Shown here piece by piece: positions 1 through 32,000 of a stretch of DNA of 32,000 bases. The stretch lies in NCBI GenBank assembly GCA_025839675.1, contig CP104013.1, positions 5,700,001-5,732,000 of the forward strand, written 5' to 3'. Position 1 is the first letter of the stretch, and every line of letters starts with the position of its first letter. Origin of the DNA: Candidatus Lokiarchaeum ossiferum. Lineage in GTDB: Archaea > Asgardarchaeota > Lokiarchaeia > Sigyniarchaeales > Promethearchaeaceae. The notes beneath the pieces were generated by a model, which had not been told where the DNA came from, did no database searches, and was given only the letters and a program-made list of their open reading frames with translations. Made by a program: the position numbers and the translations under genes.

Positions 1-55
1 TTATATTGTGTTATTTTCTTTTCTTGTTTTTTAATTTATTTCTCTATTTAATTCT

Positions 56-769
56 TTATCTATATCTACCTTGAAATTCATATATTTTATATGGTGATTT
101 TTGACCAAAATGCGATTTTACACCCTTTAAATAATTACAATAAGGAAATGGTGGAATTATTATCTTGGAGTTATTTTTTCTTTTCGCAGAAAGTAGATGA
201 AAAATATCTGAACCAATGCAAATGGTTGAGTTCTGATCAAACGTTGCGTGTTTTTTTCCTATTGATTCTAATCGTTTTGCTGTAATTGCAGGGCGACCAA
301 CGATGATCAATTGGGGTTTTGTCTTCAAACCTATTTTTTCAACTTTAATTAGTCCGAAATCAATTCCTATTCTTATCTTAAGGTCTGGAAATTTATGCTC
401 TTTTTTCAGAACAATTAATAATTGAGACATTTCTAAGGCAGCATTCAAGGCATTTTCACAAGCTAATTCATCTGGTTGATTTTTATCACAGAAACTTATC
501 ATTGCACCATCCCCTGTATATTTGTCAACAATTCCTTTCTTTTCATTCACAATATGAAAAACCATATGTAGAAATGGACTTACATATCTTATGAATTCAT
601 TCTCTTCTAACTTTGATGAATTAGCAATATCCAAAACCAAAATTGCTGCTTTTAGTGTTCTTCTTTCTCCAATGGCCATTTCATCAATATTTGGAAAATG
701 ATTACTATTCTTTTTACCTGGGTTCTTTCTTTTGTTTAAAAATTTATTTAAAACTTGTTTATCTACCAC
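56..769 (-). CDS. Stand-alone class III nucleotidyl cyclase (cyclase homology domain) protein
   Basis: 237-aa ORF with a GTG start at 769 and a GGGGG tract about 12-16 nt upstream; the first ATG is at codon 31. Cyclase homology domain landmarks appear in the canonical order. AAILVLDIANSS matches the first metal-Asp strand (cf. FxDIxGFT). DKYTGDGAMISF matches KxxGDGxM with the second metal Asp. KIRIGIDFGLIKVEKIG matches RIGIHxGxVxxGxIG. IIVGRPAITAKRLES matches GxxVNxAxRxES, with the canonical Asn replaced by Thr. No extra sensor, TM or effector domain is visible. Confidence 0.7.
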   Translation of the reverse strand: MVDKQVLNKFLNKRKNPGKKNSNHFPNIDEMAIGERRTLKAAILVLDIANSSKLEENEFIRYVSPFLHMVFHIVNEKKGIVDKYTGDGAMISFCDKNQPDELACENALNAALEMSQLLIVLKKEHKFPDLKIRIGIDFGLIKVEKIGLKTKPQLIIVGRPAITAKRLESIGKKHATFDQNSTICIGSDIFHLLSAKRKNNSKIIIPPFPYCNYLKGVKSHFGQKSPYKIYEFQGRYR

Positions 770-863
770 TATCGTCTTTCCCCCTATTCTTAAACTACTA
801 ATACATCACTGTATTTGCTTTTGAAATTTACTCTTTTATTGTCATGAGTAAAACTTTGATTTT

Positions 864-872
864 AAAAAAAAA
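864..872 (-). terminator. Oligo-T tract (T9 on the coding strand) immediately after the gajB-like stop codon
   Basis: The plus strand shows A9 at 864-872, directly abutting the TAG stop (873-875, minus strand). Oligo-T runs act as archaeal termination signals. This genome is full of homopolymers, so the call is weak. Confidence 0.25.
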
Positions 873-2582
873 CTATATTTGTATTAGGTAAATACATTTT
901 TTTGTTCGGGTTAGAGAAGTAAAACAGATATTATCTTCTTCTGATTTTAATCTGGTTTTTTTTTTTGACGGATTATAATCATAATAAAATACTATATCAA
1001 ATTCTAATCCTTTTCCTTTATGATGTGTCATAACTCGAATTTTATTGGAGTCGTGTGGCAAAATTTGGTCTATATTTATGGCAATTCGCAAATGATTAAG
1101 TAAACTGCTTAATAAAGCCCTGCTATCGTCAGATTCATATTTATTAAAAACAATAAAATTCTGTACCTCCACTGATATTTTTTTTTTAAACTCGGAAGAA
1201 AAAAAATTATCATCGTAATTGAAAATGAAATTAATCAATTTTATTATATTAGAAGTACGTTGAAAAATAAACTTATTTAAATAATCCTGATAATCATTGG
1301 GTAAATCTACAAGCAGTATGGGATTGTGGTTAAGATAAAATTGTAATGAAAAGCAAAATTTATCGAATTCATTAATTTGATCTTCACTAATATCTAATTC
1401 AGATATAGGTATTCCATATTTAATGAGTTCTTTTTTAATTTTCAATACAATTGAATTAGTCCTCGCAAAAATAACGATTGATTCTGCTTTTATTCCCTCC
1501 TTTGTCCAAGAAAGTATTTCATTCTTGATGAATTCTATTTTTTTTTGTAAATTATTTGGATTTATTTCTTTTTGTATAATTTTTGCATCATTTTTATTTC
1601 TGAAATCAACATTTTTAATTAATCCCATGGATAAAGTTTCATTTGTATACTCTATGATATTTTTAGGATTTCGAAAATTTACTTCAAGTTTCAAAAGATT
1701 CGCATTGGTTTTTCTAATAAATTTATCAAAAATTGAAGGAAGACTACCAATCCACTTGTAAATAGATTGATCTTCATCCCCCACAACCATAAGATTTTTT
1801 GTTTGTTGAGCTCTCCATAATAACAAAATGAAATTTAACCGGTAATAGGTGCAATCTTGAAATTCATCTACAAGAATAATTGGAAACTTGATATTCAATA
1901 TATAACGAATATTTTTATATTTTTTAATCATCCAAATTGCACATAACTCCATCAATTCAAATGGTAAAAGCCCATTTTTTATATAATATTTTAAAACATC
2001 TTTAAAATAGTGATATTCTGCTTCCCATGGACAATCTTTTGGACATTTTAGTTCATCTTCACATTTCTCATGAAATTTCCAAAATAGACCATTTTTTGTT
2101 GAAACATCCCCCATCGTAAATTTTTTGCATTTCTTCACAAATTCAGATAATATATTTGTTCTAAATTTCTTTAATTTATTTTGATCACCTTGAACCATTT
2201 TTTGAGAGGGTACAATTAATTCACTTATTTTTTGATTTACTTCTAAAAATTCATTAAATAATAAGTTGCCATGTTTGGATATTAAATAATAATAAAAAGC
2301 GTGAAAAGTTCCAATCCAAATTCTCGATTTAATTGTTTTTTCATCAAATTTTTCATTAATTTGATCTCTCATATCCATTGCCGCTTTGTTCGTGAAAGTC
2401 AAACACAGAATTTTTTGATTTATGTCTAAGTAATTATTTTGAAGCAAAAATTCAATCCTTTTAACTAAAGTATAAGTTTTACCACTTCCTGGTCCCGCTT
2501 TAATTACATATGTTCCAGAAGGTGATTCTATACATAAATTTTGTGATGGAACTTTGATAATAACATCTCCTAATCCTTGCAA
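873..2582 (-). CDS. gajB: UvrD/Rep/PcrA-type superfamily 1 helicase, GajB-like
   Basis: 569-aa ORF with SF1 motifs in order. Motif I is AGPGSGKTYTLVKR and motif Ia is CLTFTNKAAMDM. Motif II is ILVDEFQDCT and motif III is VVGDEDQSIYKWIG. Motif IV is NFRNPKNII and motif VI is VMTHHKGKGLEFDIVF. It overlaps the upstream OLD-family gene by 13 nt, which is the Gabija / class 2 OLD gene arrangement. Confidence 0.85.
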   Translation of the reverse strand: MQGLGDVIIKVPSQNLCIESPSGTYVIKAGPGSGKTYTLVKRIEFLLQNNYLDINQKILCLTFTNKAAMDMRDQINEKFDEKTIKSRIWIGTFHAFYYYLISKHGNLLFNEFLEVNQKISELIVPSQKMVQGDQNKLKKFRTNILSEFVKKCKKFTMGDVSTKNGLFWKFHEKCEDELKCPKDCPWEAEYHYFKDVLKYYIKNGLLPFELMELCAIWMIKKYKNIRYILNIKFPIILVDEFQDCTYYRLNFILLLWRAQQTKNLMVVGDEDQSIYKWIGSLPSIFDKFIRKTNANLLKLEVNFRNPKNIIEYTNETLSMGLIKNVDFRNKNDAKIIQKEINPNNLQKKIEFIKNEILSWTKEGIKAESIVIFARTNSIVLKIKKELIKYGIPISELDISEDQINEFDKFCFSLQFYLNHNPILLVDLPNDYQDYLNKFIFQRTSNIIKLINFIFNYDDNFFSSEFKKKISVEVQNFIVFNKYESDDSRALLSSLLNHLRIAINIDQILPHDSNKIRVMTHHKGKGLEFDIVFYYDYNPSKKKTRLKSEEDNICFTSLTRTKKCIYLIQI

Positions 2583-4360
2583 ATGAATTCCAGAATGGCT
2601 CTTATTTCTTCACGAATATCTTCTTTTACAATAATATTGCCAACAACAAAACACATATATTCGGTTTTATTTTTACTTAAAATGGAAATCAAGCCCTTTC
2701 TTAATAATTTGACTAACTCAATTTGATCTATTTTCTCATATTGATTAAAAATTTCTTCAAGCATTTCAAAACTATCAATCTGTTTATCAAATTTTTTGTT
2801 GTGGTATGTAATTATTTTTGAAATTATTTTGCTTACATTAGAGAATTGAGATTGATTTTCCGCAATATCTTTAATAATCTTGAAGAGGGATGGTATTGTA
2901 AGAGCTTTCCCAATAAGAGATTCAATTGCATTATCTATTTTAAAAACTTCCACTTTTTTGGATTTTAATCTTGCTTCAATTTCACTATTGTCACCTTTAT
3001 CATCATCAATGATCACTTTTATAGATTTTTCAAAAAAATTGTTTGCTTCTACGGCATTTTCAATTTCAGAGCAAGAACCGACATAACGAAGGGAAATACC
3101 TTTATGATTTAAATCATATCGTTCATCTTTCATAGAAAAATATTTAATATACCACCAATCTGTTTTTCCTTCAATAATAATAATTTTTCTCGCAAAAATT
3201 ATATCTGGGAATATTTGAAGAGTATTCAATATCCATTTTTTTAATTTCTTATCTTTGTATTGCTGAATTGATTTGGAATTTACGGTCGTCATATTGTTTA
3301 AACTTTTATGATAAAACAGATAATTCGATTCTTCTGTTGGAAAAGGAATATTTGATGAATGAGTGGATACAATTAATTGATAATTCTCCGAATCTTCCCC
3401 GATCAATTCTTGAATAACATTTCTCCAAAAAGAGATCAAATACCGTTGGCTATGGGGATGAAGATGGATTTCTGGCTCATCAATTAAAATTGAAAAAGAA
3501 TTACTATTCGATTTATATTCTGATTCTAAATATATTTGGAATAAAGTATTTATAAAAAAATTTTTCAACCCATCTCCAATTTCAGTTGGCTGAAATTCTT
3601 TTGATTCTTGTCTTAACAATATTTGAAAATTATAGAGCAATTTTTCCTCAGTAGATAATCCAAATTCCAAAGAAGGATCAAGAATGGCTAATCTTGTATC
3701 ATATTCAAATAAATCTCTTAATTTCTCTTTCAATTTATGATTGAACTCTTTTATTGAACCTCTTTTGTTCAAATTTAAGTTAATTTTCTCAATTATGGCA
3801 ATCAATTCATCTTTCATTGAAGAATCAAGAATTTTCTCTAAAATTTTAGTGAATATTCCTTTTCTATTTCTAAGATTGATTGTTGCTTTTACATCATTAG
3901 TTGAGCTTATAAGCATGAAATAATAATTTTCCAGTAATCTTTTGTAAACTGCGAAATTTTTTTCTTCCATTTCATCAATTATAACAAAAGGATTGATCTC
4001 AATTTCATCTTCGTGATTTTCCACTTTGATTTTTAGAATTAATTCAATATCTTGTGGGTTTGAAGAATCTAAATTTGAGAAATAAGCTTCAAAAGCAGCA
4101 ATTTCTTTAATATTGAAATTTTTAAAAGTTAACCATAATTCAATAGGCTTTTTTTTATCAATAAATTGCTCTAAATTAAAGAAACGATATCTTTCTTGCT
4201 GATTGGAAAAGAATTGCTCAATTAGTTGAAGTGAAAGAGTTTTTCCAATATTATTTTGACCTATTATATAATTCAGGGTATTAAATTTTATAGTGGCATC
4301 TTCAAAGCAAACAAAATTATTAATTTTTAATTGGTTAATTTGCATATTTACACTCTCCAT
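2570..4360 (-). CDS. gajA: OLD-family ABC-type ATPase with C-terminal TOPRIM nuclease domain, GajA-like
   Basis: 596-aa ORF. The N-terminus MQINQLKINNFVCF is typical of OLD/AAA_15-like proteins. Walker A is GQNNIGKTLS, Walker B plus the following His is ILIDEPEIHLHP, and the H-loop is LIVSTHSSNI. TOPRIM Glu lies in IIIIEGKTDWWY and the acidic DxD cluster in VIIDDDKGDNSE. The likely true start is the ATG at 4345 (GGAG 9-12 nt upstream) rather than 4360. Confidence 0.85.
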   Translation of the reverse strand: MESVNMQINQLKINNFVCFEDATIKFNTLNYIIGQNNIGKTLSLQLIEQFFSNQQERYRFFNLEQFIDKKKPIELWLTFKNFNIKEIAAFEAYFSNLDSSNPQDIELILKIKVENHEDEIEINPFVIIDEMEEKNFAVYKRLLENYYFMLISSTNDVKATINLRNRKGIFTKILEKILDSSMKDELIAIIEKINLNLNKRGSIKEFNHKLKEKLRDLFEYDTRLAILDPSLEFGLSTEEKLLYNFQILLRQESKEFQPTEIGDGLKNFFINTLFQIYLESEYKSNSNSFSILIDEPEIHLHPHSQRYLISFWRNVIQELIGEDSENYQLIVSTHSSNIPFPTEESNYLFYHKSLNNMTTVNSKSIQQYKDKKLKKWILNTLQIFPDIIFARKIIIIEGKTDWWYIKYFSMKDERYDLNHKGISLRYVGSCSEIENAVEANNFFEKSIKVIIDDDKGDNSEIEARLKSKKVEVFKIDNAIESLIGKALTIPSLFKIIKDIAENQSQFSNVSKIISKIITYHNKKFDKQIDSFEMLEEIFNQYEKIDQIELVKLLRKGLISILSKNKTEYMCFVVGNIIVKEDIREEIRAILEFICKD

Positions 4361-4367
4361 TTATGTA

Positions 4368-5426
4368 TTAAAATTTATAATCTGGAAGAAATTTATTCCA
4401 ACAATCGAAAAGCTGGTCAATATAATATTTCAACTTGCCATATTTCCGTAGATTAATGATTTTCTTAACATAGACCCTCTGAAAAATATTAATTTTATCT
4501 ACCACAAGTTGCTCATCGTCTTTGAATTTAGAAGAAATCTTGAAATGACCCTTTTCCCATGCTTCCTTAAATTTTACTTCCAAATCGCTCTCCATATTAG
4601 AAGGAATAACTCCAAAATCTGCATTTCTTGGCAAAAAGTACATCCAACCGAAATTAGGGTTTGCATTTTTACCATTTTTGGTCAATTTATTAAGGTTATA
4701 ATACGAGACGTGCAAATTTTTTACGAATAATCTCACCGTATTCCAATTTTTTGCATACATTTGATATTGAAACCAAAAACTATCAATTAAATTTGCTGTG
4801 GTAATAAAATGGGCTTCCAGTTTAGCAATTTTTAAGTTTGATAACTTGAATTCAAAAAGATTAGGTTTTAATTTCTTTTTTTCCCAAAATGTCTTTAAAG
4901 GGATTTCCAACTTATTTATCAATTCTTCATCAATTATTCTATCGGTATATCTAATTTCTTTATAGTATGTATCCATATTTAGATGCAGGAAATCTTCAAG
5001 CAAGTGATTGAGATTTTTAATTTTTTTTTTATCTTTCATTTCTTGGATTATAGGATGATCTAAAAATTTCTTTTCTAAGTTTCCCAATATCATTGAATCG
5101 TTATTTACCGCTTTTTCTTTGTTCTTCTGAAAAATGGGAACAATTTGAACTTTAGATATTGACCACCATTCATCTAAAAAGTGAAAAAGGTGCCCTTGAA
5201 CTCCTCCAAAATGACGGGTGATGCGATCTTTAAAATTTTTCGTGCTTCCAATATAAAGCATTTGTTCCTTTTCTTCTTGAGGAGGCTTTCCCCAAAATAT
5301 ATAAATTCCTCCTAATTTCTCTTCAGTTTTCTGAATTGGAAAATGTTCTCTAAGCTCCCTAAACATTTCTTGTAAAACATTGGTGTACACAAGTTCATTA
5401 TTTTTTATTTCATTTTTTTGATTCAT
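4368..5426 (-). CDS. GIY-YIG nuclease-domain protein with a large uncharacterised C-terminal region
   Basis: 352-aa ORF. The N-terminal segment GGIYIFWGKPPQEEKEQMLYIGSTKNFKDRITRHF resembles the UvrC/Cho-type GIY...YIG...R..H core. A downstream LEKKFLDHP is a candidate for the catalytic Glu. The remaining ~230 aa have no motif I recognise. The gap to gajA-like is 7 nt and to the upstream gene 15 nt. Confidence 0.6.
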   Translation of the reverse strand: MNQKNEIKNNELVYTNVLQEMFRELREHFPIQKTEEKLGGIYIFWGKPPQEEKEQMLYIGSTKNFKDRITRHFGGVQGHLFHFLDEWWSISKVQIVPIFQKNKEKAVNNDSMILGNLEKKFLDHPIIQEMKDKKKIKNLNHLLEDFLHLNMDTYYKEIRYTDRIIDEELINKLEIPLKTFWEKKKLKPNLFEFKLSNLKIAKLEAHFITTANLIDSFWFQYQMYAKNWNTVRLFVKNLHVSYYNLNKLTKNGKNANPNFGWMYFLPRNADFGVIPSNMESDLEVKFKEAWEKGHFKISSKFKDDEQLVVDKINIFQRVYVKKIINLRKYGKLKYYIDQLFDCWNKFLPDYKF

Positions 5427-5441
5427 AACTGGTTCATTCTC

Positions 5442-6542
5442 TTATTTCTTTCTTTCTATCCAATTGATCCAATACTGATATTGTTCTTTTATCATGAAAT
5501 TAAACCATTTTTTTGATTTCGCATGTTCTGGTTTTTTTAACATATCCCATAGATCTTTACTGTTTAAAGTTAATCCCTTCCAAAGCTTTCCGATCTTCCT
5601 TTCATCAAATGAAAGCCCAATAATTATGTCAACCATCCCAATGGTTTCTTTTCCAAATTTCTTCCAATCGGATTCCAGTTCTTTAATGGCAATTCTTTTA
5701 TGTTTGATTTGTATGGTGATTTTATTTTTTGCAGGGATTATTATTTCCTTTGTGTTTGTTAAATTAAGTTTTTTATCGCTTGAATTTGGATTATATACTA
5801 GTAAATCGATACATTGACGGGAACCTCCTCTCATTCCACTTACAATACAATCAAAATCGGAAAATAACTTAAATATCAATGTTTCAAACTCAATAGGTCC
5901 TAGATAATGAATTAATTGCTCTTCTACAGGAATACTGAAATCTTGGAAAATTTCCGGAAATAGTTTTTTTATTGCATATTTTATATTTAACCTATTGATA
6001 GGAGCAATTGTTTTATATGCAAATTCTCGGGATCCTGAGAGAGTGGCAAGTATTTCTGGTGCAAAAAGAACTTCTTTTTTTTGTAAATTCTCAATTTCTA
6101 TAAATTTAGGAAAATGTGTATCATCCCAGCAAGCATATTTTGATTTGGTTTGGGAAGATAACCAACCATTCCATTCATTTTTATTAATTCCTTCATCATG
6201 GAGTATAAAGATTGGACCTTTTAATTGATAAATATATATTGTTTTTGAAGTAGCGGTTATACAATAGGTTTGTTCATTATTTATTGTCTCCTGAAAATAC
6301 TTGATCTGATTCCATTGCATTGCTTTTCTTTTTTTACTTTCACTAGCAATTTTTTGATAAACAGTTGGAGATCTTTCTGATTCTGGTGTATATATCTCTT
6401 CAATGTTTATATTGCCAAAGAAGAATACAATAACTCCTTTTTTTAGTGGATTATTTCCAGATAGAAGCGGTTCAGCTAGCGAATTCTTTTTGCTGACCTT
6501 AATGAAGCGTAAATTAATCTCTTCCAAATTTTTCAAACTCAT
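5442..6542 (-). CDS. Uncharacterised protein with a C-terminal Mrr-like PD-(D/E)xK nuclease motif
   Basis: 366-aa ORF and first gene of the cluster, with a GAGG Shine-Dalgarno-like element 9-12 nt upstream of the ATG at 6542. The C-terminal segment is FETLIFKLFSDFDCIVSGMRGGSRQCIDLLVYNP...ITIQIKHK. It follows the Mrr_cat pattern (FE..l...l...G..v......D.GiDl....(n)..iQ.K). The N-terminal ~210 aa are unrecognised. Confidence 0.5.
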   Translation of the reverse strand: MSLKNLEEINLRFIKVSKKNSLAEPLLSGNNPLKKGVIVFFFGNINIEEIYTPESERSPTVYQKIASESKKRKAMQWNQIKYFQETINNEQTYCITATSKTIYIYQLKGPIFILHDEGINKNEWNGWLSSQTKSKYACWDDTHFPKFIEIENLQKKEVLFAPEILATLSGSREFAYKTIAPINRLNIKYAIKKLFPEIFQDFSIPVEEQLIHYLGPIEFETLIFKLFSDFDCIVSGMRGGSRQCIDLLVYNPNSSDKKLNLTNTKEIIIPAKNKITIQIKHKRIAIKELESDWKKFGKETIGMVDIIIGLSFDERKIGKLWKGLTLNSKDLWDMLKKPEHAKSKKWFNFMIKEQYQYWINWIERKK

Positions 6543-7035
6543 GATTTTGCCTCTTTATTGCTATATATTCATTATGATTAAGGACAATTTAAATATTCTA
6601 TTTTGAATTCGATTGATTTTTTAATTCTGTTTAAAAAAATAATTTTACCCCGTTTTAAAATATTATTTCATGTTTTTTTTGTAGATTTTTGTTTAGTATA
6701 AAAAGGAGTCAACTATCCATGATGGACTTTATACAATTTCACTCAGGAAGATCCAGAAAGAAAGTGATGGAAAATCAGTAATATTTAGATTTGGTGAATT
6801 ATGTGTGAGAATTGTACAGATAGGTGGTTCACTGATTATGAAAAAGTATATAACGCAGAATTTATATGTGATAAGTAGATTTGAACTTGTTGATTGTCAA
6901 TTAATTTTGTAAAATCATAGAAATTAAACATTCTTAATCAAAAGATAAAATTTTAATTAGATATGATGAAATTCAATCAAAAATGAGCAAATGATAGTAA
7001 TTTAAAAGTAAATTCAAAGGAAATGAATGTGAAAT

Positions 7036-8682
7036 ATGAACGTTAGTATTATACATAATAATGAAGGAAAAGTGAAACCTTGGATTAAATTTTTAAGCGG
7101 TACGGTATCTGCTATTGCAGCATTAAATTTATCCTCCACTATTGCACGTGTAGCAAAAAAGAAGAGATTTGGGATAATTTATGTGATGTTTTCAATTCAT
7201 CCCAAATGCAACTCAATATATGTTGGGCAGACCGCTCAACCAGATAATTATGCAAGATTCTCAGATCATATCAATGACGCAAAAAGAAAGGGTTCCCCTG
7301 AATATGATTACAAATTAAGTCGGGCAATTAGAAAATATGGTGAATCTACTTGGAGAATACTGACAGTTGATAAATATCTGGAATACTTGAAAGCTAATGG
7401 AACACCCCATATCGTCATAAATAAACAGCTTTTAGATAAAAAAAAAGTAATTTTTAGAGCTGACAACAAAGAAACTCTATCATTATTGGAGATCCTTTGG
7501 ATTGAAGAATTCAACAGTTATCATGATGGATATAATTCAACTTTAGGAGGAGAAGGTAAAAGATTAATTGAAGGTTTTTCTATAAGTGAAATTAATCATT
7601 ATATCGATCTGCTAGAGAGAAAACATATGAAGATGCAAATTGTTCCACTCTCAACATCACCCAAAGAGTTAACCAAAGCTGAAAATCCATTTCATGAAAT
7701 GTCTTATTCCCAATTCAGTTTGAAATTGGCTTATAGCAATTTTCCTTCTGATATTTTGCAAAGGATAGCAGACTTAGAAATGTGGAGCCGTTTTTACAAC
7801 AATAAGAAGAAGCAAATCAGTCTAGCCAATATTATTGTCGTTGAAAAAATTTTGGGGATGGATCATTTTCGTTCTTTTGATTACAATCGCAAAAATTTAG
7901 ATCAAAATTTAACTTTGGATGAAATACGTGATGAATTTAAATCTAAATTAGATATTACTCCTATTCTCGAAACATATGGCATCGATCCATCTTGGATTCC
8001 TTCCATTAAACCAAGTTGCAGTATTTCATTAGGGAGAATTGGTGATATTCGAAATTCAATATTGATAGATCTATTTGAAAATAATCGGCAATTTTCAAAA
8101 TCTTATTTGCTTGAGAAATATAAATCAACTCGTCATATTATAACATCTTCTCCTATACAAAGAGGATTAAAACGAATTTATAATAATTCAATTGCTATAA
8201 TATGTAATTGGGACGAGATATCACTTGAATCTGATGAAGAACTAACCTTTCGGGAAATAGCTTATATCAAATTCCGTTTTCCATCTATTTCGCATCAATT
8301 AATGACAGAGGGTAAAAAATTGAAAAGATTCTTAGGAGAAGATTTAAATAATGCTGGAAGTGGTAGGAGAGAATTACAAAATTACCTAAAAATATCTCGT
8401 AACCATTTTACTTACTTTGATGAAATCTTTTCTCCTGAAATTTCAATCAAATTCAATAGCAAAATGTGGGAAAACTATAAACGATTAGTTTTCATTGAAA
8501 ATATCTTGATTAGGACTCCCTTTATCTCCCCGAAAGAATTAGCTTATCTCTATTTTGGATCAGATTTTTCTGAAAGTGAGAGAAAAAATATCTCGAGAAA
8601 ACTGAATGCTATTAAGAAGATGGCCAGAAAAAATTTGAGACTTTCACAACTATATTTGAACAAGGAAATTAGTCTTATTTAA
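7036..8682 (+). CDS. Free-standing GIY-YIG homing-endonuclease-like protein (I-TevI/Seg-like N-terminal domain) with a long C-terminal extension
   Basis: 548-aa ORF. GIIYVMFSIHPKCNSIYVGQT...RFSDHINDAKR...KLSRAIRKYGESTW...LEILWIEEFNSYHDGYNSTLGGEG reproduces the GIY / YIG / R / H / E / N landmarks of phage-type GIY-YIG homing endonucleases. About 370 aa of unassigned C-terminal sequence follow. The start codon is uncertain: 45 aa precede the GIY motif. Confidence 0.7.
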   Translation: MNVSIIHNNEGKVKPWIKFLSGTVSAIAALNLSSTIARVAKKKRFGIIYVMFSIHPKCNSIYVGQTAQPDNYARFSDHINDAKRKGSPEYDYKLSRAIRKYGESTWRILTVDKYLEYLKANGTPHIVINKQLLDKKKVIFRADNKETLSLLEILWIEEFNSYHDGYNSTLGGEGKRLIEGFSISEINHYIDLLERKHMKMQIVPLSTSPKELTKAENPFHEMSYSQFSLKLAYSNFPSDILQRIADLEMWSRFYNNKKKQISLANIIVVEKILGMDHFRSFDYNRKNLDQNLTLDEIRDEFKSKLDITPILETYGIDPSWIPSIKPSCSISLGRIGDIRNSILIDLFENNRQFSKSYLLEKYKSTRHIITSSPIQRGLKRIYNNSIAIICNWDEISLESDEELTFREIAYIKFRFPSISHQLMTEGKKLKRFLGEDLNNAGSGRRELQNYLKISRNHFTYFDEIFSPEISIKFNSKMWENYKRLVFIENILIRTPFISPKELAYLYFGSDFSESERKNISRKLNAIKKMARKNLRLSQLYLNKEISLI

Positions 8683-9133
8683 TCAGTAAATCATATTTTT
8701 TTTTATTAATTCCATAATTGGAAATGAAAAATTCAATTTTACTTGTATTTAAATCAGATTTTTCACTGAGAATTAGAAGTAGTATAATCGTAATTATTAC
8801 TGTTAACCCTCCTATATTCTTAATAAATAAGGGTGAATCTTTTTGGATTTTGAACTTAGCGCAAGTGTTCTCAACAACGCCATAAAATTAAATTTATGGT
8901 ATTTTTTCATTGAATCTTAATATTTGATTATTATTAGCAATACAAAAAGTCTAATTTTTAACTGATTTTATAAAATATCCTTTCCTACATTCCGAAATGT
9001 CAGAATATGATCACTCGGAAACCAAAAGTTTTCCGAACCCACCACTCCAATGTCGCATTTCTTTCGCTTTTCACAATAATACTGGAAAATGGAAAATAAA
9101 GTCTTAAAAATCCCCAAAGTCAGAACTTGAATT

Positions 9134-9166
9134 AGTATAAATTTTTGCGTGGGAACGTTTTGCCAC
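9134..9166 (+). promoter_or_regulatory. Candidate promoter (TATA-like box) plus an overlapping imperfect palindrome upstream of the FAD oxidase gene
   Basis: AGTATAAATT lies at 9134-9143. GTGGGAACGTTTTGCCAC lies at 9149-9166; its outer GTGG/CCAC and inner AA/TT positions pair as an inverted repeat. GAGGT at 9186-9190 lies 9 nt upstream of the ATG at 9200. Confidence 0.3.
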
Positions 9167-9199
9167 ACAAAAATTTTCCTCTCTCGAGGTAAATTAGTT

Positions 9200-10687
9200 A
9201 TGGAATATAATAATTGTGAAAAGAAAGATGTCGAACATTTCGAATCTATCGTTGGGAAGACCTATGTCTCCGCCAACGCAGCCATTTGTGCCAGTTATCT
9301 GTCCAAGAGTGTTATGGGGTTGGAGTCACAAATTGGAGATTGTATTGTTCGTCCACGATATACCGAAGAAGTCCGCAAAATTTTGATCTGGTGTTCCGAA
9401 CGACGAATTCCAGTCTCACCATTGTCTGCGGGATTGTCGGGTGGGTTTGCTTGTCCAGTCATTAAACCGGGTGGCGTTGTACTTGATTTAGGTCGTATGA
9501 ACCGCATCATCGAAATTGATGAAGATAATCGTTATGCGATTATTGAACCCGGTGTGACCAACGGAGAATTATGGGCGTATATGAAAAAGTACCATCCCAA
9601 ATACATTCCTCCAGTCGCTGACGGTGCTCCTCCTGCCGCTACGGTGTTAGGGGATGGAATCGACCGAGGATTCTCGTTAGTCACCAGTTCTATGGGTCCT
9701 CAAGGAGAAGTTTTCATGGGTGCTGAAGTCTGTGTGCCTAATGGGGATATTTTAAATTACGGTTCTATGGCTTTAAATGGTGCGAAACCCTTCTATCGTT
9801 GGGGCTTAGGTCCAGAATTATTTTCCACCCTAATGGGTTCCCAAGGGACCATGGGTGTGGTCACCAAAGGTGTTGTGAAAATTTTCCCTCACCCTCATTT
9901 TAAAACTGTTAAGGCATGGGCTATGGGTAATTCTCATGACATGCAAGACTTAACTCTTGAAATTGGTAAACTCGAATTCGGAATTGCACATAATACGGTG
10001 ATGGTACAAGGCGGCAACTACCCTCTTGTGATGACTCGCTTCCCAAAAGATAAAATCCCAAACGATTATAAGTTCTTTGAGAAAATTGGAGTACCACGAT
10101 GGTGGATGAATTGGGAGATTTGGGCTAATACCCAAGAAGAGTTAGATTTTGTCTGTAAGACCATTGACGAGTATGCAGAAGACTTCAAAAAAAATCGCGC
10201 ACGCGAACCAGAAGCAATCCGAGAATGGAAATTACATCCAAAACAAATCGAATCTCGGATGAAAAAACCCAACAAGATTGCTATTCCTTACAGTCAATGG
10301 GAAGCTGGGTTCCTCTTCATTACATGGTATACTCCATGGAACGAATGTGCCGATTTTGCGGAATATTATAACGGCGTTTTGAAGAAATATGGCTTCCCAG
10401 AAGTCATGTGGATTGCTTCCATCGAACGCTGTCGACAAGCGATCTGTATGCCTATTGTATGTTTCGATAGTGCCAAACCGGAAGATTTCCAACGGGTACA
10501 AGACATGAATCGGGAAACCACCGAATATTGTTTAACCAAAGGTTGGATCAATTACCGACCAGATCCATATATACATGCCCCAATGACCTATTCCAAAGCG
10601 GGAACTTATTTAAAATACCTCCGCAAAGTGAAGGAAATGTTTGATCCGCATTATATTATGCACCCAGGGAGATTAATGTTGCCATAA
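9200..10687 (+). CDS. FAD-binding oxidoreductase, GlcD / D-lactate dehydrogenase-like (FAD_binding_4 type)
   Basis: The ORF track begins at a GTG at 9149. I prefer the ATG at 9200 (MEYNNCEKKD) because it has a GAGGT ribosome-binding element. The N-terminal PCMH-type FAD-binding pattern is RIPVSPLSAGLSGGFACPVIKPGGVVLDLGRMNRIIEIDEDNRYAIIEPGVTNGELW. Its partner Fe-S/CCG gene starts 22 nt downstream. Confidence 0.85.
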   Translation: MEYNNCEKKDVEHFESIVGKTYVSANAAICASYLSKSVMGLESQIGDCIVRPRYTEEVRKILIWCSERRIPVSPLSAGLSGGFACPVIKPGGVVLDLGRMNRIIEIDEDNRYAIIEPGVTNGELWAYMKKYHPKYIPPVADGAPPAATVLGDGIDRGFSLVTSSMGPQGEVFMGAEVCVPNGDILNYGSMALNGAKPFYRWGLGPELFSTLMGSQGTMGVVTKGVVKIFPHPHFKTVKAWAMGNSHDMQDLTLEIGKLEFGIAHNTVMVQGGNYPLVMTRFPKDKIPNDYKFFEKIGVPRWWMNWEIWANTQEELDFVCKTIDEYAEDFKKNRAREPEAIREWKLHPKQIESRMKKPNKIAIPYSQWEAGFLFITWYTPWNECADFAEYYNGVLKKYGFPEVMWIASIERCRQAICMPIVCFDSAKPEDFQRVQDMNRETTEYCLTKGWINYRPDPYIHAPMTYSKAGTYLKYLRKVKEMFDPHYIMHPGRLMLP

Positions 10688-10709
10688 GGCACCAGGAGAT
10701 GAAAAAAAG

Positions 10710-12119
10710 ATGCAACGATTAAAAGAATTACGTAATGATATTTACAAATGTATCCACTGTAAAGCCTGTCGATTTGCCTATTCGGGTGAACCTGATCGCG
10801 AAGGAATTGGAGAGCATACTGGAGTACAAGGAGATAAAACCTTTTACGAAGGGATGGTTCAAGCCTGTCCTGCAGGAATTGAATTCGGATGGGAAGCCTT
10901 CTGGAATGCGGGTAAAATTTGGATTGCACGTTCCGTATTAGAAGGGGACTTGGATTTGAAAGAACATGGGCAAGAGATTGCTGATGTGGCTTTCCCATGT
11001 ATCACCTGTGGAATGTGTGGGGCTCAATGTGAGAACAATGTGCGCACCGTAGATGTTATTGAAGCTCTTCGGGCTGCAGTGATTGAAGCCGGAACTAAAC
11101 CTTTACCTGTTCATGGAATTATGGCAAAGAACAGTGAGGTTAAGAACAATCCATATGGGGCAGTGAAAGACGAACGCACCAAATGGGCAAAGGATGCGGG
11201 AGTTTTCGATTCTATTATTGATAAAAAAACCAAAATTGGCTACTATGTTGGATGTACTGCCAGCTATCGCCAAACGAATATTGCAGTCGCCACGGTGAAA
11301 CTGCTTCAAAAAATTGGGTATGATATCACCATTTTGGATGAAGAATCCTGTTGTGGATCCCCCTTCTTCCGAACGGGATTGATCGATGAAGGCAAACGCA
11401 CTATGGAAAATAACTTGAAAATTTTCAAGGATTTTGAAATCTTAATCTTCAGTTGTGCCGGATGCTATCGAACCTTTACCATTGACTATCCTAAATGGAC
11501 TGGCAAGGCTAACACCTTCAAAACAATTCATGCGATGGAATTGATTTCTGAATTGGTTCGTCAAGAAAAAATCAAGTTCAAGGAACATCCAGAATTGACG
11601 GGCAAAACCGTGACCTATCATGATCCATGCCACACCGGGCGACATTATGGCTCCTGGTTCAAGGAAAGATTGATTGAAGAATCTACGAATTTAATGATGG
11701 ATATGCGCGCCGCGGGAAAAATCGAACATGAATGGTTTGAAGTCCCACGACGCATCATCAAAGCCCTCCCCGGAGTGACCTTTAATGAAATGTATCGAAT
11801 CAAGATGGATTCCTTCTGTTGTGGGGCCGGTGGTGGTGTGCGAGGGCAATATCCTGAATTCAGTATTAAAACCGCCCACTTACGGATGGATGAAGGGGAT
11901 GCGGTCGGTGCTGATATCATGTTAACCGAATGTCCATTCTGCTGGCGAAACCTCGATGATGCCAATAATCAATACAAGCATGGGAAGAAGGTTATGACCA
12001 TTTTGGAAATGATTTCCACTTATGATTTAATTGAATCGGCGGAAAAAATCGATGTCGAAGAAGCCCTGCGAGAAAATCATGCCGAACAACACTTCCCTTC
12101 CAACAAAAAGAAGAAGTAA
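10710..12119 (+). CDS. Fe-S cluster / double CCG-domain protein, GlcF / HdrD / LutA-like
   Basis: 469-aa ORF with AGGAG 12-16 nt upstream. Two ferredoxin-type cysteine motifs are present (CIHCKACRF...CPAG and CITCGMCGAQCE). Two CCG motifs are also present (ESCCGSPFF and DSFCCGAGGG), with the associated Cys patterns FSCAGCYR, HDPCH and ECPFC. Confidence 0.85.
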   Translation: MQRLKELRNDIYKCIHCKACRFAYSGEPDREGIGEHTGVQGDKTFYEGMVQACPAGIEFGWEAFWNAGKIWIARSVLEGDLDLKEHGQEIADVAFPCITCGMCGAQCENNVRTVDVIEALRAAVIEAGTKPLPVHGIMAKNSEVKNNPYGAVKDERTKWAKDAGVFDSIIDKKTKIGYYVGCTASYRQTNIAVATVKLLQKIGYDITILDEESCCGSPFFRTGLIDEGKRTMENNLKIFKDFEILIFSCAGCYRTFTIDYPKWTGKANTFKTIHAMELISELVRQEKIKFKEHPELTGKTVTYHDPCHTGRHYGSWFKERLIEESTNLMMDMRAAGKIEHEWFEVPRRIIKALPGVTFNEMYRIKMDSFCCGAGGGVRGQYPEFSIKTAHLRMDEGDAVGADIMLTECPFCWRNLDDANNQYKHGKKVMTILEMISTYDLIESAEKIDVEEALRENHAEQHFPSNKKKK

Positions 12120-12269
12120 CTCAAATTGTAATCTTTTTATTTTTTTACTCCATTTTTATTTCTTGAAAATCCTTTTACGATGCACCTCAATTCTTCAAAT
12201 TGTTTTCAGTTTCTCCAATTTGTTAAAATTAATGATGCGAACTATATTTCTAAATTGATTTATTTGATT

Positions 12270-12890
12270 TCAATTATCATTTTCATCAAAAACGCTTTTG
12301 CTATTGTTTTCTTGAAATAGTGTATTAATTTCTGATAAATCATTTTCGGTTAATGAAGTAGGGACGAATTGTTTGATATAGTCTAAATATCCTGTTTTTC
12401 CATTTTCCACTGTCCAAAAAGATGCAGAATCATAAATACATGCCAAACATAAATTTAATGTTGAAAATCCTCTACAATCAGACATTTGGATAAGTTCGGG
12501 GATAATTTTTAAGATGTTCTCAAATAGATCTAATTCTATCGGTTCCAAGCGAGTAGTGGAATTTATATCCGAAGAATGCTGTAATATATTGGCATTCCAT
12601 TGTTTTTGACTATATAACAAACATCCTAATGTATTCAATACATTATAATCATTTCCTAATGGGTATTGGTCTGCCCATGCCATGATTTGATGTTCTAAAT
12701 TAAATAGAATATATTCATACTTCCTTTTTGCGTATGCCATTTTAGAAGACGAAGGCAATTTGGGGGAGAATTTTAGAGTTTGGGCAAGAATTTCTCTCTT
12801 CTTTGGGGTCCCTTTGCTTTTTTTTATAATTTTATTTCGGGCATAGCGGACAAGATGTTTTTGACTATGCTTTGGGTTTTGCTTTGGCAT
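12270..12890 (-). CDS. Hypothetical protein (very basic N-terminal 50 aa; no recognisable domain)
   Basis: 206-aa ORF ending in TGA. There are no antisense competitors of similar length. The true start could be Met51 (MAYAKRKYEY). Confidence 0.5.
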   Translation of the reverse strand: MPKQNPKHSQKHLVRYARNKIIKKSKGTPKKREILAQTLKFSPKLPSSSKMAYAKRKYEYILFNLEHQIMAWADQYPLGNDYNVLNTLGCLLYSQKQWNANILQHSSDINSTTRLEPIELDLFENILKIIPELIQMSDCRGFSTLNLCLACIYDSASFWTVENGKTGYLDYIKQFVPTSLTENDLSEINTLFQENNSKSVFDENDN

Positions 12891-13064
12891 AATTGATTTT
12901 TAAATTTAAGAATATTAAATTATTTATTATTAGAGCCCTAATATCTCAAAGAGAACTAATTTTCTTCTAACAACCAAGTAGCAGAGATTTTTGGGAAATA
13001 AGAAAAAGAATTTGGAATGAAATCTCATTGAAAAACGTTTTTTGTAAAATCATCATCAGATTTT

Positions 13065-13472
13065 TTAAAACAAATAGGACTTTACATGTAAGTGGGGGAT
13101 TTTTGGTAGGATTTTTTCTGTAGTGTGAAATGTGGCTTTCTTTTGCAGAGCGATAGCAATTGCAATACAATCATTGTAAGATAATTTGGCTCGATGCTGA
13201 CATTTCAACCTTCCTGCTTGAACAATTAACTCATGAGATAAATCCACAAAGTTGATATCAAATGCTCGATAAAATGATTGCAACACAGATTCGGCATAAT
13301 TGTGCCCTTTTAACACACACAAGTGTTTAAACACTTCAAGAAGGATTTCTTTAGCAATGAATGTGTTAGCGGGATTTGTTTTGATTAGCTCCATTAATAA
13401 ACTGAACTCTTTTGGAGTGTTTTGTAAGAAATAAAGAGAAAGGACGCCTGCATCCAAACAATGAAAGACCAT
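13065..13472 (-). CDS. vapC: PIN-domain toxin, VapC-like
   Basis: 135-aa ORF. An N-terminal acidic residue sits in MVFHCLDAGVLSLYF (cf. LDTSVL). Late acidic/small residues sit in LSYNDCIAIAIALQKKATFHT, typical of PIN. Its start is 1 nt downstream of the stop of the AbrB-type gene. Confidence 0.7.
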   Translation of the reverse strand: MVFHCLDAGVLSLYFLQNTPKEFSLLMELIKTNPANTFIAKEILLEVFKHLCVLKGHNYAESVLQSFYRAFDINFVDLSHELIVQAGRLKCQHRAKLSYNDCIAIAIALQKKATFHTTEKILPKIPHLHVKSYLF

Positions 13473-13473
13473 C

Positions 13474-13713
13474 TTAGAACTCCAAGTCTAATTCTTCCCG
13501 CTTAGATTTTAAGTAAATTTTTTTAAATTCTTCTACTGTTGCCGATTGTTTTTTCAATTCCTGGAGTGGGATTATAGGTGTGATTCGCATTGTCCCATCT
13601 TCATTTTCATTAATTATAACATGATCTCCATCATTAAAGTGAAATTTCTTGCGTAGACTAGCTGGAATCGAGATCATTCCCTTATTGGTTATTTTCACGG
13701 TTTTTTGAATCAT
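13474..13713 (-). CDS. vapB: AbrB/SpoVT/MazE-fold antitoxin, VapB-like
   Basis: 79-aa ORF. ITNKGMISIPASLRKKFHFNDGDHVIINENEDGTMRITP is the swapped-hairpin AbrB-type DNA-binding pattern. It sits immediately upstream of the PIN gene. Confidence 0.75.
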   Translation of the reverse strand: MIQKTVKITNKGMISIPASLRKKFHFNDGDHVIINENEDGTMRITPIIPLQELKKQSATVEEFKKIYLKSKREELDLEF

Positions 13714-13880
13714 TATTATTACTAAGAATATTGGGAAAAACTAAGTATATGAATTTTATCTCAGTTTTTTATTTTTCTATCTTGACTATTCTGGAAAAAA
13801 GTTACCATTGATTGGGCAGAATTGATTTACGTGTGAACAAGTTTTGATGAAGTTTGTCTATCGGTGAGATCACCAAATTT

Positions 13881-14128
13881 ATGAGTGGGTTCTGCTTCCA
13901 AGTCTTTTGTGCTGCTTTTTTATCTGGGGCAATTCGGCAAACGGCAAATAATCTGCATAATCAGAAACAAAACGCGTCTCCCCAAAACCAAAATACTGAA
14001 CCAATTAGTGAGACATCATCAAATCAAAATTTTTCAGGGCAAGCTAAAAAACTTTGTTCTGGATGTGGAGAATTGATTGAGATCCTACTAGTAAGATATG
14101 TGCTTATTGTGGGGCTCAAATTAAATAG
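13881..14128 (+). pseudogene. Small zinc-ribbon protein gene interrupted by a 1-nt frameshift
   Basis: Frame 0 (ATG 13881) reads ...AKKLCSGCGELIE through 14081. The frame starting at 14081 reads DPTSKICAYCGAQIK then TAG (14126-14128). Joined, they give CxxC-x13-CxxC, a complete zinc-ribbon knuckle pair. Neither frame alone contains both halves. Confidence 0.35.
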
Positions 14129-14348
14129 ACACTGCTCATTTTCTACAAGTATTTTTCCTAATTTTTTTTCTATGTCCTAATTTACAATAGAAATGTAATA
14201 CAAAAAATCTGCGTGAGTAATTTTGTGAAATAAATTACACCGCCCCAAAAATACTAACAAAAAAAATTACTTATTGGGAATTCGGGTGCACTGAATGAAG
14301 TCAAGAGACCTGCGAAAAGACTTAATTAATAGACATAAAAAAATAGAA

Positions 14349-17300
14349 TTAAAGATCTGGAATCATATTGATTAAGGTGACTATTATTTCCCCATTTTCA
14401 GTTAAATTTAAGTGTTCATCAATCAATTCCAGTTGTTGTAACCTCAATATGGATGGAATTACAACCAAAATTTTTGTTTTATTTTCTAAGTCTTTTTGAT
14501 TTTTAATTCCTTCTTCTATTGTTTTTAAAACCAATCGTTCTTCCTTTGAAAGTTGTTGGATAAAAGGTTTAAATTTTTCAGCTAAGGCTTTTGTCCGTGG
14601 ATTAACAGCAAACACAACTCCTTCCGCTCTTAACTCGTGGATTGAATTAAAAGTAGTGATCTCTTTTTTACCGTACGCGGCTAAGGCTATAATCATGTCC
14701 CGAACTTTAAAGCTGCAATCAAAATTCACTTTAGCTTCTTTAACAATCAATGATTGCACTGATTTCTTTCCATAAGACTTTAAAAATCCGGGCACTTTGG
14801 ATAAGATCAGATTATGGGGATATAGTAAATCCACATGCAGCATTTCTTCCACAATTTTCATAATGGGTTCTCTTGGAATTTCTTCCCCGATCCAATTATT
14901 AAAAATCTCCTTATGGGTATCTTCAAGTTTTTGATTGAATTTCTGAACGCTCTTTTTCATAGATTCACCTGGAGATTTTAGAAGTAAAACGGCTGTCCGA
15001 ATAAATTCCCCATCTTTTACCACAATTTTAAATTGCTGGTATGAAAGTTCTTCCAATCCTTGATTCCCATCCATGGGTGTTGAGTTACTTTCTAAATTCA
15101 TTTCTGGCTTCAAATTTGATCCAATTTCCTTTCCAAAAGAAGAAATTGCGGACAAAAATCCACTAATTAAATTGGCATCTATTGGAATATTTGAAAAGCT
15201 TTGCGAAAATAAAGATAATCCATTTTGTTTATGTATTATCAACATATATTGGATATTTTCAATATCTGCAAATTGTCGATGAATTTCAATCATTTGAAGT
15301 CGACGTTTGTTTCGTTTCGGAACATAAATTCCTCGATATGTTACCATACTTAAAACTATAAGACTAACCAAACTAATAGAAATAGGGAGAACATTATCCC
15401 AAATTATGATCCAAGTGTTGATAACTCTCACATTGTATAAATTATCTTGATTAGCGTTAAGGTTTGTAGTTTCATAAATACTGCTCGCCTCAAATATCGG
15501 TACTATTGTGAAACTACCTACTGAATCTACTACTATTGTTGTAGTTGCAATTCCTTCAGCGTTAGTGCTAGCAGTCGTATCAGAAATGGATTCTCCAATA
15601 GAATTTCTTAAAATAAATCGAATCGTTTGACCTTGAAGTTCTTTTCCATTTTCATCAATAAGTTTGACCGAAAATGTAAAATCTCCCGAAAAATCCTCTT
15701 TAACTTTAGTGTCCAATAGAATTAAGGTCGTTTTTAATCTTGGTAATATCGAATAGCTAATTACTTTTTGAAAACTTGATATTTTAGAAGTTCCCGAAAA
15801 GCTAATGCTAATATTCATCCAATCCCCACCATCATCAAATGGAATTTCATAGGAAATGTAGATCGATGAATTAATGATTATGGTATCGGTTAAATAGATC
15901 GAAGAACCTGCAAAATAGATGATTATCGTTGTTTCCAGACCATTCAATGTCTCGACACTAGATGAATTTGTGAATAATGCTTGGATGTTGTAATCGGTTA
16001 TTGCCCCATGTCTAAGATCCTCTTGGATATTCACAATTTCGAAATTAACATCCCACTTATCCCAAATATCAATTGTATAGACTATCATGAAACTTTGAAT
16101 TGTCGAGTTTCCTTGGAAATTTAAGGTAATATTTAGCCAATCGCCACAATCTTGAGGTATTTCATAATCTATGACAATAATACCTGAAAAACCGAACCAA
16201 GCTTGCCGAATAATGGGATCCATTCCTTCATATTCATAGATTATGAAAATTGATTCAGTATAAAATGAAAAGTTACATGAAGAATCTAAATATTTGGCTA
16301 AAATGTTTAAATCAAATTCTTCTCCAATTCGGTACATCGATTTCAAATTTGTAATTTCAAATGAAGTTTCCCATTTCATAAGGATTACTTGATCAACTAT
16401 ACTTGCACTTGCATAGCCATTTATCGCAGTTCCTGCATAATCAATAAAAAAAGTAATATTTTGATACCCATCAGGAATGGCTGGGGTAAGATATTCATAC
16501 ACTCCATCTTCATTAACATAAATTTGTTGAATAAAAACTAAGTTTTGATTATCCCCATCTACCCAAGCAGCTACAGTTAAATAAATGTCAATATAGTCTT
16601 CATATGAACTAATTGACAAATTTCCCGATAATATTACCTGATATCCTACCCTCAGCATAGAGTCTGCATCTAATTCTATGCTTAAGTTGACTGAATTTTT
16701 TCCCTTTATGAAATTGTTTAAGTCTGCATAGGATGAATTTTGAATATATGGAGTTCCGAGATAAATAACATGAACATCCAGTGTTGTTTCAGCATATTCA
16801 CTTGATATCATCTGCGAATATGAAATCATACCAAATCCATCAGTTGTTTTAAAAATTTGGAGGGATTCGAATCCATCAAAGTTCAAGATAATTTGTATTT
16901 CTGCATCGAAAATCGGGGAACTATTTAATATATATGATAAATTAACAACTAAATCCATTATTTTTCCAATTTGGAGTGATTCTGTGAGTAGGATGTTTAT
17001 TTGAGACTCCTTTTTCTCCAATATTTGGAAATTTGATTGAATCCAAGATGCATTTTCACAATTTATCAGATTTGCTGTTATTTCTAGTATATATATGCCT
17101 GGTTCTAAATGAAATCCATCTTCGGTAAAATCAATTGAAGAAGCATACACTCCTGAAAGCAAATTTGTCAAGTTTCCATAAGCAAGCATTTCAAAACTTT
17201 CATTTTGTATTTTCCACGATAAATCCCCCCCACTTAATGGCAATGGGCTTTCTATTTGGTTTATATTGTCAAATGTTGCATAAATATCTACTTTCGATTC

Positions 17301-20300
17301 TTCGTATAAAGGTTCCAAGGTATTACTCACTAATTGAGTTGCAATAGGGAGAATCGCCGTTGAGAATTCGATGTAAGTACTATTGTATCCATCTAAAGAA
17401 ATGGTAAGAGATAGGGTATAATTAAAAGTATCCATTCGAGATGTAGTATTTAAGCCATAGGCATTAAGATTTATATAATAAAGACCTCTATCTGATTCCT
17501 TTTGAGTTTGCTGGTAGATATCTACACCATAAAAAATATTATCTGTCCCATTAAATTTCCCCGTTAGTTGTCCATTTGATAATGGTGCTCCATTGGAAGA
17601 ATTGGTCACATTAACTTCAATTGTACTCTTTTGATTGTCATCAACCCTCGGCAAATTATTAGAATGGATCAATCCTGTATATATATCAGTATTAAATGCC
17701 CCAGAAATAATATTCATACTCATAGGATATCCAGATATTTTAATTATTGAATATAATTTAACTTCGTCATAAAATGGATATGTTACTTCAATAAATATAT
17801 CATAATTTCCAATAGGGACAGATCTCGTTTTGAATTCAAGGGTATAATTCCCTTCAGATCCAAAACTGGAATTTTCGTAAACTTCTCCTATCAAGTATTG
17901 ATTTGGAGGCCAATCAATCCCCCACAAATTTTCAGAATCTGACCAAAATATATTCAAATAATTCTCAGCCCCCGAAATTGGAAGTCCTTTTTCATGAGAT
18001 ATGTTTAAATAGAAATTGCCTACATCTCCAGAATTCAATTCGTTCATTTTTTGAGTAATATTGGCATTTAAGGAACGCCATACTTCAAAAGTACCTCTGG
18101 CAATCCCCAATTGTGTTGTTTGACCACCTTCTGTATTGTTCCATATTGCATAAATTGAATATTCTCCGACTCCAGTATCGTTAATAATCCAAGATGAGTC
18201 TGTTAAATTGCCTGATATATGTGGAAAGTATGCGGGAAATTGAGGGATTATTTCATTTGATGCATCAAATATTGTGATGTTATAATTTCCTTCAACTTCT
18301 TCAATATTTGATTGGTTTACCTGAAGAATTGTAGAATTTTGATCATAAAATCTTGTGTTTTCGGGGGCATCATCATGAATGAGAAATACATCGGCCAAAC
18401 AATTTTTTGAAGAATATGTAAGAATCCACGTCCCGTTGATATAATTAAAATCATTCAATTTTTCTGTTGCCTCAGCTATAGTCAAATTTTGACTATTTGG
18501 GTTGTTTTGACTACCATTTGTTGAAAATCCCTTGGCATATTCTGGTGTTACCCCTGTCGGATCAACACCTCCCGTCCAAAGCCAATCTGTTGAATTTTCT
18601 CCCAATCCATCATAAGCAGGTAAATCCACTACCGTAAAGTTGTAACCTCTGGGATTGAAATTCTCATACTCATGATTGATTAGTTGATCGAAAGTATTTG
18701 CATTATCGTACGAGACATTCCAAAGAATCCGTTCAGGTGCAATTTCTGAAAAACTCGGAATGATGTAGGTTGCCGATGCGTTATTTGATTGATTCCTTGA
18801 AATAATTAGGTTATCTTCAAACTCAAGAAAACTTGATGCATATAATGGGTTAGTGATGTTAAAAGCCATGGTAAGGTTGTTATTTTCTAGTGGAACTTTA
18901 GAATCAATGCCAAATTCTGTTTGGTTTATCCAACTTGTGCCATTCCACCGTTGCAATCCTACCTTTGTTAAATTTGGTTGATTATAAATGACCTCCAAAA
19001 AAATATCATCAAAGGATACCGAAAAATCCCAAGTGTGAGGTCTCTCCCCTCCCAAATTTAAAATCCCTAAATGAAATATAAATTGGTCAGAATTTAGGAT
19101 TGATTTGTGGCGAGTTGATAAATTATATTGTAAATTTTTTGATTCTTGCGGTGCTGTAAATATATCATCAATGAATCCTAATGGGACAAATATTTCACTC
19201 CCAGAATTATTAGCAAATACTGAAAATAAATACCAATTTCGCATTTGAAAGGTATTATCAAAATTAATCTCGCATTCAAATTCTAAATTTCCAATATCAT
19301 ATTGATCTTCCTCAATTGCTCTTATAAAAACCCCGCCAAACGACACTTGAACTTCATCACTTGTATCATTGATATTTTCAAACCAAATCCCAAAATCTAA
19401 AGTATGATTCGATTTTTGAGAATCAATAAGCTCAGTAATATCAAAAATTCTGACTACATAATCATGACCTAGCGGTTCTCCAATATTTGCTAGTGAATTT
19501 TCTAAGGTCGTTGCAGTGGCATTTGGATAACTTACCCCATTCGTGTCTGTTCTTCCATCAATATATTGACCATCAATTCTGGCTATTATACTCAAATTGT
19601 CTGAAGCTTCGAAACTTAATGCTTCTACTTTCCAATATGTGATAAACTCATATTTTTTAGGGATAAAATCTGGAGCAGTTAGTTCTGGAAAAACAACATT
19701 CCAGCCTATCGAGGGGTTACCTAAAGTAAGTAAACTACTTCCCGCATGTATATATGCTTGCAATGATTCGTCCACATCATTATATTCAAGTCTTCGATTT
19801 GAAGCTTTCTTGTCTCCTCCATATGGATTATCAAAGTCCCTTTCCCAATTACTTCCTGATATTCCAATCAACTCATCACCCCAACTTGGTTCCTCATTAA
19901 ATTGATTATATAATGCAAATTCTGAATTACCTGTTGATATAAGTTCCGTTTCATGAATTTCTGCTTCTGGATCTGGTTTTGTGATATCTTCTTGTGACCA
20001 CACTGCCAAGGCGTCTCTTGGTATATATGGATTGATAACTCCATTATCAGCTGTACTAATAATTCCGAGCTCATTTGAATAATCACCACGGAATCCCCAT
20101 GAATCGTCAGAAACATATTGAGATGCAGAAAAATCCCATTCTCTTTCCATGGATGATGCCTCTATACTCCCATCTCGAGTGATGTTCCATTCTTGAGCAA
20201 TTGCGTCAATATTCATAGTGTGTGAATTTATATTCCAATTTTCGGGAATTCCAATCGTGAAGTTTTCTGTGGAAATGTCTAAACGAGATTTCTCAGCTGT

Positions 20301-20579
20301 ACTTTGAATTGCTTCAAGAACATCAAACGTGGCGACATTTTCCATCACATAGTCATTTTCAAAACTTGTTTCAGGGTTTCCTAAAAATTCCCTTAAGATA
20401 TCATCATCTTTCACTTGAAAATTGTCCTGATTTGTTGATTTATCCACTAAATCATCATCTAAGTTGAATTTATTATCCATAGAGTTGCTCTCATTAGAAT
20501 ATGAAGTGATTAAGGAAAATAAAATGAGAAGAACTACAAGTATTTTATTAAATTGATTCCATTTTTTTATTCGAGCCAC
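14349..20579 (-). CDS. Giant (2076 aa) bitopic surface protein with a large extracellular region, one late TM helix and a ~330-aa cytoplasmic tail
   Basis: GTG start at 20579 with AGGGGT upstream. The N-terminal signal/anchor is KILVVLLILFSLITSYS. About 1700 aa of Asn/Ser/Thr-rich sequence follow, with dozens of N-x-S/T sequons and Ig-like repeats. The TM helix VLPISISLVSLIVLSMV (nt 15342-15392) is followed by the positive stop-transfer YRGIYVPKRNKRR. Then comes a soluble tail with an alpha/beta regulatory-type module and a possible winged-helix-like end. Confidence 0.85.
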   Translation of the reverse strand: MARIKKWNQFNKILVVLLILFSLITSYSNESNSMDNKFNLDDDLVDKSTNQDNFQVKDDDILREFLGNPETSFENDYVMENVATFDVLEAIQSTAEKSRLDISTENFTIGIPENWNINSHTMNIDAIAQEWNITRDGSIEASSMEREWDFSASQYVSDDSWGFRGDYSNELGIISTADNGVINPYIPRDALAVWSQEDITKPDPEAEIHETELISTGNSEFALYNQFNEEPSWGDELIGISGSNWERDFDNPYGGDKKASNRRLEYNDVDESLQAYIHAGSSLLTLGNPSIGWNVVFPELTAPDFIPKKYEFITYWKVEALSFEASDNLSIIARIDGQYIDGRTDTNGVSYPNATATTLENSLANIGEPLGHDYVVRIFDITELIDSQKSNHTLDFGIWFENINDTSDEVQVSFGGVFIRAIEEDQYDIGNLEFECEINFDNTFQMRNWYLFSVFANNSGSEIFVPLGFIDDIFTAPQESKNLQYNLSTRHKSILNSDQFIFHLGILNLGGERPHTWDFSVSFDDIFLEVIYNQPNLTKVGLQRWNGTSWINQTEFGIDSKVPLENNNLTMAFNITNPLYASSFLEFEDNLIISRNQSNNASATYIIPSFSEIAPERILWNVSYDNANTFDQLINHEYENFNPRGYNFTVVDLPAYDGLGENSTDWLWTGGVDPTGVTPEYAKGFSTNGSQNNPNSQNLTIAEATEKLNDFNYINGTWILTYSSKNCLADVFLIHDDAPENTRFYDQNSTILQVNQSNIEEVEGNYNITIFDASNEIIPQFPAYFPHISGNLTDSSWIINDTGVGEYSIYAIWNNTEGGQTTQLGIARGTFEVWRSLNANITQKMNELNSGDVGNFYLNISHEKGLPISGAENYLNIFWSDSENLWGIDWPPNQYLIGEVYENSSFGSEGNYTLEFKTRSVPIGNYDIFIEVTYPFYDEVKLYSIIKISGYPMSMNIISGAFNTDIYTGLIHSNNLPRVDDNQKSTIEVNVTNSSNGAPLSNGQLTGKFNGTDNIFYGVDIYQQTQKESDRGLYYINLNAYGLNTTSRMDTFNYTLSLTISLDGYNSTYIEFSTAILPIATQLVSNTLEPLYEESKVDIYATFDNINQIESPLPLSGGDLSWKIQNESFEMLAYGNLTNLLSGVYASSIDFTEDGFHLEPGIYILEITANLINCENASWIQSNFQILEKKESQINILLTESLQIGKIMDLVVNLSYILNSSPIFDAEIQIILNFDGFESLQIFKTTDGFGMISYSQMISSEYAETTLDVHVIYLGTPYIQNSSYADLNNFIKGKNSVNLSIELDADSMLRVGYQVILSGNLSISSYEDYIDIYLTVAAWVDGDNQNLVFIQQIYVNEDGVYEYLTPAIPDGYQNITFFIDYAGTAINGYASASIVDQVILMKWETSFEITNLKSMYRIGEEFDLNILAKYLDSSCNFSFYTESIFIIYEYEGMDPIIRQAWFGFSGIIVIDYEIPQDCGDWLNITLNFQGNSTIQSFMIVYTIDIWDKWDVNFEIVNIQEDLRHGAITDYNIQALFTNSSSVETLNGLETTIIIYFAGSSIYLTDTIIINSSIYISYEIPFDDGGDWMNISISFSGTSKISSFQKVISYSILPRLKTTLILLDTKVKEDFSGDFTFSVKLIDENGKELQGQTIRFILRNSIGESISDTTASTNAEGIATTTIVVDSVGSFTIVPIFEASSIYETTNLNANQDNLYNVRVINTWIIIWDNVLPISISLVSLIVLSMVTYRGIYVPKRNKRRLQMIEIHRQFADIENIQYMLIIHKQNGLSLFSQSFSNIPIDANLISGFLSAISSFGKEIGSNLKPEMNLESNSTPMDGNQGLEELSYQQFKIVVKDGEFIRTAVLLLKSPGESMKKSVQKFNQKLEDTHKEIFNNWIGEEIPREPIMKIVEEMLHVDLLYPHNLILSKVPGFLKSYGKKSVQSLIVKEAKVNFDCSFKVRDMIIALAAYGKKEITTFNSIHELRAEGVVFAVNPRTKALAEKFKPFIQQLSKEERLVLKTIEEGIKNQKDLENKTKILVVIPSILRLQQLELIDEHLNLTENGEIIVTLINMIPDL
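15744..16379 (-). repeat. Two tandem ~106-aa (318-nt) Ig-like repeats inside the giant protein, with a third divergent copy upstream
   Basis: Repeat 1 is KWETSFEITN...YEIPQDCGDWLNITLNFQGNSTIQSF. Repeat 2 is DKWDVNFEIVN...YEIPFDDGGDWMNISISFSGTSKISSF. The anchoring Trp residues (aa 1403 and 1509) are 106 aa apart. The preceding YLTPAIPDGYQNITFFIDYAGTAING looks like a degenerate earlier copy. Confidence 0.6.
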
Positions 20580-21435
20580 TACTATAAACCCCTTTTAATT
20601 TATTACATTCAAACATAATCTGTTTGATGGAAATTTCTAAATATGTTTTAACTATTAGTTTTTCAAATTTTAAATATTGACTGTGAAATTAAGGAAGAAC
20701 TAAAATTAATAACACAAAGTAAGATCTTACGCTTTTTTTTTGATTACCGTCAAGCGACTTGGGTCAAAAATGGACTGATTTTTACCTTCCATTGTAGGAA
20801 TTTCAATTTTAGATTTCTCAAAGAATAGGGTTCCCGCTGCAACCCGATAATGGGAGGTCTATTATTTTCCGAGAAATCTGATGACAAGAAGGTAGAAATG
20901 TTCATTTTCAGGAGTTTTATTTCTGAGTTATTTTTCATCCTCAAGATTTCTTAGAATGTCTCCCTCTTGGGCAGCATCATCTGAGAAAAATGACTTTGTG
21001 TTGAAAAAATCGGTGACCGCTAGTAACTTGACTTATATTTTGTTGTTTTACGTTATTGATACATCAAGAATTACAACCATCTTCACTTGATGCTAATTAA
21101 TTATTCTCGTCACAGCTATATAAGCGATGGAGTATGCTTCTCCCCCAGTTTTATTTATTATTTATTATTTTTTTTGCTTACTGTCAATTATTATTAGGAT
21201 CATAAGTAAAATCGCTAATCCAATGAACATTAATAGGATGTGATTAAAATTTAGGCTAACAAAATATTTTCGGACCATTTTTATATAATGAAACAAGATT
21301 GTGAATAGGAGATTGTGTGTATAAAAAAATATCCATGTTTTTAAAAAGCCATTTCCAACCAGAAGGAAAAGATCGAAGGTGAGATCTTTCCTAGAGGATG
21401 AATAGATTAAATCTATTTTTTAATACAGATCATGG

Positions 21436-22293
21436 CTACCTAAAGATTTCTGCGAGTTCCCTTATATTGAAGACACTCACCGGAGCGAAACCATTGCTTT
21501 CTTGTCTTTTTATAATCTCTTTGGCATATTTATGTCGAAAATTGCGCAAAAAATTCTGTAATTTTCTTCTTAGGGTAATTGAAGATCGATCTGCCACGAC
21601 AAACGCTGTTAAAGTCCCATGGGTTTCTAACATTATCACAAAACGATCCTTTTCAATCAGCCGAATATTTCCCGATTGTTTTAATATTTCGTTGGTTAAG
21701 ATCGATATTGCTGATAACGATCCTCCTAATATGGTGACAAAACCCGCTGTGACATCTTCTTGTAAAAAATGTCTCCCTAAAACAAGTCCAGTATCAATTT
21801 CCATGACACATACTAAATAGGGGGTTCCTGGCGGAAGAAGAATCGAGTTCCATTCGATAAGATCTTTTGTGGAAATCACACCGATGGGTTGTCGTTTAAC
21901 ATTTCCCAAAATGGCTCTTTTAAACCCTGTTTGTTGTAATTTACCAATTAATTCATCTATTGGAGTTCCCATCCGCATTATATCGATTGGGCCTCTCATA
22001 ATTTCTTTCGCTCGAGTATCGTGTAATAAATTTTTTCCTCCTGCCAGTAAACCATAAAAATCTAAATGGTTCCGTTGTTTTACAAGAAATCGAATGATAT
22101 CCGTATGAGAAATGATGTAATATTCAGTTAAATTATTTATATCTTCAACTACTACTGCAGAAATTTGCTTCGTATCCATGATTTTTAACACATTGATCAA
22201 TCGTTCATTTTTTTCCACTAAATGAACTCCTACATGGGCAATTTCTTCAACTGACAATCCATAACTATAACTTTCTATTTGTTTAATCTCCAT
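21436..22293 (-). CDS. CBS-pair (Bateman) domain protein with a C-terminal longin/roadblock-like alpha/beta module
   Basis: 285-aa ORF with two CBS motifs. CBS1 is LINVLKIMDTKQISAVVVED...YYIISHTDIIRFL. CBS2 is IMRGPIDIMRMGTPIDELIGKLQQTGFKRAILGN...PIGVISTKDLIEW. The C-terminal ~125 aa are YLVCVMEIDTGLVLGRHF...ILGGSLSAISILTNEIL...RFVIMLETHGTLTAFVVAD...LRRKLQNFLRNF, with a beta-beta-alpha-beta-beta-alpha pattern. Confidence 0.8.
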   Translation of the reverse strand: MEIKQIESYSYGLSVEEIAHVGVHLVEKNERLINVLKIMDTKQISAVVVEDINNLTEYYIISHTDIIRFLVKQRNHLDFYGLLAGGKNLLHDTRAKEIMRGPIDIMRMGTPIDELIGKLQQTGFKRAILGNVKRQPIGVISTKDLIEWNSILLPPGTPYLVCVMEIDTGLVLGRHFLQEDVTAGFVTILGGSLSAISILTNEILKQSGNIRLIEKDRFVIMLETHGTLTAFVVADRSSITLRRKLQNFLRNFRHKYAKEIIKRQESNGFAPVSVFNIRELAEIFR

Positions 22294-22556
22294 TCTCTAG
22301 TTTAGATTAATTAAATATTCACAAAAAAAGAATCCCATCAGATCAATAAGAAGGTTGGAAGGGAAATTATCTCCTTATAGTACCTTATGGTTATTTATTT
22401 TCTTTAATTTTTAAAGTTCTAAAAAAAGAACGAAAAATTTGAAGCTTAAGGATTATTACTAGATAATTGAGAGGTCTTTCAGGATTGGATTAGTTTTTTA
22501 TATATAAACAAAAAAAAAAAGAATATCGGAGAACTCGTGTTAAGTTCACACACATT

Positions 22557-23396
22557 TTACATTCCAGTTTCGCCAGGTTGTAACACTCCTGCAAAAACAA
22601 ACCAGGCCAATAACGTTTTCGCCACTAAACTCAATATAATATAAACTCGTTCTCCGAATACATAGTCTTTCCAGGGACCGACTTTAAGATATTGCAAAAG
22701 CATATTGAAGGCAAATGACATAAACAGAGCGATTTCAAATCCATAGATATATGGAACAAACCATGGAACTCCATCGACTTGCATGGCACTATAAAATACT
22801 GCTGTGATTACGATCCATGGAATAATTCCCGCAATCCAACCATAAATATAACTGGTCCAATTGGTTTTTTTGGTGTATTGATTATGTAATTCCATTGTAT
22901 GGCCAAAGAGATTCATCAAGGCGTTTAACATGAATATGAGAAACAAAATCCAAAATTCCTTTACACCGAATAAAACTGCGATGAAGAAAATCATAATGGA
23001 ACTTGAGATCGCATATTCAAACCATCGAAGTGGATTCATACGTTTAGCTAAATTTTTTTTGTAAAATTTCTTCATTGGTCCAGCTAATAAGAAATGGGCA
23101 ATGGCGGAGAAAAACAGAAAGGATGCGACAATTGGGCCTACGCTTTTCAGTGTCCAAAACACATCTTCCGAAAGCACAAAATTGGGGTATTCGACTTCCA
23201 AAATATAGATAGAAGCTTGAAAATTTTTCAGATTATCGATAGTAAAACCCATGATGAGCATGAGAGAGGCTTGTACAAAATGCAAGATTCCCATGATGAG
23301 GTTAAATCGCGTCAATTTATCAAAATCCACAGGAGATTTTGATCCATCAGTGTAGATGATCCCATGGGAATCATCTTCCTTTACATTGGATGACAT
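22557..23396 (-). CDS. Heliorhodopsin (7-TM retinal protein, inverted-topology rhodopsin family)
   Basis: 279-aa polytopic ORF. It matches my recollection of heliorhodopsin 48C12-type signatures along its whole length. ILHFVQ carries the TM1 His. SAIAHFLLAG carries the TM2/3 His. NPLRWFEYAISSSIMIFFIA carries the TM3 Glu counter-ion candidate, E127. AGIIPWIV is also conserved. GERVYIILSLVAKTLLAWFVFAGVLQP carries the TM7 Schiff-base Lys candidate K260, at nt 22617-22619. Confidence 0.85.
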   Translation of the reverse strand: MSSNVKEDDSHGIIYTDGSKSPVDFDKLTRFNLIMGILHFVQASLMLIMGFTIDNLKNFQASIYILEVEYPNFVLSEDVFWTLKSVGPIVASFLFFSAIAHFLLAGPMKKFYKKNLAKRMNPLRWFEYAISSSIMIFFIAVLFGVKEFWILFLIFMLNALMNLFGHTMELHNQYTKKTNWTSYIYGWIAGIIPWIVITAVFYSAMQVDGVPWFVPYIYGFEIALFMSFAFNMLLQYLKVGPWKDYVFGERVYIILSLVAKTLLAWFVFAGVLQPGETGM

Positions 23397-23417
23397 GATA
23401 GGTATTTACACTTCTGT

Positions 23418-23427
23418 GGATATATAG
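23418..23427 (-). promoter_or_regulatory. TATA-like box positioned for a leaderless or near-leaderless heliorhodopsin transcript
   Basis: On the minus strand, CTATATATCC is followed by about 21-23 nt and then the ATG at 23396. This spacing is typical of archaeal TATA-to-TSS distance. Confidence 0.35.
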
Positions 23428-23461
23428 ATTCTTATATCAAAAATTAAATTATTTTACATTT

Positions 23462-23524
23462 ATCCTAATATTTCATTATTTTTTTTTTTCAAATACAAAT
23501 ATTATAATTCTTGGAAAAAAAATA
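23462..23524 (+). repeat. Intergenic repeat, copy A (T-run / CAAATATTAT / CTTGGAAAAAAA element)
   Basis: Copy A reads ATCCTAATATTTCATTA-T11-CAAATACAAATATTATAATTCTTGGAAAAAAAATA. It aligns with copy B at 24455-24516 with a handful of mismatches. Looser similarity (TTCCTATTTTATCAAG vs TTCTTATTTTATTCAAG) continues about 30 nt further. Confidence 0.55.
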
Positions 23525-23782
23525 CATCTTCCTATTTTATCAAGAGAGAAACACCGAATATCTAAAAATTTACACCTTTAACATTGAATCGGTTTAGTTA
23601 AAAATTAATGTAATAAGATCGCTATCCATCTTTTGAATTAATAGGTTGAAAAAATTGAAGATGGAGTTTTTTTTTTATATTTTGGAGTTGCAGCAAACAA
23701 AATTAGTAAATTGGTCTCAAAATTAGCAATTTCCTTAATTTGGCATAGAAAATTTTTATTTCTATTCCAAATCTAACTATTT

Positions 23783-24109
23783 ATGAATAAAGCTCGGGAA
23801 GAAGTAGAATATAGTACCATAATTCTAGAAAACACTAGAACTGAGAAACGATCAATTCACTTTAACAAACACAAATTGAGGCATATTGGAGGTATCATGC
23901 TGTTTTTAGTGACCATTATTATTCCCGCAGTGTTTGATATTCAATTATTAACTCATGCCGCGGATTTAGAAGCATTTACAAGGTTTGATTTAGTGCAAAG
24001 TAAATATATTTTATTGATCTTTATCTTGTTTCTAGGTAGTGTGACATTAATCAGTTTAACAGAAAACGCATTGTCTCACAAATATCGGAAAATAAAATCG
24101 ATATCATGA
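23783..24109 (+). CDS. Small membrane protein (2 TM as called); the reading frame continues in-frame past its TGA stop for another 68 codons
   Basis: 108-aa ORF with TM segments IGGIMLFLVTIIIPAVF and YILLIFILFLGSVTLISL. After the TGA at 24107-24109 the same frame reads LAIGGLFLLIGFLSEKEFFQNWFFPTDRENYSKDRMKFEIFLDRFRLIGAFTIFSALAPYGRSRRYHY and then TAA (24314-24316). That adds two more TM-like segments. Confidence 0.5.
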   Translation: MNKAREEVEYSTIILENTRTEKRSIHFNKHKLRHIGGIMLFLVTIIIPAVFDIQLLTHAADLEAFTRFDLVQSKYILLIFILFLGSVTLISLTENALSHKYRKIKSIS

Positions 24110-24148
24110 CTTGCTATTGGAGGTCTCTTCCTATTAATTGGATTCTTG

Positions 24149-24316
24149 AGTGAAAAAGAATTCTTTCAAAATTGGTTTTTTCCAACAGATAGGGAAAATT
24201 ACTCTAAAGACCGAATGAAGTTTGAAATATTCTTGGATCGATTCAGATTGATTGGTGCTTTTACTATATTCTCCGCTCTTGCACCTTACGGAAGATCAAG
24301 ACGATATCACTATTAA
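24149..24316 (+). repeat. 168-nt direct repeat, copy 1 (encodes the C-terminal 55 codons of the extended 4-TM frame)
   Basis: It aligns without gaps to 28108-28275. By my hand count there are 30 differences in 168 nt (about 82% identity). The reading frame and the terminal TAA are identical in both copies. Confidence 0.8.
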
Positions 24317-24454
24317 TTGCTTTTTTCGGTAATGCTGCTTTTGTAGTTCCTTTTTTTGTTTTATCATGAGAAAAGGGTTCTCTTTTGACACGCAATTCAA
24401 AGATCACAATTGATTTTATATGTATATCAAGAACTAAATAGTTTTTTTATATCA

Positions 24455-24516
24455 ATCCAAATAATTGATTCATTTTTTTTTCAAACTCAAATATTATGAC
24501 ACTTGGAAAAAAAGTA
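24455..24516 (+). repeat. Intergenic repeat, copy B
   Basis: Copy B reads ATCCAAATAATTGATTCA-T9-CAAACTCAAATATTATGACACTTGGAAAAAAAGTA. It lies between the convergent 4-TM frame (ends 24316) and the beta-helix gene (stop 24582). The T9 on plus and T7 on minus could also serve as a bidirectional terminator. Confidence 0.55.
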
Positions 24517-24581
24517 TGAAAAAAAATGATTCTTAATTCTTATTTTATTCAAGTAAATTTGAAGAAAAAAGTACTATATTG

Positions 24582-27500
24582 TTATTTATTCTTCATTTTA
24601 CTCATCATAAGCACCATTGCTGCAATTGCGATTAGCATTCCTCCCGCTCCAAGCCATGTTCCGGGGTTGTTAAACCAAGACGCAAGGGAATCTTCGTCAG
24701 GAGAAGTGGAACCTACAAGAATGTAAATGCTATCAGATTCGACAGAATATCCATTTTCATTTACAGCCTTTATGTAGACATAAAACTCCCCATCATGATC
24801 GAAACTGATTTCAATAGAAAGATCAGAGGTCGTATCATTCAGGATTCCATCAACATAAATCAGATACCACAATGCACCTTCAACTGGATTCCATGAGATT
24901 TCTAAAGAACTTGTGAAAATATGTTGACTTTCTGTAATCAAAAGAGGTATCTCTGGTAAAAGCTTAACTGTGATTATCACCGGTGCAGAAAAACTCGATT
25001 CAGTTAAAACACTTTCAGAAGTTACGGTAATTGAATAATTGCCGTCAGATCCCAAAGAGAGTAATGCACTTGTCAGTTGAGTCGTTAGAGTGAAAATTCC
25101 ATTAATGTATACATTGTATTTTGAAATATTTTGAACTTCATTCCATTGGATTACCACATTCTGGGTATTTATTTCTTGATTTACGGTGATTATAATAGGT
25201 TTATCAGGATATATACCAGATATTAGGGGATAGTTATCAACATCTCCAGATGTTCCAGAAATTGCATAGGATATTCCCCACACATCTCCAACTTTTTGTG
25301 TGACGTTATAATACCGTACATAATAATCATCCCAATAATTTCCATAATTTCCATTATCCCAATGATTATTTGTCCCATCATCTATAGCTTGAGTCTCACC
25401 ATTTCCCACAAAATTATTCATCCATATTACATTTTCCGATGAATCGAGTAGTATAGAGACTCCTGTTTTATTGTTGTTTTGAAGTATATTTGCATTAATT
25501 TTATTATTATTCGAATCTGTTAATAAAATTCCTTGATTACTCATATCAGATAAAATATTATTAATAATAAGGGAATGGTTTGTATTTGTTAATGCAATTC
25601 CTATTGAACAATTAGTAAAACTGTAGTTAGTAATTATGAAGCGATCACAATTAATCAAAATAATTTGTCCTGCACTATTGACTAACCCATTTAGTAAAAT
25701 TTGTTCTTGATTTTCATAATAGAGCAAGGGATTGTTATTAACTAAATTTGATTGGAATATAGAATTATTCACTGAACTACCAACATAAAAACCACAATTT
25801 TCTAAAATGTTTTCGGAAAATGTGTTGTGACCGCTGGAAATTAATCGAATCCCAAATTCCATGGAATTTTCTATTGTATTCATAGTGAATGTATTATTCT
25901 CTCCGTATAAGATATAAATACCATTTTGTGAATGATTGCTCAAAGTATTGTTAGAAATAGTACAATTTTTTGATTGATAGATATATATTCCATCCCCCCC
26001 ATTTTTATCAAGTAAATTACCATTAACCGAAATATTGAGAGATAAATAGATCATTATGCCTGAATATTTATTGGAATTGACCTCATTTCCAATTAAATCG
26101 GTAAAATCAGAATTATATAAAATTATACCAACGTTCCCTAAAGTTGCAATGTTGTCCGAAATATTGTTTTTATCTGAATCGAAAAGCGAAATTCCACTTC
26201 CATCATGATCCTCTAAATTATTGTTAATTATTTTATTTCTATGTGATTGTGAAAGAAATATCCCATCCCCCTCTATAATAGTCGTTGTACTAATAAGATC
26301 CAAATTATTGCTAATGTCATTCCCAATAATTTCATTATCATCGGATAGGAAAAGAAAAATACCCTTATTTTGATTAGTAGATGCTTCATTCTCAAGTATA
26401 GAATTATTATGAGAATCAAATAGTGAGATACCTATTATGTTATTAAATTCGAAAACATTGGTGGAAATATTATTTTCATCAGATTCATGAACATATAATC
26501 CTGCATTGTCATTATGGCCAACATTATTCATATAGATCGATGTATTATTGGATGAAGAAAGATAAACTCCGTATGAATTATTATTTATAACATTGTCAGA
26601 AATAGAGTTGTTAACAGACGAGGTTAATCTAAGACCATCTAAAAGATTACATTCAATACTATTATCATAAACGGTGTTATTATTGGAAATTTCAAAAATC
26701 ATACCATTTTCATTATTATCTCTCAAAATATTTGCAGATACTATACTAATGTTGGAATTATATAGACGTAATCCGCTTAAAGTATTATTAATAATTGTGT
26801 TTTCAAATAAAGTGTTATTTAATCCGCTATATAATCGAATTCCATATAGAGATTGATTAAATACGGTATTTTCTAATATATCATTATAATCTGAATTATA
26901 GAGATAGATTCCATTTTCACTGTTACTATTTATGGAATTATTTGAGATAATGTTATTATCTGAACTTTCAGCATAAATCCCATCCTCATTTTGATTAAAT
27001 ATATTATTTGAAATATTATTTTTATTAGAATGATATAATCGTATACCATTATCAAATAGATTTTCATTCGCAGTATTACCAGAAACGTTATTATTGTCCG
27101 AAATGAATAAATAAATCCCAGAAGCATGGTTTGCATTGACTTTGTTTTCAGTAATGGTATTGTTCTCTGAATTATTGATATAGATTCCATGATCTGAAAT
27201 TGTATTTGAGACATTATTTCTATTTATGGAGTTACTGTGCGAATTATCTAAGGTTATCCCATAAATTTGATTTGCATCGACATTATTTCTTTCAATGCTG
27301 TTATTATTGGAATTTCTTAGGCTAATCCCATGATAGCTATTTGTTTCTACAATATTATCTACGATAGTGTTATTATGCGAATCATCCAATATGATTCCGT
27401 GTTCATCGTTTGAAGATGTGGTACAATTATTGATCAATATATTCGTACTATTATACAAACGAATACCTCCATTTCCCGATTCTAAACCGCAATTAATTAT

Positions 27501-27845
27501 AGTGCAGTTGATTATTTCAGCATAAACTCTTGAATTCGAAATTAAAATTCCATTTCCAGCACCTAAACAATCAATTTCAAAATCCCTAATTATATAGGGA
27601 TCTCCATAAATACCACTTCCCGTTTTATCTGCAAAATTTGTCCAATTCGAAGGAGAATTCTCAGTAATATAGATCGGTAAATGAGTGATGCTTGATTTGG
27701 GTTTTAAAGTAATTGGGTTTAAATCAACCTCATCAAAATTATTTGAAATTTTCAATAATTGTGCTCCTCCTCCAAAGGAAAAGACGCATATTATTGATAA
27801 CGAGAGTAAAATTGTTTTTATTTTTATCTTTTTCATTTTAATCAT
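24582..27845 (-). CDS. Secreted/anchored right-handed parallel beta-helix (PbH1/NosD-like repeat) protein with two FN3-like domains and a C-terminal TM anchor
   Basis: 1087-aa ORF. The signal peptide is KIKTILLSLSIICVFSFGGGA. More than 25 tandem ~22-23-aa repeats follow, of the form N-x-I-x-x-N-x-(I/V)-x-x-N-x-x-x-G-I-x-L (e.g. NNTITENKVNANHASGIYLFISDNNNVSGNTA). Two FN3-like modules follow (VVIQWNEVQNISKYNVYINGI... and LEISWNPVEGALWYLIYVDGI...YVYIKAVNENGYSVES). The C-terminus is PGTWLGAGGMLIAIAAMVLMMSKMKNK. N-x-S/T sequons are very abundant. Confidence 0.85.
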   Translation of the reverse strand: MIKMKKIKIKTILLSLSIICVFSFGGGAQLLKISNNFDEVDLNPITLKPKSSITHLPIYITENSPSNWTNFADKTGSGIYGDPYIIRDFEIDCLGAGNGILISNSRVYAEIINCTIINCGLESGNGGIRLYNSTNILINNCTTSSNDEHGIILDDSHNNTIVDNIVETNSYHGISLRNSNNNSIERNNVDANQIYGITLDNSHSNSINRNNVSNTISDHGIYINNSENNTITENKVNANHASGIYLFISDNNNVSGNTANENLFDNGIRLYHSNKNNISNNIFNQNEDGIYAESSDNNIISNNSINSNSENGIYLYNSDYNDILENTVFNQSLYGIRLYSGLNNTLFENTIINNTLSGLRLYNSNISIVSANILRDNNENGMIFEISNNNTVYDNSIECNLLDGLRLTSSVNNSISDNVINNNSYGVYLSSSNNTSIYMNNVGHNDNAGLYVHESDENNISTNVFEFNNIIGISLFDSHNNSILENEASTNQNKGIFLFLSDDNEIIGNDISNNLDLISTTTIIEGDGIFLSQSHRNKIINNNLEDHDGSGISLFDSDKNNISDNIATLGNVGIILYNSDFTDLIGNEVNSNKYSGIMIYLSLNISVNGNLLDKNGGDGIYIYQSKNCTISNNTLSNHSQNGIYILYGENNTFTMNTIENSMEFGIRLISSGHNTFSENILENCGFYVGSSVNNSIFQSNLVNNNPLLYYENQEQILLNGLVNSAGQIILINCDRFIITNYSFTNCSIGIALTNTNHSLIINNILSDMSNQGILLTDSNNNKINANILQNNNKTGVSILLDSSENVIWMNNFVGNGETQAIDDGTNNHWDNGNYGNYWDDYYVRYYNVTQKVGDVWGISYAISGTSGDVDNYPLISGIYPDKPIIITVNQEINTQNVVIQWNEVQNISKYNVYINGIFTLTTQLTSALLSLGSDGNYSITVTSESVLTESSFSAPVIITVKLLPEIPLLITESQHIFTSSLEISWNPVEGALWYLIYVDGILNDTTSDLSIEISFDHDGEFYVYIKAVNENGYSVESDSIYILVGSTSPDEDSLASWFNNPGTWLGAGGMLIAIAAMVLMMSKMKNK

Positions 27846-28107
27846 GAAATTCCGATTTTTTCTGATAAATTTAATAAGAATTTAAAAATATCCATCCTCT
27901 TAAAAAATAAGCAGAAATTATTTAATTCTTAACTCTCACTTCTCCCTTGTTATAATAAATATTTTCTAAAAATCGAAAAAGATTGTAGCTATACACTTGC
28001 CATCTCAGGCACTTATCCATCTTTAAATTAACTTAATTGCCGTTTTTGTCAATTTTTTAGGCATAATTCATAAGTGATGCTCTATTTTACCATAAAACCA
28101 TTCTCTT

Positions 28108-28275
28108 AGTGAAAAACAATTCTTTCAAAATTGGTTTTTTCCAACAGAGGGAGAAAATTTTTATGGGAAACGAATGATGTTTGAAGTATTCCTCGATCGA
28201 TTTCGATTGATTGGGGCTTTTACTTTATTCTCTGCCATTTCACCTTATGGAAGATCAAGGCGTTACCGTTATTAA
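28108..28275 (+). repeat. 168-nt direct repeat, copy 2 (start-less C-terminal gene fragment)
   Basis: It encodes SEKQFFQNWFFPTEGENFYGKRMMFEVFLDRFRLIGAFTLFSAISPYGRSRRYRY then TAA. An in-frame TAA sits at 28093-28095, and there is no upstream start or N-terminal TM region. Confidence 0.8.
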
Positions 28276-28383
28276 CTTCAATGGGTGTAGACATATCAAT
28301 CCATTTTTTTCCTTGGCTCAACCATAAAGTATTAATGCGATTTCATCTCATTTCAATTATAAATCTTTGAAGATTTAAGAAAT

Positions 28384-29445
28384 ATGACAAAAATTCCTGT
28401 AAATTCGCATAGCTCTCCAGATCACTCACAAGTTATGGAAAAGAATAGTCCCAAAATTAATTCTCAAGACCAGAGTTATTCCATTTCCATGAAATCCGAT
28501 TTGCAACCTCTTTTCTATTTGGGTTTAATTATTTTCGGGATTTTTTCAATTATTTTTCTTGTGGATGACTCCTCAGATGTACTCGTAGAATTACCGTGGC
28601 TTCCCACCTTGCTAATTTTCTGTTTGGTAGGTAGTTTTATTGGACTTTTATTTTGGAAAATCACAAAGGTACTCATATTTTCTGCTGAAACGGGGAAAAT
28701 AAGATTGCGCATCCAACGTTTTAACATTACTTTATATTCTCGTAATTTTTTAATTGAGGATTGCATCAAATTTGATATTCAGTTTTTTCCTCAAAGGAAT
28801 GCTTCTTATTTAGTTCTCCAAAATATCGAAAAAAAACCAATTAAGTTGCAAATAAAAAAAAAAACCGATGAAGTCAATATACATTTAATCGCTTTAAACA
28901 ACATTCTTTTCTCAATTAAAGGTGAAAAATATCCCTCTTCTGTTCAAAAGATTGAAAAAATAGCAATTGATGAAGAGAATTGTGAATTTGACCGAAAAAG
29001 AAAGATCAGTCGGGATTTTAATAACCAAATCGTAATGTCAACAAAATATCATAAATTTGTTGCCGTTACACTTCTTTTCATTCCTTTCGCCGTTGCATAT
29101 GCTACTTACTTAATATACTCTTCAGAACCACTCAATGATGCTTTTTCCTTATCTTTCTTTTCTACAAATCTCTTGTTTGCCTTGAATTTTATGGTCATCA
29201 TCTATGTACTATTTATAGGGATTCGAGTTACAGATCCTCATACGGGAAGCCAAAACGAAATTTTAAGTGGTAGTCCCCTCTTTAATACTCCTAATTTTCT
29301 ACAAAATATTGTAAGTGTGGTAAAAACAACATATATTGAACCAGAGCAAGTTAAAACATATAAAAAAATTAGATTGGGGCTAATAATCACTGGGTTTATT
29401 CCCACTTTTGCATTTTTTGTGTTTTATTTGTTTTACCTATTGTAA
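28384..29445 (+). CDS. Hypothetical polytopic membrane protein
   Basis: 353-aa ORF. Hydrophobic helices include LFYLGLIIFGIFSIIFLV, LPTLLIFCLVGSFIGLLFW, FVAVTLLFIPFAVAYATYLIY, LLFALNFMVIIYVLFIGI and LGLIITGFIPTFAFFVFYLFYLL. A ~150-aa soluble insert follows the first TM pair. I recognise no family. Confidence 0.55.
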   Translation: MTKIPVNSHSSPDHSQVMEKNSPKINSQDQSYSISMKSDLQPLFYLGLIIFGIFSIIFLVDDSSDVLVELPWLPTLLIFCLVGSFIGLLFWKITKVLIFSAETGKIRLRIQRFNITLYSRNFLIEDCIKFDIQFFPQRNASYLVLQNIEKKPIKLQIKKKTDEVNIHLIALNNILFSIKGEKYPSSVQKIEKIAIDEENCEFDRKRKISRDFNNQIVMSTKYHKFVAVTLLFIPFAVAYATYLIYSSEPLNDAFSLSFFSTNLLFALNFMVIIYVLFIGIRVTDPHTGSQNEILSGSPLFNTPNFLQNIVSVVKTTYIEPEQVKTYKKIRLGLIITGFIPTFAFFVFYLFYLL

Positions 29446-29490
29446 AAATCTTTTTTTTTCTTAAAGTACACATTTTTTGACATTTTTAAT

Positions 29491-30432
29491 TTGGAATTAT
29501 CCTCCTCTTCAGTGAATTGCAATTCAACTGCACTAAAATTTTCTTATAGGTCAACATCGAATATGTTTGTTATAGGATTGAAAATTATGAAATTCAAATT
29601 CACATACATATTCGGTTTAGTGGGATATGGTCTTTGGTTAGTCTATTGTATTGTAATGACTGTTAATTCCTCAGGAGACCCTGTTGCATTTTGGCATCTC
29701 TCAGAAAAAGTCACTTCATTGCTTCTCTTGTTAGTGTGGCCTTTGTTTGTTTCCGTTGCATTTTTGTTTTTTGCAGTAAAAGTGATCGCCCCTATTTTCT
29801 TAAAAATTAAGATGAAATTTCAAAAACAGCACTCCTTTGCCTATTTGCCCCAACAAGATAATATCATGGAACCAAAAGTTATGTACGTGCGATTATTCCA
29901 ACTTTTTTTGTTGACCTTAGGCTTGGTAGATGCATTGATCAATGTAGGGATTTTGTTACCCGAAAATTTCATCACTCAAGTTACTATTGATGAGTGGATA
30001 TTCCGTGGGATAGATCCTCGTTTTCATCCAGTCGTTCTTGGAAAAATGCTTTCATTAATTATTCCGATTGCATCGGGACTCTGGATAGTAAGCTGGGTGT
30101 TAGAAGATTTAGGGGTCCTTCAATTTAAATTACCCGAATCCAGCACTCAATCGGAACTCTATGAAATCCAACCTACACATAAAATTTATTCCTCATTAAT
30201 TTCTGGATATGGAGGATTTTCATCTCTACTATTCTATATCGGGTTTATAATTTATTATTTCACCGATTATTCAGAAAGTGGTGGCAATTTTGCCGATTTA
30301 TTTATGGTTTTGATAATGGGATTAAGTGCTTTGTCAATTTTGCCTGTCTATTTCATTTATTGGAAAATTAAAAAGGAATCCATCATTGTTGGATTGAAAC
30401 AAGCCCCACAATTGACACAATCGATTCTTTAA
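29491..30432 (+). CDS. Hypothetical polytopic membrane protein
   Basis: The ORF track starts at a TTG at 29491. ATG 29563 or ATG 29587 (MKFKFTYIFGLVGYGLWLV) is a more plausible start. Multiple hydrophobic helices are present and I recognise no family. Confidence 0.55.
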   Translation: MELSSSSVNCNSTALKFSYRSTSNMFVIGLKIMKFKFTYIFGLVGYGLWLVYCIVMTVNSSGDPVAFWHLSEKVTSLLLLLVWPLFVSVAFLFFAVKVIAPIFLKIKMKFQKQHSFAYLPQQDNIMEPKVMYVRLFQLFLLTLGLVDALINVGILLPENFITQVTIDEWIFRGIDPRFHPVVLGKMLSLIIPIASGLWIVSWVLEDLGVLQFKLPESSTQSELYEIQPTHKIYSSLISGYGGFSSLLFYIGFIIYYFTDYSESGGNFADLFMVLIMGLSALSILPVYFIYWKIKKESIIVGLKQAPQLTQSIL

Positions 30433-30474
30433 AATGAAATATTTTTCTTTCTTCTATCAATTTTTTAAAATTAT

Positions 30475-31062
30475 TTAAGTTATTTTATTAGTATAGGCAA
30501 TTTTATAGTCTATTTTTCCTTCTGAATCCTTTTGAACTTCAATTTTAGTTATCGAATGAAAATCAATCTGAAACTTGAAGGAATCTTTTAAATGAATTTT
30601 GTTCAAATAAGCCAATATCGAGCGAATTGAACCTCCATGGGCAATCACTACTATGTTTTTTTGTGTTTCTTTACTAATTTTTTCCCAAAATTCAACTGAT
30701 CGAGCATATAATTGAAGGTAAGATTCTCCATTGGGTGTTTGAACTTCAACAAAATTGTCTGCCCAATTTCTGAACGCTTTGATTTTTTCCAAATCTTTCC
30801 AAGGGATCATCTCCCAATCTCCAAAATTCATTTCACAAAGTCTTGCATCCACGATTGGTTGGTCTTTTGTTAATTGGTTAACCAATTTAAGACATCTATG
30901 GGAAGGGCTAGAATAATACACAACATTTTTTATATTGGCCAAATGCTTTTTAACAAATTTCACTTCATTTTCAAAAGAACTTGCAAGAGGAACATCCGAA
31001 ATTCCATAACATGTGGATTCCTTAAGATCAACTTTAGTATGGCGAATTAAAAAAATGTTCAT
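30475..31062 (-). CDS. cobC: Histidine phosphatase superfamily protein, alpha-ribazole phosphatase (CobC)-like
   Basis: 195-aa ORF. IFLIRHTKV carries the RH of the RHG motif and VVIAHGGSIRSILAYL the second catalytic His. Its ATG overlaps the stop of the cobY-like gene (ATGA at 31059-62). The functional call rests on the operon context with cobY/cobS. Confidence 0.6.
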   Translation of the reverse strand: MNIFLIRHTKVDLKESTCYGISDVPLASSFENEVKFVKKHLANIKNVVYYSSPSHRCLKLVNQLTKDQPIVDARLCEMNFGDWEMIPWKDLEKIKAFRNWADNFVEVQTPNGESYLQLYARSVEFWEKISKETQKNIVVIAHGGSIRSILAYLNKIHLKDSFKFQIDFHSITKIEVQKDSEGKIDYKIAYTNKIT

Positions 31063-31730
31063 GGGTAATCATCAACCTTTTTTTTTTCATCTAAGAAAGA
31101 TACATATCGGTAATAATCATCTGCGGTATTAATATTGAGCAGCAAATCCACATTTTCAGTGATATACTCTATCTGATCAATAAAGGATTCTCGGATTAAT
31201 TTACCATTTAATATGTTTATGCCGATTGAGAATAGTTTGTTTCCATATTTATCAATAAATGCATTATTTCTATCCGTTGGAATAGTACTATTTTTTATGG
31301 CTCGTTCCCAATCCATCATTACTGCCAATGCGGGTTTCTTTTCCTCAAAAAATTTTTGAACTATTGAATTCAAGAAGGAAGGGTGAATTGTCGGTAAGTC
31401 CGCAGTTAAAATTAATACATTCGAGAGATTGTAAGTCTCAATAATAAATTTCAAATCTGAATGAAAATCTTTGCCCGGTGTGCTTAGGATTTCAATTTTA
31501 GGATTATTTTGTGATTTTAAATATTGGTATGTTTTGGGAGTGTGTGGAGAGGTCGCAATATAGATTTTAGCAAGACTTTCGGAATTTAATGCAACTTTGA
31601 TGATCACATCGATTAATCGCGTTTTCTTTACTTGGATGAGTGGTTTTTCTTTGATGGCTTGATCAATCTGATTGAAATCAAATCTTGAGGCTTTCCCACC
31701 TGCCATAATTATGCAATCGATTTTTTCCAT
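31059..31730 (-). CDS. cobY: MobA-like NTP transferase, adenosylcobinamide-phosphate guanylyltransferase (CobY)-like
   Basis: 223-aa ORF. CIIMAGGKASRF...EKPLIQV matches the NTP_transf_3 glycine-rich loop and LILTADLPTIHPSFL the downstream region. It sits between cobS and the cobC-like gene. Confidence 0.6.
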   Translation of the reverse strand: MEKIDCIIMAGGKASRFDFNQIDQAIKEKPLIQVKKTRLIDVIIKVALNSESLAKIYIATSPHTPKTYQYLKSQNNPKIEILSTPGKDFHSDLKFIIETYNLSNVLILTADLPTIHPSFLNSIVQKFFEEKKPALAVMMDWERAIKNSTIPTDRNNAFIDKYGNKLFSIGINILNGKLIRESFIDQIEYITENVDLLLNINTADDYYRYVSFLDEKKKVDDYP

Positions 31731-31742
31731 TTAATATCGTGC

Positions 31743-32000
31743 TCATGTTGTAACTAGTGTTTGAATAATGATTATGGTAATTAGGTTTGCTAAACGGATT
31801 ATTTCATGGATTGCCCCTAAGCAATCTCCTGTTAACCCCCCAAAATGCTTGTTTGAAATCTTATTTAGAATGAAAAGAACACCATATGTTGTGAGTAATG
31901 CTCCTCCTAAAAAAATTAGTATTTCAGAGATGGATAATAGCGCTATAGTATTAGTGATAGGAAATATTCCTACGATAATAAATAATATCGAATTGATTCC
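31743..32000 (-). CDS. cobS: Cobalamin (adenosylcobinamide-GDP ribazoletransferase) synthase CobS, C-terminal part; the gene continues beyond the window
   Basis: This ORF is not in the track because it has no start in the window. My translation of the minus strand from 32000 is GINSILFIIVGIFPITNTIALLSISEILIFLGGALLTTYGVLFILNKISNKHFGGLTGDCLGAIHEIIRLANLITIIIIQTLVTT, then TGA at 31743-31745. The GGxTGDxxGA motif and polytopic hydrophobic character fit CobS/CobV. Confidence 0.7.
   Translation of the reverse strand, partial: GINSILFIIVGIFPITNTIALLSISEILIFLGGALLTTYGVLFILNKISNKHFGGLTGDCLGAIHEIIRLANLITIIIIQTLVTT

Follow-up and report, generated by a model that had tools for sequence, protein, structure and literature searches.

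Gene organization of the locus

The analyzed window, i.e., the whole stretch of 32,000 nucleotides, belongs to Candidatus Lokiarchaeum ossiferum B35, an Asgard archaeon. The ORF listing of the window contains five minus-strand ORFs that are tightly packed at positions 56–6542 (Table 1). In the order of the array, the gaps are 15 nt (366-aa/352-aa genes), 7 nt (352-aa gene/gajA), a 13-nt overlap (gajA/gajB) and 103 nt (gajB/cyclase gene). The first-pass annotation of this DNA had listed these five ORFs and gaps, a T9 tract after gajB and an upstream spacer of about 490 bp, all of which were reproduced in the sequence. Its domain assignments were also upheld, using PADLOC and Pfam and, for the Mrr-like C-terminus of the 366-aa protein, relatives and structure matches. 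Two points of its layout were amended. The gajA ORF is present at 2570–4360, but NCBI and one gene call place the start 15 nt downstream, which gives a protein of 591 aa and a gap of 22 nt; the second ATG, at 4345, is probably the true start. The cyclase ORF is likewise present, but its partner gene is cut off by the window edge.

Table 1. Features of the lokiarchaeal locus; positions are those of the window.
Feature	Position	Strand	Description	Basis or remark
pycTM	1..34	+	effector gene, last 34 nt (176 aa in full)	remainder off-window, L001 9044-9574
pycC	56..769	-	class III nucleotide cyclase, Pycsar type; 237 aa, GTG start	PADLOC, Pfam
T9 tract	864..872	-	candidate archaeal oligo-T intrinsic terminator	directly after gajB stop; sequence read
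gajB	873..2582	-	UvrD/PcrA-type SF1 helicase; 569 aa, TTG start	PADLOC, Pfam
gajA (NEF87_004852)	2570..4360	-	OLD-family (class 2) ABC-type ATPase and TOPRIM nuclease; 596 aa ORF	PADLOC, Pfam
352-aa orphan protein (NEF87_004853)	4368..5426	-	N-terminal GIY-YIG motif	Pfam GIY-YIG
366-aa protein (NEF87_004854)	5442..6542	-	Mrr-type PD-(D/E)xK C-terminus, N-terminal alpha/beta domain	relatives, AF2 model
intergenic region	6543..7035	.	493 bp, AT-rich, divergent; between 366-aa and 548-aa genes	sequence
548-aa protein	7036..8682	+	GIY-YIG homing-endonuclease homologue; divergent from array	right-hand end of low-GC island

The GC content is 26–30% in the island that contains the array and 43% in the adjacent metabolic genes, which begin at position 9149. 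On balance, positions 1 to about 9,080 are best regarded as part of a defence island that is strain-specific and low in GC; they form its right-hand end, and independent modules lie head to tail in it. The 548-aa protein matched the PHROGs families phrog_7168 (9.7e-12), phrog_314 (4.4e-9) and phrog_5123, "homing endonuclease with GIY-YIG motif" (9.2e-5), and gave a weak PADLOC HEase match. Direct comparison of the 548-aa and 352-aa proteins revealed no similarity. Outside the window, the island continues with an AriAB/OLD-like ATPase accompanied by a Schlafen AlbA_2 protein and with a separate DUF4365 protein. The genomic contig ends at the island edge.

A 2026 preprint on strain B35 reported Gabija ("a two-protein system") clustered with Pycsar, an annotation based on PADLOC, and found that the sister strain B36 carries neither.

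Gabija and Pycsar genes

GajA was recognized by PADLOC (GajA, 5.6e-37) and by the Pfam models AAA_15 (6.1e-25), AAA_21 (6.5e-10) and OLD-like_TOPRIM (1.5e-8). Its Walker A (GQNNIGKT) and Walker B (LIDEPE) motifs and the H-loop were aligned with those of the OLD nuclease 6p74. Directly downstream on the same strand is gajB, which begins within the end of gajA, the overlap being 13 nt. GajB was recognized by PADLOC (GajB, 2.6e-52) and Pfam (UvrD-helicase, 1.9e-46; UvrD_C, 5.6e-18), and matched UvrD/PcrA in the PDB at about 1e-27. Both hallmarks of Gabija are thus found here, namely an ATPase-TOPRIM GajA and a same-strand UvrD-like GajB directly 3' of it, and we consider with moderate confidence that the pair is a canonical, translationally coupled two-gene Gabija. 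According to published work on Gabija, the GajA nuclease and the GajB helicase assemble into a DNA-cleaving complex that acts when nucleotide pools or DNA ends are perturbed by infection.

The cyclase matched 12 PycC profiles of PADLOC (PycC, 3e-20), Pfam Guanylate_cyc above the cut-off (1.1e-7) and, in the PDB, the class III cyclases 3r5g and 7r65. In the source contig, it adjoins a gene for a transmembrane-type effector, which was identified as PycTM by PADLOC (2.2e-21); the Pfam PycTM match (1.2e-4, 22.9 bits) is below the cut-off of 27.2. Since the cyclase is a PycC adjoining PycTM, it is one half of Pycsar, a named independent system, and not part of Gabija. A place for it as the fifth gene of a Gabija unit was considered and rejected on the strength of these two PADLOC matches and of the 21 nt between the genes.

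The two genes do not form the single co-directional cyclase-effector operon that is usual for Pycsar. In the source contig they are convergent, with the 21 nt lying between their stop codons, and therefore need separate promoters. The co-directional operon is an organizational habit and not a strict criterion, and the PADLOC-based strain annotation is still Pycsar. Two more small transmembrane proteins are encoded upstream of pycTM. By analogy with known Pycsar systems, infection would lead PycC to make a cyclic pyrimidine nucleotide, cCMP or cUMP, which would activate the membrane effector PycTM and abort the infection.

Nuclease genes upstream of gajA

The 366-aa protein matched nothing in Pfam (E ≤ 0.1), PADLOC, NCBIfam or PHROGs, and a word-indexed search returned only the protein itself. 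An exhaustive HMMER search of 1.84 billion representatives revealed 67 distant relatives (best 3e-19), mostly archaeal or metagenomic. All 38 aligned relatives share D246 and K280, and at least 90% of them retain E220 and Q278; the protein thus has the D…(Q/E)xK motif of a PD-(D/E)xK core of the Mrr type. The Pfam model Mrr_cat was reached by 6 of the 38 relatives (best 1.1e-5), but not by the 366-aa protein itself at E ≤ 0.1. A search of PDB sequences with the family profile gave no match. Modeling using AF2 led to a confident model (pLDDT 88.9, pTM 0.85), which matched "Restriction endonuclease" proteins of BFVD with an E of 1.1e-3 and a prob of 1.0 and "type IV Mrr domain" proteins with a prob of 0.97. 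The N-terminal alpha/beta domain gave weak matches to YTH domains in the PDB (E~0.3) and to ASCH in BFVD (E~0.1); it is possibly PUA-like (YTH/ASCH) and a putative reader. The family is rare and unnamed, with no Pfam or PADLOC family for it, and the 366-aa protein is a candidate stand-alone type IV-like restriction nuclease. Such an enzyme would most likely cleave DNA in a type IV-like manner, with a putative dependence on modification.

The neighbours of the family were compared at 19 other loci, many of them short. They are heterogeneous and sometimes related to defence (HsdM, Mrr_cat, an HD-domain protein). None of the 19 loci has a GajA-like or 352-aa-like neighbour, nor is there a GajA-like gene downstream at any of the approximately nine loci whose downstream flank reaches 1.5 kb or more. 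At two loci (L006 and L020), an AP_endonuc_2 TIM barrel follows the family member, and other members stand alone or are followed by unrelated genes. In this comparison, the 366-aa family has the behaviour of a solitary gene. At the metagenomic locus L019, a same-strand T5orf172 protein (GIY-YIG superfamily) is encoded downstream of the family member and a divergent UvrD-like helicase, the only one at the 19 loci, nearby; this partial echo of the composition of the window was counted against the reading as independent modules.

The 352-aa protein contains a GIY-YIG catalytic domain (PF01541, residues 39–98; E-value 1.2e-6; score 29.1 bits, cut-off 22.6). The GIY, YIG, Arg and His elements are visible in the sequence, and the distal Glu/Asn lies outside the Pfam alignment. 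Weak matches confined to the motif were obtained for PADLOC PDC-S14 (3.4e-6) and phrog_12629. No homologues were found in 5.8 billion proteins or in phages, plasmids, viral contigs and the PDB. The C-terminal region of about 250 aa has neither a detectable relative nor a predictable fold, and the single-sequence AF2 model had a pLDDT of 32. Judged by its sequence, the protein is a true orphan, for which conserved linkage cannot be shown; this was likewise counted against the reading as independent modules.

Transcription signals and expression

Archaeal transcription is terminated by oligo-T tracts. No runs of six or more T were found at the junctions of the array apart from the T9 tract after gajB. 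A TATA-like element, TTTAAATT, is located in the 493-bp spacer 51 nt upstream of the ATG of the 366-aa gene. Another, TTATAAAT, precedes the start of the 591-aa gajA by 35 nt, and the SD-like sequence GGAGAG is also found before this start. The scan found no TATA-like element upstream of the 352-aa gene. The spacer presumably carries the promoters of both the four-gene array and the divergent 548-aa gene.

Contigs of three later runs are 100% identical to the genome and probably RNA-derived, although they are not strand-resolved. One of them (L027, run SRR32148620) begins 9 nt upstream of the ATG of the 366-aa gene. Jointly, the contigs extend from this point to the start of PycTM and cover all internal junctions, including gajB/pycC.

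We infer the transcription units from these data. The earlier proposal of a common transcript for the first four genes is plausible given the tight gaps, the absence of a T-tract between the genes and the transcript-like contigs spanning the junctions, but a TATA-like element is present before gajA. A single promoter within the 493-bp spacer would probably serve the four genes, and extra initiation is possible just before gajA. As the gaps of 15 nt and 7 or 22 nt are free of terminator signals, the upstream nuclease genes are very probably co-expressed with gajAB. Transcription probably ends at the T9 tract; the suggestion that this tract uncouples the cyclase agrees with its position and the 103-nt gap, yet the contigs, which are not strand-resolved, cross the gajB/cyclase junction. 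Co-expression of the four genes is also how an integrated system would be expected to look, and it counts against separate modules.

One system or several

The first-pass annotation had read the array as one five- or four-gene unit of new composition. This reading was not borne out: the cyclase pairs with PycTM, the 366-aa family shows no linkage at the other 19 loci, and the 352-aa protein is an orphan. The same annotation had proposed to look for co-occurrence and a kept gene order across genomes, and had stated that the unit would fall if the added genes never neighboured gajAB-like pairs elsewhere or belonged to named independent systems. This is largely what was found. The part that survives is the presence of the two nuclease genes and gajAB in a probable common transcription unit in this genome.

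The reading that we favour, with reasonable though not high confidence, is a mosaic defence island composed of a two-gene Gabija, a Pycsar pair and two candidate stand-alone nucleases, and we infer that these modules function independently. A shared transcript would then reflect compaction of the island and possibly joint regulation rather than an obligate machine of several proteins. The basis for the mosaic reading includes the difference in GC3 between gajAB (0.20–0.21) and the two upstream nuclease genes (0.23–0.29), the strain preprint and the further defence genes outside the window.

The 366-aa and 352-aa genes may instead constitute a two-gene nuclease module of their own (a reader-nuclease and a second nuclease) that merely abuts Gabija. 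The 15-nt gap, the absence of a promoter-like element between the two genes and their GC3 values, nearer to each other than to those of gajAB, are consistent with this, as is the same-strand T5orf172 protein that follows the family member at L019. However, the motif is all that the T5orf172 protein shares with the 352-aa protein, and L019 is the one locus among about nine informative ones with a GIY-YIG-type downstream neighbour, other members being alone or followed by unrelated genes such as the AP_endonuc_2 TIM barrel. We consider such a module unlikely.

An extended four-gene Gabija is quite improbable. Here, the Mrr-like and GIY-YIG proteins would be co-transcribed accessory subunits (sensors or effector nucleases) of a GajAB-dependent multi-nuclease machine. 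The common strand, the short gaps (15 and 7/22 nt), a T-tract only after gajB, transcript-like contigs across the 366-aa/352-aa/gajA junctions and the 352-aa gene without a TATA-like element upstream all fit it. Moreover, known defence systems can gain additional essential modules (PMC13069673), which was counted against the mosaic reading. Nevertheless, comparative support is absent, with no GajA-like neighbour at any of the 19 family loci and no homologues of the 352-aa protein. No canonical motif is missing from GajA and GajB, and the pair should function unaided; the GC3 of the two gene pairs is unlike; gajA is preceded by a TATA-like element and the SD-like GGAGAG; and the preprint annotated a two-protein Gabija in this strain. 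In this improbable reading, the added nucleases would be functionally coupled to GajAB, for example by recognizing modified viral DNA and either passing it on to the GajAB complex or being licensed by that complex.

The least probable reading takes both nuclease genes for selfish or decaying cargo of a mobile element, e.g., hitch-hiked homing-endonuclease-type nucleases without a role in defence: a bona fide GIY-YIG homing-endonuclease homologue lies directly across the spacer, the orphan status of the 352-aa protein is frequent among fast-evolving selfish genes, and the island is strain-variable with a contig break at its edge, but both ORFs are long and intact at 29% GC, where stop codons are frequent, both lie within probably expressed contigs, the 366-aa family keeps its catalytic residues across distant lineages and has a confident fold, and the 352-aa protein lacks similarity to the neighbouring homing endonuclease.

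Gabija and Pycsar were already reported for strain B35, and the core finding therefore adds little. What is new is a compact unnamed nuclease family with a putative reader domain and an Mrr-type core, for which the model is confident and the catalytic residues are evident; the orphan GIY-YIG gene located between the 366-aa nuclease gene and gajA; and the probable expression of four genes as one unit. The immune repertoire of L. ossiferum B35 is open to direct testing. If the coupling is true, the locus would represent a new multi-nuclease Gabija subtype; if false, it would neatly illustrate that operon-like packing within a defence island can mimic a multi-gene system.

Comparison with known systems

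Among the known GIY-YIG nucleases (PF01541), the 352-aa protein shares the GIY…YIG…R…H core above the Pfam threshold. It is similar in size to the profiles of the PADLOC candidate PDC-S14 (301–320 positions), whereas the stretch aligned with them is confined to about 40 residues of the motif. The neighbouring protein of the homing-endonuclease type is not related to it.

The closest known counterparts of the 366-aa protein are Mrr and the type IV modification-dependent restriction endonucleases that combine a PUA-superfamily sensor with a PD-(D/E)xK or HNH nuclease (PMC6765204, PMC7641849, PMC7897488). Like these, the members of its family are single polypeptides (300–380 aa) with a C-terminal nuclease and a D…QxK Mrr-type motif, encoded by solitary genes, sometimes in defence contexts. 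There is no adjacent methyltransferase. Some relatives reach Mrr_cat, and the structures match Mrr or restriction endonucleases. In contrast, the 366-aa protein itself falls below all Pfam and PADLOC models, and its N-terminal domain resembles YTH/ASCH weakly (E 0.1–0.3).

As in known Pycsar systems (PMC11224242, PMC9117128), the lokiarchaeal PycC-type class III cyclase adjoins a PycTM-type transmembrane effector, but the pair is convergent, unlike the usual co-directional operon.

The gajA-gajB pair resembles Gabija (PMC10781630) in its complete domain sets, gene order, overlapping frames, and Walker A/B, H-loop and TOPRIM motifs. It differs in its Asgard archaeal host and its strong divergence, with about 23% identity to plasmid GajA; phmmer gave no direct match to solved GajA structures, and only the OLD nuclease 6p74 was matched. 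In addition, two nuclease genes lie directly upstream, probably on the same transcript, an arrangement not described for Gabija. In "type II Gabija", a MazF-like protein takes the place of GajA (PMC13069673).

Gene Organization of the Array

The six-frame ORF list reproduced exactly the five-gene map of the first-pass annotation. The five ORFs are long and intact at 26–30% GC and are therefore not chance reading frames. From the 366-aa gene to the cyclase gene, there is a gap of 15 nt, one of 7 nt, an overlap of 13 nt and a gap of 103 nt, and the spacer ahead of the 366-aa gene is 493 bp. This spacing and a run of nine T residues (T9) immediately 3' of the gajB stop codon are as noted earlier. 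NCBI and one independent gene call place the gajA start at the second ATG (591 aa), which gives a gap of 22 nt between the 352-aa gene and gajA. An SD-like GGAGAG lies 7 nt upstream of this ATG and, together with the TATA-like TTATAAAT located 35 nt upstream of it, hints that the second ATG may be the true gajA start. Neither Rfam nor tRNA scans yielded a match in the window.

Features of the array, its surroundings and the recovered loci
Feature	Sequence	Position	Strand	Remarks
366-aa ORF (NEF87_004854)	window	5442–6542	-	ATG start; six-frame ORF list
352-aa ORF (NEF87_004853)	window	4368–5426	-	ATG start; six-frame ORF list
596-aa ORF (gajA, NEF87_004852)	window	2570–4360	-	ATG start; six-frame ORF list
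569-aa ORF (gajB)	window	873–2582	-	TTG start; six-frame ORF list
237-aa ORF (cyclase, pycC)	window	56–769	-	GTG start; six-frame ORF list
T9 run	window	864–872		
SD-like and TATA-like elements before gajA	window	4361–4395	-	
548-aa ORF	window	7036–8682	+	phrog_7168 9.7e-12; phrog_314 4.4e-9
PIN-domain protein	window	13065–13472	-	Pfam 1.1e-7
2,076-aa protein with Big_1 domain	window	14349–20579	-	
Heliorhodopsin gene	window	22557–23396	-	Pfam 9.5e-81
1,087-aa NosD/beta-helix protein	window	24582–27845	-	
176-aa ORF (pycTM)	L001 (source contig)	9044–9574		PADLOC PycTM 2.2e-21
740-aa AriAB/OLD-like ATPase	L021	11077–13299	+	PADLOC AriAB 1e-26, Old 3.6e-21
583-aa Schlafen AlbA_2 protein	L021	13320–15071	+	Pfam 2e-16
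HsdM/UvrD-like/366-family locus	L019 (Ga0154761_134)	1–5109		
AP_endonuc_2 gene	L006	1741–2646		
AP_endonuc_2 gene	L020	2076–2906		

Gabija and Pycsar Genes

Pfam and PADLOC matches showed that the earlier domain calls were correct. GajA contains AAA_15/AAA_21 and OLD-like TOPRIM domains (PADLOC GajA, 5.6e-37), and its Walker A, Walker B and H-loop motifs line up with those of the OLD nuclease 6p74. GajB is a UvrD/PcrA helicase (PADLOC, 2.6e-52). A word-indexed homologue search with GajA at a strict E-value limit gave only the self-match among the matches listed, and plasmid relatives of GajA found using tblastn were only ~23% identical. The self-matches of the 366-aa, 352-aa and GajA proteins identify Candidatus Lokiarchaeum ossiferum as the source (NEF87_004852 to NEF87_004854).

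Twelve PycC profiles (best 3e-20) matched the cyclase, as did Pfam Guanylate_cyc, and the cyclase is one half of a Pycsar pair. Only the last 34 nt of the effector gene pycTM are inside the window. Pycsar has been described previously (PMC11224242, PMC9117128); here, its two genes are convergent, with 21 nt between the stop codons and no shared co-directional operon. Two small transmembrane proteins without family matches, of 221 and 159 aa, are encoded upstream of pycTM on the same strand. Oligo-T tracts are known to end archaeal transcription. The PycTM partner, together with T9 as a putative terminator and the 103 nt between gajB and the cyclase gene, places the cyclase outside any Gabija-centred unit, and the earlier caveat that T9 may uncouple it was right. 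A second Pycsar was reported for strain B35 (10.64898/2026.02.13.705702); a second cyclase was not found within the 19 kb of contig examined.

Transcription Signals and Expression

At the junctions of the array, T9 is the sole run of at least six T residues, with none at the 366/352 or 352/gajA junctions. A TATA-like TTTAAATT is located 51 nt before the start codon of the 366-aa gene, and the same scan (background density: 0.27 per 100 nt) found no such element upstream of the 352-aa gene. The element before gajA is a hint of a putative internal promoter. Sigma-70 promoter and rho-independent terminator scans do not apply to archaea, and here shuffled sequences gave more matches than the window.

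Five contigs (L022, L023, L024, L026 and L027, from SRR32148620, SRR32148622 and SRR32148623) were 100% identical to the genome. Jointly, they cover window positions 1–6551 and ~490 nt off-window, without strand resolution, and cross every internal junction of the array. One outer end lies 9 nt upstream of the 366-aa ATG, the other within 7 nt of the start codon of PycTM. The 548-aa and heliorhodopsin genes were incompletely assembled in the same three datasets. Since the contigs end at the outer limits of two units that converge and their assembly is gene-selective, they look like transcriptome assemblies, which would mark transcript boundaries. B35 transcriptomes are public (SRX27494461-66; 10.64898/2026.07.02.735847), and a proteome detected almost all B35 defence proteins (10.64898/2026.02.13.705702). 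The 366-aa, 352-aa, gajA and gajB genes are likely co-expressed, and an additional promoter for gajAB is possible.

The 352-aa GIY-YIG Protein

The GIY-YIG core of the 352-aa protein scored above the Pfam threshold, while PADLOC PDC-S14 and one PHROG matched it over a motif of ~40 residues only. Homologues were not found among 5.8 billion proteins (self-match only), phages and plasmids (tblastn), viral contigs or the PDB. Single-sequence AlphaFold modeling gave an unusable model (pLDDT 32). The 548-aa protein, a GIY-YIG homing-endonuclease homologue, is encoded divergently from the array at the right end of the island; paralogy of the two GIY-YIG proteins was rejected, as they were unrelated on comparison.

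The 366-aa Protein Family

None of the libraries scanned (Pfam, PADLOC, NCBIfam and PHROGs) recognised the 366-aa protein, and a word-indexed search returned only the self-match. An exhaustive HMMER search revealed 67 distant relatives of 300–380 aa (best: 3e-19, 37% identity). In the alignment of the protein with 38 relatives (A1), P162, T178, G239, D246 and K280 are invariant and E220 and Q278 near-invariant; this E…D…QxK pattern is an Mrr-type PD-(D/E)xK signature. Pfam Mrr_cat was reached by 6 of 38 family members. The A1 profile had no match among PDB sequences, and an hhalign comparison of A1 with part of an Mrr_cat sequence from L015 was uninformative.

Modeling with AlphaFold using A1 led to a confident model (pLDDT 88.9, pTM 0.85), whose BFVD structure matches were annotated as "Restriction endonuclease" and "type IV Mrr domain" (probability 0.97–1.0). 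The N-terminal half gave weak matches to YTH domains in the PDB (E~0.3) and to an ASCH protein in BFVD (E 0.11). YTH and ASCH are members of the PUA-like reader superfamily, and the modelled N-terminal half may tentatively be assigned to it. In modification-dependent restriction enzymes, the fusion of a PUA-type sensor to a PD-(D/E)xK nuclease is the established architecture (PMC6765204, PMC7641849). We infer that the 366-aa protein would be a stand-alone type IV-like nuclease.

A tblastn search with the 366-aa and P0022 proteins matched nothing in phages and plasmids, and a viral-contig scan with the 366-aa protein found nothing. The family neighbourhoods were compared at 19 loci, three of them from reference genomes (MAGs of Bathyarchaeales and Methanophagales) and 16 from metagenomes, by mapping ORFs and scanning the neighbouring genes with Pfam. 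They were heterogeneous: a Mrr_cat gene was found in L015, an HD-domain protein in L012/13 and housekeeping-type neighbours in others. In two related metagenome loci (L006 and L020), an AP_endonuc_2 (xylose-isomerase-like TIM barrel) gene follows 15 nt after the family member; these genes are also tightly paired, but the partner differs. When all locus ORFs were compared with the window proteins using phmmer, no GajA-like or 352-like neighbour was present at any of the 19 loci. A UvrD-like neighbour occurred at one, L019, which contains an HsdM N-terminus, a divergent UvrD-like helicase, a frameshifted family member and, after it, a protein of 559 aa whose C-terminal domain is T5orf172/MUG113 (GIY-YIG superfamily). 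This single case recalls the window in part, combining Mrr-family, GIY-YIG superfamily and UvrD proteins without GajA. A separate two-gene module of the Mrr-like and GIY-YIG proteins, which L019 recalls and the 19 loci do not repeat with a 352-like partner, is unlikely. Across these neighbourhoods, the family behaves like a stand-alone gene that at times ends up in a defence island.

Extent of the Island

Off-window, the same island contains genes for two small TM proteins, a nucleotidyltransferase-type gene and a DUF4365 protein. The AriAB/OLD-like and AlbA_2 genes, separated by 20 nt, are absent from the preprint's list of B35 defence systems and may be an uncalled two-gene system. The right end of the island lies near 9,080, where GC rises to 43% and metabolic genes (FAD-binding and CCG/Fe-S) start. 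Position 1 of a 26,990-bp genomic contig with the island (SRR22273277_1) corresponds to window ~9077, exactly at the GC step from ~27% to ~43%. The sister strain B36 has neither Gabija nor Pycsar (10.64898/2026.02.13.705702). Together, these observations suggest that the island edge is an insertion junction or is heterogeneous within the population. Neither a tRNA nor a flanking repeat was found there, and a repeat search for island boundaries and att sites gave only AT-rich chance matches.

Outside the island, a 79-aa MazE_antitoxin-family gene (precomputed Pfam, L029) lies upstream of the PIN gene, and the two look like a putative VapBC-like toxin-antitoxin pair. The heliorhodopsin, Big_1 and NosD genes are ordinary but notable cargo.

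Interpretation and Comparison with Known Systems

The region is probably a mosaic island of canonical Gabija, a convergent Pycsar pair and two independent candidate nucleases. Compaction of the island would have brought the candidate nucleases onto Gabija's transcript. The GC3 of gajAB (0.20–0.21) versus the 366-aa and 352-aa genes (0.23–0.29) hints that their origins may be separate.

The first-pass annotation had proposed a single novel multi-gene system. Its domain calls, spacing and T9 caveat stood; the single system is unsupported, as the 366-aa family had no GajA-like neighbour in 19 other loci and the cyclase pairs with PycTM. That annotation would have given up its proposal if relatives of the added genes never adjoined gajAB-like pairs, or if each belonged to a named independent system, and this is largely what was found. 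An integrated four-gene Gabija variant, consistent with the likely co-expression and at odds with the 19 loci, is improbable, somewhat more so than the two-gene module. That the two upstream genes are selfish or non-defence cargo is the least probable reading; the homing-endonuclease homologue nearby speaks for it, the conserved catalytic residues of the 366-aa family against it.

[quoted passage not shown] No Gabija variant with Mrr-like and GIY-YIG partners is described in the literature. The Gabija–Pycsar neighbourhood in B35 is already published, with no mention of the 366-aa and 352-aa genes (10.64898/2026.02.13.705702). Thus, the known systems were already reported in B35, and what is added is an orphan GIY-YIG gene and a member of an Mrr-type family that is rare and has no name.

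Follow-up and report, generated by a model that had tools for sequence, protein, structure and literature searches.

A Pycsar-type nucleotide cyclase and its PycTM effector beside a Gabija system in the Asgard archaeon Candidatus Lokiarchaeum ossiferum

Next to a Gabija system, the genome of Candidatus Lokiarchaeum ossiferum encodes a small class III nucleotide cyclase, which raises the question of whether this enzyme serves Gabija, belongs to a defence system of its own or has no part in defence. We investigated the gene within a window of 32,000 nucleotides (contig CP104013.1, positions 5,700,001 to 5,732,000 of the forward strand); coordinates below are those of the window unless another contig is named. 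An initial annotation of this DNA had described a minimal cyclase with no recognisable effector, at the 3' end of a Gabija-like cluster, and had proposed that it could be a regulatory add-on to Gabija. Our preferred reading, to which we assign a probability of about 0.85, is that the gene is pycC, the cyclase gene of a canonical two-gene Pycsar system, located in a low-GC defence island with an independent Gabija system beside it.

We established the identity of the gene from its sequence, its domain content and its predicted fold. The open reading frame encodes 237 amino acids from a GTG start codon (Table 1), a start that is supported by the conservation of residues 1–30 across homologues (MV.YQ.L..FL.KRK). 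A GGGGG run at 780–784, 11–15 nt upstream of the GTG, is a candidate ribosome-binding site. As first described, the protein is essentially a cyclase domain: Guanylate_cyc is the sole Pfam domain (1.1e-7, residues 40–174), and the motifs LVLDI (containing D47), TGDGAM (D87), AITAKR and RLES are all present. Its classification as a PycC-like stand-alone defence cyclase was likewise confirmed, the PycC-specific PADLOC model PDLC02367 giving a far better match (3e-20) than the generic Pfam model. The AF2 model of PycC, obtained with 15 homologues (pLDDT 88, pTM 0.87), has an N-terminal helix at residues 4–15, and such a helix is a hallmark of PycC (PMC11224242). The Foldseek matches of this model are class III cyclases; among the matches listed, BcPycC (7R65) has the top query coverage (TMq 0.72, E 2.6e-13). 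The same structure, that of a cUMP synthase, is the best PDB match of the family profile (5.1e-14). Sequence and fold also match the ordinary class III cyclases CyaB and Cya2. A profile search of 1.8 billion representatives revealed that the close family is very small, with 7 representatives below 1e-30, and that many stand-alone cyclases of ~220–260 aa lie beyond it. The PADLOC PycC models match every one of the stand-alone relatives (53/53, 215–262 aa), with best E-values down to 1e-74, while NCBIfam holds no model matching the cyclase or PycTM.

Table 1. Features of the pycC locus (window coordinates, except for the full pycTM gene, which is given on contig L001).
Feature	Position	Strand	Evidence
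pycTM 3' end (last 10 codons and stop at 2–34)	1..34	+	Translation YIVLFSFLVF*, equal to the C-terminus of the L001 ORF
Full pycTM, 176 aa	L001 9044–9574	-	Convergent with pycC
Spacer between the convergent stops of pycTM and pycC, 21 bp	35..55	.	Sequence read
pycC, stand-alone class III nucleotide cyclase, Pycsar type	56..769	-	ORF, Pfam, PADLOC, AF2, Foldseek
gajB-pycC spacer, 103 bp	770..872	-	Sequence read
gajA-gajB (Gabija), overlapping genes	873–4360	-	PADLOC GajA 5.6e-37, GajB 2.6e-52

The effector that seemed to be missing is a PycTM protein encoded across the window edge. An identical cyclase protein occurs on four public contigs, and each of them carries a PycTM gene at a distance of 21 bp from the cyclase stop codon; contig L001, which reaches ~10 kb past window position 1, provides the gene in full length. 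PADLOC identifies the 176-aa open reading frame as PycTM (PDLC02364, 2.2e-21, residues 11–170). The Pfam PycTM family PF18967 matches it at 1.2e-4 with 22.9 bits, which falls short of the gathering score (27.2), and PF18967 is also listed for pycTM in precomputed gene tables. The protein has three hydrophobic segments (~34–56, 62–95 and 151–176), which fit the 3TM family given for PycTM-type effectors in the Pucsar preprint (bioRxiv 10.64898/2026.08.12.744502). Hence, the statement that no effector is recognisable holds inside the window only, and the guess that the off-window neighbour could be the missing effector was right, except that this neighbour converges on pycC from the opposite strand instead of following it downstream. 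We counted this arrangement against our reading, as pycC and pycTM do not form a co-directional operon. The neighbour is nevertheless an ordinary Pycsar effector, and the cyclase looks like an "orphan" only because the window ends where it does; it is part of a standard Pycsar pair, a correction of little consequence beyond bookkeeping. Upstream of pycTM, on the same strand, are genes for two small predicted membrane proteins (221 aa and 159 aa, L001 9707–10866, − strand), which have no family matches and are absent from the loci of relatives.

The association of the cyclase with PycTM recurs throughout its archaeal relatives. Ca. Lokiarchaeum ossiferum itself has a paralogue, NEF87_002687, which is 61% identical to the window cyclase and whose PycTM is again convergent, 75% identical and separated by a spacer of 22 bp (contigs L005/L006); this second Pycsar copy is not located within the window or on L001. 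More distant archaeal relatives, including Promethearchaeota MAGs, are 35–52% identical to the window cyclase. PycTM homologues (36–75% identity) adjoin the cyclase on contigs L005–L014. Every archaeal relative with flanking DNA has such a pair, and its order is convergent, divergent or co-directional in both possible ways; the TM gene precedes the cyclase in L010, L011, L012 and L014, and the two genes diverge in L013. Gene order in archaeal Pycsar pairs is very plastic, which is of modest interest in itself. GajA and GajB were not found beside the cyclase in L008, L010, L012, L013 and L014, as assessed by tblastn, precomputed Pfam and PADLOC; the contigs of the second paralogue (L005–L007) extend only 165–240 bp upstream of the cyclase. 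On L008 (ENA ERZ4220937 NODE_3939), a single PycTM gene (+) is flanked at 854–2909 by two cyclase genes, one on the + strand and one on the − strand, both encoding proteins ~51% identical to the window protein. This two-cyclase locus fits the remark that some Pycsar-1 loci carry several cyclases (bioRxiv 10.64898/2026.08.12.744502). The same contig encodes a pAgo at 5363–7528.

On its other side, pycC lies downstream of gajB and on the same strand, so that its placement at the 3' end of a Gabija-like cluster was correct. Oligo-T tracts are termination signals in archaea, and a run of nine T at 864–872 on the − strand directly abuts the gajB stop codon (873–875). This tract resembles an archaeal terminator and may act as one, which argues, without proof, against pycC being the last gene of a Gabija operon; with pycC on the gajB strand, read-through co-transcription is possible. 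GC content is 27–30% in positions 1–8000 versus 31–43% further along the window, where housekeeping genes sit. L001 encodes, at 11077–15071 (+), a 740-aa AAA_15/AAA_21 ATPase (PADLOC AriAB/OLD-like, 1e-26) together with a 583-aa Schlafen/AlbA_2 protein, a pair that is probably another defence module of the same island, as well as a DUF4365 from 17892. The low GC content of positions 1–8000 and the presence of these three components on L001 identify the locus as a defence island. No tRNA genes hinting at an integration site were detected. Two further genes on the gajA strand (4368–6542, −) immediately precede gajA, with gaps of 7–15 bp: one encodes a GIY-YIG protein of 352 aa (Pfam 1.2e-6; weak PADLOC PDC-S14 match), the other a 366-aa protein with no match in Pfam, PADLOC, NCBIfam, PHROGs or PDB. 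With gajA and gajB, they may form a four-gene Gabija variant. Divergent from the defence cluster is a gene (7036–8682, +) whose 548-aa product resembles GIY-YIG homing endonucleases in its N-terminal region (PHROG 7168, 9.7e-12).

We analysed the active site of the window PycC by counting residues in 15 close relatives and in 53 wider relatives of the short PycC type. The metal-binding D47 and D87, which had been recognised from the motifs, are invariant in the 15 close and in 53/53 wider relatives and align with D52 and D96 of BcPycC; K165 is also invariant, and K83 is present in 52/53 wider relatives. The initial annotation had further noted the loss of the transition-state Asn of the VNxAxR motif and its replacement by Thr. 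The loss is real, the replacement is a different one: HMMER alignments to 3R5G, 7R65 and 2W01 match V-N-L-A-S-R with A-I-T-A-K-R, which places Ile162, not Thr163, in the Asn column and R166 in the Arg column, and leaves the Asn-Arg pair incomplete. This column holds Asn in 39/53 relatives and in all solved relatives with printed alignments. Thr, Ile or Val replaces the Asn in exactly 11 sequences, which make up an archaeal subclade, monophyletic in a neighbour-joining tree, that contains the window PycC; most close relatives have Thr at this position, unlike the Ile of the window protein. Throughout the subclade both metal-binding Asp, K83, K165 and R166 (AKRLE) are retained. The conservation of active-site residues at ~50% overall identity indicates purifying selection on the active site. 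That a class III transition-state Asn was lost in one archaeal subclade is a minor curiosity. A sister archaeal subclade displays the reciprocal pattern, with the Asn kept and Ile, Leu or Asn at position 166 (AKILE, AKLLE, AKNIE); Lys165 is invariant in both.

The base pocket of the window PycC is less telling. Residues Y50, D94 and R97, which select UTP in BcPycC (PMC11224242), correspond to V45, T85 and G88 in the window protein, and full agreement is lacking with the pockets of AnPycC (clade D) and EaPycC (clade E) as well. Most of the short PycC-type relatives have the K-x-T-G-D-G pattern. With a base pocket unlike that of BcPycC, the sequence does not reveal the product, and we rejected an assignment from pocket residues since they match no characterised clade cleanly. 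PycC enzymes of clades A–D make cUMP and those of clade E make cCMP (PMC11224242). Our best guess for the product is cUMP, since it is what four of the five PycC clades and the closest solved relative make.

How well do other readings of the locus account for these observations? In the one proposed initially, the cyclase would be a regulatory add-on to Gabija that consumes NTPs or makes a cNMP and thereby gates the nucleotide-sensitive GajA nuclease. Defence islands ordinarily bring together systems that are unrelated to one another, which counts against this idea; in its favour are the shared strand, the short distance from gajB and a preprint in which Pycsar systems cluster with the Gabija operon (bioRxiv 10.64898/2026.02.13.705702). 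However, the cyclase has a dedicated PycTM effector adjacent to it, the cyclases of relatives with flanking DNA are always found beside PycTM and, in the loci searched (L008, L010, L012, L013 and L014), never beside GajA or GajB, and the T9 tract directly follows the gajB stop. These observations argue for a separate Pycsar system of known type, which would function independently of Gabija, and we now regard the add-on as highly improbable. A housekeeping or signalling cyclase without a defence role is more improbable still. Such an enzyme would be expected to resemble CyaB and Cya2 in sequence and fold, as the window protein does; yet the latter has no sensor domain, scores far higher with PycC-specific models than with the generic Pfam model and shares its defence island with Gabija, an OLD/AriA-like ATPase and a Schlafen-like protein (and, in L008, near a pAgo). 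Its conserved adjacency to PycTM effectively refutes this reading.

Other alternatives accept the Pycsar architecture and concern what the enzyme does. Its messenger could be a purine cyclic nucleotide (cGMP or cAMP), as in Pucsar or in the predicted ATP-preferring Pycsar-like-4 branch, which we consider unlikely. In class III adenylyl cyclases, adenine is specified by a Lys four residues before the second metal-binding Asp, and K83 occupies this position in the window PycC. The departure of the pocket from that of BcPycC points the same way, as does the finding that cGMP can be the product of Pycsar-related cyclases paired with TM effectors (bioRxiv 10.64898/2026.08.12.744502). But a conserved pocket Lys, K104, is present in the cUMP-making AnPycC too, where it is important within a triple-alanine mutant (PMC11224242), and UTP is the preferred substrate predicted by models for the Pycsar-1 to Pycsar-3 subclades (bioRxiv 10.64898/2026.08.12.744502); in addition, PADLOC groups the protein with the PycC models, and the closest solved relative makes cUMP. 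Somewhat less likely is a cyclase impaired or dead through the loss of the Asn, in a locus that is decaying or repurposed. With Ile162 where 39/53 PycC-type relatives and the solved relatives have Asn, activity could be reduced. The substitution is, however, common to the whole monophyletic subclade, which has kept its other catalytic residues; subclade members with flanking DNA retain an intact adjacent PycTM, L. ossiferum keeps two such pairs, and most defence proteins of strain B35 were seen in its proteome (bioRxiv 10.64898/2026.02.13.705702). We would give even less weight to the idea that the subclade, with its Asn replaced by Thr, Ile or Val and its Arg166 kept, might have an altered catalytic mode or produce a non-canonical messenger, or alternatively that read-through from gajB into pycC might co-regulate Gabija and Pycsar.

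In the canonical Pycsar system that we favour, the mode of action would follow the described Pycsar mechanism, in which a cNMP-activated membrane effector leads to abortive infection (PMC11224242). Virus infection would activate the PycC homodimer, in which D47 and D87 would hold the two divalent metal ions used to cyclise an NTP to a 3',5'-cyclic mononucleotide, most likely UTP to cUMP. The cNMP would then activate the adjacent PycTM, a small protein with three predicted membrane-spanning segments, through which the membrane would be compromised and infection would end abortively. Like BcPycC (7R65, clade B), the window protein consists of one cyclase homology domain (~230 aa), has an N-terminal helix and two metal-binding Asp, and is encoded in a defence island beside a small multi-pass membrane effector. 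It differs in its Asgard host, in the convergence of the two genes, in Ile162 at the Asn position and in V45/T85/G88 at the positions of the UTP-selecting triad, and identity between the two proteins is ~17–25%. Pucsar (PucC with PucTM or PucTIR) shares the cyclase scaffold and the TM effector class; it is a cGMP-producing offshoot of Pycsar, so the messenger of the superfamily is not fixed, and in PfPucC guanine is recognised by Gly118 and Lys195 (bioRxiv 10.64898/2026.08.12.744502). The housekeeping class III cyclases CyaB (3R5G) and Cya2 (2W01) have the same catalytic fold and metal Asp pair, but they keep the Asn-Arg pair, usually carry sensor domains and have no linkage to PycTM. Gabija, composed of GajA (an OLD-family ATPase/TOPRIM nuclease) and GajB (a UvrD-like helicase), is the immediate neighbour and a separate system.

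This type of system is known, and the locus itself has been reported before: a 2026 preprint describes two PADLOC-detected Pycsar systems that cluster with a Gabija operon in strain B35, almost all defence proteins of which were detected in the proteome (bioRxiv 10.64898/2026.02.13.705702). The supplementary text files of that preprint contain no mention of Pycsar, PycC, PycTM or GajA. Pycsar is among the systems that are commoner in Asgard archaea than in other prokaryotes (Leao et al., PMC11291487). A cultured Asgard archaeon would possess cyclic-mononucleotide immune signalling in duplicate, which makes this signalling testable in a relative of eukaryotes.

Elsewhere in the window, we noted several genes of other kinds. 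A 135-aa PIN-domain protein (13065–13472, −; Pfam 1.1e-7) is possibly a VapC-type toxin. Two large open reading frames on the − strand, one of 2076 aa with a weak Big_1 Ig-like domain (14349–20579) and one of 1087 aa with seven beta-helix/NosD repeats (24582–27845), probably encode surface proteins. Between them lies a heliorhodopsin gene (22557–23396, −; Pfam PF18761, 9.5e-81), adjoined by a gene for a CBS-domain protein (21436–22293).

Follow-up and report, generated by a model that had tools for sequence, protein, structure and literature searches.

Distantly related longin-fold modules in a giant surface protein and a neighbouring CBS-pair protein of Candidatus Lokiarchaeum ossiferum

The eukaryotic machines for membrane traffic and nutrient sensing are built around longin and roadblock domains, a fold class that forms homo- and heterodimers (TRAPP Bet5-Trs23, Mon1-Ccz1, LAMTOR, MglB). 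Their expansion in Asgard archaea is among the main arguments for an archaeal origin of these machines; to our knowledge, almost nothing is known about the function of the archaeal copies. CBS pairs sense adenosyl ligands, regulate the domain to which they are attached and normally homodimerise. Lokiarchaeum has about 41 longin-like domains, and 130 roadblock/longin asCOGs with extensive domain shuffling have been defined; the genes usually lie outside the operons of their GTPases, and the described fusions are to GTPases, TRAPPC3, DENN and two-component signalling domains, the last including NPRL2-like longins (PMC4917890; PMC10933270; bioRxiv 10.1101/2020.10.19.343400). Our literature search found neither a juxtamembrane longin on giant surface proteins nor a CBS-longin fusion described, and no paper uniting the terms 'CBS domain', 'longin' and 'archaea'.

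Here we analyse two genes in a 32,000-nucleotide stretch of the Candidatus Lokiarchaeum ossiferum genome (GCA_025839675.1 CP104013.1:5700001-5732000; 'the window'). A first-pass annotation had proposed that both products carry the same longin/roadblock-like module and form a dedicated signalling pair. The features are as follows.

14349..20579 (-): giant type-I surface protein gene, 2076 aa (ORF list, translation)
15336..15413 (-): single transmembrane (TM) helix, aa 1723-1748, hydrophobic WIIIWDNVLPISISLVSLIVLSMVTY, then RGIYVPKRNKRR
15258..15317 (-): juxtamembrane helix, aa 1755-1774, joining the TM helix to the module (AF2 tail model residues 6-25)
14823..15254 (-): tail longin-fold module, aa 1776-1919 (AF2 pLDDT 82.7, Foldseek, profile search)
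14352..14816 (-): tail C-terminal helical region, aa 1922-2076 (AF2 secondary structure, pLDDT about 90)
20580..21435 (no strand): spacer between the two genes, 856 bp, longest ORF <=64 aa
21436..22293 (-): gene for a soluble CBS-pair and longin-module protein, 285 aa (ORF, translation, Pfam, homologues)
21844..22251 (-): CBS pair (Bateman module), about aa 15-150 (Pfam CBS, two stretches)
21442..21822 (-): longin-fold module of the CBS protein, aa 158-284 (AF2 pLDDT 80.1, pTM 0.77; Foldseek; profiles)

The giant protein has a signal-like N-terminus, a sequon-rich ectodomain of ~1690 aa, a single TM helix and then 327 aa of cytoplasmic tail. NxS/T sequons number 52 in the ectodomain versus 3 in the tail, and six K/R residues follow the TM helix within 15 aa, versus one preceding it. 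This distribution bears out the proposal that the tail is cytoplasmic and its module membrane-proximal. In the public gene call the protein begins at M34; starting at the GTG takes in the hydrophobic leader, as in the orthologue at L056. The ectodomain contains a single Big_1 Ig-like domain (aa 1634-1705) at E 7.6e-7 and 29.6 bits, below the Pfam cut-off of 34.9. Full-length relatives of 1900-2300 aa with 25-42% identity are found in other Lokiarchaeia. AF2 orders the tail module as β-β-α-[disordered loop]-β-β-β-α-α, with D-x2-LISGFLSAIsSFGkE as the signature of α1. The region that follows is kept across the giant-protein family alignment and possibly comprises two winged-helix-like units; its wHTH matches are sub-threshold (PF24409, E 0.02-0.2, three members), and a PDB sequence search with it returned noise (S100P chimera, E 0.12).

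The 285-aa protein has eight related clusters, all Lokiarchaeia-like (44-68% identity). Its CBS pair, as annotated at first pass, is real: Pfam CBS (PF00571) matches at E 5.7e-9 and 36.6 bits against a cut-off of 24, the better stretch being aa 95-148. The h-h-S/T-x-x-D ribose-binding pattern, read from the translation, is intact in both motifs (IISHTD and VISTKD), and by analogy with other CBS pairs this one probably binds an adenosyl ligand. The module behind it is ordered β-β-α-β-β-β-α-α-α and represents a divergent branch of the family, with α1 reading ILGGSLSAISILTNE. An antisense ORF at 21398-21820(+) was rejected as a gene; the frame conserved across genomes is that of the minus strand.

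The likeness between the two modules had been noted from six peptide blocks aligned by hand in three pairs. Every block is present letter-for-letter, at aa 1778-1795, 1804-1819 and 1850-1887 of the giant ORF 14349-20579(-) (nt 15248-14919) and at aa 160-177, 188-203 and 217-254 of the CBS ORF 21436-22293(-) (nt 21816-21532). The three pairs share 15/72 identities, and the middle block is the sole strong one (8/16, BLOSUM62 score 33). BLASTP between tail and CBS protein gave no HSP in the claimed register, and the best Smith-Waterman alignment of the two segments is the middle block alone (z = 1.2; 133 of 1000 shuffles score at least as high). Since this score is not significant, pairwise comparison is insufficient to demonstrate homology. 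Taken by itself, a likeness that is at chance level and confined to one short block would suit two unrelated α/β domains that share, by chance or convergence, a common short SAIS-containing helix. Profile and structure comparisons contradict this reading, which we consider highly improbable. hhalign of two 8-sequence family alignments gave 91% probability (E 1e-6, 101 columns) in the claimed register. A deep profile of 147 modules from other proteins, with the CBS family left out entirely, scores 27.6-35 bits against the CBS family, the match spanning profile positions 15-125 of 142 (E 8e-4 to 0.17, scaled to 1.84e9 sequences), and hhalign of the deep alignment against the CBS modules reaches 97.4% probability (E 1.4e-11, 102 columns) in the same register as the hand alignment. 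Reciprocally, an independently built CBS-module profile matches tail modules at more than 20 independent Asgard genome loci. MAFFT places both families in one register, the C-terminal helix included, and the two independent AF2 models share topology and Foldseek neighbours. The homology claimed at first pass is thus supported by the profile comparison, and the modules are confirmed as distantly related copies of one longin-fold domain.

At the level of predicted structure, both modules belong to the longin-domain superfamily, in keeping with the fold class first suggested. AF2 places the elements of the CBS module at E9-16, E22-27, H30-58, E63-66, E69-76, E79-85, H90-116 and H128-135, and the tail model has the same longin order with the juxtamembrane helix in front. 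For both models (pLDDT 80 and 83), nearly all of the best 50 Foldseek matches in the PDB are longin or roadblock domains, the longin matches having E values of 1e-4 to 6e-3. The CBS module retrieves Sec22b (TM 0.62, its highest), AP sigma, zeta-COP, BLOC-3, Mon1-Ccz1, MglB and LAMTOR; the tail module retrieves AP sigma, TRAPP Bet5/Trs23, zeta-COP, Fuzzy-Inturned, MglB and LAMTOR. Normalised to target, TM-scores are 0.5-0.54 for AP sigma and 0.57-0.66 for TRAPP Bet5/Trs23, 0.66 being the best for the tail model.

Curated sequence families come less close. Pfam and NCBIfam, run on both window proteins and on 36 and 27 family modules, left the window modules unmatched, as did the curated longin profiles (Longin, Sybindin, Clat_adaptor_s, Fuz_longin_1) even at E <= 1-10. 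Among 27 diverse relatives, four match PF19036 (Fuz_longin_1; Fuz/Mon1/HPS1 longin 1; best E 7.6e-7), and one full-length relative (L051:2974-3960) scores 27.5 bits against a gathering score of 26.1. Other matches among the relatives, to Longin, Sybindin, MAPKK1_Int and Robl_LC7, are weak, and a PDB sequence search with the module profile gave noise (Argonaute, E 0.12).

Other class assignments were examined and rejected. GAP-type longins (FLCN/SMCR8/NPRL2 class) carry a GP motif in the β1-β2 loop and, in addition, an arginine finger (PMC12290439). On direct inspection the β1-β2 hairpins, HKQNGLSL in the tail and EIDTGLVL in the CBS protein, keep the G and have no GP motif, and the window proteins match neither Pfam NPR2 nor Folliculin. 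A Roadblock/LC7 (PF03259) identity does not fit a CBS module with three C-terminal helices and no N-terminal helix; the tail module ends in two helices, as longins do (AF2), and Robl_LC7 appears among the relatives as one sub-threshold match (E about 0.1). A PAS/GAF-like or profilin-like small-ligand domain was rejected because of the strand order and because almost all top Foldseek matches are longin or roadblock.

Within the longin-domain superfamily, the module forms a branch restricted to Asgard archaea. Word-indexed homologue searches were shallow (7, 8 and 15 proteins); it was an exhaustive HMMER profile scan that revealed the family, which counts 959 related protein clusters at E <= 1e-3, 435 of them at the stricter E <= 1e-10. 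The best 150 of the 959 are listed and the family size of at least 959 clusters is a lower bound; membership of the CBS proteins was tested by local deep-profile scoring rather than read from those 150. No member seen diverges further than the CBS module, which scores 27.6 bits versus at least 80 bits for the 150 best-scoring members. The commonest architecture, which the giant protein shares, places the module ~28 residues inside the membrane on large surface proteins: a TM helix lies <60 aa upstream of it in 127 of 165 proteins examined (median gap 28 aa). Stand-alone module proteins (142-171 aa) and fusions to other domains also exist. The hallmark is D-x2-L-I-S-G-F-L-x-A-I-x-S-F in α1. Of 49 genome loci, all those named below 'uncultured archaeon' are Asgard bar one 'Bathyarchaeota' bin, in a sample drawn with an alignment favouring, and so biased toward, LISGFLSAI carriers. 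Module-bearing genes adjoin each other in 10/49 other Asgard loci, which suggests that neighbouring module proteins can be functional partners. At L045, for instance, a gene for a HerA-like ATPase with the module adjoins one for a 10-TM protein with the module, a soluble-plus-membrane pair. A search around the loci found no small-GTPase ORFs, a weak negative result given its strict motif filter.

The two window genes are consecutive and co-directional, as annotated at first pass, though 856 bp apart. T-runs lie directly past the CBS stop codon, a TATA-like box and a GGGG ribosome-binding-like site precede the GTG at 20579, and Rfam and tRNA searches of the spacer found no match. To judge from these signals, the genes are presumably separate transcription units. 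Six other CBS-longin loci (L001, L002, L004, L005/L006, L063) have the order proS -> CBS-longin -> <- rpiA, and no further module-bearing gene lies within about 5-10 kb, contig extent allowing; the first five were scanned with module profiles and L063 was judged from called genes. One of these proS/rpiA loci is a second CBS-longin paralogue of the same organism, 65% identical to the window copy, which is itself a divergent extra paralogue away from the canonical proS locus. The canonical gene sits amid the housekeeping genes proS, rpiA and argS. On the giant side, the genes upstream of the L056 orthologue are glyoxalase-like and APH-like, and the giant-family locus L003 has no CBS gene; this comparison is limited to two loci because a metagenome scan with the giant N-terminal region yielded a single one. 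CBS-longin and giant genes thus adjoin in 0/6 other CBS-longin loci and 0/2 giant-family loci, the search recovering only identical copies from the same organism.

From these comparisons we consider it probable that both proteins simply carry one Asgard-restricted longin branch, and that their gene neighbourhood is most likely incidental or at most lineage-specific, since the genes are neighbours in this genome only. The argument for incidental adjacency comes from comparative genomics. The window CBS-longin gene has no orthologue elsewhere, so its own synteny is incomparable across species and a lineage-specific pairing is conceivable. As for mechanism, we infer dimerisation, ligand and partner from analogy with characterised domains: the module would probably form a dimeric platform on the inner membrane face, with a binding partner that might, for instance, be a further longin module or a small GTPase, of which Asgard archaea have many. 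Most simply, the CBS-longin protein would be a self-contained homodimeric sensor, in which an adenosyl ligand at the CBS pair alters how its own longin dimer engages a partner.

The first-pass annotation had gone further and made the CBS-longin protein the dedicated partner of the adjacent giant protein, with heterodimerisation of the longin modules coupling adenosyl-ligand sensing to the receptor. The modules are indeed homologous, domains of their fold class form both homo- and heterodimers, the genes adjoin in the same direction, and the window copy is an extra divergent paralogue off the proS locus, as a specialised copy might be. Heterodimerisation of module proteins is possible because module genes are often adjacent in other loci, 10/49 including the soluble-plus-membrane pair at L045. 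Against this, the arrangement is known from one organism and is absent at all six other CBS-longin and both giant-family loci, so that the gene pair is adjacent in no other sampled genome. The spacer, with its terminator-like T-runs and separate start signals, also speaks against the pairing, as does the exceptional divergence of the CBS module. Homodimerisation of the CBS pair would favour a longin homodimer, and the module, present in at least 959 protein clusters, is not exclusive to this gene pair. The synteny check thus weakened the dedicated pair, which we now think unlikely. Gene adjacency would be irrelevant if soluble longin proteins (CBS-longin, stand-alone forms of 142-171 aa, ATPase-longin) were general adaptors docking on the juxtamembrane longins of many surface proteins. 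Such a scheme is consistent with the hundreds of TM-anchored module proteins that share lineages with soluble and stand-alone forms, with the frequent proximity of module genes, and with an α1 motif strikingly kept across architectures and recognisable in the CBS proteins. Conservation of a hydrophobic α1 may, however, reflect core packing alone, and the setting of canonical CBS-longin among proS, rpiA and argS hints at a metabolic rather than surface-related role; we rate general adaptors as quite improbable.

The results show that Asgard surface proteins have a large uncurated longin branch built into their cytoplasmic side, and that a metabolite-sensing CBS pair carries a divergent copy as a fusion. 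Cultured Ca. Lokiarchaeum ossiferum offers testable handles here, namely the binders of the tails and a possible link from the surface to small GTPases or the cytoskeleton. The idea that the CBS protein docks on the receptor is much weaker than at first pass, and if it is wrong, the locus simply holds two members of a big domain family that have nothing to do with each other and are neighbours by chance. More speculatively, the juxtamembrane longin could be an Asgard-wide outside-in signalling layer, in which cytoplasmic half-sites on hundreds of surface proteins are completed through heterodimerisation by soluble longins (CBS-longin energy sensors, stand-alone longins, ATPase-longin fusions). 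We doubt that this is so; if true, it would be a prokaryotic forerunner of the Ragulator, TRAPP or SRα-SRβ membrane-anchored platforms, and the extra CBS-longin paralogue in the window, next to a receptor with a longin tail, would make up one example.

The known Asgard longin expansion is the same duplicated superfamily in the same phylum, shuffled into non-eukaryotic architectures. Beyond it, the nearest curated sequence family is the first longin of the tri-longin Rab-GEFs (Mon1-Ccz1, Fuzzy-Inturned, HPS1-HPS4; PF19036), heterodimeric membrane platforms for small GTPases; Foldseek also retrieves chains of BLOC-3, Mon1-Ccz1, Fuzzy-Inturned and CPLANE. Unlike these, the window modules fall short of PF19036 even at relaxed E-values, are single longins fused to a TM surface protein or a CBS pair, and have no GTPase gene nearby by the strict motif search. 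The best structural matches are TRAPP Bet5/TRAPPC1-Trs23/TRAPPC4 and the AP sigma/zeta-COP small chains (3cue_A/C, 2j3t_C, AP-2 sigma, zeta-COP; TM 0.5-0.66, normalised to target). They share the β-β-α-β-β-β-α-α order with the window modules, and some family members have weak, sub-threshold matches to Sybindin, the TRAPP longin type. However, they are soluble subunits of multi-subunit complexes with 8-16% identity to the window modules, and the window encodes no TRAPPC3/Bet3-like or adaptin partner.

Longin SNAREs (Sec22b, VAMP7, Ykt6) combine a cytoplasmic longin and a membrane anchor in one polypeptide, as here, and the Sec22b longin gives the top TM-score for the CBS-protein module. In the SNAREs, the longin lies at the N-terminus of a tail-anchored protein and a SNARE coiled coil comes next; the longin of the giant protein instead sits behind the TM helix, in a type-I protein whose ectodomain spans 1700 aa, and leads into a winged-helix-like region that lacks a SNARE motif. 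The roadblock platforms (MglB, LAMTOR/Ragulator, and Asgard roadblock proteins such as MK-D1 Roadblock2, PDB 9jq8) have in common with the window modules the five-stranded core and the logic of a dimeric platform, and are present in both Foldseek lists; Ragulator is a roadblock scaffold that is tethered to the membrane and serves nutrient-sensing GTPases. The roadblock order is α-β-β-α-β-β-β with at most one C-terminal helix. There are two or three such helices in the window modules, an N-terminal helix is missing from the CBS copy, and Pfam Robl_LC7 is unmatched. Finally, CBS-effector fusions (MgtE, ClC, IMPDH, CBS-pyrophosphatase, AMPK gamma) contain a canonical CBS pair, as does the N-terminal half of the 285-aa protein; unlike in those fusions, the domain attached to it here is a longin fold.

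The CBS protein (a CBS pair followed by a longin module) and the giant surface protein are encoded by neighbouring genes of an AT-rich window, whose GC content is about 27-35% except for one 43% stretch at 10-12 kb. The features of the window to which we refer are the following.

56-769 (-), Pycsar-like cyclase (PycC, E 3e-20), in the defence island
873-2582 (-), GajB/UvrD helicase of the Gabija pair, overlapping the GajA gene
2570-4360 (-), GajA/OLD-TOPRIM ATPase of the Gabija pair, overlapping the GajB gene
4368-5426 (-), GIY-YIG nuclease-domain protein, next after the Gabija pair
13065-13472 (-), PIN-domain toxin
14349-20579 (-), giant ORF, 2076 aa
856-bp spacer between the CBS gene and the giant gene
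21436-22293 (-), CBS protein, 285 aa
22557-23396 (-), heliorhodopsin (Pfam E 9.5e-81); the CBS-longin gene follows 263 bp downstream in the same direction
24582-27845 (-), 1087-aa surface protein, anchored by a C-terminal TM segment and carrying NosD/right-handed beta-helix repeats, without a cytoplasmic module

The defence island occupies 56-5426 (-) and has a lower GC content (about 27%). The PIN-domain toxin gene is preceded by a MazE-type antitoxin gene in contig L057 of the same organism. An antisense ORF of 140 aa (21398-21820 (+)), which overlaps the stretch of the CBS gene that encodes the module, found no support as a gene.

The giant protein has the layout of a type-I membrane protein. 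Its hydrophobic N-terminal leader is followed by an ectodomain of about 1690 aa (52 N-glycosylation sequons, one sub-threshold Big_1 match), a single TM helix (aa 1723-1748) with a K/R-rich stretch directly after it, and a tail of 327 aa; this stretch and the presence of just 3 sequons in the tail place the latter in the cytoplasm. The public gene call (P0017, 2043 aa) begins at Met34. Translation from the upstream GTG at 20579 (-), which has a GGGG ribosome-binding-like site ahead of it, adds the hydrophobic, signal-like leader, and a hydrophobic leader is likewise present in the orthologue L056; the longer reading frame is probably correct. The protein falls in a set of about 1950 aa that is conserved over its full length. 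The last ~155 residues of the tail (14352-14816 (-)) form a helical region, predicted with pLDDT of about 90, that has sub-threshold winged-helix matches only. It is kept across the giant-protein family, and the combination of module and wHTH is seen again in a Baldrarchaeota relative.

The first-pass annotation had aligned blocks of the tail with blocks of the CBS protein by hand, and all six peptides that it quoted are found in place. The hand alignment contains 15 identities in 72 positions. BLASTP of the tail against the CBS protein gave no HSP in this register, and the best local alignment of the pair is the 16-residue middle block alone (z = 1.2, matched by 133 of 1000 shuffles), so that the similarity of the two segments compared alone is no better than chance. 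Each segment is conserved inside its own family, and hhalign of the two 8-sequence alignments reproduced the register of the hand alignment exactly (91% probability, E 1e-6, 101 columns). A deep profile was built from 147 modules, taken from the best matches of a HMMER scan with the tail-module profile and including zero CBS-family sequences. It matched the CBS family with 27.6-35 bits over profile positions 15-125 of 142 (E 8e-4 to 0.17, scaled to a library of 1.84 billion sequences), and hhalign of the deep alignment with the CBS modules reached 97.4% probability (E 1.4e-11, 102 columns). The reverse profile, made from the eight CBS-family modules only, matches tail modules at the correct position in >20 independent Asgard genome loci, and MAFFT aligns both families in one register as far as the last helix. 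The profile similarity, whose absence had been named beforehand as a refutation, is thus present, and by family-level comparison (hhalign, HMM matches in both directions, MAFFT) the homology of the module common to both proteins is distant but real.

Two independent AlphaFold2 models, of the CBS-protein module alone (pLDDT 80.1, pTM 0.77) and of the whole tail (pLDDT 82.7), show the order β-β-α-β-β-β-α-α, which is that of longin domains; in the tail model a juxtamembrane helix precedes the module and a disordered α1-β3 loop breaks it. The top 50 Foldseek matches of each model in the PDB are nearly all longin domains (AP sigma, AP mu-N, zeta-COP, Sec22b with a TM score of 0.62, VAMP7, Ykt6, TRAPP Bet5/Trs23, BLOC-3, Mon1-Ccz1, Fuzzy-Inturned) and roadblock domains (Ego3, LAMTOR, HBXIP, MglB and one MK-D1 roadblock). 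Neither module of the window is matched by any Pfam or NCBIfam model. PF19036, the first longin domain of Fuz/Mon1/HPS1, is matched by 4 of 27 diverse relatives, and one full-length relative exceeds its gathering score, with winged-helix matches coming after it as in the giant-protein tail. The Foldseek lists and these matches bear out the earlier label 'longin/roadblock-like'; the modelled topology is longin, not roadblock.

The tail-module profile, run in an exhaustive HMMER scan, found at least 959 clusters at E ≤ 1e-3 (435 at E ≤ 1e-10). The majority of the proteins are large and belong to the cell surface, with lengths of 600-2800 aa (the longest has 7032 aa), and in 127 of the 165 examined the module follows a TM helix at a distance of <60 residues (median 28). 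The module also stands alone (142-171 aa) and is fused to a HerA-like ATPase, to a polytopic membrane protein and to a winged helix. The longin tail is not on every large surface protein of the window, since the 1087-aa NosD protein lacks it. Scanning one genome per GTDB species yielded 49 loci with the module; all that are named below 'uncultured archaeon' are Asgard, except one 'Bathyarchaeota' bin, and they include Promethearchaeum MK-D1 and Hod-, Hermod-, Sigyn-, Hel-, Odin-, Sif-, Baldr-, Jord- and Heimdallarchaeota. Eight clusters were found to have the CBS-longin architecture, and of these the taxon-named ones are Lokiarchaeum; the module of this architecture is the most divergent family member seen.

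According to a further proposal of the first-pass annotation, the CBS protein would dock on the receptor tail as a signalling pair. Conserved synteny, the lack of which the annotation had also named as a refutation, is missing from six loci on the CBS side and two on the giant side. In the six other CBS-longin loci, the gene follows that of prolyl-tRNA synthetase, on the same strand, and faces a convergent downstream gene for ribose-5-phosphate isomerase. Module profiles revealed no further gene with the module on the flanks (up to 10 kb) of the first five, and the called genes of the sixth include none. One of these proS / CBS-longin / rpiA loci belongs to the window's own organism (L063 6001-6933), giving that organism a pair of CBS-longin paralogues that are 65% identical; the window copy has its nearest database relative at 68% identity and no orthologue among the sampled genomes. 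On the giant side, the 2305-aa orthologue L056 has glyoxalase-like and aminoglycoside-phosphotransferase-like genes upstream, and at a second giant-type locus (L003) a tandem of two such genes occurs without a CBS gene. The arrangement heliorhodopsin, CBS-longin, giant gene was recovered solely from the sequencing runs of the window's own organism. Within the 856-bp spacer, T-runs directly after the CBS stop codon and TATA-like and ribosome-binding-like signals ahead of the giant gene's GTG codon suggest separate transcription units. Judged from gene order, we do not rate the locus as the specific CBS-receptor signalling pair that was proposed.

A point on the other side is that in 10 of the 49 Asgard genome loci another gene with the module lies no more than about 3 kb away, by a rough estimate about five times the background. 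This makes partnerships between neighbouring module proteins plausible for the family, although the sample is biased and the count only suggestive. Examples are a convergent, conserved pair of TM proteins of about 760 aa (36% identical), a HerA/DUF87 ATPase with the module beside a 10-TM protein with the module, and a membrane protein beside a soluble protein of module and winged helix. Adjacent module genes occur at these sampled loci.

L041, 1342-5983
L047, 1336-5942
L048, 69-5112
L045, 1357-6329
L051, 1238-3960
L038, 2065-3920
L034, 2236-4505
L033

There may thus be a family-wide tendency of module genes to pair, and the extra CBS-longin paralogue of the window could be a case of such a neighbour partnership.

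We favour a reading in which the two genes, which share an abundant and shuffled Asgard longin domain, are neighbours by accident or through recent, lineage-specific history. The analysis shows homology, fold, topology, distribution and the missing synteny, whereas dimerisation, ligand and partners of the modules are inferred. The CBS-longin protein is probably a homodimeric sensor complete in itself, since the dimerisation that is usual for CBS pairs would place two longin modules side by side; its candidate partners are a small GTPase and a further longin protein. The juxtamembrane module of the surface proteins is probably a cytoplasmic docking or dimerisation platform. No ORF with small-GTPase motifs was found next to any locus examined, which fits the published statement that in Asgard archaea the longin and roadblock genes generally lie outside operons with GTPases (PMC10933270).

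In the papers searched, we found neither a CBS-longin fusion nor giant surface proteins with a juxtamembrane longin domain described; the asCOG catalogue may already contain the family. The module is of interest mainly because it may help to show how cytoplasmic longin and GTPase systems could be linked to the unusual cell surface of Asgard archaea. The longin expansion of these archaea is known (PMC4917890, PMC10933270, bioRxiv 10.1101/2020.10.19.343400). Later work on it counted 130 roadblock/longin asCOGs, reported extensive shuffling of domains, with two-component domains among the fusion partners, and noted that longin families are enriched in L. ossiferum. Longin and roadblock domains act as homo- or heterodimeric platforms in TRAPP, Mon1-Ccz1, Ragulator and MglB (PMC10933270).
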